Under the pieces are notes generated by a model. That model saw nothing but the letters and a program-made list of their open reading frames with translations, was not told the origin of the DNA and ran no database searches. Positions 1 through 64,000 of a stretch of DNA of 64,000 nucleotides are shown piece by piece. This stretch comes from Candidatus Woesearchaeota archaeon (lineage in GTDB: Archaea > Nanobdellota > Nanobdellia > SCGC-AAA011-G17 > UBA489). Location of the stretch: positions 81,345 through 145,344 of the forward strand of contig CAYFJW010000001.1 in the NCBI GenBank assembly GCA_964343875.1. The letters are read 5' to 3'. The position numbers and the translations under genes were made by a program. Numbering within the stretch: position 1 is the first letter of the stretch; every line of letters begins with the position of its first letter.

Positions 1-19
1 CAGTTGAGGTTGTTAAAAA

Positions 20-421
20 ATGAAAGCCCTAAATGCAAACATTCCAAAGTCATTGCCCCATAGAGCAAAGGTTATGGCATGTGACAATTCAGGAGCAAAG
101 ATAATTAGGATAATCTCTGTTAAAGGTTCAAAGACTGTGAAGGGCCGTAAACCTACTGCAAGGGTAGGAGACCTAGTGCTAGCATCAGTAATCAAAGGAA
201 CACCGGCGATGAGGAAACAAGTTGTTCCAGCAATAATCGTTAGACAAAAAATGCCTTACAAAAGACCAGACGGAACAAGAGTTTGTTTCGAAAGTAATGC
301 GGCAGTAATACTCAAGGATGAAAAAGGAACTCCAAAAGGAACAATATTCAAGGGACCTATCGCAAAGGAGGCAGCTACAAGATGGACAAGAATCTCAAAA
401 GTAGCTAGCATTGTGCTATAA
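20..421 (+). CDS. rpl14: 50S ribosomal protein uL14
   Basis: Translation MKALNANIPKSLPHRAKVMACDNSGAK... matches the uL14 family. It is the first gene of the spc-like ribosomal cluster. Confidence 0.9.
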   Translation: MKALNANIPKSLPHRAKVMACDNSGAKIIRIISVKGSKTVKGRKPTARVGDLVLASVIKGTPAMRKQVVPAIIVRQKMPYKRPDGTRVCFESNAAVILKDEKGTPKGTIFKGPIAKEAATRWTRISKVASIVL

Positions 422-422
422 G

Positions 423-830
423 ATGAAACAAGATTTTTCAACTGAATGGAGAGCAAGTAAAAACAGAAGAAAACAGAGAAAATTCATAGCTAATGCCCCA
501 TTACATCTTAGAGGAAGTTTCCTCAATACACAGTTATCAAAAACACTTTCAAAAAAACATGGGATCAGATCTATAAGGATAAGAAAAGGAGACAAAGTAA
601 AAATAACAACCGGACAACACAAGGGAAAGTCAGGCGCAATTGCAAAAGTTGATGTAAAAAATACAAAGGTCAACATTGAAACACTATTCACACTAAAAAG
701 AGACGGTTCAAAATCGTTTTATCCCATCCACCCATCAAATCTTCAAATACAAGAATTGAATATGGATGATAGAAGGAGAAACAAGAAAATAGAACCAACA
801 AAAACTAAGGAAGTTAAAGATAAAAAATGA
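423..830 (+). CDS. rpl24: 50S ribosomal protein uL24 (KOW domain)
   Basis: KOW-type motif GDKVKITTGQHKGKSGAIAKV. It sits between uL14 and eS4. The ATG at 423 is preferred over the TTG at 411 given in the ORF track. Confidence 0.85.
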   Translation: MKQDFSTEWRASKNRRKQRKFIANAPLHLRGSFLNTQLSKTLSKKHGIRSIRIRKGDKVKITTGQHKGKSGAIAKVDVKNTKVNIETLFTLKRDGSKSFYPIHPSNLQIQELNMDDRRRNKKIEPTKTKEVKDKK

Positions 831-1504
831 GTCATCAAAAACGAATAAGTTCATCAAAGAGAACACTTTTGGCTAGAAAGGGAACCACATTTGTCTCTTG
901 CCAGTCACCAGGACCTCATAGAAAGGCCGAATCCATGCCCCTGAACGTCGTAATCAGAGATATACTAAATTTAGTAGAAACCGGAAGAGAAGTAAAGAAA
1001 TCACTTAACGCGGGATTAATATTAGTAAACGGTGTTGCAAGAACAGACCACAGGTTCCCAATTGGTTTCCTTGATGAAATATCATTCACAACCTCAAAAG
1101 ATAGATACATCGTTGTATACAACACACTGGGCAAACTAGAATTAAAGAAACAAGAAAAAGACCATCCAAAGGCAATGAAGGTCATTGGTAAAAAAACATT
1201 GCAAAAAGGAAAAACCCAAGTTAACCTTCACACCGGGAAGAACATTTTGCTAGACAAAACAAAAGACTACACTGTTGGCGATAGTCTCATTGTTGATAAG
1301 AACAAAGTTGTAAAACATTTGAAATTTGAAAAAGGAGCAAAGGTATTTCTAACTTCAGGCAAACACGTTGGACACAATGGAGTTATTGAAGAAATAAAGA
1401 AAAACGAATCATGGTCGCAACCTAAAACAATTTTGGTTAAAACAAAGAAAGGTACATTTGAAACACTAAGAGAATGTGCATACGTTGTTGACGGAGAATT
1501 ATAA
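827..1504 (+). CDS. rps4e: 30S ribosomal protein eS4
   Basis: Length (225 aa), S4-like N-terminal region plus KOW region, and conserved operon position. Confidence 0.85.
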   Translation: MSHQKRISSSKRTLLARKGTTFVSCQSPGPHRKAESMPLNVVIRDILNLVETGREVKKSLNAGLILVNGVARTDHRFPIGFLDEISFTTSKDRYIVVYNTLGKLELKKQEKDHPKAMKVIGKKTLQKGKTQVNLHTGKNILLDKTKDYTVGDSLIVDKNKVVKHLKFEKGAKVFLTSGKHVGHNGVIEEIKKNESWSQPKTILVKTKKGTFETLRECAYVVDGEL

Positions 1505-2034
1505 TGCAAAAAACAGTTCAAGAAAACAAAATGAGAGAAATCTTCATAGAGAAGGTGACTCTTAACTGTGGAACAGGGGGACCTGGAGACAAACTAGAGA
1601 AATCTCTAAAACTTTTAGAGAAACTATCGGGCATGAAACCAATCAGCACAAAAGCAGGTCCAAACACAAGAATTCCGACATGGGGTGTTCGTCCTGGTCT
1701 TGAACTTGGTTGCAGAGTAACTACCCGTGGAAAGAAAGCAGGAGAGCTGTTAAAGCTGTTTATGAGTGCTAAGAAAAATAAGCTAAAAGAATCATCTTTT
1801 GATAACAATGGTAACTTTGCATTTGGAATTCATGAATATTTAGACATTCCATCCATCGAATATGATGCAGACATTGGGATCATTGGTTTTGAATTAGCAA
1901 TCACTCTCGCAAGGAAAGGCTTCAGAATAAGAAGAAGATCGCTTAGGAAAAGAAGTATTCCTGCAAAACACAAAATAAGCAAGGAAGATGCAATAAACTT
2001 TATGAAAAAGAATTATGGAGCCGAGATAGTATAA
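1504..2034 (+). CDS. rpl5: 50S ribosomal protein uL5
   Basis: MREIFIEKVTLNCGTGG... is typical of the uL5 N-terminus. Operon position fits. Confidence 0.88.
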   Translation: MQKTVQENKMREIFIEKVTLNCGTGGPGDKLEKSLKLLEKLSGMKPISTKAGPNTRIPTWGVRPGLELGCRVTTRGKKAGELLKLFMSAKKNKLKESSFDNNGNFAFGIHEYLDIPSIEYDADIGIIGFELAITLARKGFRIRRRSLRKRSIPAKHKISKEDAINFMKKNYGAEIV

Positions 2035-2035
2035 A

Positions 2036-2266
2036 ATGACAAAAAGTAGTTTCACAAAGATGTTCAAACAATTGAAGAGTAAGCCTGCTAAGTTGGCTAA
2101 ATACAAAAAGCACAACTCACCCAAGTTACGTTCATGCGGACACAACTTGAAGAAATGTAGGCGTTGCGGTTCAACTGCAGGACACATTCAGAAGTATAAC
2201 CTAAAACTTTGCAGGAGATGCTTCAGAGACATTGCAAAATCAATCGGATTCAAAAAATATAGCTGA
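2036..2266 (+). CDS. rps14: 30S ribosomal protein uS14 (zinc-binding type)
   Basis: A 76-aa basic protein with a CGHNLKKCRRCGS...CRRCFR C4 zinc motif. Confidence 0.88.
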   Translation: MTKSSFTKMFKQLKSKPAKLAKYKKHNSPKLRSCGHNLKKCRRCGSTAGHIQKYNLKLCRRCFRDIAKSIGFKKYS

Positions 2267-2275
2267 GGAAATAAA

Positions 2276-2665
2276 ATGTTAAACGACCCACTAGCAAACG
2301 TACTGAACGACATGAACATGGCTTCAATAGCTGGAAAGCCAGAGTGCATAGTTAAACCCGTATCAAAAATAATCACAAAAGTACTACAAATACTTCAAGA
2401 CCAAAAATACATTGGAAGTTTTGAGGTTGCAGATGACAAGAAAGCCGGTTTAATCAAAATAAACTTGATCGGTGCACTAAACAAATGCGGCGTAATCAAG
2501 CCACGTTTCCCAGTAAAACTAGATGACTACGAGAAATTTGAGAAGAGATACCTCCCGGCAAAGGATTTCGGCTTTATCATAGTTTCAACCTCACAAGGCA
2601 TAATGACCCACAATGAGGCTAAGGACAAAAAACTAGGAGGGAAGCTCCTCGCATATATTTACTAA
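2276..2665 (+). CDS. rps8: 30S ribosomal protein uS8
   Basis: MLNDPLANVLNDMNMA... N-terminus is typical of uS8. The C-terminal GGKLLAYIY fits the family. Confidence 0.88.
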   Translation: MLNDPLANVLNDMNMASIAGKPECIVKPVSKIITKVLQILQDQKYIGSFEVADDKKAGLIKINLIGALNKCGVIKPRFPVKLDDYEKFEKRYLPAKDFGFIIVSTSQGIMTHNEAKDKKLGGKLLAYIY

Positions 2666-2667
2666 AG

Positions 2668-3219
2668 ATGGAAAACAAAAAAGACAAAGGAATGAGTATC
2701 AAGATCGCCTTACCCGAAGGTACAACAGGAAACCTAGACGGAACAACCTTGACCATCAAAGGTTCTAACGGGGAAACAACCAGGGACTTCCTTAATCCAT
2801 TAGTAAACACCAAACTAAACAACAACGAAGTAGAGGTTTCAACCAAGTCTTCAAAAAGAAAGTTCACAAGAGAACTACACACTACTGAAGCCCACATTAA
2901 TAACATGATTCAAGGAGTCAAAGAAGGATTCACTTATGAATTAAAAATCTGTTCTGGACACTTCCCGATGACAGTTAAAAAAGAAGGAAACGAAGTTGTA
3001 ATTTCAAACTTCCTTGGAGAAAAAATCCCAAGGAGATCAAAAATAATTGAAGGCGTTGACCTTGAAATAAAAGGAGACGCAATCACAGTTAAATCACCAT
3101 GCATAGAGAAGGCAGGACAAACTGCAGCAAACCTAGAACATGCAACATTCATCAAGAAAAGAGATAGACGTGTTTTCCAGGATGGTTGTTACATAATCTC
3201 AAAACCACAACAAAAATGA
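2668..3219 (+). CDS. rpl6: 50S ribosomal protein uL6
   Basis: Two-domain uL6-like sequence of 183 aa in the expected operon position. Confidence 0.85.
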   Translation: MENKKDKGMSIKIALPEGTTGNLDGTTLTIKGSNGETTRDFLNPLVNTKLNNNEVEVSTKSSKRKFTRELHTTEAHINNMIQGVKEGFTYELKICSGHFPMTVKKEGNEVVISNFLGEKIPRRSKIIEGVDLEIKGDAITVKSPCIEKAGQTAANLEHATFIKKRDRRVFQDGCYIISKPQQK

Positions 3220-3788
3220 AAGAATTACTAAAAATAAGGAACACTGCAAAGGCAAAGAAGCCGACTTTCCTTAAACAGGATGCTCACCGCCTAGCAAAAC
3301 TAAGTGAAAACTGGAGACAACCAAAAGGGCAACATTCCAAACTAAGAAAGAAACTTAGAAGCTACAGAAGGCATCCTTCAATGGGATTTTCATCCCCTAA
3401 GGCTGTAAGGGGCCTAACCAGAGAAGGTCATGAATTAATCATAATCAACAATATTTCAGAACTAGAGGGAGTAAAAACTCCAATTGTGATTGGAGGATCT
3501 GTTGGCGACAGAAAAAGACTTGAAATCATAAAGAAATGTAATGAAAACAAAATTGAAGTCCTCAACATAAAGGATGTTAATGCCTACGTAAAAAATATTG
3601 AAGATGCAATGAAGAAAAAGAAAGAAGAAATAAAGAAAAGACATGATAAGAGAGCAAAGAAAGAAGCAGAAAAGAAGAAAGAAAATGAATCCAAAGAGAA
3701 AAAAGATGATAAAAAAGAAGTAGACACAGAAAAAGAAAAGAAGAAAACAGAAGAAGAAAAGAAGAAAATATTGGAGAAGAAGAATTAG
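3216..3788 (+). CDS. rpl32e: 50S ribosomal protein eL32 with a ~70-aa Lys/Glu-rich C-terminal extension
   Basis: Core KLRKKLRSYRRHPSMGFSSPKAVRGL is eL32-like. The tail KKKKEEIKKRHDKRAKKEAEKKKENESKEKKDD... is low-complexity. The ATG at 3216 overlaps the uL6 stop. Confidence 0.8.
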   Translation: MKELLKIRNTAKAKKPTFLKQDAHRLAKLSENWRQPKGQHSKLRKKLRSYRRHPSMGFSSPKAVRGLTREGHELIIINNISELEGVKTPIVIGGSVGDRKRLEIIKKCNENKIEVLNIKDVNAYVKNIEDAMKKKKEEIKKRHDKRAKKEAEKKKENESKEKKDDKKEVDTEKEKKKTEEEKKKILEKKN

Positions 3789-3794
3789 TAAAAA

Positions 3795-4244
3795 ATGAAC
3801 TTATCAAATAAGAAAAGAATTGCATCAAATGTTATGAAGTGTGGTGCAAACAAAGTAAAGTTCGACATTACTAGCCTGCAATCCATAAAAGAAGCAATCA
3901 CAAAGTCAGATATTCGTGCTTTAGTAAAAGACAAAGTAATAAAGAAAAAACCGGACACTGGCGTTTCACGTTCAAGAGCAAGACAAATACTAAAACAAAA
4001 AAGGAAAGGAAGAAGGACCGGACCAGGAAGAAAGAGCGGAACTCACAAAGCAAGATTGCCACAAAAGAAAGAATGGATGAACAAAATAAGAGCAATCAGA
4101 GACCTACTAAAAACATTAAGACAAAAAGAAGTAATCGACGCAAGGGTTTACAGGCTACTCTATAGAAAGGCAAAAGGTGGATACTTCAGAAGCAGAAGAC
4201 ACATCAAATTATACATCGAGGAGCACAATCTAGCTAAAAAATGA
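3795..4244 (+). CDS. rpl19e: 50S ribosomal protein eL19
   Basis: MNLSNKKRIASNVMKCGANKVKFD... is typical of eL19. Confidence 0.88.
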   Translation: MNLSNKKRIASNVMKCGANKVKFDITSLQSIKEAITKSDIRALVKDKVIKKKPDTGVSRSRARQILKQKRKGRRTGPGRKSGTHKARLPQKKEWMNKIRAIRDLLKTLRQKEVIDARVYRLLYRKAKGGYFRSRRHIKLYIEEHNLAKK

Positions 4245-4750
4245 AAAAATTAGTCAAGAGAGGACTTCCCTACAAAAGGAAGCTTGAAGGAAGAACGGAC
4301 TACTTAGCAAGGCTAAACCTACTAAAATCAGGTAAACCAAGACTAGTTGTAAGAAGATCATTAAGAAACATAATAATACAGTTTGTAGAATTCAAACCAG
4401 ATGGAGATAAAATAGTTTCTTCAACATCCTCCAAAGAATTAACAAAAACATACAACTTAAAGGGATCCCTAAAGAATATCCCAGCTACATACCTGACAGG
4501 TCTACTTGCAGGTAAGAAAGCGGCGAAATTAAAGATCACAGAAGTTGTTCCGGATTTAGGAATTAGAAAACCTCACACTGGCGGAGCAGTTTTTGCAGCA
4601 TTAAAAGGAATAATTGATTCAGGAATAAAGATTTCACACAAAGCAGACTCAGATGAAAAATCTGTGTTCCCTTCCGAAGAAAGATTAAAGGGGGATCATG
4701 TTAAAGTAAAAAACGATTATGAGGGAATAAAAGCCAAGATAACAAAATGA
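4241..4750 (+). CDS. rpl18: 50S ribosomal protein uL18
   Basis: KRKLEGRTDYLARLNLLKSGKPRLVVRRSLRNI motif of uL18. Confidence 0.88.
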   Translation: MKKLVKRGLPYKRKLEGRTDYLARLNLLKSGKPRLVVRRSLRNIIIQFVEFKPDGDKIVSSTSSKELTKTYNLKGSLKNIPATYLTGLLAGKKAAKLKITEVVPDLGIRKPHTGGAVFAALKGIIDSGIKISHKADSDEKSVFPSEERLKGDHVKVKNDYEGIKAKITK

Positions 4751-5547
4751 CAGAAACAAAACCAACGGAAGAAGTAAAAGAAGCACCGGTAGCAGCACCG
4801 GTAGCCGATAAAACAGAATCAAATATGCCTCGTGGTGTCTCAAGAGAGAGAGCATTTGATATTGAGAGTTGGAAACCCGTTACAAGAATCGGTAAGCTTG
4901 TCAAGGCAGGAAAGATAACAGACATAGATGAAATATTAGATCAAGGTCAAACAATCTTGGAAGCAGAGATTGTTGATGCACTATTGCCCACACTAAAATC
5001 CGATTTACTTTCAATTGGTCAATCAAAAGGTAAGTTTGGTGGTGGTAAAAGAAGCATCTGGAGACAAACGCAAAAGAAAACAAGAGAGGGAAACAAACCA
5101 AGCTTTTCAGCACTCGCAGTTGTTGGTAACAATGATGGCTATGTTGGGATCGGTATGGGCAAGGCTAGAGAGACCGTTCCAGCAAGAGAAAAAGCAACCC
5201 GGCAAGCTAAGCTAAACATAATCAAAATCAGAAGGGGTTCAGGCTCTTGGGAGTCCGCAGAACCTAAACCCACCTCAATCCCATTTGCAGTTGAAGGTAA
5301 ATGCGGTTCAGTTAAGATGAAATTAATGCCTGCACCACAAGGAAAGGGATTAGTTGTTGAGAAAGAGTGTAAAAGAATCTTAACTATGGCAGGGATACAA
5401 GATGTTTATTCAAAAACAACAGGTCACGTAGGTACAAAAATTAACTTACTTCATGCATGTTTTGAAGCACTTAAACAATTATCAAAGGTTAAAATTCAAA
5501 CCCAACACAAAACACAATTAGGTATTGTAGAGGGATCAAAACTTTAA
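4747..5547 (+). CDS. rps5: 30S ribosomal protein uS5
   Basis: S5 dsRBD and C-terminal domain (GKFGGGKRS...VVGNNDGYVGIGMGKA) with an alanine/proline-rich N-terminal extension. Confidence 0.88.
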   Translation: MTETKPTEEVKEAPVAAPVADKTESNMPRGVSRERAFDIESWKPVTRIGKLVKAGKITDIDEILDQGQTILEAEIVDALLPTLKSDLLSIGQSKGKFGGGKRSIWRQTQKKTREGNKPSFSALAVVGNNDGYVGIGMGKARETVPAREKATRQAKLNIIKIRRGSGSWESAEPKPTSIPFAVEGKCGSVKMKLMPAPQGKGLVVEKECKRILTMAGIQDVYSKTTGHVGTKINLLHACFEALKQLSKVKIQTQHKTQLGIVEGSKL

Positions 5548-5548
5548 G

Positions 5549-6028
5549 ATGGCAGAAACCAAAAGAATAGCAGTAATCAGGGTTAAAGGTAAGCCTGGAA
5601 TGAAACATGACGTTAAGTCTACTTTCGAAAAGTTAAGACTATACAACAAAAACACCTGTGTTATTATTTCAAACACACCTGCATTCATTGGTATGCTGGA
5701 AAAAATAAAGAATGATGCAACTTGGGGAGAAATTGATGAAAAAACTTGCACAGAATTACTATCAAAAAGAGGAAAACTTCCAGGGAATAAACCACTAACC
5801 AACGAATACATAAAAACAAAAGTAAAATCCGATATCGCAACATTCTCAAAAGACTTTATGGCTTTCAAAAAAGAAATAAAAGATGTGCCAGGACTAAAAA
5901 ACTTCTTCAGATTAAATCCTCCAAGGAAAGGGTTTGAAAGGAAAGGAATAAAGGTTCCTTTTGCACAAGGCGGAGTTCTTGGCTACAGAATGAATAAAAT
6001 TAATGATTTACTAACGAGGATGCTCTGA
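5549..6028 (+). CDS. rpl30: 50S ribosomal protein uL30
   Basis: IAVIRVKGKPGMKHDVKSTFEKLRLYNKNTCVI is uL30-like. Operon position fits. Confidence 0.85.
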   Translation: MAETKRIAVIRVKGKPGMKHDVKSTFEKLRLYNKNTCVIISNTPAFIGMLEKIKNDATWGEIDEKTCTELLSKRGKLPGNKPLTNEYIKTKVKSDIATFSKDFMAFKKEIKDVPGLKNFFRLNPPRKGFERKGIKVPFAQGGVLGYRMNKINDLLTRML

Positions 6029-6453
6029 TGACAGTTAAAAGACAAAAGAAGGACAAGAAGTATCGAGGAAGCAACACTCACGGGGGAGGATCACATAAGA
6101 AAAGACGTGGTTCCGGTAACCGTGGAGGTTATGGTAACGCAGGTACTGGTAAAAGAGCAGACCACAGAAAATTCACAATTCTAAAAAAATTCGGACTTTC
6201 TTATTTGGGTAAAACCGGATTCCACAGAAAAACTTCAATAAAGGTCAAAACAATAAACATTTGCGACTTACCAGAAACACCAAAAATAAACCTAAAAGAA
6301 CTAGGATATAATAAACTATTAGGAAAAGGAACTCCGAAAGTAAAATACGAAATAACAGTTGATACTTGCTCAGAAAAGGCTAAATTAAAAATAGAAAAGA
6401 GTGGAGGAAAGGTTAACATCTTGTCTCCCGTAGAAGAGCCAAAAGAGCAATAG
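6028..6453 (+). CDS. rpl15: 50S ribosomal protein uL15
   Basis: Gly-rich RGSGNRGGYGNAGTGKRADHRK motif of uL15. Confidence 0.88.
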   Translation: MTVKRQKKDKKYRGSNTHGGGSHKKRRGSGNRGGYGNAGTGKRADHRKFTILKKFGLSYLGKTGFHRKTSIKVKTINICDLPETPKINLKELGYNKLLGKGTPKVKYEITVDTCSEKAKLKIEKSGGKVNILSPVEEPKEQ

Positions 6454-6487
6454 AATATATTAAAAATAAAAACATCAGTGAATCACT

Positions 6488-7894
6488 ATGGGTTTTTTTG
6501 AAAAAGTAGCGAATATCTTCCCCGAAGTTAGAGGTCCTTCTGAAAAGAGGCTTGGGTTTAAGACTAAACTTAAGTGGACACTCCTAATTTTGGTCGCATT
6601 CTTTGTTTTATCGGTTATACCATTATATGGTCTAGGACAAAATGCTCTTTCTCAATTCGAATCACTATCTATTATCTTGGGAGCTAGTTTTGGTTCAATT
6701 ATGTCCCTTGGTATTGGACCAATCGTAACAGCATCCATCGTACTTCAATTATTAACAGGTTCAGGTATTCTAAAAATAGATACAACGACCCCAGAAGGTA
6801 AATCCTTTTTCCAAGGTTTACAAAAAGTAATGACAATTTTCTTCATTGTATTTGAAGCCTTTATCTACGTATTTCTGGGTGGTTTAGCACCGGCTGCAGA
6901 ACTACTAGGAACTTCAGCCTATCCTTTAATGCAATTAATGTTAGTATTCCAATTAATTTTAGGTGGAATGATGGTACTATATATGGACCAAGTTATCAAC
7001 AAATATGGGTTCGGTTCAGGTGTATCGCTCTTCATCGCAGCAGGTGTATCCAGCTCAATATTTGTAAGGGCCTTCTCTCCATTAAATAGTGTTGGAGCCT
7101 GGGCATTTGGTTCAGGACAAGCTCCGATTGGACAAGTATGGGTATTCTTCCAGTCATTAATGAATAGGAACCCACTAGGAGCAGGACTTGCATTAGCCGC
7201 AATACTTGCAACAATATTTGTATTTGCGTTCTCAGTTTACGCACAAGCAATGAAAATAGAGATACCTCTATCTTTCGGACGTGTTAGAGGACATGGAATA
7301 CGTTGGCCACTAAAATTCCTATACACTTCCAACATTCCAGTTATTTTGACAGCAGCATTGCTAGCAAATATCCAATTGTGGGCGAGATTGTTAGAAAGCT
7401 GGGGTAAGCCTATATTAGGCACCTTTGTTGGTAACACTCCTGCATCAGGGTTTGTATTATGGGTATTCCCACCAAATATTGTACAGGGGATTATTACAAG
7501 TTCAATTGCCCCGATTGATTTTGCACACGCAGCGGTTTACATGTTATTAATGATAGGCGGAGCAGTATTATTTTCCATTTTCTGGGTTCAAACTTCAGGG
7601 ATGGATGCTGCAGCACAAGCAAAGCAGATGATGTCTTCAGGACTACAAATCCCTGGATTTAGAAGAGACCCAAGAGTACTTGAGGCAATCTTAAATAGGT
7701 ATATTCCTTCCTTAACAATACTTGGAGGTATTGCAATTGGTGTCCTTGCCGCATCGGCAGACTTAATGGGCGCACTTGCAAACGGTACAGGTATATTGCT
7801 GGCAGTTATGATCATCTACAAGTTGTATGAAGAAGTTGCACAACAACACATGATGGACATGCATCCTGCATTAAGAAAGATGATGGAAAAATAA
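6488..7894 (+). CDS. secY: Protein translocase subunit SecY
   Basis: A 468-aa polytopic membrane protein immediately after uL15. SecY-like plug and TM2 region. Confidence 0.9.
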   Translation: MGFFEKVANIFPEVRGPSEKRLGFKTKLKWTLLILVAFFVLSVIPLYGLGQNALSQFESLSIILGASFGSIMSLGIGPIVTASIVLQLLTGSGILKIDTTTPEGKSFFQGLQKVMTIFFIVFEAFIYVFLGGLAPAAELLGTSAYPLMQLMLVFQLILGGMMVLYMDQVINKYGFGSGVSLFIAAGVSSSIFVRAFSPLNSVGAWAFGSGQAPIGQVWVFFQSLMNRNPLGAGLALAAILATIFVFAFSVYAQAMKIEIPLSFGRVRGHGIRWPLKFLYTSNIPVILTAALLANIQLWARLLESWGKPILGTFVGNTPASGFVLWVFPPNIVQGIITSSIAPIDFAHAAVYMLLMIGGAVLFSIFWVQTSGMDAAAQAKQMMSSGLQIPGFRRDPRVLEAILNRYIPSLTILGGIAIGVLAASADLMGALANGTGILLAVMIIYKLYEEVAQQHMMDMHPALRKMMEK

Positions 7895-7895
7895 G

Positions 7896-8363
7896 ATGGT
7901 GTTAGAGAGTTTATTCGATTGGATGTTTGCTCCACTAATGAGGTTTGGTCCTGGTTGGGGCGTTATTTTAATTTCATTAATACTAACAGTTTTCATCAAT
8001 ATATTCTATAAATTATTCACAGATCAAGAAGTAATGAAAGAACTAAAGACTGAATTAAAATCCTTACAAAAAGAGCTGAAGACTCTCAAAGACCAACCAG
8101 ACAAATTCTTAAAAGTTCAGAAAGAGGCAATGTCCAAGAACTTAATCTACATGAAGCATAGCATGAAGCCAACACTAATTACTTTTGTTCCATTGATTAT
8201 TATCTTTGGATGGTTAAGATCCACATTCCATGAAGCAGGAGATATTGTTTCTTGGGGCTTCCACTTTCCTTTATTTGGAACAGGCTTAGGTTGGTTAGGA
8301 ACGTATTTCTTCTCAGCAATAATCTTTAGCATAGTTATCAGAAGAGTTATGAAAATCCATTAA
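7896..8363 (+). CDS. DUF106/EMC3-TMCO1-like membrane protein (archaeal Oxa1/YidC-like insertase)
   Basis: 155 aa with three TM segments and a central coiled coil (KELKTELKSLQKELKTLKDQ). It has the conserved archaeal position downstream of secY. Confidence 0.6.
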   Translation: MVLESLFDWMFAPLMRFGPGWGVILISLILTVFINIFYKLFTDQEVMKELKTELKSLQKELKTLKDQPDKFLKVQKEAMSKNLIYMKHSMKPTLITFVPLIIIFGWLRSTFHEAGDIVSWGFHFPLFGTGLGWLGTYFFSAIIFSIVIRRVMKIH

Positions 8364-8422
8364 AATGCCCCTCTAGAACACCCAAAAACCTTTTAAATTA
8401 AATTCTAGGAATAGACCTTACA

Positions 8423-8698
8423 ATGACGAGAAAATCTCTAAAATCTAACTCCTTAAGAAAGAACGTCCAGAGGCTTCCTGGCGGAAGATTAAAGACAGCA
8501 AGTTCAAGAAAAAAGAGATCTAGGTTAAAATGCGCTGTAACAGGAAAACCACTTAGCGGTGTTCCAAGGGTTAAAAGTTCAGCAGCAAGAAGGATAGAAA
8601 AATCAAAAAGAGCGCCAAATAGGCCATACGGGGGAGTTCTAAATCCAAGCGTAACAAAAAGAATGTTCATAAAAAGAGCGAGGGGAGAAAATGCTTGA
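8423..8698 (+). CDS. rpl34e: 50S ribosomal protein eL34
   Basis: RSRLKCAVTGKPLSGVPRV is the eL34 zinc-ribbon-like motif. The protein is basic and 91 aa long. Confidence 0.8.
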   Translation: MTRKSLKSNSLRKNVQRLPGGRLKTASSRKKRSRLKCAVTGKPLSGVPRVKSSAARRIEKSKRAPNRPYGGVLNPSVTKRMFIKRARGENA

Positions 8699-9092
8699 AG
8701 TTGGAAGATTATGCTATAAAACATCTGGAAGAGATGCAGGTCAAAGAGCAGTTGTAGTTGAAAACATAGATGCTAAATTTGTATTAATTGATGGGCAAAC
8801 AAGAAGAAGAAAGTGTTCTGTTTCACATCTAGAACCTACAGAAGTTGTATTAGCAATAAAGAAGGGGGCATCACATAAAGATGTTGTTTCAGCATTCAAG
8901 AAAATAAAAATAACTCTAAAAGAGACCAAACCAAAGAAACCAAAAGATAGATTAAAAAAAGTAAGAAAATCATCCTTAAAAGAAAAGAAACCAAAAGAAG
9001 TCAAGCCCAAGGAAATCAAAAAAGAGAAGAAAGTAAAACCAAAAAAAGAAGCCAAAAAAGTAAAAAAGGTTGTAAAGAAAACAAAAAAATAA
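8691..9092 (+). CDS. rpl14e: 50S ribosomal protein eL14 (KOW) with a Lys-rich tail
   Basis: GRLCYKTSGRDAGQRAVVV KOW motif, followed by a Lys-rich tail (KPKKPKDRLKK...). Follows eL34 as in many archaea, but no cmk lies between them. Confidence 0.75.
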   Translation: MLEVGRLCYKTSGRDAGQRAVVVENIDAKFVLIDGQTRRRKCSVSHLEPTEVVLAIKKGASHKDVVSAFKKIKITLKETKPKKPKDRLKKVRKSSLKEKKPKEVKPKEIKKEKKVKPKKEAKKVKKVVKKTKK

Positions 9093-9099
9093 TTCTAAG

Positions 9100-9537
9100 A
9101 TGTCAGAAGAAAAACTAAAAGAAAAATACATGGAATTCCAAATGCTAGAACAATCCCTAGCACAACTAAATCAAAGAAAGGCTACAATTGAAAACCAAAT
9201 AAACGAATTCTCAGCACTTCAAGAAAGTTTAGACAATCTAAAGAACTCAGAAAACAACAGCCCAATGTATTCTCCACTAGGTTCAGGAGTATTCATCAAA
9301 TCCGAATTAAAAGATACCAAAAATGTCCTAGTTAACATTGGATCAAATATAGCAGTAGAACGTTCAATTGAAGAGTCAAAGAAACTAGTAGACAAACAAA
9401 TGTCCGAGCTAAAGGAGATCATATCAAAACTAGAAAAAGAAATTAATGACGGCCTTAAAAAAGGAAATGAACTAAACACAGAGCTAGCTAAACTGGCTCC
9501 AAAAGACCATGTTCACGGTCCAAACTGCAAGCATTAA
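9100..9537 (+). CDS. pfdA: Prefoldin alpha subunit
   Basis: Coiled coil, beta hairpins (PLGSGVFIKSEL...VLVNIGSNIAVERSIEES), coiled coil. Confidence 0.65.
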   Translation: MSEEKLKEKYMEFQMLEQSLAQLNQRKATIENQINEFSALQESLDNLKNSENNSPMYSPLGSGVFIKSELKDTKNVLVNIGSNIAVERSIEESKKLVDKQMSELKEIISKLEKEINDGLKKGNELNTELAKLAPKDHVHGPNCKH

Positions 9538-9593
9538 AAGCACATACCTTCTAAACGCATAATCTATTTAAACCGCCCTAGGATCCATATCCC

Positions 9594-10976
9594 ATGGCAC
9601 AAGACTTCGATGCACTTCTACAATTCTATGCAAGAAAAGATATCCAAGAAGCAATATTAGAACTAGCAGAAAACAGGGAAGTCACTGGTTCTTTCAATAT
9701 GCAAGCATTCGGTAAGCGACCAGATGTTCTCCAATACAAATCAGACATCTTCGAACTAGCAAGGAAGGGGATTACCTCGTTCCATGTTTCAGAAGAAAGG
9801 TGGTCCAACCCACTAGAAATCAGAACAGGCATGTCAAAAAAAGAATTAGACCAAATAAGAATCGGATGGGATTGTGTCTTAGACATTGATTCAACATATG
9901 TTGAATACTCCCAAATAACTACATATTTACTCATTGAGGCATTAAAATTATACGGCCTAAAATCGTTCGGAGTTAAATTCTCCGGAAGAAAAGGATTCCA
10001 CATAATAATCCCCTTTGAAGCATTCCCAAAAGAAGTTGATGGAAAACCAATTGAAACAATGTTCCCCGAAGGTCCAAGAATGATTGCAGACTTCTTGGGA
10101 GAAAAAATATACGAAAAACTATCAGAGATGATTCTAAAAGACCAAAAGATAGAGGACATTGTGAAACTAACAAACAAACCAATTGAAGAACTAACAGATA
10201 AAAATGGCAACTTCAACCCATTCTCAATAGTTGATATCGACACCATCCTAATCTCCTCAAGACACTTATTCCGTTCAGTTTATTCAATCAACGAGAAATC
10301 CTGGTTAGTGAGTGTTCCAATAGATCCCAATAAAATAATGGAATTCAAACTAAGGGATGCAAAGTTTGAAAATGTCAAAACAGATATTAAATTCTTAAAA
10401 AAACCAGAAAAAGATGAGGCTAGAACCTTAATACTGCAGGCCTTTGACGAATCAAGAGAGCAATTCATACAGGGAAAGAAATCAACAATAGTAATAGAAG
10501 GAAAAGATTACTTCGAAGAAGATTCAACAAAGAGAGAATTCAAACCAGAAGACATAGACAACAAATTAGTAAAAGAAGAATACTTCCCTCCCTGCATTAA
10601 AGCCCTTCTAAACGGCACAGAAGAAGACGGGAGAAAGCGTTCCTTATTCATATTAATGAACTTCTTCAAAGGACTCAACTTCTCACAAGCAGCAATCAAA
10701 GAAAAAATAGACGAATGGAATAAGAAAAACTATGAGCCATTAAGAGAGGGCTATGTCATAGCCCAATTAAACTCCTTGATGAGAAGCTCCACTTTAATGC
10801 CTCCAAATTGTAAGAACGATGCATATTACACCTCTTTAAGAGTCTGCAAACCCGACAACTTCTGCCAGAAAATAAAGAACCCTCTAAATTACACTACAAA
10901 AAAGATGTGGATAGAAAAACAAAACAAGAAGAAAAGAAGAACTTCAAAAAAAGTATCAAAAAAACAAAAGAAATAA
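9594..10976 (+). CDS. priS: DNA primase small catalytic subunit PriS fused to a Cys-rich PriL-CTD-like C-terminal domain
   Basis: Catalytic motifs WDCVLDIDSTY (DxD) and FSGRKGFHIIIPFEA (SGxRGxH). The C-terminal ~150 aa carries four Cys (FPPC, PPNC, RVC, NFC) and a Lys-rich tail. Confidence 0.75.
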   Translation: MAQDFDALLQFYARKDIQEAILELAENREVTGSFNMQAFGKRPDVLQYKSDIFELARKGITSFHVSEERWSNPLEIRTGMSKKELDQIRIGWDCVLDIDSTYVEYSQITTYLLIEALKLYGLKSFGVKFSGRKGFHIIIPFEAFPKEVDGKPIETMFPEGPRMIADFLGEKIYEKLSEMILKDQKIEDIVKLTNKPIEELTDKNGNFNPFSIVDIDTILISSRHLFRSVYSINEKSWLVSVPIDPNKIMEFKLRDAKFENVKTDIKFLKKPEKDEARTLILQAFDESREQFIQGKKSTIVIEGKDYFEEDSTKREFKPEDIDNKLVKEEYFPPCIKALLNGTEEDGRKRSLFILMNFFKGLNFSQAAIKEKIDEWNKKNYEPLREGYVIAQLNSLMRSSTLMPPNCKNDAYYTSLRVCKPDNFCQKIKNPLNYTTKKMWIEKQNKKKRRTSKKVSKKQKK

Positions 10977-11525
10977 CCTCTCATAATTACTATCGCTTAA
11001 ATCCTTCTTATAATCTTGCAAAGCCTTAACCAACTTAGCACTATCTTTACACAGGCCCCGCTTAAATAAAAACTGACAAAATTGAGTAACATTCTTCGGA
11101 ACCAAAACCCTTTTACATCTCTCAAAATCAATTAAAACAGGCTTACCATTAACAACAATAACATTCTTAGTAATCCTATGCATCTCAAACTTGTTAACTT
11201 TCAACTTATCCATAACTCTACACTGTCTTAATATCTCTTTCAAAACAGAATCCTCATCAGAACAACCAACTAAATAGTCAGATAAATGAACACCATCTAA
11301 ATATTCCATAAAAAGAGACTTTTCATCAGAAAAATACAACTTAGGACCAATTCCCTTTTTGTTTAACTCCTTTAACCAGTAACTTTCAGTCTCCAATCTA
11401 TTAACTGCATCACTCTTAGGGTTAGGAATCTTAACAGCACAAACCTTTCCCCTGTACCTCCCGAGTTTAACTATGCCTCGCTTACCCTTCCCAATTATTT
11501 TTCCAAAAGACTTATTTTCCGCCAT
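10956..11525 (-). CDS. Atypical small protein kinase-like protein (Bud32/RIO-sized)
   Basis: Gly-rich loop GKIIGKGKRGIV and VAIK-like CAVKIP motif. The catalytic loop is unusual (EMHRITKNVIV), and LIDFERC occupies the DFG-like position. Confidence 0.4.
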   Translation of the reverse strand: MAENKSFGKIIGKGKRGIVKLGRYRGKVCAVKIPNPKSDAVNRLETESYWLKELNKKGIGPKLYFSDEKSLFMEYLDGVHLSDYLVGCSDEDSVLKEILRQCRVMDKLKVNKFEMHRITKNVIVVNGKPVLIDFERCKRVLVPKNVTQFCQFLFKRGLCKDSAKLVKALQDYKKDLSDSNYERLFLLFF

Positions 11526-11598
11526 TTAAGAGCCTATAGACCCATCCTATAGAAAGTTATTTAAATACTCTTCCCATCGGATAAAGAATAAAGGGGTC

Positions 11599-13335
11599 GT
11601 GTTAATGAGGTTAAGATTAATTCCAAAAGTTCTAATATTCATCTCAATTGTATTAGTCCTATCTTTGACAGTTAGCGCAGATAATCACACTTCTTCAGGA
11701 GAATTTGACCCAACAGACAGCTACTTATGGCTATCTGAGCAATGTGAAGCAGGTAATTGTGATGATGATCTAACTGCAACAGCATTCTATGCAGTGGCAA
11801 TGAAACGTTCTGGATATGGAAACACATACGGGATGCAAGCAATAAAGCACATTCAAGCAGAAAAGAAAGAATCAGATTCATGTTTCCCTTCAGGTAGCTG
11901 TAACATCAAAGAAACTGCCATGGCTTATTGGGCATTATCAGAATATGGAGAAGATACTGCAGGAATTGAAGATTACATCAGAGACGAATTAGACGTTGGT
12001 TTAACAGATAACTGGTGGTTAGAAATAGTTACAACTGCCCAGAACCAATACTGTACAATTGGCTATCCAAAAGAAGGTGTGCAAGAACAAATTGACATCC
12101 TAGTTGACCAAGGAACTTTCCCCGAATGTAACGCTGGCCAGCCAGAAACTTTTTTCGATCTAAATGAATGTATTGAAAACAACCCAGTAAATTCAAATCC
12201 AGCGTTAGAATTAACAATTGACTGTTCAGCAATAGGACAAGGAACAATAATCTCAATATTATACAACTCTGGGCCTTCATTCTACTTGACGGAGCAAGCA
12301 ACAACATCCAAGTACCAGACACAAGTAAAGAATGCCTGTCATTCAAGATCTGGAACCTGCGACAAAGACACCTCACTTTGGGCCAATTGGGTATTAGATA
12401 GCAGAAACTCAGACATTGACACAGGATTATTCTTACTAACACTGCACGACTCCTTAGACCCAATAGACACAGCACTATTATACTTAACAACCTCGGACAC
12501 AAATAGAAAGGATACACTACTAACGGAACTAATTGATTTGCAAAGACTTGACGGAAGTTTTAACAAAAACAACTTAGAAACAGCAACAGCAATCTTAGCA
12601 TTATCTGCTTCAGGTTCAACAGATGAATTAAACGCGGCAATTGGATACTTAGAAGGCTCAGTAAGATCAGAAGGTTCATGGGACGGAGATGAACTAACAA
12701 CTGCATTAGCACTTTATTCAGCATTCACAGGTGCATCGATAGATTTGCCCCCTCTAGGTCCGGCACCACCAGGATCACAACCACCTCCAGCAGTTTGTGG
12801 AGACAACTATTGCGACCCACAATTTGAAGATTATAACACATGTCCTAAAGACTGCCCGGCATTAGGTAACCCCGATTGCGTAGAAAACAATAAATGCGAA
12901 GTTCAATTTAATGAAAACTCAAACAACTGTCCAATTGATTGTTTCTGCGGGGACGGAATATGCGACTCAACAGAAAGCGGCCTTTGTGAACTAGATTGTG
13001 GCGCGATAGCAACACCCCCGCCAGGAGTTCCACAACCACCAATACAAATTGAAGAAGAAGGCGGACTCCCTTGGATAATTATGTTAATAATTTTAATATT
13101 GCTAATCTTGGCAGTATATCTTGCATACAACCATTACTTCTCAAAGAAGAAGAAACCGAAGAGCACATATTCAAACAGACCAACTTTCAATCCTTCGGCG
13201 GGAGGATTTAGTGAACCAAAACAAAGACCAAGGGCTCCACCAAGGCAAGCAAGACCCACAAGAGGAAAGAAATCCAAAGCAGAGTTAGAATTAGAAAAAT
13301 CATTAGGTGAAGCCAAGAGATTGCTTGGTAAATAG
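11599..13335 (+). CDS. Secreted type-I membrane protein with prenyltransferase/terpene-cyclase-like alpha/alpha-toroid repeats and a Cys-rich stalk
   Basis: Signal peptide, then repeats (WALSEYGEDTAG, LWANWVLDSRNSD). A Pro-rich linker leads to a Cys-rich module (CGDNYCDPQFEDYNTCPKDCP...). A TM helix (LPWIIMLIILILLILAVYL) and a basic tail follow. Confidence 0.5.
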   Translation: MLMRLRLIPKVLIFISIVLVLSLTVSADNHTSSGEFDPTDSYLWLSEQCEAGNCDDDLTATAFYAVAMKRSGYGNTYGMQAIKHIQAEKKESDSCFPSGSCNIKETAMAYWALSEYGEDTAGIEDYIRDELDVGLTDNWWLEIVTTAQNQYCTIGYPKEGVQEQIDILVDQGTFPECNAGQPETFFDLNECIENNPVNSNPALELTIDCSAIGQGTIISILYNSGPSFYLTEQATTSKYQTQVKNACHSRSGTCDKDTSLWANWVLDSRNSDIDTGLFLLTLHDSLDPIDTALLYLTTSDTNRKDTLLTELIDLQRLDGSFNKNNLETATAILALSASGSTDELNAAIGYLEGSVRSEGSWDGDELTTALALYSAFTGASIDLPPLGPAPPGSQPPPAVCGDNYCDPQFEDYNTCPKDCPALGNPDCVENNKCEVQFNENSNNCPIDCFCGDGICDSTESGLCELDCGAIATPPPGVPQPPIQIEEEGGLPWIIMLIILILLILAVYLAYNHYFSKKKKPKSTYSNRPTFNPSAGGFSEPKQRPRAPPRQARPTRGKKSKAELELEKSLGEAKRLLGK

Positions 13336-13341
13336 GGGGTT

Positions 13342-14622
13342 ATGATGGCCTTCAAAACAAAATATTTTTTATTCCTACTTCTTATTCCCATAGCACTTGC
13401 ACAATTAGACCTAATTGAAATAAATTCTCAAAGAACAGAACTATCACAAGGAGAGGTCTATCAAGCAGAAATAACACTAAACAACCCAATAACTGAATTA
13501 AAGAAAACAAACATTAAACTATATTCCTCAGAGAACGCAATAATTCCTGTGTCACCTTTCTTGAACGAACCAGGAAACAACCACTATTATCTCTACTTTG
13601 AAGTCCCTTACAGCATAGAAGACGGGACATATCAATTAAGAATACAAGACCAATCATTCCTGGTAAATGGCGTTCTTCAGCAATTTGAAGGCATAGAAGA
13701 AATAACAATCACAAAGTCACAACCATCTGTTGCAGTAACTCCCGGTTATTTCTTATTGCCTGAGGGAGAAACAGGACAGATTAGCATAACAACTACTTCA
13801 AAAGACATTCAAACAAACATATTTTTCCTAACTCCAAAATACATAACACACCCCTACATCACAGAACAATCAATTAACCCAAATGTACCAAGAACATTCA
13901 CTTTCGACTATAGCACTTTAAATGCAACATCCTCAGAGCTAGTAGTTAACTCTGGAACAAAACAATACAAAATTCCAGTATTAATCGAAGGTCAAATTGA
14001 AAACAATCAAGAAAACATCACCCAAAACCAACAAACAAGCCCAATTACATTCTTTGTAGATAACAACCACCTAGAAAAAACAATAAAATCAGACCAGGCA
14101 ATTGAAGGCAATCTCTACATGGCCAACACCCTAAACTCCTCAATAACCGACATAACCTCAGAACTAACAGGAAACCTAAAAGAAATAATAACAATGGGTT
14201 CTATCCAACCAATACCTGCTTCATCAAACTTCACAACATTCATGAGCATAAATCAAGCAAAGGATGCAAAAGAAGGCATTTACTCGGGAGATTTCATTCT
14301 TTCTAGCGAACTTTACAGCTCATCATTAGAAATAACAATAACTGTAGAAGAAACAGAAACAACAAGAGAAATCTTAGAACCTCCAGAAGTAACCGAAACA
14401 ACAGAGACCGCAGAACCAGAAGCAAAAGCTCCAATTGAGGAATTCATCCCTTGGGACCTTTCAGACGGATACGAAGAAGAATCAAAAGTGGCAGCAAATC
14501 CCTTCATATATCTAATCATTATTTTTGTAGTAATCGCAGTTGTAATTTTCCTATTATCGGGTAAAAAATCAACTAAGAAGAAAACATTCAAAGATTTAAT
14601 GAAAGAAAGTCAAAAGAAATAA
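13342..14622 (+). CDS. Secreted membrane-anchored surface protein (Thr/Glu-rich stalk)
   Basis: Signal peptide MMAFKTKYFLFLLLIPIALAQ, many NxS/T sequons, an ETETTREILEPPEVTETTETAEPE linker, and a C-terminal TM plus KKSTKKK tail. Confidence 0.5.
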   Translation: MMAFKTKYFLFLLLIPIALAQLDLIEINSQRTELSQGEVYQAEITLNNPITELKKTNIKLYSSENAIIPVSPFLNEPGNNHYYLYFEVPYSIEDGTYQLRIQDQSFLVNGVLQQFEGIEEITITKSQPSVAVTPGYFLLPEGETGQISITTTSKDIQTNIFFLTPKYITHPYITEQSINPNVPRTFTFDYSTLNATSSELVVNSGTKQYKIPVLIEGQIENNQENITQNQQTSPITFFVDNNHLEKTIKSDQAIEGNLYMANTLNSSITDITSELTGNLKEIITMGSIQPIPASSNFTTFMSINQAKDAKEGIYSGDFILSSELYSSSLEITITVEETETTREILEPPEVTETTETAEPEAKAPIEEFIPWDLSDGYEEESKVAANPFIYLIIIFVVIAVVIFLLSGKKSTKKKTFKDLMKESQKK

Positions 14623-15048
14623 TTATTTTTTAGCCTCTTCAACAACACCCAACTTCTTCTTCATAACTTTATTCTCTGCATGCATATTCTTTAACAACAT
14701 ATCATACTGGTGTAACCTAGCAATTAGGTCATTCCACATATTGTCCATAATCTCTTTCTTAAAATTAAAACTTCCTGGATCAATAACTTCTATTGAACTA
14801 GGCATAAAATCAAAACAGAAACCAGTCACATCATCCATATTCTTAAAACCTAACTCAACTTCGACAAATTTACTCCAAAAAGGCCTACCTTCAATACTAG
14901 TAGTTTCAGAAACCTTCTCAGAAAGCACTTCTATATCTTTAGCTTCTTTAAGCTTCCCAAGTATCATATCCATGGTCTTGTTAACATGCTCTTCTGGGGA
15001 ACCCATTAACTCCATGATTGCCTTGATCGTTACAGCTGGTTTTTCCAT
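14623..15048 (-). CDS. Hypothetical protein
   Basis: 141-aa ORF with gene-like codon usage. I recognise no family. Confidence 0.35.
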   Translation of the reverse strand: MEKPAVTIKAIMELMGSPEEHVNKTMDMILGKLKEAKDIEVLSEKVSETTSIEGRPFWSKFVEVELGFKNMDDVTGFCFDFMPSSIEVIDPGSFNFKKEIMDNMWNDLIARLHQYDMLLKNMHAENKVMKKKLGVVEEAKK

Positions 15049-15050
15049 TT

Positions 15051-16076
15051 TTACATCCTAAACAACACATAATAAACGCCCAATCCACCAATGAGATATA
15101 TGAGATAAAATGCCATTCCATCCCACCATTTCCTCTCTTTAACAGCGATTTTGGCGTCTTCATTAACCTCATTTACAGCATTTATATCCCTTTCTATTGC
15201 TCCACCCTTCAACAAAGTCCTGTCTTCTTTCTCAAAAACCCTCTGCCCCTCGACCCATATCAAACGCATATCTTTCTCCCTGAAACCCTCAACAACAAGT
15301 ACATATTCTCCTTCCTCGGGATAAGCAGAATTATTACAAACAGCAACAGGAAACTCAACAACCTGGCCATCATGGGCCTCGACCCTAAAGCTGCTAACAA
15401 CATCAACGCCCATTAAATAAGCCTTAATCTTCTCAGTTCCATCTCTATTATTCCAAATGGCAACCCTAACCTTTACATTACCACAGATATTGGGAGAATT
15501 ACTATCGACACCTTCGATATGAATATAACCATTTTCATCATTAACCTCTTCAATTTCTTTATTCTCTTCACTAGTTTCATTGCCTTCGCTCTCATTACTT
15601 GGCCCGTCATTAATCTCACCAGGACTAGGCACACAAGAGTATTCTTCTTCACCGTAACAAACAGCATTGCCGTCACCATTGCCAATTGATCCATCGTAAC
15701 TTTTACTATCGACTAAGTCCATATTCAAGTTGTACAATGAAACAACATCTTCCGCATTACTTAGTCCATTCCCGATAGTTTTCCCGGCCGAATAAATACT
15801 AACAAATTCCAAGTCAACATCGAAATAAGGAGGGTAACCCTCTTCAACAATTAAATTAATCTTACTATTCCCGCTTCCATTCACTAAAAGTATTATATCT
15901 TGGCTTGTTGAATCTTCAATTGTCCAACCATCAATCAATGTCCCCTCACTAAATATAACCTCCACGTATTCCTTGTTATTATCGCTCCCAGAAGGATTAT
16001 ACATGATCTCAGTTATCTCAGCATTTACAAAAGTAGAACAAAGAACAAACACCAAAACATAAATCCATCTAAACAT
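15051..16076 (-). CDS. Secreted membrane-anchored protein with an N-terminal lamin-tail-domain (LTD)-like module
   Basis: Signal peptide MFRWIYVLVFVLCSTFVNA, then EITEIMYNPSGSDNNKEYVEVIF (LTD signature INEI..NP....EfvEL). Acidic stalk and C-terminal TM. Confidence 0.5.
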   Translation of the reverse strand: MFRWIYVLVFVLCSTFVNAEITEIMYNPSGSDNNKEYVEVIFSEGTLIDGWTIEDSTSQDIILLVNGSGNSKINLIVEEGYPPYFDVDLEFVSIYSAGKTIGNGLSNAEDVVSLYNLNMDLVDSKSYDGSIGNGDGNAVCYGEEEYSCVPSPGEINDGPSNESEGNETSEENKEIEEVNDENGYIHIEGVDSNSPNICGNVKVRVAIWNNRDGTEKIKAYLMGVDVVSSFRVEAHDGQVVEFPVAVCNNSAYPEEGEYVLVVEGFREKDMRLIWVEGQRVFEKEDRTLLKGGAIERDINAVNEVNEDAKIAVKERKWWDGMAFYLIYLIGGLGVYYVLFRM

Positions 16077-16128
16077 AAATTCTTCAAAAAGATTAAATTA
16101 AATAAACAAACTAAGAATTAATTGCAAA

Positions 16129-16521
16129 CTATCCGATAACTTTCTCAAAACTTCGACCTTTCTTACTAACTAAATCTTTATCAAAGTAATAATTACCCTT
16201 ACCATTACTTTTGCCTAACTGATTAGGTTTCAAAAACATCCACTTCATTCCATCAAACCTAACAGCAACCCATGATTCAGCACCAAAGCCTTTAGAAAAA
16301 GTTGTCAACTCATTTATTTGTTCTTTAGTGATGTATCTTCTTTGTTTTCCTTTTCCGCTTTTACATTCAATTGCTAAACTCTTTCCGTTTTTACCCGCAA
16401 TTAAATCCGGACAAGGTAGAGGCATACTTCCACTTCCAGCCATACGAATACAAAACCAATTCTCTTTCCAAAACAAATGAAGAAGTTCCCTTTCTGTCCT
16501 AGACCCCTTTTTCTTGCTCAT
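16129..16521 (-). CDS. hjc: Holliday junction resolvase Hjc
   Basis: ERELLHLFWKENWFCIRMAGSG...DLIAGKNGKSLAIECK matches the Hjc nuclease motifs (E...SG...D...E.K) in a 130-aa protein. Confidence 0.75.
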   Translation of the reverse strand: MSKKKGSRTERELLHLFWKENWFCIRMAGSGSMPLPCPDLIAGKNGKSLAIECKSGKGKQRRYITKEQINELTTFSKGFGAESWVAVRFDGMKWMFLKPNQLGKSNGKGNYYFDKDLVSKKGRSFEKVIG

Positions 16522-16591
16522 AAAATAAAAAAGAAGTTACGCCTTTAATAAGTTTTGTAAAAAAATAGAATAAAAAAAGAAAAGAAGAGAC

Positions 16592-16763
16592 TTAAAGGTC
16601 TCTTGCTTTAACTGTGGATCTTCCGTTCTCTTTAGCTCTTCTACAAGCGTCTTTAACTAGACCTTGAACTTGTACGCTAAGAGCATCAGCGAAATCACCA
16701 GCAACATTCATGCCTTTTGCAGCATCTTTAACTTTGCTTCTTACTACTAATATTTCTGCCATT
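16592..16763 (-). pseudogene. DUF1931-like histone-fold protein, interrupted by an apparent +1 frameshift near the N-terminus as given
   Basis: The frame from 16592 encodes ...SKVKDAAKGMNVAGDFADALSVQVQGLVKDACRRAKENGRSTVKARDL*. The ATG at 16763 (MAEILVVR) is out of frame by 1 nt at the CC near 16740-16741. Removing one base gives MAEILVVRSKVKDAAKG... Confidence 0.45.
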
Positions 16764-16912
16764 TTTATCATGCACCCCGTTTGTTTTTATTTTGATATCC
16801 ATGAAAAGGCCTTACAGACCTTCTATCTCATGTTTTCATTAGAATGATGCCCAAGTAGTATTTAAACATTTCGTTAATACAGCCTCTATTTGCTGTTTAA
16901 CAAGGTTTTAGA

Positions 16913-19900
16913 CTAAATTCCTGTCTTAGCAACAGGTCCAGCTAGATCCTCAGAAATCACATCTACAACGCTCTCAATGACTCCTGAGCCTCCAGAACCG
17001 CCGTCTAAGCCCATTCCCTCAGTCTTCTCCAAGCAAATGACTCTAACTTCTTCATAGTCAAGAGTAATCTGGGTCGATAGTTCGGCTTTATTTCCTACAA
17101 CAACTTTTTCAGTCTTTGTAGGTCTAACACTTTCCCAAGAATTTATTTCAGTGATTATTGGCCAAGCCTGATTAATATAGTCGTTCCATGTTGCTCCAGG
17201 TGTGCTGTGGATATTATCAATCATTGGTTGCAATAAAGCCTGAATCTCTGGTTCAACATCGTCATGGTAAGGGTTTCCGTCTTCATGCCCAATCTTATAA
17301 GTTGTATACAACCAAGCACTTACATCTGTTGGTAAATTCTTTGCAGTTAGTTTTATTGTTGCACTTTTACCTGCCCTGTCAAAGTTAACACCATACCAAC
17401 AATAACTAGTTCCTTCCTGATTCCTAACAGTAAATGCACGAACAGTATCTTCTTCATTTAAGTCATCATCAACCATCAACGTTCCAGGCGCATCATGTAA
17501 TAGCTTAGATAACCAGAACACTGGTTTGTATACTCCACTTCTATCAATCATGTTTTCATCCCATCCAAGAAATCTTCCCTGTATTGTTCCGGGTTCATGA
17601 ACATTACTATAGAGTTGGAACCAACCCGCACGGTCTATATCATAATTAGCACTATTTGCAAGCAAAGCCATTGTACTTGAAACAGCATGTATGCCATCGC
17701 CATTGATCATTGGCTTACCGGGCAGACCATCACTAAACTCGTCCATATTTGTTCCTAAAAATGCACCATTATTTGCCCGCCAATGCTCAAGCGCCTGCTC
17801 CGGATCCCCCCCAGGAGTCATTGTATAGGGGTCAGGGTTGTAGTGGTGGTAGTGATGTGTTGCCTTTAGACCCTTAGCATCAAGAGCTTCAAAGACCTCA
17901 ATCGGTACATAGACTTTAGTTCCATTCTCTGAATTTAAAGTACCAAAGAATGCAGAAGTCCCATCAACTCCGACCTCATTACTCGGATCAACCTCATAAA
18001 CCGCCTCAACACCTGCAACCGTTAAATCAACAAATTCTTCCATTGTTGGCCACCAACAATCTCCAGGCGCCTTACAAACTTCCTTCCAATTCTCAACGAC
18101 AAAGTTTGGCTCATTCCATATTATGAAGTACTTGATCCCCTTTGAATTGTAATGTCTTACTACATCCTTAACATAATCTTTCCATGCTTGCATGTCCTTT
18201 GCAGGACCACTTGATTCATAAGTAACACATTCTGTACCAACAAAATCCGAACAATAAGCAATACCTTCTTCTGAAGGAATCCCTTTTATAACAACCATTA
18301 CTTTTGCGCCATTCTTCTGGAGTTTAGTGTGCACTCTGGTGGGAGGGAAACCTCTCTCATACCTATCAAATCTGTGCCCAGTCCTTACATGTATTCCCTC
18401 AACCCCAACCTCATTAATATAAGCATCTAAAAACTTAGGATGCATAAATGGCCCAATAACATTTCCAAAACCTTTAGTTAATCCATGAACATCCTTAACA
18501 ACTTGATCGGTATAAACATTCATCTCAAACTCTTTATCTCCCCCAGGTTCTACCTCAATAAACTCCCTCTCTTCTCCACCAATAATGCCTACACTCCCAG
18601 GCCCGCCCTCGCAAGGCTCGTAACCTGTCTCAAATCCATAGGACTGGAATTCCTCCAAACTCATCTCTTTTGTGTAATAGATAGTGGGGTTATCCACACA
18701 ATAAGTATTGCCACTTATGACAAGCCCATCTTTTGAATCTTCATGTAAATTAAGAAGTCTTTCAGTATTAATATTATCCTCGAAATTGTTTCTTATCAAA
18801 ATATTCTTAGCACCAACCCTATTGTTTCCATCAATCGTAGCATGCACACCAATTGCAACATCCACATCACTGATTGTATTCTCCTCAATACTACAATCAT
18901 GACACCCTTCAACACCTATTGAGCCCTTGTATCTATAAGTTCCATCCAAGGTTATCCTTTCAAAAACGTTTCTAATTGCATGAACGTTAGTTGCAACGGG
19001 ATCAACTCCAGCAGTTCCAGCCCAATTATTCCAACAACAACCGCCAAGTATCAATGCATGATTTCTCACAATCAAATCATGGAAATAGTTGTCAATATAA
19101 TAAACACCGCTAGCACCACCCTTCGCCCAAGAAACAGCACCGGGATCACGTACACTTAAAGAGTCATCATGGAACTCATTCTGTATTATCCATGCACCAT
19201 TAACACCAAATGCATCAACACTTTCACCTTCACCAGCAATGTTAAAAAATTCATTCCTATAAATTAAAACATTTGCAGATTCAGTTGTAGTTTTAATTCC
19301 ATCTTCGTATGCCTCACTTATCTTATTATTATAAACAACCAGATGGTCAGCAATATCTCTATCCCAGATAGTCATACAAACTCTGATGTAGCATCTAATA
19401 TCAAAGCCTTCAAGAGTTGTATACTTTCCGCCAAAATGGATCTTTCCGTCATTATGTCTGGCCTCCATAATCACATCCTCGCCCTCGTAAGCAAAGATCC
19501 TGATAGGCTTATCAGAAGTCCCTTGGAACTTTGCAGTAACACCTCCTTCATCTAGGATATAAGTTCCAGCCCCAACTGCAATAGCCTCACCGGCAACAAC
19601 GTCATACTTCTTCATTGCCTTCAATGTCGCACATGGACCATCAGCACCACTAATATACCGTGGGTACAAACAATTATTATCATCACTTGCCCCTTGTTCG
19701 TTCTGAGCAATGTAATATATTTTTTCAGGCTCAAAATTAAGCATATCTAAAAACTCTTGCGGAACATCGGAAGAATGTCCTCCGCCAACATCCAACATCC
19801 AACCTTCTCCATCACCACTTACCTCTTCTCCTTCAACAGTTTCAGGATCATCAACTAAACCAAAGAACCTAAAGGGAAAACTAAAGAAATTATCTACTCT

Positions 19901-20344
19901 TTTTGCAATAACCTCAATAAATGTTGTTCCTTCATTCCTTTCAATCTTTTTAGGGGTTATTTTCACCGGCTGAACTTTCTTAATGAGTGTATCATCTTTT
20001 AGAATCTTTTTTTCCTTTGGAACAATACCAAAACCACTTTCTACCTCATCAAATATTTCCTCAACAACAGTGTTTGGTGCATCGTCAACAGTTACATCAT
20101 CAACTACAGGAGGAACAGTCTTTACTTCAGGAACCTTGCTCCTTTGATAATCATCGATTTTAGCAATATCATCACCACAAAGAGTCACCCACTTACTCTC
20201 TTCTTCATACCAAACGGTTTTACATTCAACAAAGGAATCATCCGAGGCACCGCCAACACTACTAAAATCAGAGACAGCTCCAACCACGAACACGCTAGAT
20301 AAAAAAACTAAGCACAAAAGTAGTATGTTCTTCAGTCGGATCAC
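16913..20344 (-). CDS. Large secreted multidomain protein: right-handed parallel beta-helix domain plus clan GH-A (TIM-barrel) glycoside-hydrolase-like domain
   Basis: 1143 aa with signal peptide MIRLKNILLLCLVFLSSVFVVGAVS. Beta-helix repeats (NNKISEAYEDGIK...IYRNEFFNIAGEGESVDAFGVNGAWIIQNEFHDD). A YFIIWNEPNF motif is typical of GH-A acid/base glutamate. Confidence 0.55.
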   Translation of the reverse strand: MIRLKNILLLCLVFLSSVFVVGAVSDFSSVGGASDDSFVECKTVWYEEESKWVTLCGDDIAKIDDYQRSKVPEVKTVPPVVDDVTVDDAPNTVVEEIFDEVESGFGIVPKEKKILKDDTLIKKVQPVKITPKKIERNEGTTFIEVIAKRVDNFFSFPFRFFGLVDDPETVEGEEVSGDGEGWMLDVGGGHSSDVPQEFLDMLNFEPEKIYYIAQNEQGASDDNNCLYPRYISGADGPCATLKAMKKYDVVAGEAIAVGAGTYILDEGGVTAKFQGTSDKPIRIFAYEGEDVIMEARHNDGKIHFGGKYTTLEGFDIRCYIRVCMTIWDRDIADHLVVYNNKISEAYEDGIKTTTESANVLIYRNEFFNIAGEGESVDAFGVNGAWIIQNEFHDDSLSVRDPGAVSWAKGGASGVYYIDNYFHDLIVRNHALILGGCCWNNWAGTAGVDPVATNVHAIRNVFERITLDGTYRYKGSIGVEGCHDCSIEENTISDVDVAIGVHATIDGNNRVGAKNILIRNNFEDNINTERLLNLHEDSKDGLVISGNTYCVDNPTIYYTKEMSLEEFQSYGFETGYEPCEGGPGSVGIIGGEEREFIEVEPGGDKEFEMNVYTDQVVKDVHGLTKGFGNVIGPFMHPKFLDAYINEVGVEGIHVRTGHRFDRYERGFPPTRVHTKLQKNGAKVMVVIKGIPSEEGIAYCSDFVGTECVTYESSGPAKDMQAWKDYVKDVVRHYNSKGIKYFIIWNEPNFVVENWKEVCKAPGDCWWPTMEEFVDLTVAGVEAVYEVDPSNEVGVDGTSAFFGTLNSENGTKVYVPIEVFEALDAKGLKATHHYHHYNPDPYTMTPGGDPEQALEHWRANNGAFLGTNMDEFSDGLPGKPMINGDGIHAVSSTMALLANSANYDIDRAGWFQLYSNVHEPGTIQGRFLGWDENMIDRSGVYKPVFWLSKLLHDAPGTLMVDDDLNEEDTVRAFTVRNQEGTSYCWYGVNFDRAGKSATIKLTAKNLPTDVSAWLYTTYKIGHEDGNPYHDDVEPEIQALLQPMIDNIHSTPGATWNDYINQAWPIITEINSWESVRPTKTEKVVVGNKAELSTQITLDYEEVRVICLEKTEGMGLDGGSGGSGVIESVVDVISEDLAGPVAKTGI

Positions 20345-20370
20345 CTCTGTTTATAAATGAACTAATCTTT

Positions 20371-20378
20371 TTTATAAA
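20371..20378. promoter_or_regulatory. TTTATAAA TATA-box in a divergent promoter region (second copy at ~20350-20357)
   Basis: Palindromic archaeal TATA consensus about 27-30 nt upstream of the minus-strand ATG at 20344. This suggests a leaderless transcript. Confidence 0.4.
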
Positions 20379-20502
20379 CGTTTTGATACCTCGAGATGTA
20401 TAATTATTCGGATTCTAGGATTAAAAAGCCCAGTCATCGAGCCAGGAAACGCATTTTAAAAAGAATAACGTTTATAACTTAAGGAAGAAGCCTAATTTTA
20501 AA

Positions 20503-22050
20503 ATGGATAACAATGGAATCTTCAATTGGGCAGATAACGCGGGAAAGAAGGTTATTAAGGAAAAAGGAGACAAAAAACTATACGTCTGCGCTTCAGGAAT
20601 AAGTCCTTCTGGGCACATCCACATAGGCAACTTTAGGGAAATAATCACTACTGCCTTGGTAGTTAAGTCTCTAAAAGCCCAAGGAAAGAAGGTACGATTT
20701 ATTTATTCATGGGACGATTTTGATGCTTTTAGAAAAGTTCCAAGGGACTTTCCAGAGGAGTTCTCAAAATACATTGGAATGCCCCTTTGCAAAGTACCAG
20801 ACCCAAAAGGCTGCCACAAAAGTTATTCTGAACATTTTAAAAAAGAATTAGAAGAATCAATCGAACATCTTGATCTTGGAATCGAATACATTCATCAAGG
20901 AGAAATGTACCAATCATGCAAATATGCAGAAAAAATAAAAGAAGCTCTCAACAAAAAAGACCAAATAAGGGACATTCTAAATAAATTTAGAAAAGAACCA
21001 TTCCCAGAAGAGTGGACCCCTCTTGAAGTGTTCTGTGAAAAGTGTTGGAAAAATAAAACAACTATCTTAGAGTATGATGGCGATTATGAAGTTCACTATG
21101 AATGCACATGCGGTCATTCAAATAAAATAGACTTCAGAAAAGTTGGAAATGTTAAACTTTTGTGGCGTGCAGACTGGCCAATGCGGTGGGTGTATGAGAA
21201 AGTTGATTTTGAACCAGGAGGGAGAGACCACTCCACTAACGGAGGGTCTTTCGAAACTGGAAAGGAGATTATTAACAAACTATGGGGCAGAGATGCACCT
21301 TCCTACGTAGCATATGAATGGATATCTGCAAAGGGCGGAGCGGACTTTTCTAGCTCAGCAGGGGTTGTAACACTTCCAAAAGAAGTTCTTGAGATATACG
21401 AACCAGACGTTATGATTTATCTTTTCACAGGCACACAACCAAATAAACCGTTCGATATCAGTTTTGATTTAGACGTACTAAAGGTTTACGAAGATTTTGA
21501 TAAGGTTGAGAGAATTTATTTTGATAAGGAAGAAGCATCTGAAAAAGAAAAGCAAAAAATGAGAAGAATCTATGAGTTATCTTGTAAAAACATTCCTAAA
21601 AAAATTGGAGACCAACCTACATTCAGACACCTGACAACTCTTTTACAAATCTATGAGGGAGATATCAAAAAAGCAACTGAAGGAATAGTTTCTTCAAGAA
21701 TAAATGAAAGAGCAAAATGTGCCCTCAACTGGTTGGAAAAGTATGCTCCAGAAGACTTCAAATTTAAGGTTCATGAAAAAATAACAGATGAAATAAATGA
21801 ACATTTAACGGATAAACAAAAATCTTCCTTAAGGGACCTTAAAGAGGCACTTAACAAAAAAAGTTTCGATGAAATGGGTCTCTTTGAAGAATTTTATAGT
21901 ATTTCTGAAAAAAACGGGTTGAAGAATACTGAATTTTTTGAAGGAGCCTATTTAGCGATTATTGGAAAGAAAAAGGGTCCAAGATTAGCTAATTTCATCT
22001 TAGTATTGGGTCAAAAAAGAATTTCAGAGCTTTTGAACGGTGTGAAATGA
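20503..22050 (+). CDS. lysS: Lysyl-tRNA synthetase, class I (archaeal type)
   Basis: SGISPSGHIHIGNFREI (class-I LysRS HIGH variant), Cys-rich zinc region, and a 515-aa length. Confidence 0.8.
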   Translation: MDNNGIFNWADNAGKKVIKEKGDKKLYVCASGISPSGHIHIGNFREIITTALVVKSLKAQGKKVRFIYSWDDFDAFRKVPRDFPEEFSKYIGMPLCKVPDPKGCHKSYSEHFKKELEESIEHLDLGIEYIHQGEMYQSCKYAEKIKEALNKKDQIRDILNKFRKEPFPEEWTPLEVFCEKCWKNKTTILEYDGDYEVHYECTCGHSNKIDFRKVGNVKLLWRADWPMRWVYEKVDFEPGGRDHSTNGGSFETGKEIINKLWGRDAPSYVAYEWISAKGGADFSSSAGVVTLPKEVLEIYEPDVMIYLFTGTQPNKPFDISFDLDVLKVYEDFDKVERIYFDKEEASEKEKQKMRRIYELSCKNIPKKIGDQPTFRHLTTLLQIYEGDIKKATEGIVSSRINERAKCALNWLEKYAPEDFKFKVHEKITDEINEHLTDKQKSSLRDLKEALNKKSFDEMGLFEEFYSISEKNGLKNTEFFEGAYLAIIGKKKGPRLANFILVLGQKRISELLNGVK

Positions 22051-23165
22051 ACTACATATTTCACCTTGGAAGAGACGCAGAACTGAGCACCTTAGAAGTA
22101 GTCTCTTACGTAGAGAGGGCCCAAAAAAAATACAAAATTCTCAAAATAACCAAGAAAGCATTACTAATAGACATCCCCGCATTAGACCATAACGAAACAA
22201 TGAAATGTCTAGGGGGGACAATTAAGATATCCTTAGAGTTAAAAGATCCGGAAAAAGCAATACAAAAGAAAATATATTCACTAACTTCAAAAAAAATAAA
22301 CTATGGGATTAACTCCCTAGAATCATCAACAAGGAGTTCGCAGCAATTAGTCGGTTTAATCAAGACATTCTGCAAAAAAGAAAAAATAAAGGCTCTTCAA
22401 AAACATTCAAAAGAAAGGGAAATCCCGCCATCTAAATCACAAAACTTGGATTTAGAGCTAACTTTATTCAAAAATAAGATCTACGCAGTGGTTGCAGCCT
22501 CGGATCCAAAGTCGTATGCAAAAAGAGATGAAAAAAGACCTTATTTTGATCCACTAAAAGTAATCTCTGTAAGACTATCAAAGATCTTAATTAATTTAGC
22601 ACAACCAAAGAGCAATGACGTATTGCTAGATCCTTTTGCAGGACTTGGAACGATACTACAAGAAGCATCATTAATGAACATTAATTCAATTGGCTCAGAC
22701 AACAATCCACAAACAGTAAAAAAATGTAAGGCAAACCTACAATGGATTAAAAAACAATTCAAAATAAAGAAACTACCGAGAGTAATAACCTCGGACATAT
22801 CACAAATATCAAAGAAAATAAAATTAGCTAACTGCATTGCAACCGAACCTTATCTAGGACCATATCTAAAAAAACTCCCAACAGAAATAGAAGCGAGAAA
22901 CATAGCAAAAGACCTTTCAAGACTTTACAACAACTTCCTAAAGGAAGCATCAAAGATACTAAGAACTGGATCAAAAATAGCAATAATTGTCCCAACATTC
23001 AAAACAAAGGACTCAAAAACAATAAGAATCGGCTTCCAAAACCTACTAAAAAACCACCGTTTCAAAATCCATCAACCACTAAAAAACAGCCTCATACCCC
23101 TAGATTATGTTCTCAACGGCAGTAAAATAAGGCGTAAAATATACATATTAGAAAAGCTTAAATAA
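22047..23165 (+). CDS. trm11: tRNA (guanine10-N2)-methyltransferase Trm11-like (THUMP plus class-I methyltransferase)
   Basis: N-terminus FHLGRDAELSTLEV resembles the Trm11 N-terminal domain. The methyltransferase motif is DPFAGLGTILQEA. Confidence 0.55.
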   Translation: MNYIFHLGRDAELSTLEVVSYVERAQKKYKILKITKKALLIDIPALDHNETMKCLGGTIKISLELKDPEKAIQKKIYSLTSKKINYGINSLESSTRSSQQLVGLIKTFCKKEKIKALQKHSKEREIPPSKSQNLDLELTLFKNKIYAVVAASDPKSYAKRDEKRPYFDPLKVISVRLSKILINLAQPKSNDVLLDPFAGLGTILQEASLMNINSIGSDNNPQTVKKCKANLQWIKKQFKIKKLPRVITSDISQISKKIKLANCIATEPYLGPYLKKLPTEIEARNIAKDLSRLYNNFLKEASKILRTGSKIAIIVPTFKTKDSKTIRIGFQNLLKNHRFKIHQPLKNSLIPLDYVLNGSKIRRKIYILEKLK

Positions 23166-23186
23166 GCAATCACCAAGGACACTATC

Positions 23187-23381
23187 ATGGGAAGAATCAA
23201 AACACAACTAATCAAAAGGACCACAATGAAGCTATTAGGCGCTCATAGAGAGTCTTTTACAAAGAACTTTGACGAAAACAAAAAGGTTGTACAAGACATG
23301 TTATCTGGTCCAAGTAAAAAGCTTAGGAATGTTATAGCTGGATACGCTACAAGACTTGTTAAGAACGAAAAAGAGCTTTAG
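23187..23381 (+). CDS. rps17e: 30S ribosomal protein eS17
   Basis: MGRIKTQLIKRTTMKLL...FDENKKVVQDMLSGPSKKLRNVIAGYATRL matches the eS17 family. Confidence 0.85.
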   Translation: MGRIKTQLIKRTTMKLLGAHRESFTKNFDENKKVVQDMLSGPSKKLRNVIAGYATRLVKNEKEL

Positions 23382-23413
23382 TTCTGATCACAACGGAAAG
23401 GGGTTGACCGTCG

Positions 23414-23737
23414 ATGACAAAGGAAAAACCAGAAAAGAAGACTGAAACAAGCGAGGCTCAAGACGACCATGTTGTTTTTGTTGGTGATAAGCCTTTTATG
23501 AACTATGTAACTGGGGTAGTGATGCAATTTACAACTCAGAGTGCAAAAGAATCAGTAATAAAGGCCAGAGGAAAATTCATTAGTAAGGCAGTAGATATTG
23601 CAGAAGTAGCAACAAAGAGATTTCTAGATGGAGAGGTTAACGTAAAAAACATATCCATAAACAGTGAAGAATTCAAAAATAAGGAAGGCAAAGAAGTAAG
23701 AGTATCTACTATTGAATTAACACTTGCAAAAAAGTAG
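23414..23737 (+). CDS. albA: DNA/RNA-binding protein Alba
   Basis: NYVTGVVMQF...VIKARGKFISKAVDIAE...RVSTIELTL fits the Alba fold signature. Confidence 0.85.
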   Translation: MTKEKPEKKTETSEAQDDHVVFVGDKPFMNYVTGVVMQFTTQSAKESVIKARGKFISKAVDIAEVATKRFLDGEVNVKNISINSEEFKNKEGKEVRVSTIELTLAKK

Positions 23738-23791
23738 TTTCGAAGATTTAATAAATAAATAGGCACAGGAGTAATTAAAAGAGGTACATAA

Positions 23792-25516
23792 ATGGCATTA
23801 GAGCTATTCTCAAACTTACAGGTAAACTTACTATTTGACTTGGCAGTAATTATAGTGTTTGCCACAATAATTGCATTCATTGTAAGGCTCTTTAAACAGC
23901 CATTAATTCTTGGTTATATCCTGGCCGGTGTTGTTCTTGGTCCAAACTTACTACAATTAATTCAAAACCAAGAAATTATCTTCGCTTTATCCGAGATTGG
24001 AATAGCATTCTTACTATTTTTCGTAGGTCTAGAAATGGATCTCAAAAAATTAAAAGAAGTGGGATTCTTCTCCTCATTGGGGACAATTATACAAATAGCA
24101 ATCACCTTCTTCCTAGCCTTATTTATAGCACTACAATTCGGGATAGATAACACCACAGCAACAATCATAGGTTTCATTGTAGCATTTAGTAGTACGTCCG
24201 TTGTTGTAAAAATATTCTCAGATAAAGACCAGATAGATACATTACATGGCCGTCTAGCACTAGGGTTATTATTGATGCAAGATATTGTTGTTATCTTTTT
24301 ACTCTCAGCATTGTCTAATTCAGGAGGAATAACCGCCGCAAGCCTAGTAACTTCATTCTTCAAAGGTATAGCTTTATTCGTTCTAGCATTAGTTCTATCA
24401 GCAAAAGTATTCCCTCGTTTATTTACAGCAGCAGCAAAATACCAAGAACTAACACTGCTAATGGCATTAACAACCTGTTTCTTATTCTCAACCATAGCCG
24501 CTTATTTCGGGTTCTCCATAGCTGTAGGAGCATTCATCGCAGGAATTAGCATAGCTCCATTAAAATACAGCTTAAACATCCAGGGAATGATCGGTCCATT
24601 AAAAGATTTTTTTGCAACAATTTTCTTCGTCTCATTGGGACTCCAATTACAGTTTACATCCCTTGGAGAGCTAACCAACCTATTCATTGCACTATTACTT
24701 CTAGTTATTTTAGTAAAACCATTACTAATCGCAATAATTGCACTAATCTTTGGATATGAAAAAAGATCTGCATCAATAACAGGATTCTCTTTAGGACAGG
24801 TAAGCGAGTTCTCATTAATTGTCGCAGCAGTAGCATTGAGTAATGGCTTCATCGGACAAGAAATATTCTCAATTACAGTTCTTTTAGTCGCAGGTTCAAT
24901 TGTAGCAACAACATATATCATGAATATAGAAAACAAAATCTACTCCTTCCTCTCTGGATTCTTCACATTCGTTGCAAGGTTTGTCCCAAGAATGAAAACT
25001 CAAAAGAAAGTGGTTGCTAGAAAAAAAGACATTGTTCTATTTGGGTGTCACAGAATGGGAACAATATTCTTAAATGCATTCAAAAAAGCAAGAAAAAAAG
25101 TTTTAGTTGTGGACCATAACCCCGTTACAATAAAGAACTTAGAAAGAATAAAGGTTAACTGCCTGTACGGAGATATTGCAAATGAAGAAGTCCTAAAGGG
25201 CGCAGGATTAAGCAATACGGAGTTTGTAGTCTCAACAATAAGGATAGTAGAAGACAACCTATATCTAATTAATTACTTAAAAGAACATAAATACCAAGCA
25301 AAAATAATAGTAGTCGCAGAACATGTCCATCAAGCATTGGATTTATACGATGCAGGTGCGGATTACGTAATCATTCCTCACATTGTCTCAGGAGAAAAAG
25401 CCTCAACAATGATAAGGGATTTATTGAGGGGAAGAAAGAACATAGAAAAAATAAAAAATGAAAGTATTGATCACATACTTTTCATGGAGAGGTTCGGACA
25501 AAAGATAAAGGATTAA
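23792..25516 (+). CDS. Kef-type monovalent cation:proton antiporter (CPA2) with a C-terminal RCK/TrkA-N domain
   Basis: 12-13 TM Na+/H+-exchanger domain, then a Rossmann motif IVLFGCHRMGTIFLNAFKKARKKVLVVDHNP. Confidence 0.8.
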   Translation: MALELFSNLQVNLLFDLAVIIVFATIIAFIVRLFKQPLILGYILAGVVLGPNLLQLIQNQEIIFALSEIGIAFLLFFVGLEMDLKKLKEVGFFSSLGTIIQIAITFFLALFIALQFGIDNTTATIIGFIVAFSSTSVVVKIFSDKDQIDTLHGRLALGLLLMQDIVVIFLLSALSNSGGITAASLVTSFFKGIALFVLALVLSAKVFPRLFTAAAKYQELTLLMALTTCFLFSTIAAYFGFSIAVGAFIAGISIAPLKYSLNIQGMIGPLKDFFATIFFVSLGLQLQFTSLGELTNLFIALLLLVILVKPLLIAIIALIFGYEKRSASITGFSLGQVSEFSLIVAAVALSNGFIGQEIFSITVLLVAGSIVATTYIMNIENKIYSFLSGFFTFVARFVPRMKTQKKVVARKKDIVLFGCHRMGTIFLNAFKKARKKVLVVDHNPVTIKNLERIKVNCLYGDIANEEVLKGAGLSNTEFVVSTIRIVEDNLYLINYLKEHKYQAKIIVVAEHVHQALDLYDAGADYVIIPHIVSGEKASTMIRDLLRGRKNIEKIKNESIDHILFMERFGQKIKD

Positions 25517-25517
25517 A

Positions 25518-25949
25518 ATGAACCTTAAGAACCATTTTTTTACATCAATAATTTTAACAGTTATAATGTACTTCTTTGTAAGTTGGTATGCAATCTGGGC
25601 TTTTGTTGGAGGCTACCTAATTGACTTTGACCATTACCTCTGGTCCCTTTACACAACAAGAAGTTTTTCTATAAAAAAATCCTATAATGCCCATTACGGT
25701 AGACATAAAAAAGACGATTATGAAAGAGACCTACTCCACATCTTCCACACATGGGAATTCTGGTTAGTAATGGTTGCAGGAGCAATTGGTTCATACTTGG
25801 CAGGATTAAAATTCTTCTATTACATGTTCGCAATAACATTCTTGGGGATGGCAATGCATCTAGCAATGGACTTCAAAGACCTACACAAAATGAAACATTT
25901 TGATGCCAGAGCAATTTCCTTCTTCGCATGGCTTAATAGAAGAAAATAA
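25518..25949 (+). CDS. Hypothetical small membrane protein (His-rich)
   Basis: Three predicted TM segments. I recognise no family. Confidence 0.4.
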   Translation: MNLKNHFFTSIILTVIMYFFVSWYAIWAFVGGYLIDFDHYLWSLYTTRSFSIKKSYNAHYGRHKKDDYERDLLHIFHTWEFWLVMVAGAIGSYLAGLKFFYYMFAITFLGMAMHLAMDFKDLHKMKHFDARAISFFAWLNRRK

Positions 25950-26023
25950 TGCCCCCAGAGGGACTTGAACCCGCGATCTCCAGCTTATGAGACTGGCGAT
26001 TTAGCCAACTAATCTACAGGGGC
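25950..26023 (-). tRNA. tRNA-Met (anticodon CAT; could be elongator Met or Ile2)
   Basis: Cloverleaf GCCCCTG / D-arm / anticodon loop CTCATAA / T-arm GTTCAAGTCC / TGGGGGC plus A73. No encoded CCA. Coordinates may be off by 1 nt. Confidence 0.8.
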
Positions 26024-26069
26024 ATCCTTGATATAAGATCCAGAGATGTAATTTAAAAGACTTATGGTG

Positions 26070-26525
26070 CTATTCCCTTATTTTCTTGGCAAGAGCAGCC
26101 AGATCCTCATCACTTGCCCTCTTATAATCATGTGAAGATATATAGCCTTCATATTTGTCAAAATATTTATCCACGCTGGAAGCAATTTCTTTCCAGGATC
26201 CCATGCCCTCTGTCCCATGCATTGGGAATAATTTAGAGTGTACATGGTCTACACCGAAACCCTCAAAGAACATTCCAGTTCTTCCAACACCTTCCAACTT
26301 AGAATCTAAAAGTTTAGCAACTTTCTTTGTAGCTAGAACTAATGAACTAAGAACCTCATTCGGTAAGTCAAAGGCGTAACTTGAGTAATGTTTCTTTGGA
26401 ACAACAACAGAAAATCCCTTAGTATTTGGGAAAATAGATAAAAATGCAAGATGTTTCTCATCTTCCCAGATCTTATGGCATGGAACTTCACCAGAAATTA
26501 TCTTACAAAAAATGCAATCACTCAT
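26070..26525 (-). CDS. HIT-family hydrolase
   Basis: N-terminal CIFCKIISGEVPCHKIWEDEKHLAFLSIFPNTKGFSVVVPKKH. The histidine-triad region is variant (DHVHSKLFP). Confidence 0.75.
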   Translation of the reverse strand: MSDCIFCKIISGEVPCHKIWEDEKHLAFLSIFPNTKGFSVVVPKKHYSSYAFDLPNEVLSSLVLATKKVAKLLDSKLEGVGRTGMFFEGFGVDHVHSKLFPMHGTEGMGSWKEIASSVDKYFDKYEGYISSHDYKRASDEDLAALAKKIRE

Positions 26526-26754
26526 CTTCCTTTTCCCATGATTTAGCTAACTCTCTTAAATTCTTTATCAAACTTCTTTTCTTCGTTCTATTCACTTTTG
26601 GTTTTGTTAACTTAACTTTCTTCTTACTAACTTTCTTGGTTACCTTCTTCTTAATAGAACTATATTTTTTAGCTTCCCTAAACTTTCCTTTAACATTCTT
26701 CATCCGCCTCTTACCGGACTTCAAAGTTCTTCTACTCTTAGCTTTTCTCCCCAT
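26518..26754 (-). CDS. Small highly basic Lys/Arg-rich protein (nucleic-acid binding?)
   Basis: 78 aa, about 45 percent K+R. It overlaps the HIT gene start by 8 nt, which suggests an operon. Confidence 0.4.
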   Translation of the reverse strand: MGRKAKSRRTLKSGKRRMKNVKGKFREAKKYSSIKKKVTKKVSKKKVKLTKPKVNRTKKRSLIKNLRELAKSWEKEDE

Positions 26755-26802
26755 GCCTGTTCACAATACGGTGAACTATAAGAACTTAACTATAGTGAAA
26801 GA

Positions 26803-26876
26803 TGGACCGGACGGGATTTGAACCCGCCGCATTACGGCTGCCAGCCGTACATTCTACCAGACTGAATTACCGGCCC
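26803..26876 (-). tRNA. tRNA-Ala (anticodon GGC)
   Basis: GGGCCGG acceptor with G3:U70, anticodon loop CTGGCAG, T-arm GGTTCAAATCC, discriminator A. Its 5' end overlaps the last codons of the upstream LAGLIDADG ORF. Confidence 0.8.
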
Positions 26877-27631
26877 AGTTTTCTTACCTTGTAGGGTCTA
26901 ACTAGGCTTAAAAACTTGTTGACTTCCCTTTCCCTTATTCTCAAAACAAAGAGGTCTTTCCATTCAGGATTTTTTCTTTTTTTACACCAAACTATCGAGG
27001 AAATGCCCAGCTCTTCTAAAATGACTTTCATCTGATAGACTAATTCTTTTGAGGTAGTATAATAAAATGCCCTTAATCTATTGTTTGAGGTGCTCAAGCA
27101 ACCATCTGTATCAAAAAACCCCCTTAAAAAACCAATCTTAAACATTCTATTAAGTGATACTCCTCTAAGTTGGCATGTATTATGTTTATTTCTACAATCA
27201 TACTTAAGATAATTATTGAAAAAATAAAATAACTCTTTATTAATTGCCCTAATCCTATACTTCACCTGGCCTTTTCTGTTTGTTTCCTTCCAGATTCTCC
27301 ACGACCTTCCAAAATAATTCTCGAATAATTTTTTCACGTAAATTACATAATTTTCCACATTCCCAAAATGTATAGTCGTGAGGTATTGTCCATTGGGTCG
27401 ATAATGATATTGACTTCCATCTCCTGCAAAAATGCCCACTATCTCCCCCTCAATCTCGGAGAAACTTATTTTATGTGTTGGTTTTTTGTATTTTTTACCG
27501 TTAACTTTTCGATAATAATAGTAGATTGTAGACTTTGCAAGTCCCGTTTTGGCCACTATCTTGCTTATTGAGAGATTGTTTTTTAAATCAAGAATCAAGC
27601 CTACTCTGATGGATGAGTCTAATCTTTTCAT
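26867..27631 (-). CDS. Free-standing double-motif LAGLIDADG homing-endonuclease-like protein with an N-terminal HTH
   Basis: Two LAGLIDADG motifs (IVGIFAGDGS and GFLRGFFDTDGC). N-terminal HTH LSISKIVAKTGLAKSTIYYYY. Not inside an intron or intein. Confidence 0.75.
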   Translation of the reverse strand: MKRLDSSIRVGLILDLKNNLSISKIVAKTGLAKSTIYYYYRKVNGKKYKKPTHKISFSEIEGEIVGIFAGDGSQYHYRPNGQYLTTIHFGNVENYVIYVKKLFENYFGRSWRIWKETNRKGQVKYRIRAINKELFYFFNNYLKYDCRNKHNTCQLRGVSLNRMFKIGFLRGFFDTDGCLSTSNNRLRAFYYTTSKELVYQMKVILEELGISSIVWCKKRKNPEWKDLFVLRIREREVNKFLSLVRPYKVRKLGR

Positions 27632-27689
27632 AAAAAATTAATATTCTATGGGTTAAAAAAGAAATACATCCAATGCAGTAAGTGAGAAA

Positions 27690-29225
27690 CTATAACTTTC
27701 CAAAACTAAGTTTACCACTAATAAGGCTTTTTATTTTAGTATTTAGCTCGTCTATAGCAACTCTTTTCTGTTTCTCTGAATCTCTATCCCTCAATGTAAC
27801 AGTATTATCTTTCAACGTCTGATGATCAACAGTAACACAATATGCAGTCCCAGATTCAGCAGCACGCAAATACCTTTTACCAATACTCCCCGACTGATCA
27901 TATTCAACTATAAATTCATCCTCTAACAACTTCTTAATTTCTTTAGACTTCTCAGGCATCCCCTCTTTCTTCATCAAAGGGAATATGGCAACATCAACCG
28001 GAGCCAACTGATAAGGCAACCTAAACATGGTCTTTCCCTCTTCCTTACCAACCTTAGTATAAAATATATCCAACAAAGCAAACACAGGCCTATCTATGCC
28101 AAATGCTATCTCCAAAACATGGGGAGTAATATCTTTATTATTTGCATCTTTTGCGGTCAAGTTCTGTTTTGAAAACTTAGAGTGCTGTAACAAATCATAA
28201 TCAGTTCTATCATGTATTCCACAAACTTCGGTCCATCCAAAACTATTCAAATTAATCTCAATATCCCATGCATCATCTGCATAGAATGCCTTTTCATCAT
28301 GATGGTGTTGTCTTATCCTAATTCTATCCTCAGGCACACCCAGATTAACAAACTGCTTATATGCCAACCAAACACACCACGCATAAGCTTTGGACTTAAA
28401 GAATTTCTTTTTAATACAGTCTACAACACTAACCATGGAATGTTTCTTGTCGTCTTTCTGACTCTTATAATCCCATATGGGCAACCTATCTTTCTTAACT
28501 TCATCAAACTTATCCCAATTATCTTTTTCACTTGGATCAATGAACAATTGCCCTTCGGCCTGCGTAAACTCTCTACTTCTCAACAAACCCTGCCTTGGGC
28601 TTATCTCGTCCCTAAATGCCTTCCCAATTTGAAAAACGCCTAACGGCAACCTTCTCCTAAAGAACTCATAATATCTCTTAAATGGAATATATGTAACAGT
28701 CGCAGTCTCAGGTCTTAATGAAGATTCAATACCACCTGCAACAGTCTTCATCATCAAACTTTGACTTTTGATCTTTTTCTTCAATTCTCCCTTGCAAGAG
28801 GGGCATCTTATCTTATTCCCACTAATAAAGTCTAACAACTCTGGATCAGAAAAAGCATCGGCACAAACATCATGACTTTCCTCGATTAACTTATCAGCCC
28901 TAAAAACAGATTTACACTTACTACACTCTATAGTCTTATCATTAAAAGTATCTAAATGACCTGAAGCCTTCCAAACAACATCAGGTAAAACGATCGGACA
29001 TTCAACTTCCCAGAAACCATTGCTCTGAAAAGTTCTTTTTACAATCTTCTCAACTTTCTCCTTCAACAACTTACCAAGCGGCCCATAAGAATAGAATCCG
29101 GCCACGCCCCCATAAATCTCTGGAAAAGGACCCCAAACAAAGCCCTTGCTCTGCATAAATGAAGTCAGATCCATTAAGAACTTCTCTCTCTTTTTGACAT
29201 CTACCTTAACTGGTTTGCTAGGCAT
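27690..29225 (-). CDS. glyS: Glycyl-tRNA synthetase (archaeal/eukaryotic class-II type)
   Basis: GFVWGPFPEIYGGVAGFYSYGPLGKLLK N-terminal signature. Class-II motifs and a C-terminal anticodon-binding domain (SIGKRYLRAAESGTAYCVTVDHQTLKDNTVTLRDRD). Confidence 0.8.
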   Translation of the reverse strand: MPSKPVKVDVKKREKFLMDLTSFMQSKGFVWGPFPEIYGGVAGFYSYGPLGKLLKEKVEKIVKRTFQSNGFWEVECPIVLPDVVWKASGHLDTFNDKTIECSKCKSVFRADKLIEESHDVCADAFSDPELLDFISGNKIRCPSCKGELKKKIKSQSLMMKTVAGGIESSLRPETATVTYIPFKRYYEFFRRRLPLGVFQIGKAFRDEISPRQGLLRSREFTQAEGQLFIDPSEKDNWDKFDEVKKDRLPIWDYKSQKDDKKHSMVSVVDCIKKKFFKSKAYAWCVWLAYKQFVNLGVPEDRIRIRQHHHDEKAFYADDAWDIEINLNSFGWTEVCGIHDRTDYDLLQHSKFSKQNLTAKDANNKDITPHVLEIAFGIDRPVFALLDIFYTKVGKEEGKTMFRLPYQLAPVDVAIFPLMKKEGMPEKSKEIKKLLEDEFIVEYDQSGSIGKRYLRAAESGTAYCVTVDHQTLKDNTVTLRDRDSEKQKRVAIDELNTKIKSLISGKLSFGKL

Positions 29226-29278
29226 GGTTAAGCCATATTGGTAAGCTTTATAATGTTTTCCTATAGAATTAGCTTAAA

Positions 29279-30265
29279 ATGTACAAATTCGAAGAAGAGA
29301 AGCTAATCAAGGACATTGAAGAGAAACAACCAAAGAGGATTCTATTACAGCTACCCGAGGGTCTGAAGAAAGAAGGTCTGAGGATCTCCGACTTAATCGC
29401 ATCTAAAACTAAATCTGAAGTAATAATCTCGGGAGAACCATTATGGGGGGCCTGTGACGTAGCAATAAACGAGGCCAAAACACTTGGTTGCGACATGATC
29501 ATAATCTATGGCCACGCACCATTCACAACAGTTGATTTCCCAGTTTTATACCTAGAAGCAAGATATGAAAAAGACATATCTAACTTATTAGAAAAATCAT
29601 ATGAATCACTAAAGAACTTTAAAAAAATAGCAATTGCAACTTCGGTCCAACATATCCACCAAGTAAAAAAAGTAAAAGAATTCTTCGAATCAAAAGGTTT
29701 AGAAGTTACCGTTCCAGAAGCAAAGGGCCATGCATTCTACGACGGCCAAGTTCTTGGATGCGAATATAATTCCTTTAAATTAATTGCAAAAGATGTAGAT
29801 GCGGTATTTATCATAGCAAATAAATTCCATTCATTGGGCGTATCTATGAGCATATCCAAACCGGTTATTTTGCTGGACCCATTCAACGAAAATATTTCAA
29901 ACATGGAAGACTTCAAAAAAGACATCATCAAACAAAGAGCAACAGCTATTGAAACTGCAAGAGAAGCAAATAAAATAGGCGTTATAATTGGAACAAAGGT
30001 CGGACAAAAGTTTGGCTCATTTGACCATATTAAAGAAAAACTAAAAAAGATGGAAAAACAATTTGCATTAATCTCCATGAGCGAAATAACCGAAGATAAG
30101 TTAGTAAACTTGCATGACATTGATGCTTTTGTTGAATTAGCCTGTCCAAGGATAGCAATTGATGCAGCAAGCATGTTCTCAAAACCAATTCTAACAGCAA
30201 GAGAGTTTGCAGTCCTCACAGGAGAACTGACCTGGAAAGATTTACTAGAAAAAGGATTTCTTTAG
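29279..30265 (+). CDS. dph2: Diphthamide biosynthesis protein Dph2 (2-(3-amino-3-carboxypropyl)histidine synthase)
   Basis: ILLQLPEGLKKEGLRISDLI and a three-domain, ~330-aa architecture typical of archaeal Dph2. Confidence 0.7.
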   Translation: MYKFEEEKLIKDIEEKQPKRILLQLPEGLKKEGLRISDLIASKTKSEVIISGEPLWGACDVAINEAKTLGCDMIIIYGHAPFTTVDFPVLYLEARYEKDISNLLEKSYESLKNFKKIAIATSVQHIHQVKKVKEFFESKGLEVTVPEAKGHAFYDGQVLGCEYNSFKLIAKDVDAVFIIANKFHSLGVSMSISKPVILLDPFNENISNMEDFKKDIIKQRATAIETAREANKIGVIIGTKVGQKFGSFDHIKEKLKKMEKQFALISMSEITEDKLVNLHDIDAFVELACPRIAIDAASMFSKPILTAREFAVLTGELTWKDLLEKGFL

Positions 30266-31407
30266 AATATCAACAATAGCAAAGAAGAAACTCCTCCAAG
30301 ATAATAAGCCAAATCCAGTCTACTCCCTAAGAGAATAACAACTATCAAAAACAAAGCCCTTCCAATAAAGAATGAGAACTCTTTGAAAGCTAAAAACTCC
30401 AGTATAGACTTGTTCTTTCTAGAAACATTGTACAAATGGGTCTCAAAGGGGACACCTCTAAATGGCGCAAAGAATCCACTTAAAATCGCCAGACCAACAA
30501 ACAACATAGAACCTAAGTAATAGCCCATCAAACAAAGAACAGCACCAACGCCAAAAACACCAATTCTAAACACCCTCCTAAGACCGACTTTATCAGAAAG
30601 CCTACCAACAAACATAATCAACAAAGCACTAACCAATGAAAACAACCCAAACAAGAAACCTAAGCTACTAATATCTCCGACTGTTAAATAAATTGCAATG
30701 GGTAAAATCCCCATAAAAACAAAACCCGAGAACCCTATAAAAATAACCATAAGCATCTCTTTCAAATACCTCTTTAGCTTATGAAATACCAAGAAATTAA
30801 AGCTCGGGTGATCAACATTCTCCTTAAAGAACAATATTGGGATCAATGAAACAAGCAACATTATGCTAACCAAAAAGAACAAAGCACCAAAACCTAATAC
30901 GCCTGCAATTAAACCTCCAATAACAGGAGCAAAAATTGAAAACAACCTAGGCAATGCAGCGAGTTTTGCCGTCTTACTTCCATGTTTCTTAGCACCCATG
31001 TGCTTTCCAAATAACGATTGTATGGACATAGTATGGAGAGCTGCAGTAAGAGCAAGAGGGATAACGATCAAATAAACATATTTCTGCAATAATGCACTGT
31101 ACTTAAGAAGATGCAATAAAAGTAACATTACAGGCAAAAGAACAGTTCTTACAACAATTACCTCTTTCAATCCAACCTTAGAAATAATGAGTGCATAGAA
31201 CGGGGCAAACAAACCAAAAACAGTCCATTCAACTAAAAACAGAACAAGAACTTGAGTCAAACTAAAACCTATTGTCAACAAATAAATCGGAATAAATATC
31301 CCGACCATAGACAAGGCAAAAACCTGCAGAATTAGGTGTTTATAGATCAATCCAAGCCTATCCTTCAAATGAACAATTTTATCAATATGAAAATTAAAAT
31401 GATGCAT
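30262..31407 (-). CDS. MFS-type transporter
   Basis: About 12 TM helices with MFS-like loops, 381 aa. Confidence 0.55.
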   Translation of the reverse strand: MHHFNFHIDKIVHLKDRLGLIYKHLILQVFALSMVGIFIPIYLLTIGFSLTQVLVLFLVEWTVFGLFAPFYALIISKVGLKEVIVVRTVLLPVMLLLLHLLKYSALLQKYVYLIVIPLALTAALHTMSIQSLFGKHMGAKKHGSKTAKLAALPRLFSIFAPVIGGLIAGVLGFGALFFLVSIMLLVSLIPILFFKENVDHPSFNFLVFHKLKRYLKEMLMVIFIGFSGFVFMGILPIAIYLTVGDISSLGFLFGLFSLVSALLIMFVGRLSDKVGLRRVFRIGVFGVGAVLCLMGYYLGSMLFVGLAILSGFFAPFRGVPFETHLYNVSRKNKSILEFLAFKEFSFFIGRALFLIVVILLGSRLDLAYYLGGVSSLLLLIF

Positions 31408-31441
31408 GAAAAAAAGATAATCAGCCAGTATTTAAAACTCA

Positions 31442-32020
31442 CTAAGAACTAAGCTCTAAAACAGCCTCAAGTGCAGAAGGAACTTCGCTAATGTTAGACT
31501 CAGGATCAAAATGGCCCTGCCCGTGCTCAATTATAATCTTGGCACCTAATTTTTCCTTAAAAATTTCAGAGTCTTCTACAGCCACACAAGGATCGTTATC
31601 AGAAAAGATAGCTACTAGCCTGCCTTCAAGCATCGCCCTTAGTTTCTCAAAATTTATAGGCGTCTCTAACCAGGGCTTCGCAATTACTTTCTCTTCTTCA
31701 GGATCTTCGTAACCTTCTTCTTTCAAATTAAAGAATCCTGCAACAAATACAACGCCCCCCGCAGGCCCATCAACGGTTTCTAAATATCTCATTATAGTTT
31801 GACAACCAATGGAGTGACCTACAAAATAAGTGTTCTCATCTACATTTCCAACTTGCTCTCTAAGAAAATTAACCCATGAATTTATTTCAGGATTATCTGC
31901 ATTTGGCATTGCCGGAACATTAACTTCGTAACCCTTCTCTCCTAACTCACCTTTAATCCAATTTAACCATGGCTCACTAGGACTTCCACTCCATCCATGA
32001 ATTACAAAAACCCTTTTCAT
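31442..32020 (-). CDS. Alpha/beta serine hydrolase of the RBBP9/YdeN family
   Basis: VFVIHGWSGSPSEPW N-terminus. Nucleophile elbow GHSIGC. 192 aa. Confidence 0.65.
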   Translation of the reverse strand: MKRVFVIHGWSGSPSEPWLNWIKGELGEKGYEVNVPAMPNADNPEINSWVNFLREQVGNVDENTYFVGHSIGCQTIMRYLETVDGPAGGVVFVAGFFNLKEEGYEDPEEEKVIAKPWLETPINFEKLRAMLEGRLVAIFSDNDPCVAVEDSEIFKEKLGAKIIIEHGQGHFDPESNISEVPSALEAVLELSS

Positions 32021-32562
32021 TTTTTAACCTTCAACTTCTCAACAACTGCTTTATCAGATATAATCCCGCTATTTCCCGTAGGATCCTCAATTATAATCTT
32101 TATTGGAATGTCTCCACATTGAACTTTCCATAATTTCTTCAACAAATTCTTAACAGACTTCCTTTCACTTTCATCGTCAGTCGTATCTCTACGTGTCTCT
32201 AAAACTTTCTTAAACCTGTTTAAAACCCCTTCAACATTAGAAACATAACCTTCTGCAGCCGGACCAGGTCTTAAATCCAATTTCAAAGCAGGAACCTTAA
32301 CGCTTGCAGTGGAACTTCTTATAACCCTCGCAGAAAGATCTTTTTTATCCTTAACTTCAAACGTAACTTTGCAAGGATCCTTCACTTCAGCAGCCTCAAC
32401 ATCCGATTTAACATAATTACATTTGGTATTATCACATTTCATAGAAAAAACAAACACTTTCCCAAAATAAGGGATATCTAACTCATCTTGCATCAAGGTA
32501 AGAGTCTTCTTCCCACAAAAAATACACTTCTGACCCTTCAGTTCTTCCATAGAATTAGTCAA
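32017..32562 (-). CDS. ZPR1-type zinc-finger protein
   Basis: CIFCGKKTLTLMQDELDIPYFGKVFVFSMKCDNTKCNY zinc ribbon, and C-terminal EDPTGNSGII (ZPR1 DP.GNS motif). Confidence 0.65.
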   Translation of the reverse strand: MTNSMEELKGQKCIFCGKKTLTLMQDELDIPYFGKVFVFSMKCDNTKCNYVKSDVEAAEVKDPCKVTFEVKDKKDLSARVIRSSTASVKVPALKLDLRPGPAAEGYVSNVEGVLNRFKKVLETRRDTTDDESERKSVKNLLKKLWKVQCGDIPIKIIIEDPTGNSGIISDKAVVEKLKVKK

Positions 32563-32581
32563 ATATTACAACTTAAAAAGA

Positions 32582-32980
32582 TTATCCTTTAACTTCTTCA
32601 GTTGCTCTATCCCTGTGAACTCTTGCGAATGAAGGAGTAACAACAATCCAATCTTCAGATATTCCTGCAATATCCCCTTCGATTGCATCACATGTCTTCT
32701 TCAATTTATTAATAGTCCTTTTCAGTTCTACAATGTCCTTGTCCTTCAAGGGCCGGATATTAATCAATGCAATTGTATAACCTTCCCTAAGAACATTCAA
32801 GGTCTCTTTAATATCATCAAAGCTTCGTACTACAAAAGATTTAACCATTATCTTAGAACGACTTCCAACATGTTTTGTAGAATCAATTTCAACAAATTCA
32901 TCTTCGCCATACATATCATCAAATTCGTCTGCCTTGCTTCCGATGCCCAAAGAGCTTCTTATTCTTGAGATTATTGCCAT
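32582..32980 (-). CDS. sepF: SepF-like cell-division protein (DUF552)
   Basis: The C-terminal domain pattern (VVRSFDDIKETLNVLREGYTIALINIRPL...) resembles SepF. FtsZ is 2.7 kb away. Confidence 0.55.
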   Translation of the reverse strand: MAIISRIRSSLGIGSKADEFDDMYGEDEFVEIDSTKHVGSRSKIMVKSFVVRSFDDIKETLNVLREGYTIALINIRPLKDKDIVELKRTINKLKKTCDAIEGDIAGISEDWIVVTPSFARVHRDRATEEVKG

Positions 32981-33039
32981 TTTTCTATCCGTTCATTGAT
33001 TACTAGTCTGGAGTGGTATATAAAAATTTCTGTGAATCA

Positions 33040-33327
33040 CTACTTACTTTCCAGTGCACTTATAATACTCCACAGCTGAGTCCGGGTAAACATAGGAATA
33101 TTCGGATCATTTGACAATTCATCAAGGCATTGGATTGCCCTATCAATAATGACTTCAACTGAAGAGTCACCATTGTCTTTTAAACAAGAAATTGTCTCAG
33201 TAACCTTGAATCTAACATTCCTTGGAACAGTATTGTCTTCTTGAATTGAAGATAATAACTCCAGAACGTTACCCATATTTTCCATTTTTATTTCTCCGCG
33301 AATATCTCTAATTAATCCTACAGGCAA
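33040..33327 (-). CDS. UPF0147-family protein
   Basis: LSSIQEDNTVPRNVRFKVTETI...LDELSNDPNIPMFTRTQLWSIISALE matches the archaeal UPF0147 pattern. Confidence 0.65.
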   Translation of the reverse strand: MPVGLIRDIRGEIKMENMGNVLELLSSIQEDNTVPRNVRFKVTETISCLKDNGDSSVEVIIDRAIQCLDELSNDPNIPMFTRTQLWSIISALESK

Positions 33328-33340
33328 CCAGTTTAAAAAA

Positions 33341-33688
33341 TTAATTGTTCTTCTGACTCTGGTTTATATTTTCCATAATTTTAGCCTGTATCTCTTCAAA
33401 CTGTTTTTTCAAGCTACTTTCCTGCTTGTTCATGCTTTCAGCCCTTACTTTCAACAGCTCAATCTTCTCTTTTAAGCTATTAACCAAATCATTCTTGTTT
33501 GACTCAATCATTACCGGCCCCACAATCTTGAAGGGTCTTCCATCATAACCTTCTAACTCCTTCAATGAATTCTCAGATTCAAATAATTGCAATTGGACAT
33601 TCTGCTTTTGCATCTCCATGCCCTTCAAACTTTGTTCAAGAACCTGAAGTCTTGAGATTTCCGCCTCGATATTTACTTTTTCAGTCAT
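33341..33688 (-). CDS. pfdB: Prefoldin beta subunit
   Basis: Coiled coil, a single hairpin (GRPFKIVGPVMIE), coiled coil. 115 aa. Confidence 0.75.
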   Translation of the reverse strand: MTEKVNIEAEISRLQVLEQSLKGMEMQKQNVQLQLFESENSLKELEGYDGRPFKIVGPVMIESNKNDLVNSLKEKIELLKVRAESMNKQESSLKKQFEEIQAKIMENINQSQKNN

Positions 33689-33689
33689 T

Positions 33690-33827
33690 TTAAACCGCCT
33701 TAACTTTTACAGAAGTAACCCTTTCTTTGTAAAGAACTTTGTAACCACAATAAGGGCACCTTATTTTTTTCTTAACATAGTCTTGCTTTACTTGCTTACT
33801 ACAATTAAAACATTTGTACGAAGTCAT
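33690..33827 (-). CDS. rpoP: DNA-directed RNA polymerase subunit P (Rpo12/RpoP) zinc ribbon
   Basis: Hand translation gives MTSYKCFNCSKQVKQDYVKKKIRCPYCGYKVLYKERVTSVKVKAV (45 aa, CxxC...CxxC). Its ATGA overlaps the eL43 gene stop, the classic L37ae-rpoP pair. Too short to appear in the ORF track. Confidence 0.7.
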   Translation of the reverse strand: MTSYKCFNCSKQVKQDYVKKKIRCPYCGYKVLYKERVTSVKVKAV

Positions 33828-34030
33828 GGTGTGTACGCTCCTCCAGTAAACTTGCTATCACATTTCTTGCACTGATAGATTCCCAATGAAACTCTCTTAA
33901 CTTTAATTTCATCACAATAAGGGCATTTATGCATAGCCTTCTGTTTAGATTCAATACGATTTACCTTTCTTCTAATCTTAATTCCATATCTTGCACCAAA
34001 CCTACCGGCCGGTCCTTTTGTATTTGCCAT
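33824..34030 (-). CDS. rpl37ae: 50S ribosomal protein eL43 (L37ae)
   Basis: MANTKGPAGRFGARYG...CPYCDEIKVKRVSLGIYQCKKCDSKF zinc ribbon. Confidence 0.88.
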   Translation of the reverse strand: MANTKGPAGRFGARYGIKIRRKVNRIESKQKAMHKCPYCDEIKVKRVSLGIYQCKKCDSKFTGGAYTP

Positions 34031-34040
34031 TTTAAATCAA

Positions 34041-34114
34041 TGAGGCTGCACGGATTTGAACCGTGATCCCCAGGTCCCAAACCTGGAAGGCTAACCAAGT
34101 TACCCCACAGCCTC
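34041..34114 (-). tRNA. tRNA-Pro (anticodon TGG)
   Basis: GAGGCTG acceptor fully paired with CAGCCTC, anticodon stem CCAGG/CCTGG, loop TTTGGGA, T-arm GGTTCAAATCC, discriminator A. Confidence 0.8.
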
Positions 34115-34129
34115 TTTGGGAGCACCAGG

Positions 34130-34831
34130 TTATTTCTTTGATTCCTCCTTCTTATCTTCTTTTTTCTCTTCAGCTTTGTCTTCTGTCTTAGCTTCAGTAG
34201 CCTCTCCTTCCGTAGTCGGAGCAGCTTCTCCAGGAGGTTTCTCTTCCTTAGCGCCCTTTGCTTTCTTCTTAGCGAAAGCCTTATCCATCTCTAATTGAAC
34301 AGCATCCAACTGCTCCTTTAAAGCTTTGGCTTTTTCAGGGCCCAATTCAGTATTTCCTGACTTAATAGTATCATCAAACTTCCCTTTTTCTAGCAACTCA
34401 TTGAATGCATGTGAATTAACACCTTCAACCAACACACCCAAACTATTGCATGTGCCTGCAACAGCTTTTATTGCGGCCTTAATATCTGTTGTAAACAAAC
34501 TTTCAGATTTCATTTTAGCAACCTTCAACAACTGCTCAATTGAAATGTTTCCAACTTTCTTCTTCTCGGGTTCGCCACTGCCTTTCTGTATTTTCAACTC
34601 ACTCTTAATTAGTTCAGCGGCAGGCGGACTTTTTACAGTAATCTCATAAGTCTTGTCCTTCTCATTTACATCTAATTCAACAGGAACTTTTAATCCCTTA
34701 TAAGTTTCAGTCTTATCATTAATATCTTTAAGGATGCCCTGCATATCCATCTTCAATGGACCCAAAGTCTGTGCCATCGCAGGAGATGTACTAGCTTTCC
34801 CGCCCTCAACCATCAATTTTATTTTTACCAT
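34130..34831 (-). CDS. rpl11: 50S ribosomal protein uL11 with a long Lys/Glu/Ala-rich C-terminal extension
   Basis: N-terminal VEGGKASTSPAMAQTLGPLKMDMQGILKDIN is uL11-like. A ~70-aa tail carries EKAKALKEQ...KKEDKKEESKK. Confidence 0.8.
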   Translation of the reverse strand: MVKIKLMVEGGKASTSPAMAQTLGPLKMDMQGILKDINDKTETYKGLKVPVELDVNEKDKTYEITVKSPPAAELIKSELKIQKGSGEPEKKKVGNISIEQLLKVAKMKSESLFTTDIKAAIKAVAGTCNSLGVLVEGVNSHAFNELLEKGKFDDTIKSGNTELGPEKAKALKEQLDAVQLEMDKAFAKKKAKGAKEEKPPGEAAPTTEGEATEAKTEDKAEEKKEDKKEESKK

Positions 34832-34833
34832 TT

Positions 34834-35478
34834 TTACAAGTTAATATTAAAGTCATCATCATCCATGGTCATATCCACATCGTCAACAACTCTCTTATCC
34901 TTCTTCTTTTTCTTCTTTTTATCTTCCCCTTCTTTCTCTTCTCCACCTTCTTCTTTCATAACCTCTTCAACGGACTCCTTAACTTCAACCTTTTCTTCAG
35001 GAACACTTTCCCTATTCATTATTTTTTCAGCTTCAGTTTCATCTCTTCGAATTACCTTCACGGAATCCATCTTAACTGTTATTGGAATTGGAACAGCTGC
35101 TTCCAACAACTCAACAACAACTTCATCTTTAGCATGATCAATTCTTGTAACTTTAGCTTCCTCCCTCTTGAAAGGACCACTAATAATTTCTACAACATCG
35201 CCTTGTATAATGTTAACCTGAACCTTAACTTGTTCAAGCATATGTTCAATTTCTTTGTAATCGATTGGAGCAGGTAAAAGCCCTCTCGCATAGGGAACTT
35301 TTTGATAAGACTCTTCAGCATCTTCCCTATTCTCTGCTTCTAGAAAGATGTAACCTCTAAGTCCATGAGCCTTTATCACACTATAAACGCCGAGACCTTT
35401 CTTCTCTACATTTACCTTGACAAAGTCAAATACTTGATCTTCCCTGTTTGATGTTGTTCTTAATGCAAAAATTGGCAT
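34834..35478 (-). CDS. spt5: Transcription elongation factor Spt5 (archaeal NusG) with an acidic C-terminal extension
   Basis: NGN domain (IFALRTTSNREDQV...GYIFLEA) and a KOW (GDVVEIISGPFKREEAKV). The tail is ...KKKKKKDKRVVDDVDMTMDDDDFNINL. Confidence 0.8.
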   Translation of the reverse strand: MPIFALRTTSNREDQVFDFVKVNVEKKGLGVYSVIKAHGLRGYIFLEAENREDAEESYQKVPYARGLLPAPIDYKEIEHMLEQVKVQVNIIQGDVVEIISGPFKREEAKVTRIDHAKDEVVVELLEAAVPIPITVKMDSVKVIRRDETEAEKIMNRESVPEEKVEVKESVEEVMKEEGGEEKEGEDKKKKKKKDKRVVDDVDMTMDDDDFNINL

Positions 35479-35487
35479 ATTTTCTCC

Positions 35488-35673
35488 TCAACTAAACATT
35501 TGCCACACAATTTGGATAAAAAATCCAATTATGCCTATTATAAGTATTCCTATACCACTTACTTTCACTATAACCTTAAACTCTTCCATGGAAGGCTTCT
35601 TGGTCACTTTAAAGACCCTTATAATCTCCCTGAAGAAAGTTTTTACCTTTGATACCACGGGCTTTTCACTCAA
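35488..35673 (-). CDS. secE: Protein translocase subunit SecE (Sec61 gamma)
   Basis: 61 aa with a single C-terminal TM helix, immediately upstream of spt5. Confidence 0.75.
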   Translation of the reverse strand: MSEKPVVSKVKTFFREIIRVFKVTKKPSMEEFKVIVKVSGIGILIIGIIGFFIQIVWQMFS

Positions 35674-35717
35674 TCTTGCTTTTTAAAGTTTTTGATAATA
35701 CCCTACAGAGAGCCTCT

Positions 35718-36839
35718 CTACTGCATATCATCAAGAAAATCTATACCTAGTTCCTGCTCAATAGCTTGCTTTGCCTTCTTTGAAGCATCACTAGTTCTTC
35801 CACTTATTTGAGTACTATCTACTCCTGTAACGATCAGCATTGTCCTTATAGTCTTAGACAAATCATCAGATACTTGAGCGCCCCATATGATCTTGGCATC
35901 ATCACTTAGCTGCTTAGAAACAGATTCTACAACAGTCTTAGCTTCATCTAATGTCATATCTGGACCACCAGAAACGTTAACCAGTGCCCCATTTGCACCA
36001 CTAATGTCAATGTCTAACAATGGATTTGTTAAAGCCTTCCCAACACTTTCAATAGCCCTATTCTCAGAATCACTTTCACCAACACCGATCATAGCAACTC
36101 CGCCCTGACCCATTACTGTTTTAATATCGGCAAAGTCCAAGTTAACTAATCCAGTCCTTGTAATTAATTCGGCTATACCCTTTACCGAATTTGTTAATAT
36201 TTCATCTGCAACTCTAAAGGCAGTTTGTAATGGCAAGTCTGGAGCCAACTCCAACAACTTATCATTGGGAATAACAATTAAAGTATCAACATTTTTCTCT
36301 AACTTTTCCAAACCAAGCATAGCATTCTCATATCTATTCTGCCCTTCCATCTGAAATGGAATTGTCACAATTGCAATTGTTAATGCGCCAACCTTTCTTG
36401 CTTGCTCAGCAACAACAGGGGCACTTCCAGTTCCAGTTCCACCGCCAAGTCCACAAGTAATAAACACCATATCTGCACCCTGCAATTTATTTTTTATCTC
36501 ATGTTCACTTTCTTTTGCAGCTTCTTCACCAATTGTAGGCTTACCGCCTGCACCTAAACCAAGGGTACTCTCCCTTCCCAATAAAATCTTAGAATCTGCA
36601 GCAGCATAAAGTAGATCTTGAGCATCAGTATTTGCCGCAATTATCTCTGTTCCAGCAATGCCGACCTCTTTAATCCTGTTGATAGTATTGTTCCCAGCAC
36701 CGCCCAGTCCAATAACTTTAATCCTAGCGGACTGACTTTTTACCAAACTCTCAAGCTCTTCATCGAACGAAGTACGAGAATTTTGTAGGTGCTCAGGATT
36801 CGCTCCTGCCATTTTTGCGCTCTGAATCATACTTTCCAT
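35718..36839 (-). CDS. ftsZ: Cell division GTPase FtsZ
   Basis: [16 protein letters not shown] and the [13 protein letters not shown] tubulin signature. Confidence 0.92.
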
Positions 36840-36913
36840 GATAGTTCACTTCTTTTAGAACCTTGACTAAATCATAAAGAAATCGGTATATAAACTTAAT
36901 TATCTTTTAGTAG

Positions 36914-37582
36914 TTACTTCTTCTTTTTAACCTCTTTTTTCTCAGAAGCCTTACCAAACTTAACTTTTTTAACGCCCTTAACTATGCTACAAATCTTCTC
37001 TTCCAAAACTTTCTGGAATTGCTCGGGCATATCCAAGTCTACATTAGCAACATCTTTAGTTACGGAACATTCAACATCCCTCGAGAGCAGCCCCTTAAGA
37101 ATGCTCTTAACCTTCATAGCATCATCTTTAATTTCTCTTTTAACATCCACATCATAGTGGACTTCCTTCCCAGCTACTGGGTGATTAAAATCAACTAAAA
37201 CTCTGCCACCAGAAACAGTCCTTATTATTCCAAACATTCCATCAATATTAACTTGCAATCCTGGAAAAGGTTTCATATCCTGCTTCTTAAACGTACTTAA
37301 CGGCAACATCTTAATCAGTTTTGCATCCTTCTTGCCAAAAGCATCTCCAACGCTCAAATCAAGATCATAACTCTTCCCAACAGCCTTTCCAACTAAGAAA
37401 TCATCCAACCCCCTTACAACATCTCCATTACCAACACAGATTATTCTTGGAGAATAGTCTGCACTCTTGTTAGCAACCTTCTCTTTTTCAGCAACATCTC
37501 TTTTAGTCAAATCAAAAATAGCTCCACTATCTTTAATTCTTCCAACGAAATCAATCTCAATAAAATCGCCTTTCTTAATCAT
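36914..37582 (-). CDS. FKBP-type peptidyl-prolyl cis-trans isomerase (SlyD-like, with IF insert and Lys-rich tail)
   Basis: GDFIEIDFVGRIKDSGAIFD...VDFNHPVAGKEVHYDVDV are classic FKBP/SlyD motifs. Confidence 0.85.
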   Translation of the reverse strand: MIKKGDFIEIDFVGRIKDSGAIFDLTKRDVAEKEKVANKSADYSPRIICVGNGDVVRGLDDFLVGKAVGKSYDLDLSVGDAFGKKDAKLIKMLPLSTFKKQDMKPFPGLQVNIDGMFGIIRTVSGGRVLVDFNHPVAGKEVHYDVDVKREIKDDAMKVKSILKGLLSRDVECSVTKDVANVDLDMPEQFQKVLEEKICSIVKGVKKVKFGKASEKKEVKKKK

Positions 37583-37625
37583 TTTAAAAAATCTAGATTT
37601 TCAATATTTAAGCTTTCTTCTTTTA

Positions 37626-38030
37626 CTACACAGCTCTATGGAATGGAACCTTTCTATAAACTTTACTAGGGCGCATTTCCCTTTTTGGTCTAGGTCCTTT
37701 AGTAATGGACCCCCTTAATCCTAAACCACTAACAAATCTATCTATCGGATCTCTTTCCCTATAGGCATTCTCCTCTAAGACCAATCTTTCATCTTCTCGT
37801 GGAATTGGAACCCTGTTAGGCAATGAGACGTCTCCGAGAACAAGGGATGTTTCCAATCCAGAAGGAGGTATCATTTCTCCAAGAGGTCGGATAGTCTCCC
37901 TTTTTGTTCCATCATAATCACTAACAAAAACAAATAGTGCCGCACTAGCCACAACAGAAGAAAAACTTGTTGCAGCCTCATAAAATGAATTAAGAGATAT
38001 ATTCATAACAAATCCCACACCAACCCTCAT
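37626..38030 (-). CDS. Hypothetical protein (compositionally atypical, Arg/Pro-rich)
   Basis: It is the only long ORF in a 510-nt gap. GC is higher than in neighbours. No family recognised. Confidence 0.3.
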   Translation of the reverse strand: MRVGVGFVMNISLNSFYEAATSFSSVVASAALFVFVSDYDGTKRETIRPLGEMIPPSGLETSLVLGDVSLPNRVPIPREDERLVLEENAYRERDPIDRFVSGLGLRGSITKGPRPKREMRPSKVYRKVPFHRAV

Positions 38031-38094
38031 TTATAAAAATTATGATCTAATTTCAAGCAAAATACTTATAAATGTCCCCAGAGACATCTCCAGA

Positions 38095-38490
38095 ATGAGT
38101 ACAAAACCAGTTGATGTTGGAAGTTTAAAGGTTGGCAGTTATGTTGTTGTTGATGGTATAGCTTGCACTGTAAAAAGCATCCAAATATCCCGGCCAGGAA
38201 AACACGGCCATGCTAAATCAAGAATTGAAGCCATAGGTATAATTGATGGACAAAAGAAAATCTTCATCAAACCTAGCCATGATAAAATGGATAGCCCAAT
38301 AATTGAAAAAGAAACGGCACAAGTTATCTCTGTTTCAGGCGACTCAGCAAGTGTTATGGATTTAAAGTCATATGAAACATTTGATATTAAAATTCCAGAT
38401 GACCTAAAAGCCGACGTTGTTGAGGGCGTAAATATTATTTATTGGATCATATTAAACGACAAAGTTATGAAGCAAATAAAGAAGGACTAA
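38095..38490 (+). CDS. eif5a: Translation initiation factor 5A (aIF5A)
   Basis: The hypusine loop SRPGKHGHAKSRIEA and an SH3-like plus OB-fold architecture. Confidence 0.9.
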   Translation: MSTKPVDVGSLKVGSYVVVDGIACTVKSIQISRPGKHGHAKSRIEAIGIIDGQKKIFIKPSHDKMDSPIIEKETAQVISVSGDSASVMDLKSYETFDIKIPDDLKADVVEGVNIIYWIILNDKVMKQIKKD

Positions 38491-38491
38491 G

Positions 38492-38668
38492 ATGGCAAAA
38501 TTCAAAGAAGCTGAACAAAGAAAAATAAAGGGAGTATTTGTTTGTAAGAGGTGTAAATCAAAACAAAGAACGTCCCCATTAAAAGTTGTATTAAAGTCTG
38601 TTAAGTGCAGATCATGCGGCGGTAAAAGCTTCAGAGCACTAAGAAAAATTAAAGTGTCGGGTAAATAA
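38492..38668 (+). CDS. rpl40e: 50S ribosomal protein eL40
   Basis: Hand translation gives MAKFKEAEQRKIKGVFVCKRCKSKQRTSPLKVVLKSVKCRSCGGKSFRALRKIKVSGK (58 aa, C4 zinc ribbon). Too short to appear in the ORF track. Confidence 0.7.
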   Translation: MAKFKEAEQRKIKGVFVCKRCKSKQRTSPLKVVLKSVKCRSCGGKSFRALRKIKVSGK

Positions 38669-38693
38669 TCACACTCATTAAAGGAGGTAAAAT

Positions 38694-39890
38694 ATGAATT
38701 TAGATTTAACTTTAGCACTAGTATTCTACGCACTCCTTGTTCTATACATTATGAAAAACAAGTCCAAATTTGAATTTCATGGCAAGATTATTGCATTATA
38801 CAAAACAAAATTGGGCTTAAAATTAATGGATAGAATAGCAAAGTTTTGTCCAAGAATCCTCAAACTATTAGGATACCTCAGCATTATAACAGGGTTTATT
38901 GGAATGGCCCTAATATTTTACTGGCTATTCAAGGGCACATTTGACTTATTGTTTGTATCAGGGGCCCCGCCAGCAGTAGCACCCGTACTCCCTGGAATCG
39001 AAGTGATGCCCGGACTTCCAGTCCTTTCATTCATGCACTGGATAATTGCAATCTTAATTATCGCAACAATTCATGAGTTCTCACACGGAATTTACGCAAG
39101 ATTATACAATGTTAAAGTAAAAAGTTCAGGATTTGCATTGTTTGGTCCAATACTTGCAGCATTTGTCGAACCAGATGAAAAGCAATTAGCAAAGAAGAAA
39201 AAGAAAGTACAACTTGCAGTCTTTTCAGCCGGACCATTCTCAAACATCTTAACCGGATTCTTATTCATAGCAGCAATGACGTTCATAACGCTCCCATTAC
39301 AGGCAGCGGTATTTGATTCAGATGGAATCACAGTAAATGGAATACTTGATGGGTATCCAATGCAAGAAACGAATATAGATATCCCCTTCATAATTAATGA
39401 ATTTAACGAACAAGAAATAAATGATTACAATGACTTTGCAAAAGCAACAATTGACTTAAAACCCGGTGATGAAGCGACGATTGGAACAGACAAAGGAGAC
39501 TTTAGTATCATCGCCGCACAAAATCCAGAGAATTCAAGTAAGGGTTTCATCGGAGTATCTAATTTTGGAATAAATAGGGCTCCAAACCAAGAGATAGTTG
39601 CAAAATACGGGCCATCAATCCCGCCATTGGTTGATTGGACACATATGTTGTTCTTCTGGTTATGGGTTGTCAGTTGGGGTGTAGGATTATTCAATCTCCT
39701 TCCTTTAGGACTTGTAGATGGGGGAAGAATGTTGCTCTCAGGTTTAACGGCCGTAATGAAAAACGAGAAAAAAGCAAAGAAATACTGGTCAATAATAAGT
39801 TTAGTATCAGTCTTACTAATACTCATAAACTTGGCACCATACCTATGGCAATTACTCTTATTCATTCTAAAACCATTCTTCTCATTCTAA
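38694..39890 (+). CDS. Site-2 protease (M50 family intramembrane zinc metalloprotease) with a PDZ-like insert
   Basis: HEFSHG (HExxH) in a TM segment and LPLGLVDGGRM (the LDG motif). Confidence 0.8.
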   Translation: MNLDLTLALVFYALLVLYIMKNKSKFEFHGKIIALYKTKLGLKLMDRIAKFCPRILKLLGYLSIITGFIGMALIFYWLFKGTFDLLFVSGAPPAVAPVLPGIEVMPGLPVLSFMHWIIAILIIATIHEFSHGIYARLYNVKVKSSGFALFGPILAAFVEPDEKQLAKKKKKVQLAVFSAGPFSNILTGFLFIAAMTFITLPLQAAVFDSDGITVNGILDGYPMQETNIDIPFIINEFNEQEINDYNDFAKATIDLKPGDEATIGTDKGDFSIIAAQNPENSSKGFIGVSNFGINRAPNQEIVAKYGPSIPPLVDWTHMLFFWLWVVSWGVGLFNLLPLGLVDGGRMLLSGLTAVMKNEKKAKKYWSIISLVSVLLILINLAPYLWQLLLFILKPFFSF

Positions 39891-39924
39891 GAAATCTTTT
39901 AAATGAGCCAACATTAATCATAAT

Positions 39925-40680
39925 ATGATAGTTGATGTTCACTGCCATCTCTACTTCCCACAATTTGGGGAAGATATGGAAGAGGTAATAAAGAGAGCAG
40001 AATCAAATGGACTAGTCGCACTGGTCAATGCAGGTACGGACCACAAGTCAAATCTCAAGGTCCTAGAACTTTCTAAAAAGCACAAGATAGTCCAAGCAAC
40101 CCTAGGACTCTACCCAACAGAAGCATTAAAGATATCAGATAAAGAATTAGAAAAAGAAATTGGATTTATTAAAGAAAACAAAGACAACATTGTTGGAATT
40201 GGGGAAATTGGATTAGACTTTCAATTGACAAAAGAACCAAAACAACAACAAAGACAGATAGAAGTGTTCAAAAAACTAATTACTTCCTTGAGAGATATTA
40301 ACAAAACCTTCGTTATACACTCAAGAAAAGCAGAAAGGGAATGTGTAGAAATATTAGAAGAATTAAAGATAAAGAATGTTAACTTCCATTGTTTCTCTGG
40401 CAGTTTTAAGTTAGCAAAAAGGATAGAGTCCAATAATTGGACAATGTCAATACCCGCAAACATAGACAAAAGCCAACATTTTCAAGGAATTGTTGAACAA
40501 ACATCAATAAACAACTTATTAACAGAGACAGATGCACCATTTTTATCTCCATCGGGAAAGTCAAGATGTGAACCAAGCTTCGTCAAACAAACATTAAACA
40601 AGATAGCAGAAATAAAGAAGATGGATGTCAAGGAAGTTACAAATAATATCTATCTTAATTACCAAAAATTATTCTCATGA
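39925..40680 (+). CDS. tatD: TatD-family metal-dependent hydrolase/DNase
   Basis: MIVDVHCHLYFPQF...GIGEIGLDF...VIHSR...FHCFSG... are TatD motifs. Confidence 0.8.
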   Translation: MIVDVHCHLYFPQFGEDMEEVIKRAESNGLVALVNAGTDHKSNLKVLELSKKHKIVQATLGLYPTEALKISDKELEKEIGFIKENKDNIVGIGEIGLDFQLTKEPKQQQRQIEVFKKLITSLRDINKTFVIHSRKAERECVEILEELKIKNVNFHCFSGSFKLAKRIESNNWTMSIPANIDKSQHFQGIVEQTSINNLLTETDAPFLSPSGKSRCEPSFVKQTLNKIAEIKKMDVKEVTNNIYLNYQKLFS

Positions 40681-40833
40681 CACAAAAACCTTTAACTTTT
40701 TCTTAATGTTTTAGTGATAACTCATAAAATATGATCTAACATATAAACAGAAAACTATTTAAGGAAAAATACATCTAAAAATTGCAGGACACCCAATTCA
40801 TTGTCCTTATCATATACGAATGAACGAATAAAA

Positions 40834-40840
40834 GAGGTGA
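40834..40840 (+). promoter_or_regulatory. Shine-Dalgarno-like GAGGTGA, 7 nt upstream of the ATG at 40848
   Basis: It is complementary to the 16S 3' end CCUCC. This supports frame B of the overlapping repeat ORFs. Confidence 0.5.
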
Positions 40841-40847
40841 AAAAGAA

Positions 40848-41090
40848 ATGGTTGCAAGAAGAAGAACAGCAAGAAAAACTACTAGAAGAAGAAAAACTAC
40901 TGCTAGGAAAACTACTAGAAGAAGAAAAACTACTGCTAGGAAAACTACTAGAAGAAGAAAAACTACTGCTAGGAAAACTACTAGAAGAAGAAAGACAGCT
41001 GCAAAGACAACAACTCGAAGAAGAACTAGAAGAAGGAAAACCGCTGCAAAGACAACAACTAGAAGAAGAGTTAGAAGAAGGAGACGTTAA
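40848..41090 (+). CDS. Tandem-repeat-encoded ultra-basic Arg/Thr/Lys-rich protein (80 aa)
   Basis: Encoded by three perfect 33-bp repeats (TTARKTTRRRK) and two ~45-bp repeats. Strong SD and ATG. A second frame (TTG at 40801) stays open through the same repeats. Confidence 0.5.
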   Translation: MVARRRTARKTTRRRKTTARKTTRRRKTTARKTTRRRKTTARKTTRRRKTAAKTTTRRRTRRRKTAAKTTTRRRVRRRRR

Positions 41091-41114
41091 GTCTCTTTCA
41101 ACTTTTTTTAATTT

Positions 41115-41762
41115 CTAAATATTTATTACAATTCCGCTATCACCTGGGTTAATTAATTTACTCCCATTAATACTATCTCTCTTAAGGAAAGTTTCATGAA
41201 AATGCCCAGAAGCAAAAACTTTCGGTTTTAAAGTCTCAATGGCCTTCCTAACACTTTTAGACCCCCTGTGCCCCAAAAGAGGCAATTCATCTAGCTTGGT
41301 TTCATAAGGAGGGGCATGTGTAAATAAAACCAGTTTACCTTTTATTTTTGGTTTCAAATTACTAACCCATACATCAAACTGTTTGTTTGTTTCATCAAAA
41401 CCGCCACCACCATAACCTGCAAATGTTACACCATCAATTGTTAAACACTTCTTGTGTAGAAAAACAACTTGTTCACCATCACACAACTTCTTCAATTCAG
41501 AACCACTTTCGTGATTCCCATGTATAACCAATAACTTTTTACCAGCCTTTTTAATCATATCAATTGCTTCTTCCAATCCGGAACCAAAGAAACTCAAATC
41601 ACCGCAACAAACCATCAAATCACATTCCTTACTCTTCTCAACAATAACACTAACTTTCTTTTCTAGTTCTTCAACATCTGTGACATAATACTCATCAGAA
41701 CTCTCCCCAGAGTGTACATCGGTGAAAAATAATACCTTCATCCAATGCAGACTACAAAACAC
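41115..41762 (-). CDS. Calcineurin-like metallophosphoesterase
   Basis: Motifs FFTDVHSG, CCGDL, GNHE and SGHFHE. Confidence 0.8.
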   Translation of the reverse strand: MFCSLHWMKVLFFTDVHSGESSDEYYVTDVEELEKKVSVIVEKSKECDLMVCCGDLSFFGSGLEEAIDMIKKAGKKLLVIHGNHESGSELKKLCDGEQVVFLHKKCLTIDGVTFAGYGGGGFDETNKQFDVWVSNLKPKIKGKLVLFTHAPPYETKLDELPLLGHRGSKSVRKAIETLKPKVFASGHFHETFLKRDSINGSKLINPGDSGIVINI

Positions 41763-41784
41763 CCTTTTATAACTTTCTCAGATC

Positions 41785-41979
41785 CTAAGCACCTAGATAT
41801 CCACTCATGAATCCACTCTCAAGCGGACTAATCTCATCATTCTCTTCCAAACATTCCAGCGAATCTCTATCGTAGAAATCAGCATCAAAATTATCCGTAT
41901 TAAGACTTCTCAACCTCTCACCCGTTATTTTCTCAATATTCTCATGACTTAAATCTATTTTAATGATCACTTGGATCAC
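41785..41979 (-). CDS. Hypothetical small acidic protein
   Basis: 64 aa, downstream of orc1 in the same orientation. No family recognised. Confidence 0.3.
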   Translation of the reverse strand: MIQVIIKIDLSHENIEKITGERLRSLNTDNFDADFYDRDSLECLEENDEISPLESGFMSGYLGA

Positions 41980-42057
41980 CTCCTCTAATAAACAACCAAA
42001 AGAAACTCTATTTTAAAAGAAAAATCAACCAAACAAGTAACTGCAGTAAGTGCAATA

Positions 42058-43137
42058 TTAGCTAAAATCGGCTAGTTTTTTCTCGCTTTCAGGGGCTCCA
42101 TGAGTGACTCTTGTAGATCTACCCCTGCCCTCATTAACCTCTCTTAGAGTAATAAATCCATTATCTCCAAGACCTTTCAACTTTCTTTGAAAAGTGGTAT
42201 ACGCTTGTTTTCCTCCAGCCTTTTGATAAGCAACATGCATCTTGCTACTTGTCAACCCAGAATTAAGTTTAACAACATTAAGAATAAACTCTTCCTCTTC
42301 GCCTAACTGAGAAGAACTCTTTCTTTGGAACTCATCCAACCTACTTATCGCTTTTTCAGCATCAATTAATTCAACTTTTCTTTTAGATTTACCTTCCGCT
42401 TCTTCCCCGGCATTCTTTAACAAAAACAATCCAGATCTTATATCTCCCATCTCAAAAGTTTTACCAACTATTTTCTCAAAAGCGTCATCAATTAACACAT
42501 TGGGAACAAAGGCATACTTAACTCTCTCCTGTAATATATCCCTAACCTCATCGTAATTATATGGTTTAAAATCAACAACTTCAGCAAGCATCCTACTCCT
42601 AACTCTGTCATCTAACTTACTCAACCAATCTTTCTCATTAGTAATACAAATTATAGATTTAGTAAACAAATCCTCAAATAATGTATAAAATATCTGTTGC
42701 TCATCAATCTTATCGGCTTCATCCAATATAACAACACAAGGACTTCTATTCAGTATCTTTGTAATCTCCTTCATCAACTCATCAGTATTCCTTCCAGCCG
42801 TAAACCTAAATCCTAATTGACTGCACATCTCCAAAACAACTTTATACGGCGTATCCTTCTTCCAGCAATTGATATACACAGATTTAATATATCCACTTTG
42901 TTCCTTCAACTCATCAATTAAATGCTTTGTAGCAACAGTCTTACCGATCCCAGGAACCCCAGTTAGAACAACATTCTTCCCACTTCTTTTGCTAAACAAG
43001 GGCTTCAAACACTCAGCAATATATTTCTGTTCCCCTTCCCGATGCTTAACCACAGGAGGCATATAATCCACATCAAGGGCAATGCTATCTAAGAAAAGGC
43101 TCTCATCCCCCTTCAACATATCATCAAAGATCCCCAT
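42058..43137 (-). CDS. orc1: Orc1/Cdc6 replication initiator (AAA+ plus winged helix)
   Basis: Walker A VLTGVPGIGKT, Walker B VVILDEADK, and a C-terminal winged helix. Confidence 0.85.
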   Translation of the reverse strand: MGIFDDMLKGDESLFLDSIALDVDYMPPVVKHREGEQKYIAECLKPLFSKRSGKNVVLTGVPGIGKTVATKHLIDELKEQSGYIKSVYINCWKKDTPYKVVLEMCSQLGFRFTAGRNTDELMKEITKILNRSPCVVILDEADKIDEQQIFYTLFEDLFTKSIICITNEKDWLSKLDDRVRSRMLAEVVDFKPYNYDEVRDILQERVKYAFVPNVLIDDAFEKIVGKTFEMGDIRSGLFLLKNAGEEAEGKSKRKVELIDAEKAISRLDEFQRKSSSQLGEEEEFILNVVKLNSGLTSSKMHVAYQKAGGKQAYTTFQRKLKGLGDNGFITLREVNEGRGRSTRVTHGAPESEKKLADFS

Positions 43138-43219
43138 AATCTCAATATATCAGAACTCATTATTAATCTTATGCCCTCTTTACCAGATACTTTATAATAA
43201 ATAATGATTATTTCAGCCT

Positions 43220-44134
43220 ATGGAAGATCTTAGATTCGGGGGAAAGAGTATGCGTTTGGATAAGTTTCTAATGCAGGAATTCCCTTCTGCAACACTGTCC
43301 GAGATCTATAAGTGGATTAGAACGGGTAAAATAAAAGTAGATAGGAAGAAACAGAAACCGAGATATCGCTTAAATCCTAAAGAAGTTGTGAATATATTTC
43401 TAACCAAAACACAAATTGAAGGTTATCAAACAAAGGGCGTTGTACATAAAGTTTCTTTCAAAGTCTTATTTGAAGACGAAGACATACTAATTTTAGATAA
43501 GCCTCCTTTTTTAGCATCCCAAGGAGGAATCGGTGTTAATGAAAATAATTTAGTTAATCAGGTTATTTATTATCTTAAGAAAAATGTTAAGATTTCCCTA
43601 GGAAATAGGTTAGACAAAGATACTTCTGGGATCATACTTCTTGGTAAAAATCCAAAAGCAAATGCCTTAATTTACAACATAACAAAGAGTAGAAGTATCG
43701 AGAAGAAATACTATGCATTGACAGTTGGAAGAATAAGAAAGAAAACTGGAACATTTAAGGATTACTTAGCAAAAGGAACGCGGGATTTCCAACCGGTTAT
43801 GAAAGTTTCAAACAAAAATGATTCCCGTGCCAAATACTGTGAAACAACCTACAAAGTAGTAAAACATATCAAAAACCATTCACTACTAGAACTAACACTA
43901 AAGACGGGCAGAATGCATCAGATAAGGGTTCAATTAGCATCAAGAGGTTTTCCAGTCTTAGGCGATAAACTATATGGAAACGAAAATGAAAACAAAAAAA
44001 CTAAACTAAAAAGACAGTTCTTACATGCTTCCCAAGTAACATTAAACCACCCAATTACAAATAAAAAACTAAAAATCACTTCAGAACTGCCAAAGGATCT
44101 TAAAAAAGCCCTAGAAAAAATCAAAGCTCGATAA
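43220..44134 (+). CDS. RluA-family pseudouridine synthase with an S4 domain
   Basis: S4 start MRLDKFL. Catalytic NRLDKDTSGIILLGK. GRMHQIRVQLASRGFPVLGDKLYG. The true start may be the internal Met at about 43250. Confidence 0.8.
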   Translation: MEDLRFGGKSMRLDKFLMQEFPSATLSEIYKWIRTGKIKVDRKKQKPRYRLNPKEVVNIFLTKTQIEGYQTKGVVHKVSFKVLFEDEDILILDKPPFLASQGGIGVNENNLVNQVIYYLKKNVKISLGNRLDKDTSGIILLGKNPKANALIYNITKSRSIEKKYYALTVGRIRKKTGTFKDYLAKGTRDFQPVMKVSNKNDSRAKYCETTYKVVKHIKNHSLLELTLKTGRMHQIRVQLASRGFPVLGDKLYGNENENKKTKLKRQFLHASQVTLNHPITNKKLKITSELPKDLKKALEKIKAR

Positions 44135-44486
44135 CTTTACTTTCTTTATCAAGTCCAACTAACCTAAAGCCAATACCCATTTTCATTAAAGCACTAATTA
44201 AGGCCATATGTTCTCTTCCATCACCAGAAACAAAATTAACGGCAATCTCCATCCCCTTTATTTTCTCTTTCAACTTAGTCTGAATTTCAGTAACCATCTC
44301 ATCAAGATTCTTACTAGTTAGCTCAACCAATTCAACACCTTCTTCAGCCTTAAAGTTTTGAACACCGAAATCATTTGTTAACAAAATTACCTTCTCCCAT
44401 TTATCTCCATTAATCCCTGGAAGAAGCCTATTAACATGGCCCCACGTGCCTTTTCCAGTACTCAAGAATGCAACTAATTCTGTCAT
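44121..44486 (-). CDS. Stand-alone Rossmann-like domain protein resembling the CARF domain of Csa3
   Basis: VAFLSTGKG...KVILLTND...VNFVSGDGREHMALISALMKMGIGFRLV parallels the N-terminal half of the Csa3-like protein at 45057. No HTH. Confidence 0.3.
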   Translation of the reverse strand: MTELVAFLSTGKGTWGHVNRLLPGINGDKWEKVILLTNDFGVQNFKAEEGVELVELTSKNLDEMVTEIQTKLKEKIKGMEIAVNFVSGDGREHMALISALMKMGIGFRLVGLDKESKVIEL

Positions 44487-44578
44487 AACACTTAGATTAT
44501 TAGGTTGTTTTTAAGTTTTCCCAACATCTCCGATAATATCCCAAAACCCCTTTTAAACAAACAAAAAACAACAACTAA

Positions 44579-45025
44579 ATGAAACACTATCTCATAATTC
44601 TACTTCTATTAACTTCCTGCACCCCCTCCTCAAACTTAGAGGGCCCATTCAAAGTAATTGACGTAATAGATGGAGACACACTAAAACTAAACACTACAGA
44701 AAAAGTAAGACTTTCAGGGATAAACACTCCTGAAAAAAAGGAATGCCACTACCAAGAATCTAAAGATAAACTAAAAGAACTAACATTAAAAAAAGAAATC
44801 TTCTTAGAAAAAGACTACACAAATAAGGGAAAATACGGAAGACTCCTAAGATATGTGCACACAAAGGACCAAGACATAAACAAAAACCTAGTTCTTAATG
44901 GATACGCAAGAGTATATGACAAGTACGCTTACGACACTAAAAAATACAAGGAGTTAAAGGAGTTAGAACACAAAGCAAGACTCCAGAACCTAGGCGTATG
45001 GGCTTGTAAAGAATTAACACAATAA
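44579..45025 (+). CDS. Staphylococcal-nuclease (SNase/thermonuclease)-like secreted lipoprotein
   Basis: Lipobox LLLTSC. SNase core IDGDTLKLNT...VRLSGINTPEK...GRLLRYVH...NGYARVY. Confidence 0.8.
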   Translation: MKHYLIILLLLTSCTPSSNLEGPFKVIDVIDGDTLKLNTTEKVRLSGINTPEKKECHYQESKDKLKELTLKKEIFLEKDYTNKGKYGRLLRYVHTKDQDINKNLVLNGYARVYDKYAYDTKKYKELKELEHKARLQNLGVWACKELTQ

Positions 45026-45056
45026 AAGTTATAAACCCCTCACCCATATAACAAAT

Positions 45057-45704
45057 ATGCAAAAGAGCGTAGTTCTTGCTCCTGTAGGGGATAACATGGA
45101 AGCCTTGTACGTCGGACTTAGAGACTTTCCTGCAAGCAAAATAATTCTCTTATCTTCTGAAGATCAAATTGAAGAAGCAGAAAAAGCAAGGAAGGAACTA
45201 GAAAAGTTCAGCATACCTGTCAAAATAGTGCCAATTGATGGAAACCCCTGGGAAGGAATCTTTGAAAAAGTCTCAAAACTATCTTCGGAAGAAAAAGAAC
45301 ATGAAGTTGTAGTCAATACTTCGTCAGGCGATAGAAATTCACAATGTGCCATGACCTCAGCAGCATTCGTCAACGGACTAAAAGCATTTGCAGTAATGGG
45401 CGACGAAACAATGCTCCTTCCAATCTTAAAATTCTCATACTACAAAACACTAACAGATAAAAAACTAGATATCTTAAAAGTTCTACACGAAGATAAAACC
45501 TGTTGTAAATCTTTGGAAGAACTAAGTCAAAAAATTAACATGAGTCCTCCATTAGTTTCTTACCATATTAATGGAACACTAAAATCTGAAGGATTAAAAA
45601 CACTTGGCCTAGTTGAAGTAAGTGAGAAAAACGGAAAAATAGCATTGAATATTTCAACCCTGGGTAGACTCCTGATGAAAGGCTACGTTAAGCAAGCCTT
45701 ATAA
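45057..45704 (+). CDS. Csa3-like regulator (N-terminal CARF-like Rossmann domain plus C-terminal winged HTH)
   Basis: VVLAPVGDNMEALYVGLRDFPASKIILLSSE...VVVNTSSGDRNSQCAMTSAAFVNGLKAFAVMGDE parallels the Csa3 CARF domain. The C-terminal wHTH is LDILKVLHEDKTCCKSLEELSQKINMSPPLVSYHINGTLKSEGL. Confidence 0.45.
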   Translation: MQKSVVLAPVGDNMEALYVGLRDFPASKIILLSSEDQIEEAEKARKELEKFSIPVKIVPIDGNPWEGIFEKVSKLSSEEKEHEVVVNTSSGDRNSQCAMTSAAFVNGLKAFAVMGDETMLLPILKFSYYKTLTDKKLDILKVLHEDKTCCKSLEELSQKINMSPPLVSYHINGTLKSEGLKTLGLVEVSEKNGKIALNISTLGRLLMKGYVKQAL

Positions 45705-45862
45705 ACAATTTATTGATCAATTTGTGTGCAGGTGGTGGAATATATAGTGAATAAAGTTGAATTTAATAATAGATGCAAAAAGTGTGGCTGTCCTGCCTGC
45801 GACAATGTATTTGTTTATGGCTTTATGTGGCTGTTCTGCTCTAAATGCCTTGCAATACAGAC

Positions 45863-46687
45863 TTAACCCTTATTGACAATATAAAAACACTCATTCCCTA
45901 TTTCAAAATAACTAAACTTATACTTTAACCTTTTAACCATCAGCTCAAACCACTTTCTTCGAGGATTATTCATCTTCCTATTTGAAATGGTCTTTGTTGG
46001 GAAACTAACAACCACGCTCTTAGAGTTAACTTTTTTCAAGAACTCTTCACTATTCTTATGGTCCCCTTTATAATCCAAAACATCGGCCATCTTAAACAAA
46101 AAACAAACATCAAATTTGCCTTTTGGAACCTTTTTCAAATAGTCTCTATCAAAAACATTAACTTCCAACCCCTTTCCAGAGAAATAATAAAGTTTCTTTG
46201 AAAGTTTCAAATAAGAATTAATCAATCTTATATCCTCTTTTCCAACGTCAACGCCCACATACTCAAAGTCATCGAACCCAATAAAAGGCAATGAAAATGC
46301 ATTCAAACCGCAACCAACATCAAGAATCCTTTTAGGTTTCTTAACTTTACTAAAAATCCCTTCATAAACTTCTTCATAAAACTCCTTTCTCTCCCTAGTT
46401 GAAGAATGGCAGTGAAGCATTTCTAAATGTAGTTTGACCAACTCTGCACCACCCCTAGATTTAAGCATGTCATAAAATATTTTGTCCTTTTTACCTTGGT
46501 TACTAATCTGATAAACAGAATAAGTCTTATGTAAAAACTCCTTAACTTTCTTCAAAAAGGACTTGTACACCTTCTTATTTCCCAAATCTTCAGAACCATA
46601 AAGCCCATGGACAATACTCTTAACGTAGGGCCTTCCCAATCTAGAAAATTTCTTAGACCTTAACACATCCTCAACAATTCCTTGCAT
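45863..46687 (-). CDS. FmrO-family (ArmA/RmtB/Sgm-like) putative 16S rRNA (guanine1405-N7)-methyltransferase
   Basis: Hallmark HSSTRER motif, then SAM motif I ILDVGCGLNAFSLPF. Compare ArmA IFDIGCGFNPLAL and Sgm LHASTAERL...VLDLACGLNPLAVPW. Confidence 0.55.
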   Translation of the reverse strand: MQGIVEDVLRSKKFSRLGRPYVKSIVHGLYGSEDLGNKKVYKSFLKKVKEFLHKTYSVYQISNQGKKDKIFYDMLKSRGGAELVKLHLEMLHCHSSTRERKEFYEEVYEGIFSKVKKPKRILDVGCGLNAFSLPFIGFDDFEYVGVDVGKEDIRLINSYLKLSKKLYYFSGKGLEVNVFDRDYLKKVPKGKFDVCFLFKMADVLDYKGDHKNSEEFLKKVNSKSVVVSFPTKTISNRKMNNPRRKWFELMVKRLKYKFSYFEIGNECFYIVNKG

Positions 46688-46780
46688 ACATCTTATTTAA
46701 CAAGCACATTAATATAACTATCTCCTTCAACTTCAAAGTAAATACAAAAACTTTTAAACATCTTTAACAAACAAGTAGCT

Positions 46781-47236
46781 ATGCCTAAAAAGATCTCAAG
46801 AGACATTCCATTAAGTGAAATAACTCTCCGTAGATACGAAAAACCTTACAAAATGCCAAAAAGAGAGGCAACTAGAAAATTATGCCTGTCTCTAGGACTT
46901 TTGCAACCAGGTGATTCTCGTGATGTTGTAGTTGATGTTCTTCAAACAATAGTAGACACAAGCAAAAGAAAGAAAATGATAACTTCTGAAGAAGTCCAGA
47001 AGAAAGTAATTGCGTACAGAAAGAAAAACAGACTAGGCGTTAACGGTGTAGCGGCATCAAACATAAGAAGGCAAATGAAACGTCTAAAAGACTTACAAAT
47101 AATTGAAAAGATAAAAAACGAATATCGTGTAGTCGAATATGAAAACCTAGATACAGTATTTGAAGAAAGAATAAAGAAATATTACTTACCACAAATTCTT
47201 AGTAGGGTTAAAGATTATTGTAAATCGGTCAAATGA
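46781..47236 (+). CDS. Hypothetical protein, possible winged-helix DNA-binding protein
   Basis: 151 aa. An HTH-like segment GVNGVAASNIRRQMKRLKDLQIIEK. No family assigned. Confidence 0.35.
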   Translation: MPKKISRDIPLSEITLRRYEKPYKMPKREATRKLCLSLGLLQPGDSRDVVVDVLQTIVDTSKRKKMITSEEVQKKVIAYRKKNRLGVNGVAASNIRRQMKRLKDLQIIEKIKNEYRVVEYENLDTVFEERIKKYYLPQILSRVKDYCKSVK

Positions 47237-47757
47237 TATACGAACCAAGAGAAGATTCCTTCCTTCTACAAAGAATTGTAAAACAAGAAGTTAACCCCAA
47301 TGATAAAGTTCTAGACATGGGGACCGGATCAGGAATCCAAGCAATCACGGCAGCAGAAATCTCTAAAGATGTAACGGCGTCAGACATCAATCCAGAATGC
47401 ATCAACCAATTAGACAATCCAAAAATAAAAGCAATTCAATCAGACCTATTCAAAAACATCAAGGATAAATTTGACTTAATCATTTTCAATCCACCCTATC
47501 TCCCAAAAGATCCAAATGAGCCAGAAGACTCGGCATTAACAACAACCGGCGGAGAAAAAGGTTCAGAAATAATTGAAGAATTTCTAAAACAAGCAAAGAA
47601 CTATTTAACAAATAACGGAAGAATATTGCTATTGTTCTCTTCTTTATCAGGTAACATAGAAAATATTGCAAAAAGAGAAAATTACAACATAAAAATAATC
47701 ACCAGGCAGAAGTTCTCTTTCGAGGAAATATATGTGGCCTTTTTAAATAACGCCTAA
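47233..47757 (+). CDS. HemK/Mtq2-like N5-glutamine methyltransferase (release-factor methyltransferase)
   Basis: YEPREDSFLL N-terminus, motif I VLDMGTGSGIQAI, catalytic NPPY. Confidence 0.8.
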   Translation: MIYEPREDSFLLQRIVKQEVNPNDKVLDMGTGSGIQAITAAEISKDVTASDINPECINQLDNPKIKAIQSDLFKNIKDKFDLIIFNPPYLPKDPNEPEDSALTTTGGEKGSEIIEEFLKQAKNYLTNNGRILLLFSSLSGNIENIAKRENYNIKIITRQKFSFEEIYVAFLNNA

Positions 47758-47806
47758 AACATAGGTATGGAAAGCTATTTATTCTAAAAAGCGTCAATAT
47801 TTATCT

Positions 47807-48310
47807 ATGGGGGGAGCACGAAAAGGATTGGTAGCACTGACAGCAGCACTATTTGGAAGCCTGCCATTAGCTTGCCAAAGAGATGCAGATTACAATCTTC
47901 AAAATTTTCTTTCAAAAAGACCAACCGGCACTGCAATTGTAGCATATCCCACAGGAACACAGTTAGTAGGTGAAACGCCAGTTCCACCAACACACGCAAC
48001 AAATCTTAGAAATAGGTTAAAAGAAAGCGGAATGACTACTCACCTAAGGGCCGTTCCAAATGGTCAGTTCAAAAGAGGCCTATTGCTTGACCATAACACA
48101 GAACCAGCAGGACCAAATCTTAGCATATTCTATGTTGATTCAGATAGGATTACTGAGACTCATGAACTAAATGGATTAGAAAGCGTAGCCAATACTTACT
48201 CAGGTGTTGGAACAAGCACAACAGTTTACACACTCGCACCAGCAGAAGATGGAGGGTTTTCTAGATTTGAAAATCTGCTAGAAAGAAAAGGTTACATAGG
48301 GGGAAACTAA
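47807..48310 (+). CDS. Hypothetical protein (GC-richer, Gly/Thr/Arg-rich; possibly foreign)
   Basis: 167-aa ORF with atypical composition. The TATA-like ctatttatt ends about 24 nt upstream of the ATG, suggesting a leaderless transcript. Confidence 0.35.
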   Translation: MGGARKGLVALTAALFGSLPLACQRDADYNLQNFLSKRPTGTAIVAYPTGTQLVGETPVPPTHATNLRNRLKESGMTTHLRAVPNGQFKRGLLLDHNTEPAGPNLSIFYVDSDRITETHELNGLESVANTYSGVGTSTTVYTLAPAEDGGFSRFENLLERKGYIGGN

Positions 48311-48536
48311 AATTAAAACAAAAATACTAACACTGCTAGCCACAATTGTTTTTTTATCTTTTTTTGTACAAGAAGTAAACGCACAATATGACATAACAGA
48401 TGAATCATTCGTACCATTAAGTTCTGAAGATTGCGGTAACAAAAGAGAAGATTGCGCATATGCGACATTCACCGGGGCATTAATCTCTCTAAATGACACT
48501 GAGGTCGGAACTAATGTTACGGAGATCGTAGACAGA

Positions 48537-49121
48537 ATGAAGAATCTGAGTACATATCCGCTAGCCCCCACCTTTAATGGAACAATCAATATTACAGCCT
48601 TCATATGGAATGAAAGTGGGACCAATAACACGCTCGTTGTAACCAACTTCACAATTGGAAATGCGTCCAACCCCTCCCCAAATAGACCAAACACAACAAC
48701 AATCAGAGACGCCTTAACAGACGGACAACCCACATTAGTTGGTGCTGTAGTCTACAACGAAACCACAGGAGTAGCTATCACAGGCCACATGGTTAGGATT
48801 GTAGCAATCAACATAACTCCGAGATTAGTGAATGATTCAAGGGGAGTTACTCATGCAATGACGCCAGTCTTAGTTTATGATCCATACTACAATGTAACCT
48901 GGCCAACAGAAATTGATGAACCTATAACTCCAGGAACCCCTGCTGTTCCATTCATCCCGATATTTGGTAAGTGGGGTGTATTAGAGGACCAAGCATCCTT
49001 CAAGGCAATTACGCCACCAAGTCCCCCCTTTACAAAATTCCCAAAACCACCTGAACCACCTCCGCCAAAGAAGGAACCCAATATTGCAATAACGCCTAAT
49101 GGTGACCCACCAAGGATCTAA
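48537..49121 (+). CDS. Hypothetical secreted, sequon-rich and Pro-rich protein. The frame is open from 48300, and a signal peptide is encoded upstream of the first ATG.
   Basis: About 11 NxS/T sequons and a Pro-rich tail PPSPPFTKFPKPPEPPPPKK. The in-frame upstream segment IKTKILTLLATIVFLSFFVQEVNA-QY (from ATT at 48312) looks like a signal peptide but lacks ATG, GTG or TTG. Confidence 0.4.
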   Translation: MKNLSTYPLAPTFNGTINITAFIWNESGTNNTLVVTNFTIGNASNPSPNRPNTTTIRDALTDGQPTLVGAVVYNETTGVAITGHMVRIVAINITPRLVNDSRGVTHAMTPVLVYDPYYNVTWPTEIDEPITPGTPAVPFIPIFGKWGVLEDQASFKAITPPSPPFTKFPKPPEPPPPKKEPNIAITPNGDPPRI

Positions 49122-49136
49122 TTTAATTCTTTTTTA

Positions 49137-49165
49137 GGGCAGAAATTGCCCCTTAGCATTTTTTA
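49137..49165 (+). terminator. GC hairpin (GGGCAGAAATTGCCCC) followed by a T-run
   Basis: Stem-loop plus TTTTTT, 3' of the 48537 gene and 5' of rpl1. It may be a terminator or part of an rpl1 leader. Confidence 0.3.
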
Positions 49166-49276
49166 CCATAAACCTTATAAATCTAAATCTCAGAACAATC
49201 CTACTCAGAAACTACTCAGACACTGTCTGCGTTCCGAAATGGACGGATTAAAAAAATCCAGTAGTAGAGATTCAAA

Positions 49277-49945
49277 ATGGATAAGAAAGACATAATCCAA
49301 GCCATCAAAGCTGCTAGAGAGAACTCTAAACAAAGAAAGTTTGCAGAATCAATTGATGTAATCATCAATCTAAAGGGATTAAATCTAAAGAAAGAAGATG
49401 AAAAAATCCTTGCATTCATCCCCCTACCCCACCAAAGAGGGAAGAGGGTAAAAATCACAGCATTGGTTGATCAAGCATTATCAACAAAAGCAAAAGCAGA
49501 CTGCGACAATCACGTTCTATTTGAAAATTTCAAAAAACAAGACAAAAAAAAGATTAGAAAACTAGCAAAACAAACAGATTACTTTATTGCTCAAGCTAAC
49601 ATTATGCCAAAGGTTGCACAAACCTTCGGTAGAGTTCTTGGTCCAAGAGGAATGATGCCAAATCCAAAGGCAGGATGTGTTGTTCCACCTACAGCAGACC
49701 TAAAACCATTAGTAGAAAGACTACAGAAACTAGCAAGGATTGAAACAAAGAACGAACCAACAATTAAAACAAGTTTAGGAAGTTCAAAACTAAAAGACGA
49801 TGAACTAGCAGACAACGCATTAGCAATTTACAACTACGTTGTGCATCATGTTCCACAAGAAACAAATAACATCAAAAATGTCCTGATTAAAACATCCATG
49901 GGCCAACCAATGGTAGTTGGTGAAAAGATGGAGGCTAAAAAATGA
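49277..49945 (+). CDS. rpl1: 50S ribosomal protein uL1
   Basis: MDKKDIIQAIKAARENSKQRKFAESIDVIINLKG is a typical uL1 N-terminus. It precedes P0. Confidence 0.88.
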   Translation: MDKKDIIQAIKAARENSKQRKFAESIDVIINLKGLNLKKEDEKILAFIPLPHQRGKRVKITALVDQALSTKAKADCDNHVLFENFKKQDKKKIRKLAKQTDYFIAQANIMPKVAQTFGRVLGPRGMMPNPKAGCVVPPTADLKPLVERLQKLARIETKNEPTIKTSLGSSKLKDDELADNALAIYNYVVHHVPQETNNIKNVLIKTSMGQPMVVGEKMEAKK

Positions 49946-51189
49946 CATACAAGCCTCACGTATCAAAAGAAAAAAAGGATGAAATAGCAGAAATAAAGAG
50001 ATTGTTCAAAGAGTACAAGGTGGCCGGTATTGTTAACCTAGAAGGCTTACCGACACTAATGCTTCAAAGAATCAAATTCTCACTAGGAGATTCAATCTAC
50101 CTAAAACCAACTAAAAAAAGATTAATAAAAATTGCATTCGATGATATGAAAGATCAAAAAAACATAGATCAACTTAAGGAAAAACTAAGAGGGATTCCAG
50201 CATTACTATTTACAAACGAAGATCCATTCATTCTTTACAAAAAACTAGAAAAAAGTAAAGCCTCAGCAGCAGCAAAACCAGGACAAACCGCTCCAAATGA
50301 TTTGGGTGTTGAAGCAGGTGAAACTCCTTTCGCACCAGGTCCAATGATTGGAGAACTTGGAATGCTTGGACTAAAAACAGAAGTTAAAGATGGAAAGATT
50401 CACATAAAAGATGACAAGGTCCTAGTCAGGGAAGGGGATGAAATTTCTGAACAAGTTGCAGGATTACTTGCAAAGATGGGCGTTGAACCAATGAAGATTG
50501 GTTTGAATTTACTATTAACATATGAAAACGGAGAAATCCTAGAAAAATCAGTATTATCTATTGATGAGGAAGAATACATCAACAACCTAAAGGCAGCACA
50601 CTCCGAATCATTAGCACTAGCAATGCACTTAGGAATATTAAACTCAGAAACAATTAAACCATTAATCAGCAAAGCACAAAGCGAATCTCTAGCATTGGCA
50701 GATTCAGCAGATATAATTACATCTGGGAACGTTGGGAAGATTTTAGCTAAAGCTGAAGCAGCAGCTTCGGCCCTAGAATCAAAAGTTCCGGAAGCTCCCA
50801 AAGAAGAAGTTAAAGAGCAACCAAAGGAACCAGTAAAAGAAGAACCAAAAGAGACTCCTGCTGAAGCTCCCAAAGAAGAAGTTAAGGAAGAACCAAGGGA
50901 GCAACCAAAAGAAGAAGTTAAGGAGACTCCCAAGGAAGAACCAGTAAAAGAAGAAAAACAACCAGAATCAGAAGAAAAAAAGCCCGTAGAAGAGCCAGAG
51001 AAGGCCCCAGAAGACAAACCTAAAGAAATAAAAAAGGATATGGAAGAACTTACAGATATTGCAAACAAGGTGCTTGGCACAGGAATAAAAGGGGATTCAG
51101 AGGCTTCAAAAGAGCCAAAAGCTGAAGAACAAGACGTAAACAAACTTATTAATACTCTCAAAGATAAGAAAAGCAAAGGAGAGACTTAA
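49942..51189 (+). CDS. rplP0: 50S ribosomal protein uL10 (acidic protein P0) with an extended PKEE-repeat C-terminal region
   Basis: The N-terminal P0 domain, then about 100 aa of EVKEQPKEPVKEEPKETPAEAPKEEVKEEP... repeats. Confidence 0.85.
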   Translation: MTYKPHVSKEKKDEIAEIKRLFKEYKVAGIVNLEGLPTLMLQRIKFSLGDSIYLKPTKKRLIKIAFDDMKDQKNIDQLKEKLRGIPALLFTNEDPFILYKKLEKSKASAAAKPGQTAPNDLGVEAGETPFAPGPMIGELGMLGLKTEVKDGKIHIKDDKVLVREGDEISEQVAGLLAKMGVEPMKIGLNLLLTYENGEILEKSVLSIDEEEYINNLKAAHSESLALAMHLGILNSETIKPLISKAQSESLALADSADIITSGNVGKILAKAEAAASALESKVPEAPKEEVKEQPKEPVKEEPKETPAEAPKEEVKEEPREQPKEEVKETPKEEPVKEEKQPESEEKKPVEEPEKAPEDKPKEIKKDMEELTDIANKVLGTGIKGDSEASKEPKAEEQDVNKLINTLKDKKSKGET

Positions 51190-51216
51190 TATTCACTTGG
51201 AGGAAAAACCCAGAAA

Positions 51217-51525
51217 ATGGAATACGTATATGCCGCAATGTTGATCCACAAACTAAGCGGAAAAATAGAAGAAGACACAGTTAAGAAAGTCATCCAGGCA
51301 GCCGGAGGCTCACCAGATGATGGTCGAGCTAAAGCACTAGTTGCCGCATTAAGTGATGTTGACATAGATGCAGCTATTAAGGAAGCCGCTGTTGCACCAG
51401 TAGCCGCAGCTCCTGCAGCACCTGCAGGTGGCGCAGCTCCCGCAGCAGAAGAAAAGAAAGAAGAACAAGAAGACAAGAAGTCTGCTGAAGAAGCAGCTGC
51501 TGGTCTAGGGTCTCTATTCGGATAG
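51217..51525 (+). CDS. rpl12: 50S ribosomal stalk protein P1 (aL12)
   Basis: MEYVYAAMLIHKLSGKIEEDTVKKVIQAAG..., an Ala/Pro hinge, and an acidic tail ending GLGSLFG. Confidence 0.9.
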   Translation: MEYVYAAMLIHKLSGKIEEDTVKKVIQAAGGSPDDGRAKALVAALSDVDIDAAIKEAAVAPVAAAPAAPAGGAAPAAEEKKEEQEDKKSAEEAAAGLGSLFG

Positions 51526-51577
51526 ACCCAACCTTTTTCTTTTTTTGTTTCCTCATTTAGTTGTATAAAGAGCTAAA

Positions 51578-52486
51578 ATGACGGAAGAAATAAATAAGGA
51601 TAATGTACAAAAATCCAAAGAACAAAAAAAGCATGATCTTGCTAATTTGAAAACCAAACTAAACGAACTTAATTCTAAAAAAGAAGAATGGTTTAACAAA
51701 AAAGAAGACCTAAACAAAGAGATCTCTAAACTAGTTACAGTTCTAAAGGCAACCAACCCAGAAATTGAAGCTGAAAAAAAGAAAGAAAAAGAACTAATAG
51801 AAAAGAGAAACGAGCTAAACAAACAATTCAGAGAACAATTAACATTATCAAAAGATCTAGTAAAAGAAAGAAACACATTCAAAGATAAATTTGGAAGGGG
51901 TTCAAGTCCCGGCGCATTAAAAAGCAAATTAGAAAAATTAGAATACTCAATTGAAACAGAAGCTCTGCCCATTGAAAAAGAGAAAAAAATAATGAGGCAA
52001 ATAAAAGAGCTTAGAAAGGCAGTTATGGAATCTGAAGTGGTTACAGACTTCAAATCCCAAATGGGTGAGATATCGCAGACCCTCACAGACGCTAAGGAAA
52101 AAGCCGATAAATATCATTTAGAATTAAAGGAATTACTAAAGGAAAACAAAAAGAAATTCAAGGATTATTTAATTAATTCAAGGAAAGTAAATGAATTGAA
52201 GAAAGAACAAAGACAGGCTTTCAAGAAGTTTATAGAATATAAAACTCAATTCTCTAAGGTAAACTCAGAATTAAAGAAGGCATTGAAAGAAGCAGGCGAA
52301 GTTCCTAAAAAGAAGAAATTCAAGAAGAAAAAAGAAAAAACTAAGGAAGTAAAGAAAATACAAACAACCTTCATCGATAGCGCTAAAATCATAGAAGAAA
52401 AAGTAAAAGAAGTAGAAGATAAGATCAAACAAAAGAAAAAACTAACTACAAAGGACCTTATAGCGATGCAAGGATCAAAGAAGTGA
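51578..52486 (+). CDS. Archaeal coiled-coil protein (COG1340-like)
   Basis: 302 aa, almost entirely heptad-rich K/E coiled coil. Placed immediately after the P0-P1 genes. Confidence 0.4.
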   Translation: MTEEINKDNVQKSKEQKKHDLANLKTKLNELNSKKEEWFNKKEDLNKEISKLVTVLKATNPEIEAEKKKEKELIEKRNELNKQFREQLTLSKDLVKERNTFKDKFGRGSSPGALKSKLEKLEYSIETEALPIEKEKKIMRQIKELRKAVMESEVVTDFKSQMGEISQTLTDAKEKADKYHLELKELLKENKKKFKDYLINSRKVNELKKEQRQAFKKFIEYKTQFSKVNSELKKALKEAGEVPKKKKFKKKKEKTKEVKKIQTTFIDSAKIIEEKVKEVEDKIKQKKKLTTKDLIAMQGSKK

Positions 52487-52987
52487 TCTCTTTCTCAAAT
52501 GCTTAAAATCACTAACTATCGGAATTTCTTTAACATTAAACCTCTTAACTAAAAATATCCAAACCAGTGCAACATACAATCCAGATAACAACTTCCATGT
52601 AACCATGTGCAACGTCAAAAACAAATTAACGTTATTCTGCACCAGTAAATATGCCAAAACGTCAATTCTAATTATATTTGCAACAAGTATCAATAAGGCC
52701 CCAAGTAAAAACATCTTAACGCCTTTCTTAAGATCAATTCCCTTAGTCAGCAATATCAACAATGCCAAGAACACATATGCTCCAACAGCAGCACATGCCT
52801 CAACATAGTTTATCGCTTTAGTCCCAATAGATATAACGTTCCCATTCAAATCAGCACCAAGGGGAATCAAAGACAAATGGGATAGATATGCTGAAAAAGA
52901 AACAATCAGGGGTGAAAAAACATCTCTAAAAAGAACTACAACCAAAGCCAACACAGCCCTAAAAACCGCAGACAAATAACCACCCAT
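52475..52987 (-). CDS. Polytopic membrane protein (possible exosortase/archaeosortase-like; weak)
   Basis: Five or six TM helices. Conserved-looking EACAAVG and IIRID segments. Assignment is speculative. Confidence 0.25.
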   Translation of the reverse strand: MGGYLSAVFRAVLALVVVLFRDVFSPLIVSFSAYLSHLSLIPLGADLNGNVISIGTKAINYVEACAAVGAYVFLALLILLTKGIDLKKGVKMFLLGALLILVANIIRIDVLAYLLVQNNVNLFLTLHMVTWKLLSGLYVALVWIFLVKRFNVKEIPIVSDFKHLRKRSLL

Positions 52988-53060
52988 ACAACACCCAATC
53001 TAGATTTTTATTTAAACCTTCCCAAGAAAATCATATAAACCCAACTATATACTCAATCCT

Positions 53061-54632
53061 ATGAAGATCGGAAAGAAGCTATTGGTCAGCTTTTCAATTA
53101 TTGTAGCATTCCTCATAATATCCGCTCTAGTAACTACTGTTTACACTCTAAGAATCAATAGCAAACTACACAAAATCACAGAGGGAGTAAACCCCTTGGA
53201 AACAGATGTTCAAGACATGATCAGCATCCTCTGGAGAAGCAATTACATAGTTCAAAGATACTCGACAGAAGATGATCTAGAAACTCTAAGAGACTTAGAA
53301 TTTGAATTTGAATACATCAACGGACTATTCACTAAAAAATCAAATAGATTAACTGAACTTGGATCGGAAGAAATACAAGAAAAAGTATTACAGGCAACAA
53401 ATAAACACAATACATTCTACCAATTATCTAAAAGGCTAATGGATAAAAGGGCAGAGGATGTAGCAAATGGAGTTATTTATGCAGAGTCCTCAATTTTAGT
53501 ACAATACAGCATTGCAAAGCAACTAGAAAGAGATGTAGTTGATGCAGTTGAGTTCCTACAAGAGGCAATTGAAGAATTCTCCATAATCAAACAAACAGCC
53601 AAACAAGACTCCAGTGCAGCGGTTAAGATAGCAATAACTATGATTATCTTGATAGCATTCATTGGAATAGTTACAACCTTCGCAGTTTGGTCTTCACTAA
53701 CAACCACAATCACAAAAAGAATTAATGCCTTATCAGAAGCATCTTCGAAGCTATCTAAGGGTAAATTTGACATTGAGGTAGAATCGGATGAAAGGGATGA
53801 TGAAATATCAGAACTGGCATTCACATTCAATCAAATGGTTCTAAGCCTAAGGAAGATTATACAAGAAAGCCCGAGACTAAAGAAATTCATCACATTGAAA
53901 GGTAAAAAAGAAAAGTTAATGCAAAAGTACATAATTGAATCAGGAACAAGCTATTTAATCAAAGAACCAACGTCTCAAGAAGCATATGAAATTTTAATAG
54001 AAAAAACAGAAGAATACACACCTCTACTGATTACAAGAGATAATCTAGATGTAATAGAACAGAAATATGGCATAGCCAAAAAGAACATGATCCGGCTATC
54101 TGATGAAAAAGAAAAAGGAATTACTTCAACATCAGACTTAAACCAATTGCAAAAGAGCACAATAGAATTCTTATCAAAGAATGAAAAAGCAATTGTCTTG
54201 CTAGACCGCTCAGACTACATCCTAAATAAATACGGATTTGAAAACTTCCTAAAATTCATCACAAATATCAATGATAAAATAATGGGAAAGAAGGCAATAT
54301 TCCTCCTACCGGTTGATCCGCAAATATTCACCAATAAACAACTATCCTTGCTAGAAAAAGAGGTCCACGCCCCACCACAGCAAACTGTAACAGAAACAAT
54401 ATCGGAAGAATTAAAGGGCATATTGAAGTTTATCTCTGATAGAAGTGCAATAAACAAACCAGCTACTTACAAGGACGTAGGAACAGAGTTTTCAATCACA
54501 GCCCCAACAACCAAAAAGAAGCTAGAGGAGCTCCATTCCCTTGGTTTAATTAGAGTAACAAAGATAGGCAGGAACAAGGTTCTGAAGACAACCAGAGACG
54601 GGGACAGAGTAGTATCTAGCTCAAACCTTTAA
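53061..54632 (+). CDS. Membrane sensor: two TM helices flanking an extracytoplasmic domain, a HAMP-like linker, and a cytoplasmic domain ending in a winged HTH
   Basis: HAMP-like ITKRINALSEASSKLSKGKFDIEVESDERDDEISELAFTFNQMVLSL. C-terminal wHTH KPATYKDVGTEFSITAPTTKKKLEELHSLGLIRV. Confidence 0.4.
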   Translation: MKIGKKLLVSFSIIVAFLIISALVTTVYTLRINSKLHKITEGVNPLETDVQDMISILWRSNYIVQRYSTEDDLETLRDLEFEFEYINGLFTKKSNRLTELGSEEIQEKVLQATNKHNTFYQLSKRLMDKRAEDVANGVIYAESSILVQYSIAKQLERDVVDAVEFLQEAIEEFSIIKQTAKQDSSAAVKIAITMIILIAFIGIVTTFAVWSSLTTTITKRINALSEASSKLSKGKFDIEVESDERDDEISELAFTFNQMVLSLRKIIQESPRLKKFITLKGKKEKLMQKYIIESGTSYLIKEPTSQEAYEILIEKTEEYTPLLITRDNLDVIEQKYGIAKKNMIRLSDEKEKGITSTSDLNQLQKSTIEFLSKNEKAIVLLDRSDYILNKYGFENFLKFITNINDKIMGKKAIFLLPVDPQIFTNKQLSLLEKEVHAPPQQTVTETISEELKGILKFISDRSAINKPATYKDVGTEFSITAPTTKKKLEELHSLGLIRVTKIGRNKVLKTTRDGDRVVSSSNL

Positions 54633-54806
54633 CTATTTTTAACTATTTTTAACAGTTTAACTATCAAAAATTGCATTATCTTTATAAAGAAATTCTCCTT
54701 CAAAAATAACAAGTCAAGATAGCTCTCGACTTGCATTTGAAACCTCCGTTCATTCGGTTTGTCTTTGCGAGATCCCTGGGAAGCCACCCCCGGGGAAATC
54801 ATTTTA

Positions 54807-55598
54807 TTACGCAATAGATAGTAGTATAGTCACTATTCCTGCGGCAAAAGCATAGTACGCAAAGTAGTGGAATTTCCCGCTTTCTATCAGCTTCATCAAC
54901 CACCTCAAACAGACATACCCAGTTACGGCCGAAGCCAATACCCCAAAGATTACGGCAGATAAATTCTCCACCAAGAAAGGAAAAGCCAACTGACTCATTC
55001 CAAAACTCTCCACAATGGATGCCCCGATTATAGCTGGCATTGAAAGTAAGAAAGAAAACTTAGCAACCTTTATTCTGTCAACACCTCTAAACAACCCGAT
55101 CCCAATAGTAGCCCCACTTCTTGAAACTCCGGGAATTAAAGATATCCCTTGAAATAATCCAATCAATACGGAATCTAAGAAATTAACTTTCCTATAGCCC
55201 CTCTTAACCATTCCACTCAAAGCCAATATAACCCCTGTAAACAAGAAGGCAATTCCCACATACAGTAAATTACCAAACATGGCACTGAACTGATCGTGGA
55301 AAACTAACCCAATAACGGAAGTTACAGCCAATCCAATTACAATAAGCCCAGCAAGCTTTGAATTCTCGCTCTTAAAATCCAACCTCAACAAATCCGCAAA
55401 TATATCCTTAATCTCCTTCCAAAAGAACGCAAGAAGAACTATCAAAGTTCCAAGATGTAAATAGATATCATACAAAACAGGAACTTCTAAACCCATCAAA
55501 TTCTGAAACAAAGCTAGATGTCCCGAACTAGATACAGGGAACCATTCAGTCAATCCCTGAATAAAGCCTAAAAAAACAGCCTCTAAAATTCCTATCAT
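54807..55598 (-). CDS. uppP: Undecaprenyl-diphosphatase UppP (BacA)
   Basis: FIQGLTEWFPVSSSGHLAL and the PGVSRSGATI motif. Confidence 0.9.
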   Translation of the reverse strand: MIGILEAVFLGFIQGLTEWFPVSSSGHLALFQNLMGLEVPVLYDIYLHLGTLIVLLAFFWKEIKDIFADLLRLDFKSENSKLAGLIVIGLAVTSVIGLVFHDQFSAMFGNLLYVGIAFLFTGVILALSGMVKRGYRKVNFLDSVLIGLFQGISLIPGVSRSGATIGIGLFRGVDRIKVAKFSFLLSMPAIIGASIVESFGMSQLAFPFLVENLSAVIFGVLASAVTGYVCLRWLMKLIESGKFHYFAYYAFAAGIVTILLSIA

Positions 55599-55681
55599 AC
55601 TTCAACCCCCCAATCGGTGGATTTAAAGCTTTCTTTCTTTTAAATAGCAACATTTTTAACCAAATAACCAATCCTCAAACT

Positions 55682-56224
55682 ATGGCAGTTGAGGTGACAG
55701 GGTTTTCTATATTTGCCCTAAAGGATCGTTTCATAGAGCTTCTAGCAGCACCAGTAAACTATTCAGAAATGTTGTGGATCGCAGTACCTCTAATCCTAGC
55801 ACTATTCCTAACAGAAATCTACTTCTCAAGATACAAACAGGAACAACTAGGCTGGAACTCGGCATACGGAAACGCCTTGGTTCTGTTATTCGTATCAGTA
55901 GATATCTTCAGATACCTATTCAATAACAACATGCTTGAAAACATGACAACAAAACTAGCAATTGCATTGGCAGTAACAATAATGGCAATACTCCTAACAT
56001 TAATTAATTTCCTACACATCCTACCAGAAAACCTAGCATATGGTCTGAGCTCAAAACTACCAATTAACTTCCTAGCATACATTGCATTAATCTTAGTTTA
56101 CTCAGACATACCAGCAGATTTCTTAACCTTCGTAGCATCAGCAGGAATACTAGTACTTTTTGCAGTAGTAATAATATTAATAAGAAAACTAATCCCTGTA
56201 TCTGTAGAAGAAGTAGACTATTGA
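55682..56224 (+). CDS. Hypothetical membrane protein
   Basis: Four or five TM helices. No family recognised. Confidence 0.35.
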   Translation: MAVEVTGFSIFALKDRFIELLAAPVNYSEMLWIAVPLILALFLTEIYFSRYKQEQLGWNSAYGNALVLLFVSVDIFRYLFNNNMLENMTTKLAIALAVTIMAILLTLINFLHILPENLAYGLSSKLPINFLAYIALILVYSDIPADFLTFVASAGILVLFAVVIILIRKLIPVSVEEVDY

Positions 56225-56268
56225 CTTTTAGAAAATCTTATAATTAGCTCCTAAATAGAAGTTAGACT

Positions 56269-57156
56269 ATGATCGAGCTTGTGGAAAGAAGCAACCTGGA
56301 GTTATTCATAGATGGCAATCTAGGGGTCCTTGAAGACGCATTGGATCAAAGGGCAGAGGATTTTTTCGAGACCAGGAAAGGCAGAAAAAAACACAATTTT
56401 GGTCCCAAGATACGTAGGAGAAATTTAATGGGGCTCGCTACAAAGATTGTTAACGAGACTAAAGGTTTCTTAGATGTCTCTGAAAACCATTATGCGAGGT
56501 TAGATATTTTTTCCACGCCAGAAGAGGTTTTTTACGGGTCAAAGATTGCCCTTCTTACTGGTGGAATTGCAACGTTAGTCCATCTTCCAGGAGGGTTAAC
56601 CGTTGAAGATCTTGCAGCAATTGGTTTTACCGGATTTGTATTTGGGTCTGGAGTAGTGTTAAAAAGGAGAAAGATGAATAGTGGGGTGACAGAAACAAAA
56701 AATAATACAATTAGGCTTTCAGGCGGGAGAGAAACCCGGGTTGTGGGGGAGCTTGCACATGAATACACTCATCACCTTCAACACCATCTTGTTGAATTAC
56801 CTTTTGAACCCAGAACCATTGCCGTTCTGGAGGGTCACGCTAGGGGTGTAGGTGGAGAAGTTTCTAGGGTTTTCGCTGAAAGGCATGACAACCCGGCATA
56901 CTTAGATACCTTTTTAGAGACAAGTGCAAGTGAATTAAAGGCTGCATATCTTCAGGCTTGTAAAAGAAGAGGGGTTTCTCCAAAGGATTCTCTTCAGAGA
57001 TTACCAATCCCAAAAGTTAAACGGTTGTTTCATAGCACTGGAAGAAATTATGCCACTGGAACTGCCGCAATGTCAATAGCAGAGACCCTGCGTGGAAAAA
57101 GAGTTTATAGAGACGTCATAAAAAGTGATTTCTCATTTTTGAGGACGCAACAATAG
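56269..57156 (+). CDS. Hypothetical protein with HExxH motif (AHEYTHHLQHH); compositionally atypical (GC-richer, Arg over Lys)
   Basis: 295 aa. Arg-rich, unlike its Lys-rich neighbours. Possible zincin-like metallopeptidase. Confidence 0.35.
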   Translation: MIELVERSNLELFIDGNLGVLEDALDQRAEDFFETRKGRKKHNFGPKIRRRNLMGLATKIVNETKGFLDVSENHYARLDIFSTPEEVFYGSKIALLTGGIATLVHLPGGLTVEDLAAIGFTGFVFGSGVVLKRRKMNSGVTETKNNTIRLSGGRETRVVGELAHEYTHHLQHHLVELPFEPRTIAVLEGHARGVGGEVSRVFAERHDNPAYLDTFLETSASELKAAYLQACKRRGVSPKDSLQRLPIPKVKRLFHSTGRNYATGTAAMSIAETLRGKRVYRDVIKSDFSFLRTQQ

Positions 57157-57162
57157 ATTTTA

Positions 57163-57816
57163 CTAAACTTCAATTAACTTCCTAGAGGCCTTACTCAACA
57201 CTTCAACCTTCTTACCAACATAAAGAGTATCTTCAACCCTTATCGCTAAATTCTTACTCTTAATATAAATCCCTGGTTCAATTGTGATAAATCCTTCAGA
57301 AATAACTTCATCAGACTTAATGCTTATTCTAGGCTTCCTATGAACCTTACTTCCCACCCCGTGTCCTAAAGCATGTGGAAAATACTTAACATAGCCTTTC
57401 AACAACTTCCGAGAGTATGTGTGTAAACTCTTACAACTTACACCTAACTTAACTTTCCCTACACACTTCCATTGACAATCTTTAACCAACTTGTACAAAT
57501 CTCTTTCTTTCTTGTTAGCCTTCCCAATAAACAAAGTTCTTGTCATATCGGAACACATTCCTCCGCACTTAGCCCCAAAATCCAACACTAAAAATCCCCT
57601 AGATAACTTCCTCTTTCTAGGCTTCGCATGTATTACAGAATTATTATTGGCAACTATCGGAGGATATGAACTTCCCATCCCCTGGTCCCTAAATCTCATC
57701 AAAATATAAACTTCGATATCCTTCTCCGTTTTAAAAGAATCAAACTTATCAATTATCTCTCTAAAAATAGTATCATTCACCTTACAGGCTCTAATCGCTC
57801 TCTTCTTCTGATCCAT
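57163..57816 (-). CDS. M24-family metallopeptidase catalytic (pita-bread) domain protein (truncated Xaa-Pro/methionine aminopeptidase-like)
   Basis: VLDFGAKCGGMCSDMTRTLFIG, HALGHGVGSKVH, ITIEPGIYI and AIRVEDTLYV motifs. At 217 aa it lacks the usual N-terminal domain. Confidence 0.7.
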   Translation of the reverse strand: MDQKKRAIRACKVNDTIFREIIDKFDSFKTEKDIEVYILMRFRDQGMGSSYPPIVANNNSVIHAKPRKRKLSRGFLVLDFGAKCGGMCSDMTRTLFIGKANKKERDLYKLVKDCQWKCVGKVKLGVSCKSLHTYSRKLLKGYVKYFPHALGHGVGSKVHRKPRISIKSDEVISEGFITIEPGIYIKSKNLAIRVEDTLYVGKKVEVLSKASRKLIEV

Positions 57817-57906
57817 ACCTAAAACTCCACCAAAACCTTTAAATACTTTTATTATGACTTAGTGATGACAAAAAGGGGTAAGGGATAGATAGGGAATTAC
57901 CTCAAA

Positions 57907-59484
57907 ATGTTCAAAAAAATAATTTTTACTCTGGCATTATTTGTACCAATGTTAGTTCCAACAGTTAGCGCAGGAATAACAGACATTTCATTCGACCCAG
58001 ACCCAGTAGCTCTAGAATTACTTCAAGGAGACTCAAGGGATTTTGACATTTTAATCACAAATTCCCACTTGACAGACAATATTACTCTTAGTTTTGACTA
58101 CACTACAATGGATGACAATGATGGAGACGAATTAATCCTTGATTTTCCATCTGAAATAACAATCCTTGCAAACAGCAATGAAACATTAACAGTTAATGCA
58201 GACGTAGACAGTAGGTTAGACGTAGACACATACACAAGCACAATCACTTTCAAAGACACATTAACAAACGACACTAAAACTCTAGACTTCTCAGCAAAAG
58301 TTACAATTGGAATTTGTGACTTTGGTCCTGTAGGAACATCACTTCAAGTAAAAATAAAGGAACCAGATAGTGGAGACGATTTCAAGCCAGGAGATGTAAT
58401 AGACATTGAAGTTGACGTAGACAATGTTGGAACTGAAAAAGTAAGAACCCAAGTTGAAGCATACCTATACGACGAAGACGAGGTAATCGAAAGTACCTCT
58501 TCAACTACAGAAAGTATAGAGGAAGGAGAAGATGAAACATTCTACCTATCAATCAAGATACCTACAGATAGCAGAAACATCAACGAAAACGAAGACTACA
58601 CCATCTATGTAAAGGCTTTTGATGATGATCACGAAGAGGAAGAATGTACCCAAGAAAGCCTATCAATAGACATTAAACTAGATAAGCACGACATAATCAT
58701 AGAAGATACAACAAGATTACTTCCATCAACAGCATTCTGTGGAGAAACAATCACAGCGGTGGTGGACGTAACTAACATAGGAGAGAAAGACGAAGATATT
58801 ACAATAACAGTGGACAATAGTGAATTAAAGGTTCATGAAACTTCAGACACTTTTGAAGTAGAGAATTTCGACTCAAACAGCGACAATGAAGGATCAAGAT
58901 CTTTCAGAATCAGCATCCCAGTAGATGCAAGGGAAGGAACCTATGACTTCAAAGTAAAAGCTTCATTCTCTGGAGATTATGTTACAACCACATTACCACT
59001 ATCAGTTGTTTCATGTGGAACAGCAACAGCCCCAGCAGGAAGATTTGATTTTGAAACTTCAAATTTGATATTCAAAAGCTCACCATCAATAGAGTTAGAG
59101 CAAGGAGAAACATCAACAATCCATCTACTAATCGAAAACAATGCTCCAGAAAGGAGAGTATTCTTCATCAATATAGAAGCGGACTTTGCAGATACAATAT
59201 CCTCAACAGCAACAATAGATGCTTTCAAATCAACAAATGTGTTCTTACCACTAACCATATTCCCTGAAGTAGAAGAGGGAACTTATTCAGCCACAGTTGA
59301 GCTATCAGATGGTTTAAATACTCTGACTTCAGAGACTCTAACAGTCCAAATTGGAGCTTCAGATCAAACTGAAGAGACCTCAGAATCACTATTCTCGGGC
59401 ACCTCTAATGCTGGATTAATGATTGCAATACTCATTTTACTATTGTTAATCATAGGAGTAATTTTGCTTATAAAGCAAATATGA
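57907..59484 (+). CDS. Acidic secreted surface protein with Ig/CARDB-like repeats and a C-terminal TM anchor (paralog 1)
   Basis: Signal peptide MFKKIIFTLALFVPMLVPTVSA. It is Asp/Glu/Thr-rich with repeated D.TNIGEKDEDITITV modules. C-terminal LMIAILILLLLIIGVILLIKQI. Confidence 0.5.
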   Translation: MFKKIIFTLALFVPMLVPTVSAGITDISFDPDPVALELLQGDSRDFDILITNSHLTDNITLSFDYTTMDDNDGDELILDFPSEITILANSNETLTVNADVDSRLDVDTYTSTITFKDTLTNDTKTLDFSAKVTIGICDFGPVGTSLQVKIKEPDSGDDFKPGDVIDIEVDVDNVGTEKVRTQVEAYLYDEDEVIESTSSTTESIEEGEDETFYLSIKIPTDSRNINENEDYTIYVKAFDDDHEEEECTQESLSIDIKLDKHDIIIEDTTRLLPSTAFCGETITAVVDVTNIGEKDEDITITVDNSELKVHETSDTFEVENFDSNSDNEGSRSFRISIPVDAREGTYDFKVKASFSGDYVTTTLPLSVVSCGTATAPAGRFDFETSNLIFKSSPSIELEQGETSTIHLLIENNAPERRVFFINIEADFADTISSTATIDAFKSTNVFLPLTIFPEVEEGTYSATVELSDGLNTLTSETLTVQIGASDQTEETSESLFSGTSNAGLMIAILILLLLIIGVILLIKQI

Positions 59485-59588
59485 CACCATAAATTTTATA
59501 AACAGTTACAACTCGACAATCGTAACATATATATCATAATAAACACAAGATCGTACGAGCTCAAAAGGTTCGTCGGGGGTTTAAACAA

Positions 59589-61373
59589 ATGAAAATAAAC
59601 AAATTTATTGCAATGGCACTATTTATGCTAATAGCAATAAGCTTGACACCTTTCGTTGTTTCTGCTGCAGGTGAACTGTTAGTTGACAATGTTTATTCAG
59701 CAAGCAATCCAACTTTTGGTGACTCAAATCAGGAGGCATCAAATCCTGAGCACGACGATGAAGAAGATGAGATAATCAATGTTACCAGTAGTATTTCTTT
59801 AACAAACAATCAAACAACTGGCGACCTAACAATCTCAGACATAACATTTACAGATGGTAAATTCGGCTTAACACAAACAGATTTTGAACTATTGAGCTCA
59901 GGAGATGTTATTGCGCCTGGTACATCTGCAGGAATAGACATTCTTGCCAATATTCCAGAAAGCCTAGATGGTATTAATTCTGACTTCGAAGAAGTGGCAC
60001 TTTACGTTGGAATAGTTACTATTAAAACAAATGAAGGCCCAGAAGCCGAATTTGATGTTTACATGCAAAGAGAAAACAAATTAGTAATTGATGATTTCGA
60101 TGCATTAATCAATAACAAAGACACAGAAAGCAACATCGGCGATGGAGATGACATCCAAGACCTTAAACCAGGTGATTTAGTTGAGCTTACTATCGTTGTA
60201 GAGAGCAACTATGCTAACAAAGCAAACATTGACATCGAAGACGTTGAAATCGACGTAACATGTGATGATGACGAAGATCTAAACTTTGATGATGACAATG
60301 TAGATGTTGGTAATATTGGTACTAAAGATAGTTCTGAAGAGAACATCAACTTCGACGTAGAAGACGACGCTGTACAGAACACAATAAACTGTGATCTAAC
60401 AACCAGCGGTGTTGATGAGAACGGAGCTACTCACGGTGAAATAATCCGAAGCTTTGGTATTGAAATCAAGAGAGAAAGTCACGATATTGTTATCAAGGAT
60501 GTAAGAGTAAGTCCTTCACCTGTATCATGTGAAGATGACTCAATTCAAGTATCCGTTGATATGATGAACCTAGGTAAGAGGGACGAGGACGAAGTAGGAG
60601 TTCAAATACAAAGCATTGCTTTGGGAATCAATGAGAAGATTTCAAATCTTGTTCTTGATGAGGACGACTCTTCAACTGAAACCTTTATTGCTTCAATAGA
60701 ACAGAACCTAGCTGATGACAAGTATGCAATACTAGTCTCAACTTTCTATGACAACAACAAGCAGACAGACAGTCAAGTTGTACAAATTGACAACCTATGT
60801 ACTGAAGCTGCACCAGAAGAAGATGACGAAGACGAGTTCACAGGGACTTTCACAAGCATGCTAGGACTAACTGAAACTGAAATTTCAGCACCAATGGATA
60901 AGTTGGTTAGTGTTAAGGTTGAGTTAACAAATAGCGAGAACAGCCCGGTAGATTACATGGTATCCTTAGAAGATCTAGGAGACTTTGCAACATCTACAAC
61001 AAGTAAGACTGTTCACCTAAATCCTGGTCAGACTTCCACTGTCTTCCTAAACTTGAAGACAACTGAGAATGCTGAAGAAGGAGCTGCTTACACAGCAAAT
61101 GTTGTTTTGAAAGATGCGAACACAGGTTCAATCCTAGAGACTGAAACATTTACTGTTAACGTAGAAGGCGCACCCGAAGGAACTGGATTTACATTCGGTA
61201 ATTTCGGTGGAGAGGATTCAAAGGTTTTCCTATTGGTCTTGAACATTGTATTAATCATAATTGCAATATTCTTGATTAAGCTAATCTTTAGCTCAGGAAA
61301 AAAGAAATCCAAGCCTAAGAAAGTAGCTGACTTCGAACCAAGAGGTTCAGTCATTATCAAAAAGAAGAAGTAA
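59589..61373 (+). CDS. Acidic secreted surface protein with Ig/CARDB-like repeats and a C-terminal TM anchor (paralog 2)
   Basis: Signal peptide plus SHDIVIKDVRVSPSPVSCEDDSIQVSVDMMNLGKRDEDEV, paralogous to KHDIIIEDTTRLLPSTAFCGETITAVVDVTNIGEKDEDI in the 57907 gene. TM and a Lys-rich tail. Confidence 0.5.
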   Translation: MKINKFIAMALFMLIAISLTPFVVSAAGELLVDNVYSASNPTFGDSNQEASNPEHDDEEDEIINVTSSISLTNNQTTGDLTISDITFTDGKFGLTQTDFELLSSGDVIAPGTSAGIDILANIPESLDGINSDFEEVALYVGIVTIKTNEGPEAEFDVYMQRENKLVIDDFDALINNKDTESNIGDGDDIQDLKPGDLVELTIVVESNYANKANIDIEDVEIDVTCDDDEDLNFDDDNVDVGNIGTKDSSEENINFDVEDDAVQNTINCDLTTSGVDENGATHGEIIRSFGIEIKRESHDIVIKDVRVSPSPVSCEDDSIQVSVDMMNLGKRDEDEVGVQIQSIALGINEKISNLVLDEDDSSTETFIASIEQNLADDKYAILVSTFYDNNKQTDSQVVQIDNLCTEAAPEEDDEDEFTGTFTSMLGLTETEISAPMDKLVSVKVELTNSENSPVDYMVSLEDLGDFATSTTSKTVHLNPGQTSTVFLNLKTTENAEEGAAYTANVVLKDANTGSILETETFTVNVEGAPEGTGFTFGNFGGEDSKVFLLVLNIVLIIIAIFLIKLIFSSGKKKSKPKKVADFEPRGSVIIKKKK

Positions 61374-61430
61374 GCTAAAAGCTTATTTCTCTTTTCTTAT
61401 TTTTTATTTAATTCTAGTTAGAACTCTAAG

Positions 61431-61504
61431 AGGCACTGGCAGGATTCGAACCTGCGAAATAACCGCTCTGCAGGCGGTCCCCTTAACCACTTGGGCACAG
61501 TGCC
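61431..61504 (-). tRNA. tRNA-Cys (anticodon GCA)
   Basis: GGCACTG/CAGTGCC acceptor, anticodon stem ACCGC/GCGGT with loop CTGCAGA, T-arm GGTTCGAATCC, discriminator U73 (Cys identity element). Confidence 0.8.
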
Positions 61505-61506
61505 AG

Positions 61507-61604
61507 CGGACCCGATAGGATTTGAACCTACGACCTTCTGCTCACTTCTGAGTCCGAAGACTTAATAGAAGGCAGACGCTCTATCCAAACTGAGCTACGG
61601 GCCC
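61507..61604 (-). tRNA. tRNA-Arg (anticodon TCT) with a ~23-nt canonical-position intron
   Basis: GGGCCCG acceptor (G3:U70), D-arm GCTCAGTTTGGATAGAGC, anticodon stem TCTGC...GCAGA. The mature loop is CTTCTAA after removal of TTAAGTCTTCGGACTCAGAAGTG. The intron pairs with the anticodon in a BHB-like arrangement. The gene lies 2 nt from tRNA-Cys. Confidence 0.65.
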
Positions 61605-61634
61605 ATACACTTTAAACCCCCCAATTTTCTTTAT

Positions 61635-61642
61635 AAAATTAT
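61635..61642 (-). promoter_or_regulatory. TTTATAAA TATA-box about 30 nt upstream of the tandem tRNA-Arg/tRNA-Cys genes
   Basis: Archaeal TATA consensus at the expected distance from the tRNA 5' end at 61604. Confidence 0.4.
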
Positions 61643-61739
61643 CTACAAGCCATTTTTTAGAAGACCAAAGAACCCACGAGTTATTTGCTTTATCATAATA
61701 AGGCCTATTGAATTCCAATCCAACACCATAAAAAAGTTC

Positions 61740-62297
61740 CTAAAGACCAATTAAAAACTTAAATGATTTTTGTCTTAACTGAACAGCCTTCCTTCCGCGG
61801 TGTTTGTAGATATTTCCATCACTATCAAAGACGCCCTTCAAGAAAGCAATTTTTACAGATCTCCCTGCCCTAGATATCTCTGCAGGTACAACAATTTTTA
61901 CATATTTCTTCCCAATAGGGATTTGATACTTAAAATGGAGGAGTAAAGATAATGGCTTAGAGTAGGTAACTAGCGAGTAACATCCAGACCCATCATAGAT
62001 CTTTGCATCTAAATCAAACAAGCCCCTTACTAGTGCTCTACATTTCTTAGCGTCCTCCAAAGAACAAAAGGCAATTCTAACTGAGTAGATCAACCTACTT
62101 TCTTTTTTCCTAGCGACAATGCACCCATCTCCAAGTATTAGTCCAATAAAGTAGCCAACCTTTACAGGATCTAGAGCATCTAAAGAAACACTATTTCCCC
62201 CATTCACACAAATTTTCACTAAATTTAGTCCATCAAAAGAGAATGTTAAGTTCTTATACGACTTTAATTTCTCAAGAATGTTCTTTTCAACAATCAT
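61740..62297 (-). CDS. Free-standing double-motif LAGLIDADG homing-endonuclease-like protein
   Basis: Two LAGLIDADG motifs (YFIGLILGDGC and FLKGVFDSDGN). 185 aa. About 135 nt upstream of the tRNA pair, same strand. Confidence 0.75.
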   Translation of the reverse strand: MIVEKNILEKLKSYKNLTFSFDGLNLVKICVNGGNSVSLDALDPVKVGYFIGLILGDGCIVARKKESRLIYSVRIAFCSLEDAKKCRALVRGLFDLDAKIYDGSGCYSLVTYSKPLSLLLHFKYQIPIGKKYVKIVVPAEISRAGRSVKIAFLKGVFDSDGNIYKHRGRKAVQLRQKSFKFLIGL

Positions 62298-62355
62298 GAA
62301 CTTCTTTTTAGAGCCATTAATAAAAATAGTCTGCTCGTGGGTGGTAAATGCCGTT

Positions 62356-63075
62356 TTAATCAGAAACCTTTCGAATCTTAATCTTCTTCTTAAGAATTAA
62401 TACCAGCCCCAAAATAACCAACAAACCAATATAATAAAGAGCAACACCTCTGTCCTCTTCAACTTCCACTGGTTCCTCTACAATCTCCAACTCAACAATC
62501 CCTTCTTCAACAATTTCCTCAACAACAGGCCTTTCAGCTATCGCATAATATTGGACCCAATGCAAATCCGAAACAAAGTAATAATTTTTATCATCCTCAT
62601 CTATTGGCAAAATAGATTCTTCAACCATCCATTCTTCATCAAGATACATCAAAACTACATCCTCGACATTGATATCATTCTCTTCCAACCAAGCTTTCTT
62701 AACAACAAACTTTATTTCGGAGAATCTGACTTGACTACGGTTAATCTTAGAAACAACTTCGAAGTAAGTATGCACATTAGAAGCATTATAAGAAGTAACA
62801 TTTTCAGCCAAATCTCCAACACGCCCAATCAAAGGCATCCCGGTATAGACAGTTTCACTTAATTCCAACTTAATATAAGAAACGGGTTCACCAAAGAACG
62901 GTCTCTTCATAGTTACATTTGCCTGTATTCTTGCAAGACTTCCACCAGAAATTGTTGTTCCACCACTAGTACTGCTTCCCGAACCAGAAGAAGATCCAGA
63001 ATTAGACAAAGCTGAAACAGGAAATAAAATAAGTCCAACCATAAGAAACAACATGACTAACTGCCTAACTCTCAT
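62356..63075 (-). CDS. Secreted membrane-anchored protein (Ser/Gly-rich linker, beta-rich domain, acidic stalk, C-terminal TM)
   Basis: Signal peptide MRVRQLVMLFLMVGLILFPVSA, SGSSSGSGSSTSGG linker, EEIVEEGIVELEIVEEPVEVEE stalk, and TM plus KKKIKIRK tail. Confidence 0.45.
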   Translation of the reverse strand: MRVRQLVMLFLMVGLILFPVSALSNSGSSSGSGSSTSGGTTISGGSLARIQANVTMKRPFFGEPVSYIKLELSETVYTGMPLIGRVGDLAENVTSYNASNVHTYFEVVSKINRSQVRFSEIKFVVKKAWLEENDINVEDVVLMYLDEEWMVEESILPIDEDDKNYYFVSDLHWVQYYAIAERPVVEEIVEEGIVELEIVEEPVEVEEDRGVALYYIGLLVILGLVLILKKKIKIRKVSD

Positions 63076-63153
63076 AATATAGCTCTCATTCAGACAAATT
63101 TAACCCTTTCGATATCCACAAATATTTTAAACCACTAACCTCCCTAGCCACCC

Positions 63154-64000
63154 ATGGATATGCATAAAATTTCAAAGAAATGGCAGGAAAAATGGGAAAA
63201 AGCCAAGGTCTTTGAAGTAAAAGAGGATTCTAAGAAGAAATGCTATGTTTTGGAGATGTTCCCCTATCCTTCTGGGTCTGGGCTCCACATAGGACATACA
63301 TTCAATTATGCAATAGGGGATATCTTTGCAAGATTCAAAAGAATGCAAGGCCTTAACGTATTACATCCAATGGGTTACGACGCACTAGGCCTACCTGCTG
63401 AAAACGCAGCGATCCAAGCCAAAGAACATCCAAAGGAATACACAGAAAGATCCATAAAAAACTTCATCAAACAACAAAAAGAATTAGGTTTTAGTTATGA
63501 TTGGGACAGAATAATAAAAACTTGCGACCCAAACTATTACAAGTGGAATCAGTTCATCTTCCTAGAATTTCTAAAGAAAGGCTTAGTCTACAGAAAGAAG
63601 GCACCAGTTAATTGGTGTTCTGAATGTAAAACCGTGCTAGCAAATGAACAAGTTCACAGCGGTAAGTGCTGGAGACATGAAAAAGTAGATGTTGAAATAA
63701 AACAACTAGAGCAATGGTTCATCAAAACAACAGAATATTCCGACGAATTGCTAGACAAAGTTGATGACCTAGAATGGCCAAACAGAATCAAAAGCATGCA
63801 AAAGCACTGGATTGGTAAAAGCTATGGAACAGAAATTGACTTTGAGATAAACAAAAAGAAATGGAAAATATTCACAACAAGACCAGACACAATCTTCGGA
63901 GTAACTTTCATGGTCGTTTCTGCCCAACATCCAGAATTAGATTCATTAGTAACGCCAAAACAAAAGAAAGAAGTAGATAAGTTCCTAAAAAAAGTAAAAT
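63154..64000 (+). CDS. leuS: Leucyl-tRNA synthetase (N-terminal part; continues beyond the window)
   Basis: KWQEKWEKAKVFEV...EMFPYPSGSGLHIGHTFNYAIGDIFARFKRMQGLNVLHPMGYDALGLPAEN is the class-I HIGH region of LeuRS. No stop occurs before the window end. Confidence 0.85.
   Translation, partial: MDMHKISKKWQEKWEKAKVFEVKEDSKKKCYVLEMFPYPSGSGLHIGHTFNYAIGDIFARFKRMQGLNVLHPMGYDALGLPAENAAIQAKEHPKEYTERSIKNFIKQQKELGFSYDWDRIIKTCDPNYYKWNQFIFLEFLKKGLVYRKKAPVNWCSECKTVLANEQVHSGKCWRHEKVDVEIKQLEQWFIKTTEYSDELLDKVDDLEWPNRIKSMQKHWIGKSYGTEIDFEINKKKWKIFTTRPDTIFGVTFMVVSAQHPELDSLVTPKQKKEVDKFLKKVK

Follow-up and report, generated by a model that had tools for sequence, protein, structure and literature searches.

A strain-variable, repeat-built gene for an arginine/threonine-rich polycation, a putative nucleic-acid-condensing protein, in a clade of marine DPANN archaea

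The window analyzed here, the whole stretch of 64,000 nucleotides from a contig named Candidatus Woesearchaeota, harbours on its forward strand a short coding sequence (40848..41090) that opens with an ATG at 40848, closes with a TAA at 41088-41090 and encodes a polycationic protein of 80 amino acids. The translated sequence, MVARRRTARK-(TTRRRKTTARK)x3-TTRRRKTAAKTTTRRRTRRRKTAAKTTTRRRVRRRRR, comprises R33, T24, K11, A9, V2 and M1 (R 41%, T 30%, K 14%, A 11%), which amounts to 55% Arg plus Lys, a net charge of +44 and no acidic residue at all. A previous, sequence-only reading of this DNA had estimated one third Arg, one third Thr and a pI above 12; the Arg-rich, basic character stands, while the shares are those given above and the computed pI of 12.0 is the ceiling of the calculator. 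The R:K ratio of 3.0, compared with 0.37 for the 52 other ORFs of the window, reveals that Arg is selected in this protein against the genomic bias.

The 80-amino acid protein lacks a signal peptide, a hydrophobic stretch and a folded domain, and it contains neither Pro, Ser nor Cys; the ortholog of one lineage has a single Ser. An "RS-like" protein, as formerly proposed, would contain runs of Arg-Ser dipeptides and is excluded by the absence of Ser, and a surface element is not compatible with a protein devoid of hydrophobic segments of any kind. AlphaFold, run on the single sequence without alignment, returned one continuous helix (best mean pLDDT 92.6; the five models span 51.6-92.6). For a polycation of +44, we do not take a model built from one sequence as evidence of a stable fold; the protein is probably unstructured when free.

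Most of the coding sequence consists of tandem repeats, the strongest in the window according to Tandem Repeats Finder. A perfect array of a 33-bp unit (11 codons, TTRRRKTTARK) at 40875..40993 was delimited by our own scan (perfect period-33 span of 119 bp, 3.6 copies), and comparison with shorter alleles marks it as the part that varies in copy number. Tandem Repeats Finder extends this period to 40875-41025 (33 x 4.6 copies, 93% matches, score 246) and detects an imperfect 45-bp repeat (15 codons, KTAAKTTTRRR[T/V]RRR; 2.3 copies, 89% matches) at 40980..41082. The locus had been described as a gene built entirely from perfect 33-bp and 45-bp repeats. "Perfect" applies to the 33-bp array, but not to the two 45-bp units, which differ at 5 positions, and "entirely" holds for most codons except for the first ~9 and the last ~4, which are not derived from repeats.

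The repeat number is polymorphic between assemblies of one species. In the species of the window, alleles of 80, 69 and 58 amino acids occur between identical flanks; the 33-bp array comprises 2.6 copies in L061 and 1.6 copies in L002/L060, and the rest of the sequence is identical to the window allele. Among the relatives the protein length ranges from 58 to 128 amino acids, and the L048 lineage alone features alleles of 128, 120, 112 and 78 amino acids, i.e., a strain-to-strain variation of up to 60% (78-128). The expanded units are lineage-specific (33, 111, 45, 24, 39 and 63 bp), and these six perfect periods are all multiples of 3, as are the length differences between alleles (66, 111, 45, 24, 24 and 102 bp), such that the frame is kept in every allele. 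Since units and indels are all multiples of 3, the protein length varies and the on/off state does not, and the locus is therefore not phase-variable in the sense of an on/off contingency locus, as the sequence-only reading had considered. Its proposal of a recent expansion or an ongoing homogenization, on the other hand, agrees with the lineage-specific units and with the three alleles in one species, and the copy-number variation that it suggested looking for between strains was found, with several alleles in identical flanks.

Repeat arrays are prone to assembly errors, and many short-read contigs indeed break within this array. The 80- and 69-amino acid alleles, however, stem from "k127_" contigs of two independent assemblies and are resolved, because k=127 exceeds the length of their arrays (119 and 86 bp), so that single 127-mers span them, which speaks against the artefact of collapsed repeats that the sequence-only reading had named as a possible refutation. 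The arrays of the two "k141_" contigs L048 and L049 measure 131 and 83 bp, a difference of two 24-bp units. Collapse during assembly could account for the 58-amino acid allele and for the short L043 and L047 alleles.

The coding sequence is embedded in conserved signals on the same strand. A 26-nt block at 40746..40771, AACAGAAAACTATTTAAGGAAAAATA, is invariant in all six aligned lineages while its flanks vary, and occurs only once in the window. It holds a BRE/TATA-like CTATTTAAGG (40755-40764) located 92 nt 5' of the ATG, and resembles the TTTTTAAG/TTTTAAA boxes found approximately 30-35 nt 5' of tRNA-Ala and tRNA-Met; we infer that it is the gene's own archaeal promoter. The expected transcription start, ~25-30 nt past the TATA-like box, coincides with an inverted repeat, GGACA-N10-TGTCC (40787..40806), which in the ortholog alignment is conserved across the lineages with one G-U change in L052. 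It includes the invariant 12-mer AATTCATTGTCC (40795-40806), present once per orthologous locus and absent elsewhere in the loci compared. The palindrome could form a 5' stem-loop or serve as an operator; a regulon was rejected, as the window contains no other exact copy.

The Shine-Dalgarno sequence AGAGGTGAA (40833..40841), 7 nt before the ATG, is invariant in all lineages aligned, and its core at 40834-40840 is the only GAGGTGA of the window with an ATG at Shine-Dalgarno distance, in agreement with the strong GAGGTGA and the ATG at 40848 recognized earlier. Downstream, a terminator-like hairpin, GAAGGAGAC-GTTAA-GTCTCTTTC (41077..41109), combines a 9-bp stem, a loop harbouring the stop codon and a subsequent T7 run. 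The hairpin is kept in all lineages, and L052 retains the stem via different bases. Promoter, Shine-Dalgarno sequence and hairpin plus T-run terminator would all serve this one gene.

Orthologs with a common start, end, composition and synteny are found in six further lineages, between the same TatD and metallophosphoesterase genes. The metallophosphoesterase is 84, 81, 65, 61 and 55% identical in the lineages with an ortholog sequence read; where it is 54% identical, a 129-amino acid gene at the same place is known from the gene call alone. All orthologs read start with MVARR[RK]T, end with RRRR at the stop codon, lack Asp and Glu, and contain 48-53% Arg plus Lys (48-55% including the window protein). 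The N-terminal changes GCA/GCT and AGA/AAA leave the basic frame unaltered or conservatively substituted but alter the +1 frame radically, and not a single nucleotide varies in the last codons, AGA AGG AGA CGT TAA. Judged by the conserved ATG, Shine-Dalgarno sequence, termini and synteny, 40848-41090 is a real gene, and its translated frame is the Arg/Thr/Lys one. The gene is restricted to a clade of marine DPANN archaea, and NCBI names some of their genomes "Candidatus Woesearchaeota". A genome-collection scan with TatD yielded relatives of at most 44% identity, which are too distant to help; no basic gene was found at their TatD locus.

The neighbourhood includes genes for eIF5A, a pseudouridine synthase and an rRNA methyltransferase, with a Cdc6/Orc1 gene 1 kb away. 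Since the ~10-kb neighbourhood is syntenic as a whole, adjacency carries no specific signal, and a functional tie to the adjoining metallophosphoesterase or TatD was rejected. The metallophosphoesterase shows just generic calcineurin-like motifs.

The vicinity of Cdc6/Orc1 and the contig breaks in the array might suggest that the locus is no gene at all, but a non-coding tandem repeat, e.g., iteron-like DNA, or an assembly artefact. We consider this extremely improbable: no lineage interrupts the basic frame, although the units differ, periods and indels are divisible by 3, the ATG, the Shine-Dalgarno sequence and the termini are conserved, and single 127-mers bridge the array in two assemblies. 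A replication origin with iterons was rejected, as neither a GC-skew turn nor ORB-like repeats were found around cdc6.

The sequence-only reading also emphasized two simultaneously open frames. In the window, a TTG-initiated ORF of 105 amino acids (LLEEEK...; 40801..41118) indeed runs through the repeats in the +1 frame, and automatic gene callers picked this frame in the records behind L045, L046, L047, L054, L056 and L057. Yet, the significance of the second frame vanishes upon comparison: three of the seven lineages carry internal stops in it (one in L042-44, two in L048-51, three in L052/53), it has no ATG or Shine-Dalgarno sequence, its TTG falls in the 5' leader, and its sequence is not conserved and varies radically between lineages (e.g., LLLVRQREEEFV vs LLEEEKLLLGK). 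The +2 frame contains 7-16 stops in all lineages. The +1 frame is open in the window because almost no codon has a T at position 2, which a +1 stop requires; merely 3 of the 80 sense codons do, none followed by bases that complete a stop. Given these patterns, the +1 ORF is a by-product of composition and not a gene, and we attach hardly any probability to the notion that it is the coding frame or that both frames are translated.

Searches against families returned histone-H1-like models only, all far below their cut-offs: Pfam PF07382 HC2, the sole Pfam model touching the protein (17.1 bits, E 0.0064, vs a 40-bit gathering cut-off), NCBIfam NF038053 hist_H1_lk_Burk (16.6 vs 80 bits) and NF038052 histone_lik_HC2 (11.9 vs 135 bits). 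By these scores the matches reflect composition only, and the protein is an analogue of these families rather than a member. No similarity was found to the known archaeal chromatin families (histone fold, Alba, MC1, Cren7, Sul7d) using Pfam and tblastn with reference sequences, or to ribosomal or RNA-binding families in Pfam, NCBIfam and PDB, and nothing matched in sequence searches of PHROGs and PDB. Searches with the single sequence (5.8 billion proteins), a six-ortholog profile and phmmer (1.84 billion representatives) yielded no match at E<=0.001 or just a few weak ones, to HU-tail, phasin or membrane-anchored basic proteins, and an exact cluster look-up found neither of two alleles in the protein collection. 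These outcomes carry little information, since in a local phmmer test true orthologs would reach up to E~1e-9 if present, and unrelated bacterial repeat proteins score equally; function is therefore not transferable by homology.

These bacterial look-alikes, the only sequences that a metagenome scan with the 80-amino acid protein returned, are KTTARK/TTRRRK repeat proteins of high-GC bacteria with nearly identical peptide motifs, such as L027, with ARKTTRRRKTAARK, and L020, a stand-alone protein of 94 amino acids. Others are fused to HU (L031, L034, L037; P0041-47 with PF00216), and as the HU fusions carry KTTARK/TTRRRK tails, they link this repeat type with proteins that bind DNA. In mycobacteria, where such HU tails are of the MDP1/HupB type, DNA compaction by MDP1 requires its disordered polycationic region (PMC10810275). 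In contrast to the archaeal gene (37% GC), all bacterial KTTARK loci (28/28) have a GC content of 52-74% and lack the synteny, the MVARR start and the RRRR end. As phmmer scores them as high as true orthologs, we read the likeness as convergent low complexity. The database search that the sequence-only reading proposed thus ended with look-alikes in high-GC bacteria and no significant relative in protein collections, and its verdict "unusual" is too broad, given that near-identical proteins are common in these bacteria, although we found none described from archaea.

Among the closest known counterparts is Hc2 (HctB) of Chlamydia trachomatis, a DNA-binding protein that is likewise stand-alone, very basic and of low complexity with in-frame tandem repeats. 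The size of Hc2 differs by strain (165-237 amino acids) through duplication or deletion of repeat elements (PMC2848022). Hc2 binds and condenses DNA, an action that would only by analogy extend to the window protein. Hc2 is bacterial, Lys/Ala-rich, built from pentamer and 36-amino acid elements and about twice as long, whereas the window protein is archaeal and Arg/Thr-rich; from the sequences, the resemblance is compositional and not homologous. The H1-like repeat proteins AlgP/AlgR3, PhaF and Bordetella BpH1 bind polyanions (nucleoid, polyphosphate granules), and the tandem-repeat C-terminal domain of Pseudomonas AlgP is a reported mutational hot spot (PMC9239181). The strain-to-strain size variation by in-frame repeats, typical of Hc2, AlgP and BpH1, recurs in the window protein and the L048 lineage, but the short Lys/Ala/Pro repeats (KPAA, AAKK pentamers) do not: units comprise 11 and 15 residues, Thr makes up 30%, Arg outnumbers Lys 3:1, and neither Pro nor the folded N-terminal domain that carries the KPAA-type repeats is present.

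The C-terminal domain of eukaryotic histone H1, sperm protamines and baculovirus P6.9 are polycations, either short proteins or tails, in which basic residues (~40-70%) are interspersed with small hydroxyl residues and acidic ones are absent. Disordered in the free state, they condense DNA, and their binding is regulated by Ser/Thr phosphorylation. With its basic share, its lack of Asp and Glu and its low complexity, the window protein falls into this protamine-/H1-like class (at least ~40% basic, no acidic residues, low complexity), yet it differs from H1 in lacking the globular winged-helix domain and from protamines in lacking Cys and Ser, shows no sequence homology to these proteins and belongs to an archaeon.

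Based on these analogies, the protein most likely acts as a disordered polycation comparable to Hc2, AlgP, HU tails, the H1 C-terminal domain and protamines. That the gene encodes a polycation condensing DNA or another polyanion, with DNA as the likeliest target, is somewhat better than an even bet, and "protamine-like, chromatin or RNA-binding", as proposed by the sequence-only reading, stays the best guess at function, albeit one founded on composition. The in-frame repeats would grow and shrink by slippage or unequal recombination; by this expansion and contraction, strains would come to vary in protein length and total charge at a near-constant charge density of ~1 positive charge per 2 residues. 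The polycation would bind a polyanion without sequence specificity and neutralize its charge, and on DNA it might serve as a condensing or bridging nucleoid protein, similar to the H1 tail, protamines, Hc2 and the basic tails of actinobacterial HU. It may act beside Alba, whose gene is encoded in the same window (23468-23734; tblastn with reference sequences). Speculatively, phosphorylation of the many Thr residues might modulate binding. It is not obvious that a further DNA condenser is required, as histones and Alba have already been reported in Woesearchaeota (PMC6136690).

The preference for Arg over Lys also counts against DNA, as Arg-rich low-complexity regions are linked more to RNA binding and enriched in RNA-binding proteins, Lys-rich ones to DNA binding (PMC6821194). 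A minority reading, which we rate as rather unlikely, is an Arg-rich protein working on RNA, be it as a chaperone, as a factor associated with ribosomes or rRNA, or as a scaffold of RNP condensates. The abundant translation genes nearby would fit, were they not merely syntenic housekeeping DNA, and the conserved structured 5' leader could permit autoregulation as in ribosomal protein operons. However, no ribosomal or RNA-binding family matches, a length variation of up to 60% suits a fixed ribosomal place poorly, and the TTARK tails of bacterial HU are Arg-containing DNA binders. So are protamines.

Considerably less probable is the binding of a different polyanion such as polyphosphate, with granules or condensates being organized by the protein, as proposed for the H1-like KPAA tail of AlgP, which localizes to polyphosphate granules (PMC9239181). 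A weak profile match to a phasin-like protein with the same basic repeat type points in this direction, but neither a polyphosphate kinase nor a granule gene was seen near the locus, and AlgP and PhaF possess a folded domain. Even more doubtful is an exported, host-directed peptide, cell-penetrating or antimicrobial, of an episymbiotic DPANN cell, with the repeat variation reflecting an arms race. DPANN archaea are commonly host-dependent, Arg-rich peptides cross membranes, and the fast repeat turnover and strain polymorphism are reminiscent of contingency loci; yet signal peptide, hydrophobic stretch and Cys are all missing, no secretion genes were seen adjacent to the loci, and the termini and the charge density do not diversify but are under strict conservation.

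The gene illustrates why protein databases systematically lack proteins of this kind: gene callers often choose the wrong, acidic frame, short-read contigs break or may collapse inside the gene, and the composition correction of HMMER hides the product. Orthologs are present in public assemblies, though exhaustive protein searches gave nothing significant. Provided that the inferred role is true, a clade of marine DPANN archaea has an unannotated, probably well-expressed polycationic nucleic-acid-binding protein, which lies outside all catalogued archaeal chromatin families and undergoes the same repeat-driven size polymorphism as the bacterial H1-like proteins. A bolder and rather tentative reading sees in it the first archaeal counterpart of linker histone tails and protamines, a free-standing Arg/Thr polycation atop histone/Alba chromatin of small-genome marine DPANN archaea, whose charge dose per molecule would be tuned in natural populations by rapid gain and loss of in-frame repeats and perhaps switched by Thr phosphorylation. 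If so, archaea would have independently evolved an H1-like compaction of chromatin.

An open reading frame (ORF) of 80 codons with an ATG start spans 40848-41090 (+), preceded by a GAGGTGA Shine-Dalgarno motif at 40834-40840, 7 nt 5' of the ATG, and followed by a T-run; ribosome-binding motif, start and 80-residue product, as proposed in the sequence-only reading, are seen in both the sequence and the ORF listing. Tandem Repeats Finder reports periods of 33 bp (4.6 copies, 93% matches, score 246) and 45 bp (2.3 copies, 89%), the top-strength tandem repeats of the whole 64-kb window. By direct scan, the perfect period-33 array covers 119 bp (40875-40993, 3.6 copies), and the two 45-bp units differ at five positions. 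The gene is indeed repeat-built, but the description "entirely from perfect repeats" holds for the 33-bp array alone. The protein, MVARRRTARK(TTRRRKTTARK)3TTRRRKTAAKTTTRRRTRRRKTAAKTTTRRRVRRRRR, comprises 41% R, 30% T, 14% K and 11% A, carries a net charge of +44 and lacks acidic, aromatic or large hydrophobic residues.

The repeat gene sits between convergent genes for a TatD-family hydrolase (39925-40680, +) and a calcineurin-like metallophosphoesterase (41115-41762, -), with a Cdc6/Orc1 gene 1 kb beyond the latter. When species representatives of the genome collection are compared by TatD, the nearest is a MAG labelled "Nanoarchaeota archaeon", at just 44% identity; close metallophosphoesterase homologs carry the NCBI name "Candidatus Woesearchaeota archaeon". 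The related contigs include some labelled in the manner of "SI53jan11_150m", and Tara is the source of some homologs; from these record names we infer marine water-column samples. The GC content of the window is 36.7%. Between Cdc6 and metallophosphoesterase, every lineage also encodes an acidic 61-66-aa protein without a Pfam match (window 41785-41970, -; in relatives, L042 3772-3957, L046 3757-3957, L049 3772-3957, L052 3356-3541 and L055 3767-3964), with the invariant C-terminal motif LE(E/D)ND.I...E.GFM.GY. That it might be a partner or chaperone of the polycation is pure speculation.

Orthologs were located with the metallophosphoesterase as anchor, by inspecting contigs that encode its homologs. 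The small gene occupies the same metallophosphoesterase-TatD slot where anchor identity is 84, 84, 81, 65, 61, 55 and 54%, the last lineage being represented by a gene call (129 aa) alone and the others read as DNA. On contigs with anchor identity of 43% or less, the small gene is absent and the neighbourhood different. Re-translated from its GAGGTG...ATG, every available locus yields a protein of 65-128 aa that starts with MVARR[RK]T, ends with RRRR and contains R, T, K, A and V alone, plus one S in one lineage; R+K amounts to 48-55% independent of length. In the nucleotide alignment, a 26-nt block, AACAGAAAACTATTTAAGGAAAAATA, is invariant 77-102 nt 5' of the ATG, and CTATTTAAGG within it resembles boxes 5' of the window tRNA-Ala and tRNA-Met. 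Likewise invariant are AATTCATTGTCC, which completes an inverted repeat GGACA-N10-TGTCC at the expected transcription start, the Shine-Dalgarno sequence AGAGGTGAA and the final codons AGA AGG AGA CGT TAA. Together with bases downstream, the latter form a 9-bp hairpin whose loop holds the stop codon and which precedes a T-run; in the L052 lineage the stem is kept by different bases. This pattern of sequence conservation marks the repeat ORF as a conserved gene whose coding frame is the basic one.

Two frames are open simultaneously in the window, as had been noted: a LLEEEK-type +1 ORF of 105 codons (40801-41118) starts with TTG at 40801 and crosses the repeat gene. A +1 stop requires a codon with T at position 2, and a gene for an Arg/Thr/Lys/Ala protein contains hardly any; those of the window gene are the ATG and two GTT, none of which yields a +1 stop. 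The related loci L042-44, L048-51 and L052/53 contain one, two and three +1 stops, respectively, since Val is encoded there by GTA with A next, and the +1 sequence is unconserved between lineages. Base changes that leave the basic-frame residue unchanged or similar alter the +1 product radically or truncate it: GCA/GCT is silent versus Gln/Leu, AGA/AAA gives Arg/Lys versus Glu/Lys, and GCA/GTA gives Ala/Val versus stop. In the +2 frame, every lineage shows 7-16 stops, and one reverse frame is likewise open, for the same compositional cause, without a start codon. Given stops in three lineages and the unconserved sequence, the +1 frame was rejected as a coding frame; on these alignments it is a by-product of basic-frame composition. 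Several public records nevertheless carry the acidic frame as their automatic gene call (L045-L047, L054, L056, L057).

The perfect repeat unit is lineage-specific, measuring 33 bp in the window lineage, 111 bp in L042, 45 bp in L046, 24 bp in L048-50, 39 bp in L052 and 63 bp in L055. All six are divisible by 3 (chance about (1/3)^6 for six independent non-coding repeats), which argues for recent, lineage-specific expansion under a frame-keeping constraint. Same-species assemblies differ by whole units alone: alleles of 80 aa (window and ENA ERZ930068), 69 aa (ERZ930066) and 58 aa (GCA_973416385.1) have identical flanks. The 80- and 69-aa alleles lie on contigs named "k127_...", a prefix by which MEGAHIT marks a final k of 127. 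Since k exceeds the length of either array (119 and 86 bp, respectively), both copy numbers are directly supported. The fully reduced 58-aa allele may be real or an assembly collapse. A third sample of the same project has contigs that enter the array from either side and end within it (L003, L062), which suggests a longer or mixed array there. In the lineage with 65% anchor identity, two "k141_" contigs have arrays of 131 and 83 bp, a difference of two 24-bp units, and further alleles encode 120 and 78 aa. Recent expansion, as first suspected, is thus borne out, and the check suggested in the sequence-only reading has a positive outcome, copy number varying between strains; since every change is in frame, the result is length variation, not the on/off switching of a phase-variable element. 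Short-read public contigs that end inside the array are L003, L004, L005, L007, L045, L054, L056, L057 and L062-L064.

Expansions of charged repeats seem common in the window genome. Ribosomal protein L32e (3186-3788, +) has a Lys/Glu-rich low-complexity C-terminal extension of ~70 residues made of tandem repeats (3611-3768), and the ribosomal stalk protein P0/L10 (49942-51189, +) a long PKEE/VKEE-type repeat region N-terminal of its C-terminus (repeats 50791-50993). A Lys-rich 78-aa ORF (26518-26754, -; 44% R+K, without a Pfam match) between a HIT-family gene and tRNA-Ala may be a second small basic protein or spurious. A 98-nt tRNA (61507-61604, -; 58.8 bits in Rfam), 2 nt from tRNA-Cys and absent from the ARAGORN output, is probably an intron-containing archaeal tRNA.

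The sole family-model matches of the 80-aa protein are Pfam HC2 (17.1 bits versus a 40-bit cut-off) and NCBIfam H1-like models (16.6 versus 80 bits; 11.9 versus 135 bits). These matches are compositional, and being far under every curated cut-off tested, the protein falls outside the H1-like and protamine-like sequence families. PHROGs and PDB gave zero matches, three very large protein searches nothing significant, and an exact look-up in a 15-billion-protein collection found neither window-species allele. Protein searches are uninformative here, since in a local control phmmer scored unrelated high-GC bacterial repeat proteins equal to syntenic orthologs. In metagenomes, the repeat peptide retrieved 28 look-alike loci (all 52-74% GC) with KTTARK/TTRRRK repeats. 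In some, the repeats make up a small stand-alone protein (L020, of 94 aa, and L027, which contains ARKTTRRRKTAARK, are examples); in others they form the C-terminal tail of an HU-like domain (L031, L034, L037). Weak matches to a profile of six orthologs were again HU proteins bearing HC2-like tails. Among these weak matches, basic TTARK/STARR repeats of this kind are also fused to a C-terminal membrane anchor in P0040 and to a phasin-like domain in P0049, and lie on the N-terminal side of an HU domain in P0044, which suggests a polyanion-binding module that has been reused widely.

As sequence homology gives no function, the functional argument proceeds by analogy. The R:K ratio is 3.0, versus 0.37 in 52 other window ORFs; the Arg excess is thus no mutational side effect and points to selection for guanidinium-phosphate contacts, as in protamines. 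Comparable polycations include mycobacterial MDP1, whose disordered polycationic region is required for DNA compaction (PMC10810275), the DNA-binding Chlamydia protein Hc2, whose size varies via repeat gain and loss (PMC2848022), and AlgP, where a tail of KPAA repeats associates with both nucleoid and polyphosphate granules (PMC9239181). The best reading of the 80-aa protein is a disordered polycation that would bind nucleic acid non-specifically, most probably DNA, and neutralise or bridge it, the repeat number setting the charge per molecule. The main rival, a role on RNA or the ribosome, draws on the more frequent RNA association of Arg-rich low-complexity regions (PMC6821194); less weight goes to polyphosphate binding or to an exported peptide directed at a host. 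For this +44 polycation, AlphaFold2 without alignment (40848-41087, model m5678d36543a8) predicts a single 77-residue helix (mean pLDDT 92.6; five models 51.6-92.6), probably through over-confidence on charged low-complexity sequence, although helicity induced upon DNA binding is conceivable.

By its proposed mode of action, the protein is grouped with histone-H1-like and protamine-like polycations, among which we rate it, by analogy, as new, archaeal and lineage-specific. It differs from bacterial H1-like proteins in being archaeal, lacking a folded domain and being Arg/Thr-rich, whereas theirs are Lys/Ala/Pro-rich; literature searches on archaea or DPANN retrieved neither a protamine-like nor an H1-like protein, a limited negative. 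The repeat gene exemplifies a gene class systematically lost by assembly, gene calling and composition-corrected searches. Its relevance lies chiefly in archaeal chromatin biology. A tblastn search with an Sso10b sequence located a gene for an Sso10b-like Alba chromatin protein (23468-23734, +; E 3e-21, 44% identity, translation checked). Apart from the basic repeat protein, the organism accordingly encodes at least one nucleoid protein of the classical archaeal kind. Since Woesearchaeota are also reported to possess histones and Alba (PMC6136690), the polycation would be an added layer, not the sole chromatin protein.

Follow-up and report, generated by a model that had tools for sequence, protein, structure and literature searches.

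The classical ligand of CARF domains is cyclic oligoadenylate (cOA), and the ring nuclease Crn1, which cleaves cA4, is encoded with type III CRISPR systems. CARF homologues are also abundant outside CRISPR loci (PMC12669027). HFX_2341, or Crr, of Haloferax mediterranei is a global repressor unlinked to CRISPR; the Haloferax work, the only study of a DUF6293/HFX_2341 protein, named neither the signal nor the binding site (PMC11434293). We compared these systems with a three-gene locus (Table 1) in a 64-kb stretch of DNA, hereafter the window. This segment of an archaeal chromosome is compact and low in GC (about 36%), and its closest relatives are Woesearchaeota/Nanoarchaeota MAGs. The three genes encode p121, a staphylococcal nuclease (SNase) homolog and p215. 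The p121 and SNase genes diverge and are 92 nt apart, and the SNase gene lies directly 5' of the p215 gene with a 31-nt spacer. The three ORFs agree with those of an earlier sequence-only reading, and public contigs with identical proteins carry the same gene calls.

Table 1. Coordinates of genes, protein segments and candidate promoter elements at the locus (window positions)
Feature	Position	Strand	Remarks
Orc1/Cdc6 replication initiator	42058..43137	-	NF001624 and TIGR02928 matches
RluA-family pseudouridine synthase	43220-44134	+	inserted between Orc1 and p121
p121 ORF	44121-44486	-	121 aa
p121 loop N84..S87-G88-x-G90-x-x-H93	44208-44237		after beta4; invariant
p121 loop G11-K-G13-T-W-G16	44439-44456		after beta1; GxGxxG type
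TATA-like element CTTAAAAA	44508..44515	-	centre about 25 nt 5' of p121 ATG; read from the sequence
TATA-like element TTTTAAA	44551..44557	+	centre about 25 nt 5' of SNase ATG; putative, likewise read
SNase homolog ORF	44579-45025	+	148 aa
SNase lipoprotein signal	44579-44620		residues 1-14
TATA-like element TTATAAA	45029..45035	+	in SNase-p215 spacer, preceded by AAAAG; centre about 25 nt 5' of p215 ATG
p215 ORF	45057-45704	+	215 aa
p215 N-terminal CARF domain	45057..45422	+	residues 1-122
p215 loop N87-T-S-S-G91-D92-R93	45315-45335		beta4-alpha4
p215 C97	45345-45347		
p215 C-terminal segment	45432..45680	+	holds C149-C150 and P-L-x-S-Y-H-x-N-G
p215 C149-C150	45501-45506		

The surroundings are made up of housekeeping genes (Orc1, RluA, rRNA methyltransferase, HemK2, ribosomal proteins). 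The earlier remark that no CRISPR-Cas system is visible in the window was confirmed: the 64 kb hold no CRISPR array, and Pfam and PADLOC scans, which covered ORFs from about 140 aa upwards, revealed no cas domain. The Pfam scan of 48 ORFs (41 of these belong neither to the trio nor to the two unannotated unknowns at 46781 and 51578) returned no cas or cyclase domain, and nine of the 48 gave no Pfam match whatever. PADLOC was run on nine ORFs; four of these come from the group of five without annotation at 10956-19798.

CARF folds had been proposed for both proteins that flank the nuclease, one of them fused to a winged helix-turn-helix (wHTH) as in Csa3, and this identification proved right. 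p215 matches PF19810 (HFX_2341_N) at 49.6 bits against a gathering threshold of 30 (E = 6.5e-13, profile positions 2-119 of 120). The same domain is present in all 120 p215 homologs among the matches listed, and NCBI names the close homologs DUF6293. The protein has the layout of that family, a CARF-like N-terminal domain followed by a wHTH DNA-binding domain, and also the CARF plus MarR-like wHTH architecture of Csa3. Its beta4-alpha4 loop fits the CARF signature [DN]X[ST]XXX[RK], and P-L-x-S-Y-H-x-N-G is the invariant recognition region of the family. C97 is kept in 81 of 81 sequences, and C149 and C150 in 79 of 81 each. p215 matches the PADLOC Csa3, CasR and CARF profiles, and PDB sequence and profile searches gave only marginal matches, to Can2 (E = 0.005) and Csm6'.

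Compared with Csa3/Csa3a itself (Sso1445, PDB 2WTE/6WXQ; TIGR01884), however, p215 reaches neither of the curated cut-offs set for the Csa3 models (31.5 bits versus 60.2 for TIGR01884, 22.2 versus 27 for PF22662). G91-D92-R93 fits the G-h-R of Csa3 motif 2 (L-x2-G-h-R) with Asp in the middle position, but motif 1 (T-h-G-F-[ND]-E-x4-R) is matched only in part, by P9-V-G11-D-N13. Csa3 is associated with type I-A or type III systems, whereas the 64 kb around p215 hold neither CRISPR-Cas nor a type III cyclase, and the regulon suggested by p215 relatives would comprise redox rather than cas genes. p215 and HFX_2341/Crr have several features in common: both proteins combine a CARF-like N-terminal domain with a C-terminal DNA-binding domain, and both are chromosomal, housekeeping-type proteins without a genomic link to CRISPR (PMC11434293). 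They differ in size (215 aa in the DPANN protein, 308 aa in the haloarchaeal one). The DPANN protein also carries the Cys triad that is invariant or nearly so in the 81 sequences counted; tblastn of p215 against plasmids, meant to supply haloarchaeal relatives for the cysteine comparison, gave no match. A role as repressor or global regulator is known only for the Haloferax member; what the DPANN members display is a conserved upstream palindrome.

This palindrome and a linkage to thiol-redox genes, neither of which is reported for haloarchaeal HFX_2341, distinguish the DPANN family. A thiol-redox gene lies within 3 kb of the regulator in 48 of 75 non-syntenic p215-family loci, and the partners include TlpA/thioredoxin-fold, CcdA, glutaredoxin, thioredoxin reductase and DsbA genes. 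Such genes number 4.5 per 10 kb up to 1 kb from the regulator but 0.42 per 10 kb at a distance of 5-10 kb, and in most DPANN relatives the regulator is transcribed divergently from a thiol-disulfide oxidoreductase cluster. Just 5' of the regulator's own BRE/TATA sits a 13-bp palindrome, TTTAAT-N-ATTAAA (TTTAATNATTAAA in oligo form; TTTAA[TC]-N-[AG]TTAAA in a looser form). Twenty of 80 upstream regions contain the dyad TTTAAT-N1-ATTAAA, where 0.05 would be expected. The strict pattern has 41 matches in 1.25 Mb: 29 of them (27 loci) lie 26-187 nt 5' of the regulator gene, five lie 38-74 nt 5' of other TlpA-like genes, and one more falls between two TlpA-like genes. Loci centred on p121 (605 kb) contain only seven matches, four of them 5' of a regulator. 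In the window, the strict pattern with one mismatch allowed was found once, at 23747 (1.85 expected), and the top score of a PWM scan (12.1) is inside the shuffle range.

The middle gene had been taken for an SNase homolog with a lipoprotein signal, and the searches bear this out (PF00565, E = 8.7e-20, 71.6 bits versus a threshold of 21). It also has significant PDB sequence matches to staphylococcal thermonuclease and resembles the NucI and EcnA types. The thermonuclease residues D19/D21, R35, T41, E43, Y85 and R87 have conserved equivalents; of the catalytic set, made up of the Ca site (D21, D40, T41) with R35, R87 and E43, only D40 is not kept. Like that secreted enzyme, the window SNase is predicted to leave the cytoplasm: its N-terminus, MKHYLIILLLLTSC, ends in what reads as a lipobox. 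Across 11 SNase homologs three cysteines never vary: that of the lipobox and, as an extracytoplasmic pair, C56 and C143. Thermonuclease has neither the archaeal lipobox anchor nor this additional conserved Cys pair; in the window protein, moreover, N49 takes the place of the Ca ligand D40 (Asn or Asp among homologs), and the score falls under the NCBIfam equivalog cut-offs.

The locus could be imagined as a defence-like signalling unit in which cOA, made by a cyclase encoded elsewhere, lets a CARF sensor switch on a nuclease effector. The PADLOC matches of p215 and the classical ligand of CARF domains agree with this, but we regard it as extremely improbable. The SNase bears a lipoprotein export signal and the conserved extracytoplasmic Cys pair and therefore cannot act as an intracellular CARF-activated effector. 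The pairing of a cyclase with an intracellular effector that marks cOA/CBASS-type modules is missing from the scanned window ORFs, where no cas10, CD-NTase or other cyclase was found. The housekeeping context of the locus and the abundance of CARF homologues outside CRISPR loci (PMC12669027) also speak against it.

p121 is a stand-alone, minimal CARF-fold protein. It has the six-stranded Rossmann-like core with a beta5-beta6 hairpin and an alcoholic residue closing strand 1 (in 51 sequences, S9 and T10 reach at least 90% conservation). After strand 4, where CARF proteins carry a basic residue within [DN]X[ST]XXX[RK], p121 reads N84-F-V-S87-G-x-G-[KR]91, with an extra residue in the spacing; K/R predominates at position 91, but some members have W there, and the column falls short of 90% conservation. 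Matches to CARF profiles are weak (Pfam Csa3_N, E = 0.11; PADLOC CARF3 PDLC01848, E = 1.3e-3), and PDB sequence and profile searches with p121 found nothing. In contrast to stand-alone CARF proteins like Crn1 (Sso2081, Sso1393) and to the CARF domains of Can2 and VC1899, p121 is much smaller (about 120 aa, without an extra domain), has no significant match to any curated CARF model, contains a classical GxGxxG loop and is linked to orc1/cdc6 instead of type III CRISPR. Among the best 150 of 324 representative clusters, family members measure 64-279 aa, mostly 110-135 aa, and no recurrent fusion partner exists, so that domain fusions give no hint to function. The two CARF proteins had been called paralogous. 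Such a relationship is not demonstrable at the sequence level (BLASTP E = 0.021; hhalign probability of the family alignments 3.8%), and what p121 and p215 have in common is the fold and one weak motif region.

Of the 55 p121 loci whose flanks are long enough, 35 have orc1 downstream of p121 in the same orientation; in 20 of those 35 the gap is 2-53 nt. The p121-orc1 spacer contains its own BRE/TATA; hence this adjacency may represent compact synteny and not co-transcription. BRE/TATA-like elements take up the short SNase-p215 and p121-orc1 spacers, which weakens an operon reading of either pair. The TATA-like element upstream of p121 suggests a separate, leaderless transcript, and the GGGAAAACTTAAAAA element recurs 5' of p121 in loci L081, L083 and L084. 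No ORB-like or other repeats marking an origin or operator rose above noise around orc1, p121 and the SNase gene.

Whether the trio is a conserved unit was judged from 80 genome and 80 metagenome loci, scanned with tblastn and HMMs. Among them, the trio occurs in a single Woesearchaeota clade and is kept only in close relatives that share synteny over the entire Orc1..HemK2 block (L001-L005, L082-L092). The p121-SNase-p215 adjacency persists where p121 identity falls to 63-64% (L090-L092), so some selection for it may exist. One could picture a regulatory unit in which the CARF-wHTH protein, possibly modulated by p121, senses a nucleotide and controls the exported SNase, tuning nucleic-acid scavenging in a host-dependent archaeon. 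The tight gene arrangement, the order kept across the clade and the compact Woesearchaeota/Nanoarchaeota-type chromosome are in its favour, but we consider it unlikely. None of the 75 more distant p215-family loci has an SNase gene within 10 kb of the regulator; by this count the trio is not a conserved module. The palindrome is absent 5' of all SNase homologs (15 ORFs, 11 distinct sequences), where the best PWM score is 5.2; for comparison, the genuine site 3' of the SNase gene in L004 scores about 19. That site, also present in L005, follows the SNase stop in the SNase-p215 spacer and serves p215 only, and the window spacer lacks it. Moreover, the DNA between the p121 and SNase genes has no inverted repeat that stands out, and each gene of the trio has its own TATA-like element. 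Of the suggested extracellular nucleic-acid scavenging under CARF control, the scavenging role is plausible, but nothing links the SNase to the CARF proteins. The broader idea of a ligand-responsive regulatory or defence-like unit is unsupported, given that the trio is clade-limited, its partners differ elsewhere and the SNase is exported.

The two CARF proteins might instead form a pair independent of the nuclease, with p121 binding or degrading the regulator's ligand (in a sponge- or ring-nuclease-like manner) or heterodimerising with its CARF domain. In an independent clade (L036, L043, L070; 77-95% mutual identity), p215 and p121 genes form an overlapping tandem pair behind the palindrome, which hints at a real functional link; p121 has thus come to lie next to the regulator in two independent juxtapositions. 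This tandem clade provides the only three of the 75 more distant p215-family loci with p121 within 10 kb, however, and the other 72 lack it. No regulator or nuclease was found near p121 in 69 more distant p121 loci outside the window clade (L081, L093-L160), 48 of which are on contigs shorter than 10 kb. The dominant p121 partner is orc1, and the palindrome never occurs 5' of orc1-linked p121. We thus hold a dedicated CARF pair to be doubtful.

Overall, we suggest, with a probability of roughly 0.6, that the trio consists of three separately promoted genes juxtaposed by a recent, lineage-specific rearrangement, with the individual roles given below, and is not a dedicated sensor-effector module. 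Its setting would have been a single clade of marine DPANN archaea of Woesearchaeota type. Of this picture, the folds, the family assignments, the synteny counts and where the palindrome occurs are observed; palindrome binding, the ligand or redox input, the separate promoters and all functional roles are inferred. p215, a member of the HFX_2341/DUF6293 ('Crr', CARF3/Csa3-like) family, would act as a dimeric CARF-wHTH transcription factor that binds the palindrome, autoregulates and controls thioredoxin-fold/redox genes. It may respond to a small ligand that carries phosphate and sits in the conserved CARF pocket (N87..G91-D92-R93), or to oxidation of cysteines C97, C149 and C150. In the window and its nearest relatives both the palindrome and the redox genes are missing. 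The SNase is probably an exported, lipid-anchored, disulfide-bonded, Ca-dependent nuclease that plausibly scavenges external nucleic acids. p121, a CARF-only protein with a glycine-rich, putatively phosphate-binding loop whose ancestral site would be immediately 5' of orc1/cdc6, may be a small nucleotide-binding protein that acts in the orc1 context and not on the nuclease.

Taken alone, the locus holds nothing unusual: a CRISPR-unlinked, Csa3-like regulator of known type next to an exported nuclease. A more far-reaching proposal, which we consider quite improbable, is that the CARF fold was recruited to housekeeping control in DPANN that are apparently CRISPR-less, as judged from the 64-kb window. 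DUF6293 proteins on TTTAAT-N-ATTAAA operators would then run extracytoplasmic redox genes (TlpA, CcdA, DsbA, Grx, TrxR) in response to Cys-triad oxidation or a nucleotide messenger, and p121 would also bind that signal and link it to the initiation of replication. For the family as a whole, the DPANN branch of the widespread DUF6293/HFX_2341 regulators gains a candidate operator and a candidate thiol-redox regulon. In turn, p121 represents a CARF-only family of about 120 aa, without a Pfam entry, that is conserved beside the replication initiator in Woesearchaeota/Nanoarchaeota and adds further evidence for CARF sensors working outside antiviral defence.

The ORFs of the minimal CARF-fold protein p121, the staphylococcal-nuclease homolog (SNase) and the CARF-wHTH regulator p215 were re-derived at the same coordinates as in the sequence-only reading, and public contigs with the same proteins show identical gene calls for this trio. 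In the window (GC ~36%; nearest relatives, Woesearchaeota/Nanoarchaeota MAGs) the trio is surrounded by housekeeping archaeal genes, with ribosomal proteins, SecY, class I LysRS, FtsZ, Spt5, diphthamide synthase and primase farther out; nine of 48 Pfam-scanned ORFs lack any match and are unannotated, not demonstrably housekeeping. CRISPR-Cas had been described as absent, and indeed no CRISPR array was found in the 64-kb window and no cas or cyclase domain among the 48 ORFs scanned with Pfam or the nine with PADLOC. The Rmt/FmrO-like gene, coding for a homolog of aminoglycoside-resistance-type 16S rRNA (G1405-N7) methyltransferases in a DPANN archaeon, is syntenic across the five closest genome loci (L001-L005). 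Elsewhere, four large ORFs sit in strongly negative GC skew beside a 189-aa ORF, two LAGLIDADG_3-domain ORFs lie at or near tRNA genes, tandem repeats fall within a short K/E-rich ORF flanked by TatD DNase and metallophosphoesterase genes, and a HAMP + DUF835 protein has a membrane sensor-like architecture amid housekeeping genes.

Features of the window and of compared loci (L numbers)
Feature	Position	Strand	Remark
p121 ORF	44121-44486	-	121 aa
TATA-like element upstream of p121 start	44508-44515	-	
TATA-like element upstream of SNase start	44551-44557	+	
SNase ORF	44579-45025	+	148 aa
TATA-like element upstream of p215 start	45029-45035	+	
p215 ORF	45057-45704	+	215 aa
Orc1/Cdc6	42058-43137	-	
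RluA-family pseudouridine synthase	43220-44134	+	
Rmt/FmrO-like 16S rRNA methyltransferase	45863-46687	-	NF000466 E=3e-44, below cut-off
p151 (151-aa protein)	46781-47236	+	no family assignment; overlaps HemK2/MTQ2 gene start by 4 nt
189-aa ORF	10956-11525		weak PADLOC matches to mad6, PD-T4-6
Four large ORFs	11605-19798		576, 426, 341, 961 aa; no Pfam/PADLOC match
Palindrome near-match	23743-23763		TTTAATAAATAAA; one mismatch
Na+/H+ exchanger-TrkA_N gene	23792-25516		
LAGLIDADG_3 ORF	26867-27631	-	abuts or overlaps tRNA-Ala (26801-26877)
LAGLIDADG_3 ORF	61740-62297	-	close to tRNA-Cys (61430-61504)
Tandem repeats	40856-41082		near-perfect, 33/66 nt, up to 93% matches
HAMP + DUF835 protein	53061-54632	+	
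Regulator + p121-homolog overlapping tandem	L036 10001-10989; L043 10001-10989; L070 6911-7911		
Palindrome-bearing loci	L006, L011, L013, L018, L023, L026 (2804-2816), L029, L033, L036, L041, L043, L045, L049, L054, L057, L066, L067, L069, L075, L077, others		

The nuclease matches the SNase family (PF00565, E=8.7e-20) and is an unremarkable member of it. Aligned to thermonuclease, it retains the equivalents of D19/D21, R35, T41, E43, Y85 and R87, whereas the Ca ligand D40 is replaced by Asn. The lipoprotein signal reported earlier is there: the N-terminus (MKHYLIILLLLTSC) terminates in a lipobox, whose Cys is invariant among 11 SNase homologs together with C56 and C143, which fits an exported, disulfide-bonded enzyme. 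Such an export signal contradicts a cOA defence module, which we regard as very improbable, and so does the absence of any cyclase from the scanned ORFs of the 64-kb window; a cyclase may be encoded elsewhere in the genome.

We compared 80 genome loci around regulator homologs and 80 metagenome loci around p121 homologs, many of them from related MAGs, so that locus counts do not equal independent events; genes were called by a simple longest-ORF heuristic with ATG starts only. The trio and the entire block from Orc1 to HemK2 are limited to the nearest relatives, namely L001-L005 (regulators at least 71% identical to p215) and metagenome loci L082-L092. SNase was found within 10 kb of the regulator at 0/75 other regulator loci. 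Neither regulator nor SNase was found in the available sequence of the 69 more distant p121 loci (L081, L093-L160), a weaker negative than that for the genome loci since 48 of these contigs are shorter than 10 kb. This distribution speaks against the proposal that the trio is a ligand-responsive regulatory or defence-like unit. Each start codon of the trio is preceded by a TATA-like element centred ~25 nt upstream, which suggests three separate leaderless transcripts. Overall, we consider it probable (about 0.6) that in the window three independent functions have become neighbours in one lineage.

The regulator belongs to a separate, already catalogued family, HFX_2341/DUF6293, known as CARF3 in PADLOC. 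It scores 49.6 bits against HFX_2341_N (PF19810; Pfam gathering threshold 30), close homologs carry the NCBI name 'DUF6293 family protein', and the PADLOC CARF3 profile PDLC01866 aligns p215 end to end (E=2e-23), followed by weaker matches to the profiles of Csa3 and CasR (E about 1e-10). An assignment to Csa3 proper was rejected, as p215 scores below the curated cut-offs of both Csa3 models (PF22662, 22.2 bits versus 27; TIGR01884, 31.5 versus 60.2). As a description, the earlier 'Csa3-like CARF-wHTH' is correct, given these PADLOC matches and the loop after strand 4 (N87-T-S-S-G91-D92-R93), which is consistent with the CARF signature [DN]X[ST]XXX[RK] (PMC4012209) and would put G-x-R at the position where Csa3a contacts cA4 phosphates (PMC8699464). 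Within 81 p215 homologs, N87 is conserved in 78, G91 in 80, D92 in 76 and R/K93 in 74; C97 is invariant (81/81), and the C149-C150 pair is near-invariant (79/81 each). The sole studied HFX_2341 member, a 308-aa global repressor of H. mediterranei with unknown signal, is vertically inherited and CRISPR-unlinked (PMC11434293), and the abundance of CARF homologues outside CRISPR loci is already known (PMC4012209; PMC12669027).

Neighbour clustering revealed thiol-disulfide redox genes as the recurrent neighbours of the regulator. They mostly lie immediately upstream in divergent orientation and encode TlpA/thioredoxin-fold, CcdA/DsbD-type membrane, thioredoxin reductase, DsbA-like and 83-aa glutaredoxin-like CPWC proteins. 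At least one lies within 3 kb of the regulator at 48/75 loci (L006-L080), and their density (genes per 10 kb) is 4.5 in the first 1 kb around the regulator and ~10-fold lower, 0.42, at a distance of 5-10 kb. A 13-bp palindrome, TTTAAT-N1-ATTAAA, occurs in 20/80 regulator upstream regions versus 0.05 expected from shuffles. Its strict pattern, TTTAA[TC]-N-[AG]TTAAA, has 41 copies in 1.25 Mb of regulator loci. Most of these (29 copies, 27/81 loci) precede the regulator gene, 26-187 nt from its start (mode about -62) and a few bases ahead of its BRE/TATA; five precede further TlpA-like genes by 38-74 nt, a sixth is between two TlpA-like genes, and one is upstream of ccdA. The 605 kb of p121-centred loci hold only seven copies, four of them upstream of a regulator. 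We infer that DPANN DUF6293 proteins would bind the palindrome, a candidate operator, autoregulate and control thioredoxin-fold genes; the input could be either thiol oxidation or a CARF-pocket ligand.

The palindrome is missing from the window and L001-L003, and nowhere in the window did a PWM scan outscore shuffled sequence; two other members of this clade, L004 and L005, still carry it, placed after the SNase stop and before the regulator TATA. The sole near-match in the window (1 found versus 1.85 expected) lies ~45 nt upstream of the Na+/H+ exchanger-TrkA_N gene. The window contains no thioredoxin-like gene, and no palindrome was found upstream of SNase homologs. Thus, nothing here supports the nuclease as a target, and control of SNase by p215 seems unlikely.

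p121 has no significant match in Pfam, NCBIfam or PDB sequences and represents an uncatalogued minimal CARF variant, with 426 homologs in a 90%-identity collection and 324 clusters in a 50%-identity library. The best 150 listed representatives of these clusters are 64-279 aa long, mostly 110-135 aa, and show no recurrent fusion partner. The family alignment is strongly conserved (21 invariant columns): strand 1 ends with S9 and T10, followed by G11-K-G13-T-W15-G16, a GxGxxG-type loop opening helix 1, and the loop past strand 4 (N84..S87-G88-x-G90-x-x-H93) is invariant. Rossmann-like domains bind ligands at the C-terminal ends of parallel strands, where the sequence and predicted secondary structure would place the conserved residues of p121, as a putative ligand-binding site of this type. 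Of the earlier claim of two paralogous CARF-like proteins, the shared fold stands and the paralogy is unproven, the relation between the sequences being weak: p121 versus p215 gives BLASTP E=0.021 and an hhalign probability of 3.8%. Profile matches of p121 are weak (PADLOC CARF3, E=1.3e-3; Pfam Csa3_N, E=0.11), and the beta3-alpha4 region is the segment aligned in all four comparisons.

A p121 homolog occurs at only 3/75 other regulator loci (L036, L043, L070), a single clade with 77-95% mutual identity. There it is directly downstream of the regulator with stop and start overlapping, and the tandem pair lies behind a palindrome, with TrxR and Grx genes as neighbours. Here the two families were brought together a second time, independently of the window clade. 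Two such juxtapositions, one an overlapping tandem behind the palindrome, lend some support to the main rival of our reading, a functional pairing of p121 and p215, which we deem possible though doubtful.

The dominant neighbour of p121 is orc1/cdc6: among the 55 loci that offer 1.3 kb or more of flank, it follows p121 in the same orientation in 35 (e.g. L095, L100, L101, L107, L118, L121), with a gap of 2-53 nt (mode 34) in 20 of those 35. The p151 and HemK2/MTQ2 genes, found as a pair near p121 in 13 metagenome loci, recur on the side away from orc1; hence the ancestral order is hemK2 <- p151 <- ... p121 -> orc1. In the window clade, rluA was inserted between p121 and orc1, and SNase-p215-rmt between p151 and p121. 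The 34-nt p121-orc1 spacer holds its own BRE/TATA (AAAGCTTATATC) immediately past the stop codon, which suggests a leaderless orc1 transcript from a separate promoter, so the link may reflect tight synteny without co-transcription. A search for origin-like repeats near p121/orc1 gave nothing. Our literature search returned no paper tying CARF proteins to Orc1 or treating DPANN CARF proteins in that sense; two deductions from comparative genomics, the palindrome with its redox regulon in the DPANN branch and the linkage of p121 to orc1, would be new relative to the literature searched. With three independent functions as the preferred reading, p215 would be a CARF-wHTH protein of the DUF6293 family that represses or activates transcription, usually with thiol-redox genes as its regulon, SNase would be an exported scavenging nuclease, and p121 may be a small CARF-only, phosphate-binding protein at home beside the replication initiator gene.

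Follow-up and report, generated by a model that had tools for sequence, protein, structure and literature searches.

The window analysed in this study, a stretch of 64,000 nucleotides from a Candidatus Woesearchaeota archaeon, contains a gene whose product is almost certainly a true member of the FmrO family, an intact and probably active FmrO/Arm/Rmt 16S rRNA (guanine-N7) methyltransferase. By analogy with characterised enzymes, methylation of the G1405 equivalent would be a resident and constitutive function of this gene, a reading that is favoured here with some reservation. The protein is another member of a family for which an archaeal ortholog, NEQ545, has been known since 2010 (PMC2896518).

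The open reading frame and its family assignment

The methyltransferase gene lies on the reverse strand at 45863..46687 as an ATG-start ORF of 274 aa, and comparison of its codons with the raw sequence found it intact and without interruption. The first-pass annotation had pointed to an HSSTRER motif followed at the correct spacing by SAM-binding motif I, and both elements were recovered by codon reading. The HSSTRER motif (aa 94-100; 46388..46408, reverse strand) is encoded by CAT TCT TCA ACT AGG GAG AGA and corresponds to RmtC H105-R111, while motif I, ILDVGCGLNAFSLPF (aa 121-135; 46283..46327, reverse strand), was likewise read from the raw sequence. The gap from R100 to I121 is 20 residues, identical to that between R111 and I132 in RmtC. 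Within an alignment of 203 archaeal, bacterial and reference enzymes, the S, E and R of HSSTRER were invariant and the H and T nearly so, and D123 of motif I, equivalent to RmtC D134, was conserved in 203/203 sequences. The complete set of HxSTxER and SAM-binding acidic residues (H94, S96, T97, E99, R100, D123 and D147) is thus present in the window protein.

Profile searches, the Pfam one having been proposed together with the original family assignment, agreed on the FmrO/Arm/Rmt family. Pfam FmrO (PF07091) matched aa 46-268 on profile positions 33-253 of 255 with 67.3 bits (E 1.9e-18), above its gathering cutoff of 27 bits. The top NCBIfam model was NF000466, the Rmt-family equivalog, covering 253 of 254 profile positions with 151.3 bits (E 3e-44); this score falls under the curated cutoff of 250 bits, which is NCBI's threshold for naming G1405 N7-methyltransferases, so this curated criterion gives no certificate of functional equivalence. 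The NCBIfam models specific for RmtC, E, F, D, H, B and G ranked after NF000466 at 40-75 bits, with the RmtC-specific model giving 74.5 bits against a cutoff of 550. Among PDB sequences the best match was RmtC (E 2e-20, aa 4-272 on 11-279), followed by ArmA, Sgm, RmtF and RmtB. The family claim was accordingly upheld by Pfam FmrO, NCBIfam and the RmtC alignment, and also by the fold search described below.

A coincidental occurrence of the motif in an unrelated Rossmann methyltransferase was the outcome that the annotation had named as speaking against its assignment. Weak matches to Methyltransf_11, 23, 25 and 31 do exist (22.2, 17.0, 16.0 and 15.9 bits), each under its own gathering cutoff (21.2-27), against strong, full-length matches to FmrO, Rmt and RmtC in sequence and in fold. 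Since the sequence models and the fold search point to FmrO-family enzymes only, no better match to another Rossmann family was found, and the probability of a coincidental motif is negligible. The Kam/NpmA (adenine1408-N1) family was also considered and rejected: no NpmA or KamB chain appeared among the PDB sequence matches at E ≤ 1, and the top 16 matches of the fold search were all m7G1405 enzymes.

Predicted fold and functional residues compared with RmtC

The AlphaFold2 model, built with 23 archaeal homologs as input, was confident (pLDDT 90.7, pTM 0.87) and places five N-terminal helices before an alternating beta/alpha Rossmann domain, so that a helical N-terminal domain (approximately aa 1-91) and a C-terminal domain of the class I Rossmann type (approximately aa 92-274) are predicted. 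The two-domain fold of the family (N1/N2 helical plus class I Rossmann) therefore appears to be present in the window protein, as judged from the model. When the model was compared with the PDB by Foldseek, ranks 1-16 were occupied by Sgm, RmtC, RmtB, RmtF and ArmA only (E 1e-18 to 2e-13, TM 0.54-0.84), and the next match was 4 orders of magnitude weaker. The best structural match of the predicted fold was the Sgm/Kgm type (PDB 3LCU, 3LCV; E 1e-18, TM 0.79-0.84), although sequence identity to Sgm is only ~20% and Sgm serves for self-protection in an antibiotic producer, whereas no biosynthetic cluster surrounds the window gene.

The best sequence match of solved structure is the plasmid-borne RmtC (PDB 6PQB, 6CN0, 8GHU), which shares ~27% identity with the window protein as well as its two-domain architecture. 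Residue roles were taken from the cryo-EM study of RmtC on the 30S subunit (PMC10288597) and were mapped by HMMER alignment and by the 203-sequence MAFFT alignment. For SAM binding, the equivalents of RmtC Ser107, Arg111 (within the motif), Asp134 and Asp160 are S96, R100, D123 and D147; in RmtC, Ser107 touches the SAM carboxylate (PMC10288597). For positioning of the target base, Tyr60, Lys204 and Lys236 correspond to Y59, K199 and K232. Lys204 contacts N7 of the flipped G1405 and its replacement (K204A) abolishes resistance (PMC10288597); its counterpart K199, encoded by an AAG codon read from the raw sequence (46091..46093, reverse strand), is invariant in 81/81 archaeal sequences, 61/61 distant homologs and 5/5 references, and in 203/203 aligned sequences altogether. 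Across the archaeal set (80 GTDB loci plus the window), the equivalents of S107, E110, R111, D134, K204, S232 and E273 are invariant in 81/81 sequences, and the D160 equivalent is either D or E.

Residues of the N1 subdomain dock RmtC on h45/h27/h44 (PMC10288597). The docking residues Lys20, Lys43, Lys47, Arg50 and His54 correspond to K13, K42, K46, K49 and H53, with lysine in place of Arg50 as the one substitution among them. The stretch that encodes K13, F14, K42, K46, K49, H53 and Y59 spans 46510..46651 (reverse strand), and the HMMER alignment to 8ghu_A and the MAFFT alignment agree on these positions. In the loop that distorts h44, Ser239, Arg241 and Met245 of RmtC are matched by S235, R237 and M239.

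Several differences from RmtC accompany these likenesses. Phe14 stands at the position of RmtC Tyr21, where a Y21F change in RmtC strongly reduces activity (PMC10288597). The equivalent of Arg211 is missing, with a Tyr at this position in one alignment and a gap in the other, and the h44-distorting loop (RmtC 237-246) is 3 residues shorter. The Arg39 position is taken by K38 in the HMMER alignment or by N37 in the MAFFT alignment, and that of Asn248 by N241 or P242, again depending on the alignment. Additionally, the N2 subdomain of RmtC aligns poorly with the window protein, and the window gene is chromosomal in an archaeon and without mobile context. In the larger archaeal subclade, to which the window protein does not belong, E, L and R replace K20, Y21 and H54, a pattern that hints at altered docking in those proteins. 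Because most archaeal members outside its own subclade carry these three replacements, the window protein is by its sequence among the more canonical archaeal members.

Host, gene neighbourhood and distribution in archaea

The genes around the methyltransferase include those for Cdc6/Orc1, aIF5A, an L10/P0 protein with RL10P insert, a P1-type stalk protein, L1 and FtsZ. The host is a Woesearchaeota/Nanoarchaeota-type (DPANN) archaeon, and the earlier placement of the enzyme in an archaeon, made from the letters alone, was confirmed by Cdc6/Orc1, aIF5A, L10/P0, the P1-type stalk protein and FtsZ nearby. The identical protein is encoded on 8 contigs from independent samples, the longest of 189 kb, including assembly GCA_973416385.1, and the gene context around it is the same in these samples.

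Upstream of the methyltransferase lies an A+T-rich divergent intergenic region of 93 bp (46688..46780), in which candidate TATA-like elements were read by eye, each ~25-35 nt ahead of a start codon: TTATATTAA for the methyltransferase and CTTTTAAA for the divergently transcribed gene on its other side. The latter (46781..47236, forward strand) encodes a 151-aa protein without a Pfam match that is syntenic in 6 loci of the window's subclade. It is followed by a gene for a 174-aa MTS/HemK-like methyltransferase with an NPPY motif (47233..47757, forward strand; PF05175, E 1.6e-13), syntenic in 5 subclade loci, whose sequence suggests that it is probably a translation-factor or rRNA methylase. The main archaeal clade is arranged differently: one common membrane-protein gene is divergent to the methyltransferase gene in 48 of the 81 loci and directly adjacent in 39, typically at ~62 bp, and genes for a TFS-type zinc-ribbon protein, thymidylate kinase and an RNase D-like protein lie near the methyltransferase at those loci. 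In the window's subclade, the 151-aa protein and the MTS/HemK-like methyltransferase occupy the upstream side instead of the membrane-protein gene. A Pfam search of this divergent neighbour of the main clade gave no match; on reading its sequence, it left the impression of a type I signal peptidase ('SESM' motif). No transposase or integrase was seen at the examined loci, and no aminoglycoside-biosynthesis or other resistance genes were found near the methyltransferase in the window neighbourhood.

The gene was found to be widespread in this archaeal lineage. A word-indexed search returned 118 homologs, the best ~57 of which were from Woesearchaeota or Nanoarchaeota wherever they were named, and among named relatives the nearest, at 80% identity, was encoded by a MAG of Candidatus Woesearchaeota. 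When 1.84 billion cluster representatives were searched exhaustively, 1248 family members were recovered at E ≤ 1e-3; every one of the top 150 scored >107 bits, and the bacterial reference enzymes scored ~76 bits in searches of other databases. With a profile of the archaeal clade, 1589 clusters (90% identity) were recovered at E ≤ 1e-10. In GTDB, relatives were recovered from at least 273 species, as counted from one genome per species with two peptide patterns only; the best 80 of the 273 were all full-length ORFs, labelled Woesearchaeota, Nanoarchaeota, Nanoarchaeia or the placeholder 'Methanosarcinales'. JGI annotation names some members of the clade 16S rRNA (guanine1405-N7)-methyltransferase.

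A phylogeny with the Arm/Rmt enzymes had also been suggested, and a neighbour-joining tree of 203 sequences (unrooted, simple distance) set the archaeal proteins apart from plasmid-derived RmtC, ArmA, RmtE, RmtF and RmtG. All archaeal sequences formed one group of 140 (bootstrap 99/100) with every reference and bacterial homolog outside it, and the window protein fell in a 27-member subclade (bootstrap 97/100). One protein of the archaeal clade, P0288, is labelled CPR bacterium. Chromosomal FmrO homologs of environmental bacteria (for example P0059 and P0067; Chloroflexi, Ignavibacteria and Limnocylindria entries) share 23-33% identity with the window protein and resemble it in being non-plasmid, in having a housekeeping context and in occurring in hosts that are not antibiotic producers. 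Their genes adjoin tgt, one also an RsmI-like gene, and their proteins lie outside the archaeal group; the bacterial homologs retain Tyr21 in 54 of 61 and His54 in 58 of 61 sequences.

The closest precedent is NEQ545 of Nanoarchaeum equitans, introduced by Husain et al. in 2010 as 'the first archaeal ortholog' of the Arm family; its catalytic motifs are conserved and its N-terminal domain has diverged, and whether it has the orthodox function was unclear to the authors (PMC2896518). By its published description, on which this comparison is based, NEQ545 also belongs to the Arm/FmrO family and comes from a DPANN host, a member of the Nanoarchaeota. The N-terminal domain of the window protein differs in being less divergent, with all helices and with the K20 and H54 equivalents kept, and a single sequence in the 2010 paper is set here beside hundreds of species. 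Nanoarchaeum was absent among the 120 matches listed in the archaeal-clade profile search. Searches of the literature for FmrO in archaea, or for 16S methyltransferase and aminoglycoside together with Woesearchaeota, gave no match, and the searched literature contained no account of how large the DPANN clade is, of its monophyly or of its synteny.

The base composition of the gene follows that of its surroundings, with a correlation between gene GC and locus GC of r = 0.95 over 81 loci (30-48% GC); in the window the gene has 33.5% GC against 36.7% overall. Pairwise distances of the methyltransferase also correlate with those of the conserved membrane-protein neighbour (Spearman 0.35, a value reached by 1 of 999 permutations). 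Combined, the tracking of GC, the single archaeal group, the synteny, the correlated distances and the lack of mobile elements argue, at the level of sequence comparison, for a gene that is long resident and vertically inherited in the DPANN lineage. Horizontal transfer had been one of the three origins and roles considered at first pass, and as a recent event it did not withstand the lineage-wide spread, the one archaeal group, the host-like GC and the synteny; if transfer occurred, it must have been an ancient event that dates back to the root of the large DPANN clade. Known family members are typically plasmid-borne or actinomycete, and the label of P0288 could be taken as a sign that the gene was recently acquired, or that it is bacterial and was placed on an archaeal contig through contamination or mis-binning, but the gene sits between archaeal genes on contigs up to 189 kb, the context is identical in independent samples, the composition matches, and the closest relatives are Woesearchaeota proteins with 80-85% identity, compared with 24-32% for the plasmid enzymes. 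Contexts, GTDB spread, archaeal grouping and GC effectively rule out such an origin, which is left with a very small probability.

Proposed function and rival readings

Among the three readings of the first-pass annotation (a native rRNA modification enzyme, horizontal transfer, or self-protection against aminoglycosides produced by neighbours), the native enzyme fits best with a gene that is lineage-wide, in housekeeping context and of host-like composition. The mechanism is drawn by analogy with RmtC, as we infer activity, the exact target nucleotide and a housekeeping purpose. The helical N-terminal domain would dock on h24/h27/h44/h45 of the assembled small subunit via the basic residues K13, K42, K46 and K49 as well as H53, and the C-terminal loop (S235, R237, M239) would distort helix 44 and flip out the G1405-equivalent base. 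Y59 would then stack against the flipped base, and K199 and K232 would position it for methyl transfer, with SAM held by S96, R100, D123 and D147 and the methyl group passing to N7. Because the gene is lineage-wide, located among housekeeping genes and of host-like base composition, the results suggest that these archaea make the modification constitutively, as a regular step in maturing their ribosomes. By the same analogy, a side effect would be insensitivity to 4,6-disubstituted deoxystreptamine aminoglycosides; m7G1405 would block 4,6-disubstituted aminoglycosides regardless of its purpose (PMC12933310).

No 16S rRNA gene was found in the window (Rfam) or in 90 loci searched with the exact universal 1395-1409 sequence, nor did a search of 944 kb of locus sequence that allowed 2 mismatches reveal one. 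As general background, G1405 is located within the universally conserved 1392-1407 stretch of the small-subunit rRNA, and the h24/h27/h44/h45 surface together with G1405 is among the most conserved parts of that rRNA in all domains.

An enzyme of the same family and fold might nevertheless have another substrate, the archaeal clade having been retargeted to a different guanine in 16S or 23S rRNA or in tRNA, with no m7G1405 being made. Divergence is greatest in the N-terminal docking domain, Phe replaces Tyr21 in the window protein, most archaeal members carry E, L and R in place of K20, Y21 and H54, and the NCBIfam equivalog cutoff was missed; strongly diverged N-terminal domains and an uncertain function were also noted for NEQ545 by Husain et al. 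(PMC2896518). Against this stand the residues that the window protein has kept, namely the equivalents of K20, K47, R50 (as K), H54 and Y60 for docking and positioning, the base-contacting K204 and K236, and S239, R241 and M245 of the h44 loop, together with a predicted structure that can be superposed on Sgm and RmtC along its whole length. Both G1405 and the rRNA surface to which RmtC binds are, as general knowledge has it, highly conserved in all domains, and retargeting is considered unlikely, if still deserving of attention.

A related reading keeps the target and changes the purpose, making the gene a dedicated aminoglycoside-resistance determinant against the drugs of neighbouring bacteria, possibly after transfer from a bacterium. 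Every characterised family member confers aminoglycoside resistance, the block of 4,6-disubstituted aminoglycosides by m7G1405 applies here as well (PMC12933310), and an ancient bacterium-to-archaeon transfer is plausible because the family is bacterial outside the DPANN clade. The lineage-wide presence, single archaeal group, host-like GC, housekeeping synteny and lack of mobile elements are, however, unlike a sporadic, selection-driven gain, and no aminoglycoside-biosynthesis or other resistance genes are close by. Uptake of aminoglycosides needs respiratory membrane energisation, and poor uptake would be expected here by analogy with reduced fermentative CPR bacteria, which have been argued to take up aminoglycosides poorly (bioRxiv 10.64898/2026.07.13.738296). 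Although housekeeping and resistance purposes cannot be told apart from sequence alone, the lineage-wide distribution in housekeeping context makes a constitutive role likelier than a dedicated resistance role, and the latter is regarded as improbable.

The fullest form of the preferred reading, a constitutive and vertically inherited m7G at the G1405 equivalent in Woesearchaeota/Nanoarchaeota-type DPANN ribosomes as the first role of the Arm/Rmt family other than resistance, is put forward tentatively, at somewhat less than even chances. No report of m7G at the G1405 equivalent in any archaeon was met in the searched literature. If this reading is true, the modification would be the first m7G1405 in Archaea and would give the Arm/Rmt family its first natural non-resistance role. 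An uncultivated archaeal branch that makes m7G1405 would modify its decoding centre like multidrug-resistant pathogens do, as part of its normal biology, and the whole archaeal lineage would be intrinsically insensitive to gentamicin- and kanamycin-class drugs, which bears on the choice of antibiotics for enriching or curing DPANN co-cultures. For resistome surveys, the implication is that FmrO matches in metagenomes can be chromosomal housekeeping genes of archaea and not mobile resistance determinants. Overall, such a modification would bear on ribosome tuning in genome-reduced organisms and on the origin of the clinically important Arm/Rmt genes; if the preferred reading is true, the clinical 'resistance' methyltransferases would descend from ribosome-maturation enzymes of uncultured, low-GC microbes.

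Genes near the methyltransferase gene, and a probable tRNA beside tRNA-Cys

Divergent from the methyltransferase gene (window 45863-46687, minus strand), a plus-strand gene (window 46781-47236) encodes a 151-aa basic protein without a Pfam match. This gene is kept at the same position beside the methyltransferase gene in six loci of the window's subclade, the 27-member group of the neighbor-joining tree that contains the window protein, and its product could be a DNA-binding regulator. Directly downstream of the methyltransferase gene, a gene on the plus strand (window 45057-45704) encodes a 215-aa protein in which an N-terminal HFX_2341-like/Csa3-like Rossmann domain is combined with a winged-helix domain; the architecture predicted from its sequence is of the CARF-like regulator type. 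No CRISPR-cas genes were seen near this gene. Additionally, four genes away from the methyltransferase gene, this archaeal genome carries a gene for a 304-aa pseudouridine synthase (window 43220-44134, plus strand) with domain matches to S4 and PseudoU_synth_2, an architecture that we take to be that of bacterial RluA/RluD-type enzymes.

Elsewhere in the window, a full-length Rfam tRNA match on the minus strand (window 61507-61604; 58.8 bits, model positions 1-71) extends across 98 nt and directly adjoins a tRNA-Cys (window 61430-61504). ARAGORN made no tRNA call at window 61507-61604; the match is probably an archaeal tRNA with an intron.

Gene pairing and taxonomic labels across the archaeal clade

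Within the main archaeal clade, most species have a conserved gene for a membrane protein of approximately 215 aa that forms a divergent pair with the FmrO gene (among loci L006-L083, e.g., L025 104-763 and L033 4611-5264), with a typical spacing of approximately 62 bp. A Pfam search of this membrane protein returned no match. By eye, it carries a signal-peptidase-like 'SESM' motif.

One archaeal-clade protein on a 2.5-kb contig (P0288) is labeled Candidatus Taylorbacteria, a CPR bacterium, and many loci from GTDB that carry the title 'uncultured Methanosarcinales archaeon' (L008, L011, L013 and others) group inside Woesearchaeota sequences. These odd labels probably represent placeholder names or mis-binning.

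tgt beside bacterial and plasmid genes

Outside the archaeal group, tgt, encoding tRNA-guanine transglycosylase, directly adjoins bacterial chromosomal FmrO homologs (L089 6908-8843; L090 8001-11484; L088 1-1394), and in L090 two FmrO genes flank tgt together with a TP_methylase (RsmI-like) gene. A Tgt coding sequence also stands ahead of the plasmid gene rmtE2. Combined, the presence of tgt beside both chromosomal FmrO genes and plasmid rmtE2 suggests that plasmid Rmt genes were mobilized out of a chromosomal tgt-rmt context.

Follow-up and report, generated by a model that had tools for sequence, protein, structure and literature searches.

Where does translation begin in a gene whose reading frame encodes a signal peptide with no ATG, GTG or TTG to start it? 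The question is raised by one locus in a 64,000-nucleotide stretch of DNA from a Candidatus Woesearchaeota archaeon (hereafter the window, meaning the whole of the stretch analysed), in which the public annotation begins a protein at an internal Met codon. A sequence-only reading had reported that the frame of this ORF (48537-49121) is open back to 48300, and that a signal peptide is encoded from an ATT codon (48312-48314) just after the stop of the upstream gene; it left three options: rare initiation at AUU, an ATG misread as ATT, or a recently inactivated start. The first of these is supported by the evidence set out below and the other two are refuted. Two possibilities that the reading had left unconsidered – a +1 frameshift that fuses the two ORFs, and termination-reinitiation – are weighed here as well.

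The junction in the window and in related lineages

Both observations hold on direct reading of the sequence. TAA at 48308-48310 is the stop of the upstream ORF (47807-48310), a lone spacer base follows (48311), and next to it stands the ATT, in frame with ATG 48537 and separated from it by 225 nt (75 codons). A TAG at 48297-48299 closes the frame, which is open from 48300 on; over 48300-48536 neither the ORF list nor direct reading reveals an in-frame ATG, GTG or TTG, and 48537 is the first canonical start. The in-frame Met that the earlier reading placed at 48459 does not stand: the ATG in question (48460-48462) straddles the codons TAT and GCG and is not in frame.

An open stretch of 79 codons has a chance probability of ~0.004 given the base composition, and the 79 codons from the preceding stop to the first canonical start are the maximum among the ~75 ORFs of the window. 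No second ORF with an unexplained long 5' extension devoid of a canonical start was found among the window ORFs. Depletion of start codons over the first 75-161 codons was considered as a signal in its own right and dropped: runs free of ATG, GTG and TTG reach 216 codons inside other genes of the window, and a 75-codon run is thus not unusual alone.

Features of the locus, with positions in the window
Feature	Positions	Strand	Basis or remark
BRE/TATA-like element GAAAGCTATTTATTCTAAA	47770-47788	+	near-invariant block in the four-lineage alignment A4
First cistron, lipobox-type secreted protein, 167 aa (MGGARKGLVALTAALFGSLPLAC...)	47807-48310	+	ORF list; syntenic orthologues in L001, L002 and L007
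Shine-Dalgarno-like AGGGGGA	48298-48304	+	in the 3' end of the first cistron (Gly-Gly codons); 7 nt upstream of ATT
Proposed start codon ATT	48312-48314	+	only near-cognate codon common to all four lineages
Gene as proposed, 269 codons	48312-49121	+	replaces 48537-49121
Signal peptide, 24 codons	48312-48383	+	(M/I)KTK - ILTLLATIVFLSFFV - QEVNA; predicted cleavage before Gln25
Mature secreted protein (predicted), 245 aa plus stop	48384-49121	+	14 N-X-S/T sequons; conserved Cys...His...Asp
Internal Met76 codon	48537-48539	+	start in the public annotation (194-aa model P0002); Leu in L001 (CTA) and L007
T-rich tract with a small GGGCA/TGCCC hairpin and two T6 runs	49127-49165	+	directly after the stop at 49121

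The window is a dense, AT-rich archaeal segment (36.7% GC) whose genes include those for the L1-L10-L12 ribosomal proteins, SecY/Sec61, class I LysRS and the primase small subunit. The LysRS shares 87% identity with its counterpart in a Candidatus Woesearchaeota MAG, and its remaining hits are without exception to Woesearchaeota or Nanoarchaeota, which places the source among the DPANN archaea of this group. Several of its other features deserve record. A 105-codon ORF at 40801-41118 (+ strand) has TTG as its sole candidate start, with no ATG in its 123-codon open frame. On the - strand, a 1143-aa ORF with no Pfam match (16913-20344) has a GTG start two codons after a stop, a TTTATAAA box just upstream of that GTG and its first ATG 184 codons further on; the probable product is a large surface protein whose translation starts at the GTG. 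Ribosomal protein L10/P0 (49942-51189), at 415 aa, is unusually long for an archaeal P0 and carries a repetitive Lys/Glu/Pro-rich tail of ~150 residues after the conserved domains. Rfam matches in the window are to tRNAs only, with no 16S rRNA and no known RNA element at the junction; one of them, a 98-nt match on the - strand (61507-61604) that adjoins tRNA-Cys (61430-61504) and is not reported by ARAGORN, is probably an intron-containing archaeal tRNA. The tRNA-Met at 25949-26024 was considered as a possible initiator and set aside: with a G1:C72 pair, and without the GGG/CCC anticodon stem, it is an elongator and irrelevant to initiation.

A homologue search yielded three more syntenic lineages: L001 (ENA ERZ24794642), L002/L003 (Logan SRR31802807/04) and L007/L008 (ENA ERZ24794644/45). 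All come from ENA and Logan assemblies; scans with the single protein returned no relatives from contigs of GTDB genomes or of JGI metagenomes. The shared gene order is methyltransferase, lipobox ORF, target gene, L1, L10, and the sole break in synteny among the four lineages is an adenine glycosylase gene (PF03352; L007:2507-3070) inserted between the target gene and L1 in L007/L008. Nucleotide identity among the window and the three lineages is 73-79% in the target gene and 82-89% in the ribosomal protein genes, values which indicate that the lineages are different species.

The arrangement TAA-N-ATT is found in four of four lineages, with a spacer of +1 nt in each. The codons that follow ATT without an in-frame canonical start number 72 in L002 and 161 in L007. 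In L001 the frame contains a GTG and an ATG upstream of the ATT, both within the upstream gene; since in the window a TAG closes this frame four codons ahead of the ATT, these are best seen as lineage-specific accidents.

The predicted product and the signals that precede it

Translation from the ATT gives IKTKILTLLATIVFLSFFVQEVNA, followed after the predicted cleavage site by QYDITDE. The peptide is tripartite: the n-region contains two Lys, the core consists of 15 hydrophobic residues (Kyte-Doolittle mean 2.7) and positions -3 to -1 are V-N-A. Judged by inspection, the n/h/c layout and the small residues at -3 and -1 agree with what Sec signal peptidase I requires, and the cleavage site (xNA before QYD) is kept in all four lineages. 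Residues 25-75 of the proposed protein include QYDITDESFVPLSSEDCGNK. The 14 sequons compare with 3.2 +/- 1.6 in shuffled sequences and occupy the same positions in orthologues; two of them precede Met76. Archaeal N-glycosylation occurs on the outer face of the membrane. A protein with 14 positionally conserved sequons would thus be exported, and would need its signal peptide: on sequence grounds these features imply an exported, N-glycosylated surface protein.

The family to which it belongs is confined, in an exhaustive HMMER search, to DPANN-type MAGs, with source names that include Pacearchaeota and Nanoarchaeota. Pfam scans of all family members and a profile search of PDB sequences gave chance-level matches only, and in neither was there similarity of the product to initiation factors; an AlphaFold2 model built on 12 aligned sequences was too poor to use (mean pLDDT 39, pTM 0.26). 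Conserved residues include Cys41/Cys48 (48432-48455), the motif GHMVRIVAI (about 48780-48800) and YDP (about 48880-48890). With Cys at a predicted helix start, His in a predicted beta-strand and Asp in YDP, they may recall papain-like or transglutaminase-like Cys-His-Asp folds, a likeness drawn from motif order and from the secondary structure of a model with pLDDT 39, and one that no database match accompanies. The family occurs both fused and split. It is one protein in the window (48312-49121), in L009 (3001-4203) and in L014 (2501-3655); in Pacearchaeota and Nanoarchaeota relatives (L010:2552-3896, L012:2495-3931) it is divided between two neighbouring genes that are tightly coupled and encode a signal peptide apiece, the N-part (~100 aa) bearing the conserved Cys and the C-part (~200 aa) the conserved His and YDP.

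All distant family members begin with Met, and the signal peptide follows at once. In alignment A2 the Ile1 of the window shares a column with Met1 of P0005, P0007, P0010, P0011 and P0012, and the DNA of L009-L014 has ATG at the codon homologous to the ATT. A lipobox-type gene immediately precedes the family member in L009, L010, L012 and L014. Relative to the stop of the upstream lipobox gene, the distant ATG lies at -8 nt in L014, -4 in L010/L011, -1 in L009 and +2 in L012/L013, the overlaps of -4 and -1 taking the classic forms ATGA and TAATG; an SD-like GAGG or GGGGG is present within the last codons of the lipobox gene. That the lipobox gene and the ATG abut or overlap in these distant loci indicates that the coupled pair is ancestral and that ATT is a derived replacement in the clade of the window. 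The distant loci have a neighbourhood of their own: in L010 (1-1664) and L012 (1-1382) the cassette of lipoprotein, N-domain and C-domain adjoins a gene for a T2SSE-type ATPase (of the type IV pilus or archaellum-like kind) and two small ORFs, a neighbourhood absent from the window. This context hints at a cell-surface apparatus.

In the window the ATT is preceded by signals of two kinds. The first is the AGGGGGA in the last codons of the upstream gene, which forms a duplex of -9.0 kcal/mol with an assumed generic archaeal anti-SD; this pairing strength ranks in the top 1.8% of random positions and in the top 10% of gene starts in the window, where SD motifs occur mostly at operon-internal genes. 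Its core is GGGGG in three lineages (invariant in alignment A1) and the canonical GGAGG (within GGAGGG) in L007. Since the G-rich motif also encodes a conserved Gly-Gly of the upstream protein, its conservation may be partly coding. From -30 to +40 there is hardly any structure in any of the four lineages (0 to -6 kcal/mol). The second signal is the BRE/TATA-like block, situated ~27 nt before the ATG of the upstream gene; no comparable block stands ahead of the ATT. With the promoter-like element before the first cistron only, the target is most likely the second cistron of one transcript. Its spacing, and the usual layout of archaeal promoters, suggest that the block serves as the promoter of a bicistronic transcript with little or no leader. 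Oligo-T is where archaeal RNA polymerase stops transcription, and the T-rich tract behind the target gene is the probable end of the transcription unit. A bacterial-type terminator scan did not list this tract on the + strand, and such promoter and terminator scans are uninformative for an archaeon.

The same stretch of sequence could be read in another way. In all four lineages the downstream frame runs open through the G-run (in the window from 48300), an SD-like element stands immediately before the stop codon, the two frames differ by +1, and a G5-G7 homopolymer is present in three lineages. A programmed +1 frameshift, or transcriptional slippage, near the G-run and stop (GGG GGA AAC UAA A) would then fuse both ORFs. 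The model for such an event is the +1 site of E. coli RF2 (prfB), AGG GGG UAU CUU UGA C, which likewise has an AGGGGG SD-like element before an in-frame stop and a continuing frame at +1. The junction, however, lacks a slippery P-site codon: the codon ahead of the stop varies (AAC, GAC or AAU), re-pairing at the +1 codons ACU and AUU is poor, and the SD spacing is 1 nt rather than the 3 nt of prfB. Nor is there a stimulatory structure downstream. In L007 the run is interrupted, such that SD pairing is kept and the homopolymer lost. Distant relatives without exception encode two separate proteins in different frames, each with its own ATG and signal peptide, and the segment after the junction in the window is a complete signal peptide with its conserved cleavage site. 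In a fusion this peptide would come after a lipoprotein domain already exported and would behave as a stop-transfer anchor, so that the sequon-rich domain stayed in the cytoplasm, out of reach of glycosylation. We therefore regard a fused product as quite improbable.

Selection on the upstream codons and the annotated start

A further set of observations concerns evolutionary change in the 75 codons between the ATT and the annotated start (48312-48536). In frame 0 dN/dS is 0.08-0.11, with synonymous change near saturation (pS ~0.65); in the other two frames it is 0.6-2.6. Such frame-specific purifying selection means that codons 1-75 are translated and constrained. Synonymous divergence is markedly lower over the signal peptide (24 codons, pS 0.35-0.43) than over codons 25-75 (pS 0.76-0.83), which suggests either an extra constraint on the nucleotides beside the start site or a compositional effect of T-rich hydrophobic codons.

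These values bear directly on the annotated start. ATG 48537 is the first canonical start, has a GGAG ~12 nt upstream and was picked by gene callers in two lineages (P0002 and P0003); if it were real, the 75 codons before it would be the untranslated relic of a lost start. A relic is not expected to show a dN/dS of about 0.1, confined to one frame, where synonymous sites are saturated, and the earlier suggestion of a recently inactivated start is refuted on the same ground. The Met itself is replaced by Leu in two of the other lineages (in L007 within KLKNIS); the orthologues do not, then, start at the internal Met, the outcome that the sequence-only reading had named as fatal to a start at ATT. 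Initiation at Met76 would moreover remove the signal peptide, the Cys-containing segment conserved in the family and two sequons, from a product that nonetheless retains 12 conserved sequons, and the region around ATG 48537 is the more structured of the two (-13.8 kcal/mol). That translation truly begins there is extremely improbable. As for a sequencing or assembly error (a true ATG, or a canonical start masked by a homopolymer indel), its probability is practically nil as far as assemblies can show, for all that A, T and G homopolymers abound here: assemblies made independently from SRR22722179, ERR2281804 and ERR2281805 agree at every one of 311 nt around the junction, and TAA-N-ATT recurs in the three other lineages, which come from other samples.

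How, then, did the ATT come to be shared? The four lineages probably inherited one ancestral change from ATG to ATT, a single event followed by retention; the change would date to an ancestor common to at least four Woesearchaeota lineages of species rank. Exact retention of ATT was considered as a sign of selection on the codon itself and dropped: among columns that are Ile in all four lineages, 33 of 74 (45%) keep one identical codon. What we claim is long tolerance of AUU by a gene under purifying selection, and not a preference for AUU over AUG.

A consequence follows for annotation. ATT is not considered by standard gene callers, and the public models of the four orthologues begin elsewhere: those of 194 and 192 aa at an internal Met, that of 108 aa at a Met further on, and that of 287 aa at a GTG within the upstream gene. 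All four have the wrong N-terminus, in three different ways. With the signal peptide lost or buried in every one of them, the protein would be wrongly taken for a cytoplasmic one; the proposed correction is to re-draw the gene, as that of a secreted protein, from the ATT.

Proposed mechanism and comparison with known systems

Initiation at AUU on the second cistron of a bicistronic mRNA, aided by the SD element and/or by termination-reinitiation, is in our judgement the likely reading, supported by an ATT that is present in four diverged lineages, aligns with the Met1 of distant relatives and lies 7 nt from an SD element. Coding status, absence of a canonical start, conservation of ATT and SD, and homology of ATT to Met1 are direct observations; from them we infer actual use of the AUU, its decoding as Met, co-transcription, coupling, export and glycosylation. 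A two-gene transcript would arise from the conserved promoter upstream of the lipoprotein-like gene (47807-48310). The AGGGGGA in the final codons of the first cistron would position the small subunit, and AUU 48312-48314, read by initiator Met-tRNA, would start the second cistron. A ribosome that has just terminated at the adjacent UAA may re-use the site, and reinitiation of this kind may assist de novo SD-dependent initiation or stand in for it. The product would then be exported by way of its N-terminal Sec signal peptide, cut after VNA and heavily N-glycosylated outside the cell.

How much product such a start would yield is suggested by work on other organisms. In the portion of a review that deals with Sulfolobus solfataricus, AUU is described as discriminated against in vitro by aIF1 (PMC4705826), and the activity of ATT in E. 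coli is given as ~0.3% of that of ATG (Hecht 2017, as cited in PMC10666635). On these grounds output from AUU may be very low. The effect of the ATT is presumably to keep the second protein at a low level, or at one that is strictly coupled. It is conceivable that this is the point of the arrangement, the ATT having been selected so that a weak start, a 1-nt stop-start spacer and an embedded SD together make termination-reinitiation at AUU obligate. Synthesis of the glycoprotein would in that case depend strictly on ribosomes that finish the lipoprotein, and its output would be sensitive to fidelity as controlled by aIF1. We think this unlikely; if true, it would be the first natural case of AUU-dependent translational control in archaea, a counterpart of the logic of bacterial infC.

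The preferred reading, initiation at a tolerated AUU, needs no such control. Translation table 11 lists ATT as a start, and E. coli pcnB is one bacterial gene initiated at AUU. AUU is established as a weak start in bacteria, with infC as an example (PMC4705826). Reconstruction of start-codon changes gave one switch from AUG to AUU among 61,358 reconstructed AUG starts (PMC5622118). In Haloferax, ribosome profiling reported near-cognate candidate sites, which were then set aside (PMC7261190). The literature searched, coverage of which was incomplete, yielded neither a natural AUU start described in archaea nor any account of start-codon peculiarities in DPANN. The rarity of AUU switches, rejection of AUU by aIF1 in vitro and retention of AUU across species in a gene under purifying selection together make the locus a natural test case for near-cognate starts in archaea, and in particular for how far SD pairing and stop-start coupling can offset such a start. 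The scope is that of a single gene and a mechanism of known type; current understanding is not overturned.

Bacterial infC and the window gene alike have a conserved AUU at the initiator position after an SD, a weak start against which a fidelity factor discriminates (PMC4705826). The factor in archaea, however, is aIF1 and not IF3, and the window product is a predicted secreted glycoprotein, with no link to translation and no evident autoregulatory logic of the infC type. A second difference is position: the window start begins 2 nt after the upstream stop, and coupling may take the place of start-codon strength.

In this respect it resembles coupled gene pairs. Spacings of -8 to +6 nt support termination-reinitiation in Haloferax and E. 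coli (PMC10666635). Like the pairs of Haloferax volcanii and E. coli, that of the window lies on one strand, has a spacer (+1 nt) within this range and carries its SD motif inside the last 15 nt of the upstream gene; unlike them, it restarts at ATT and not at ATG or GTG. Sharing the layout of these pairs, the window gene sets its restart on a codon for which we know of no demonstration of reinitiation in archaea. The predicted product, for its part, resembles N-glycosylated archaeal surface proteins with Sec signal peptides, with which it shares a charged n-region, a core of ~15 residues, small residues at -3 and -1 and a sequon-rich domain; it differs from them in belonging to a family with no Pfam or PDB relative. 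Set against these systems, the window gene is likely to be a further case of the rare but accepted class of AUU starts, and would work as an AUU start that is led by an SD, coupled to the preceding stop, or both.
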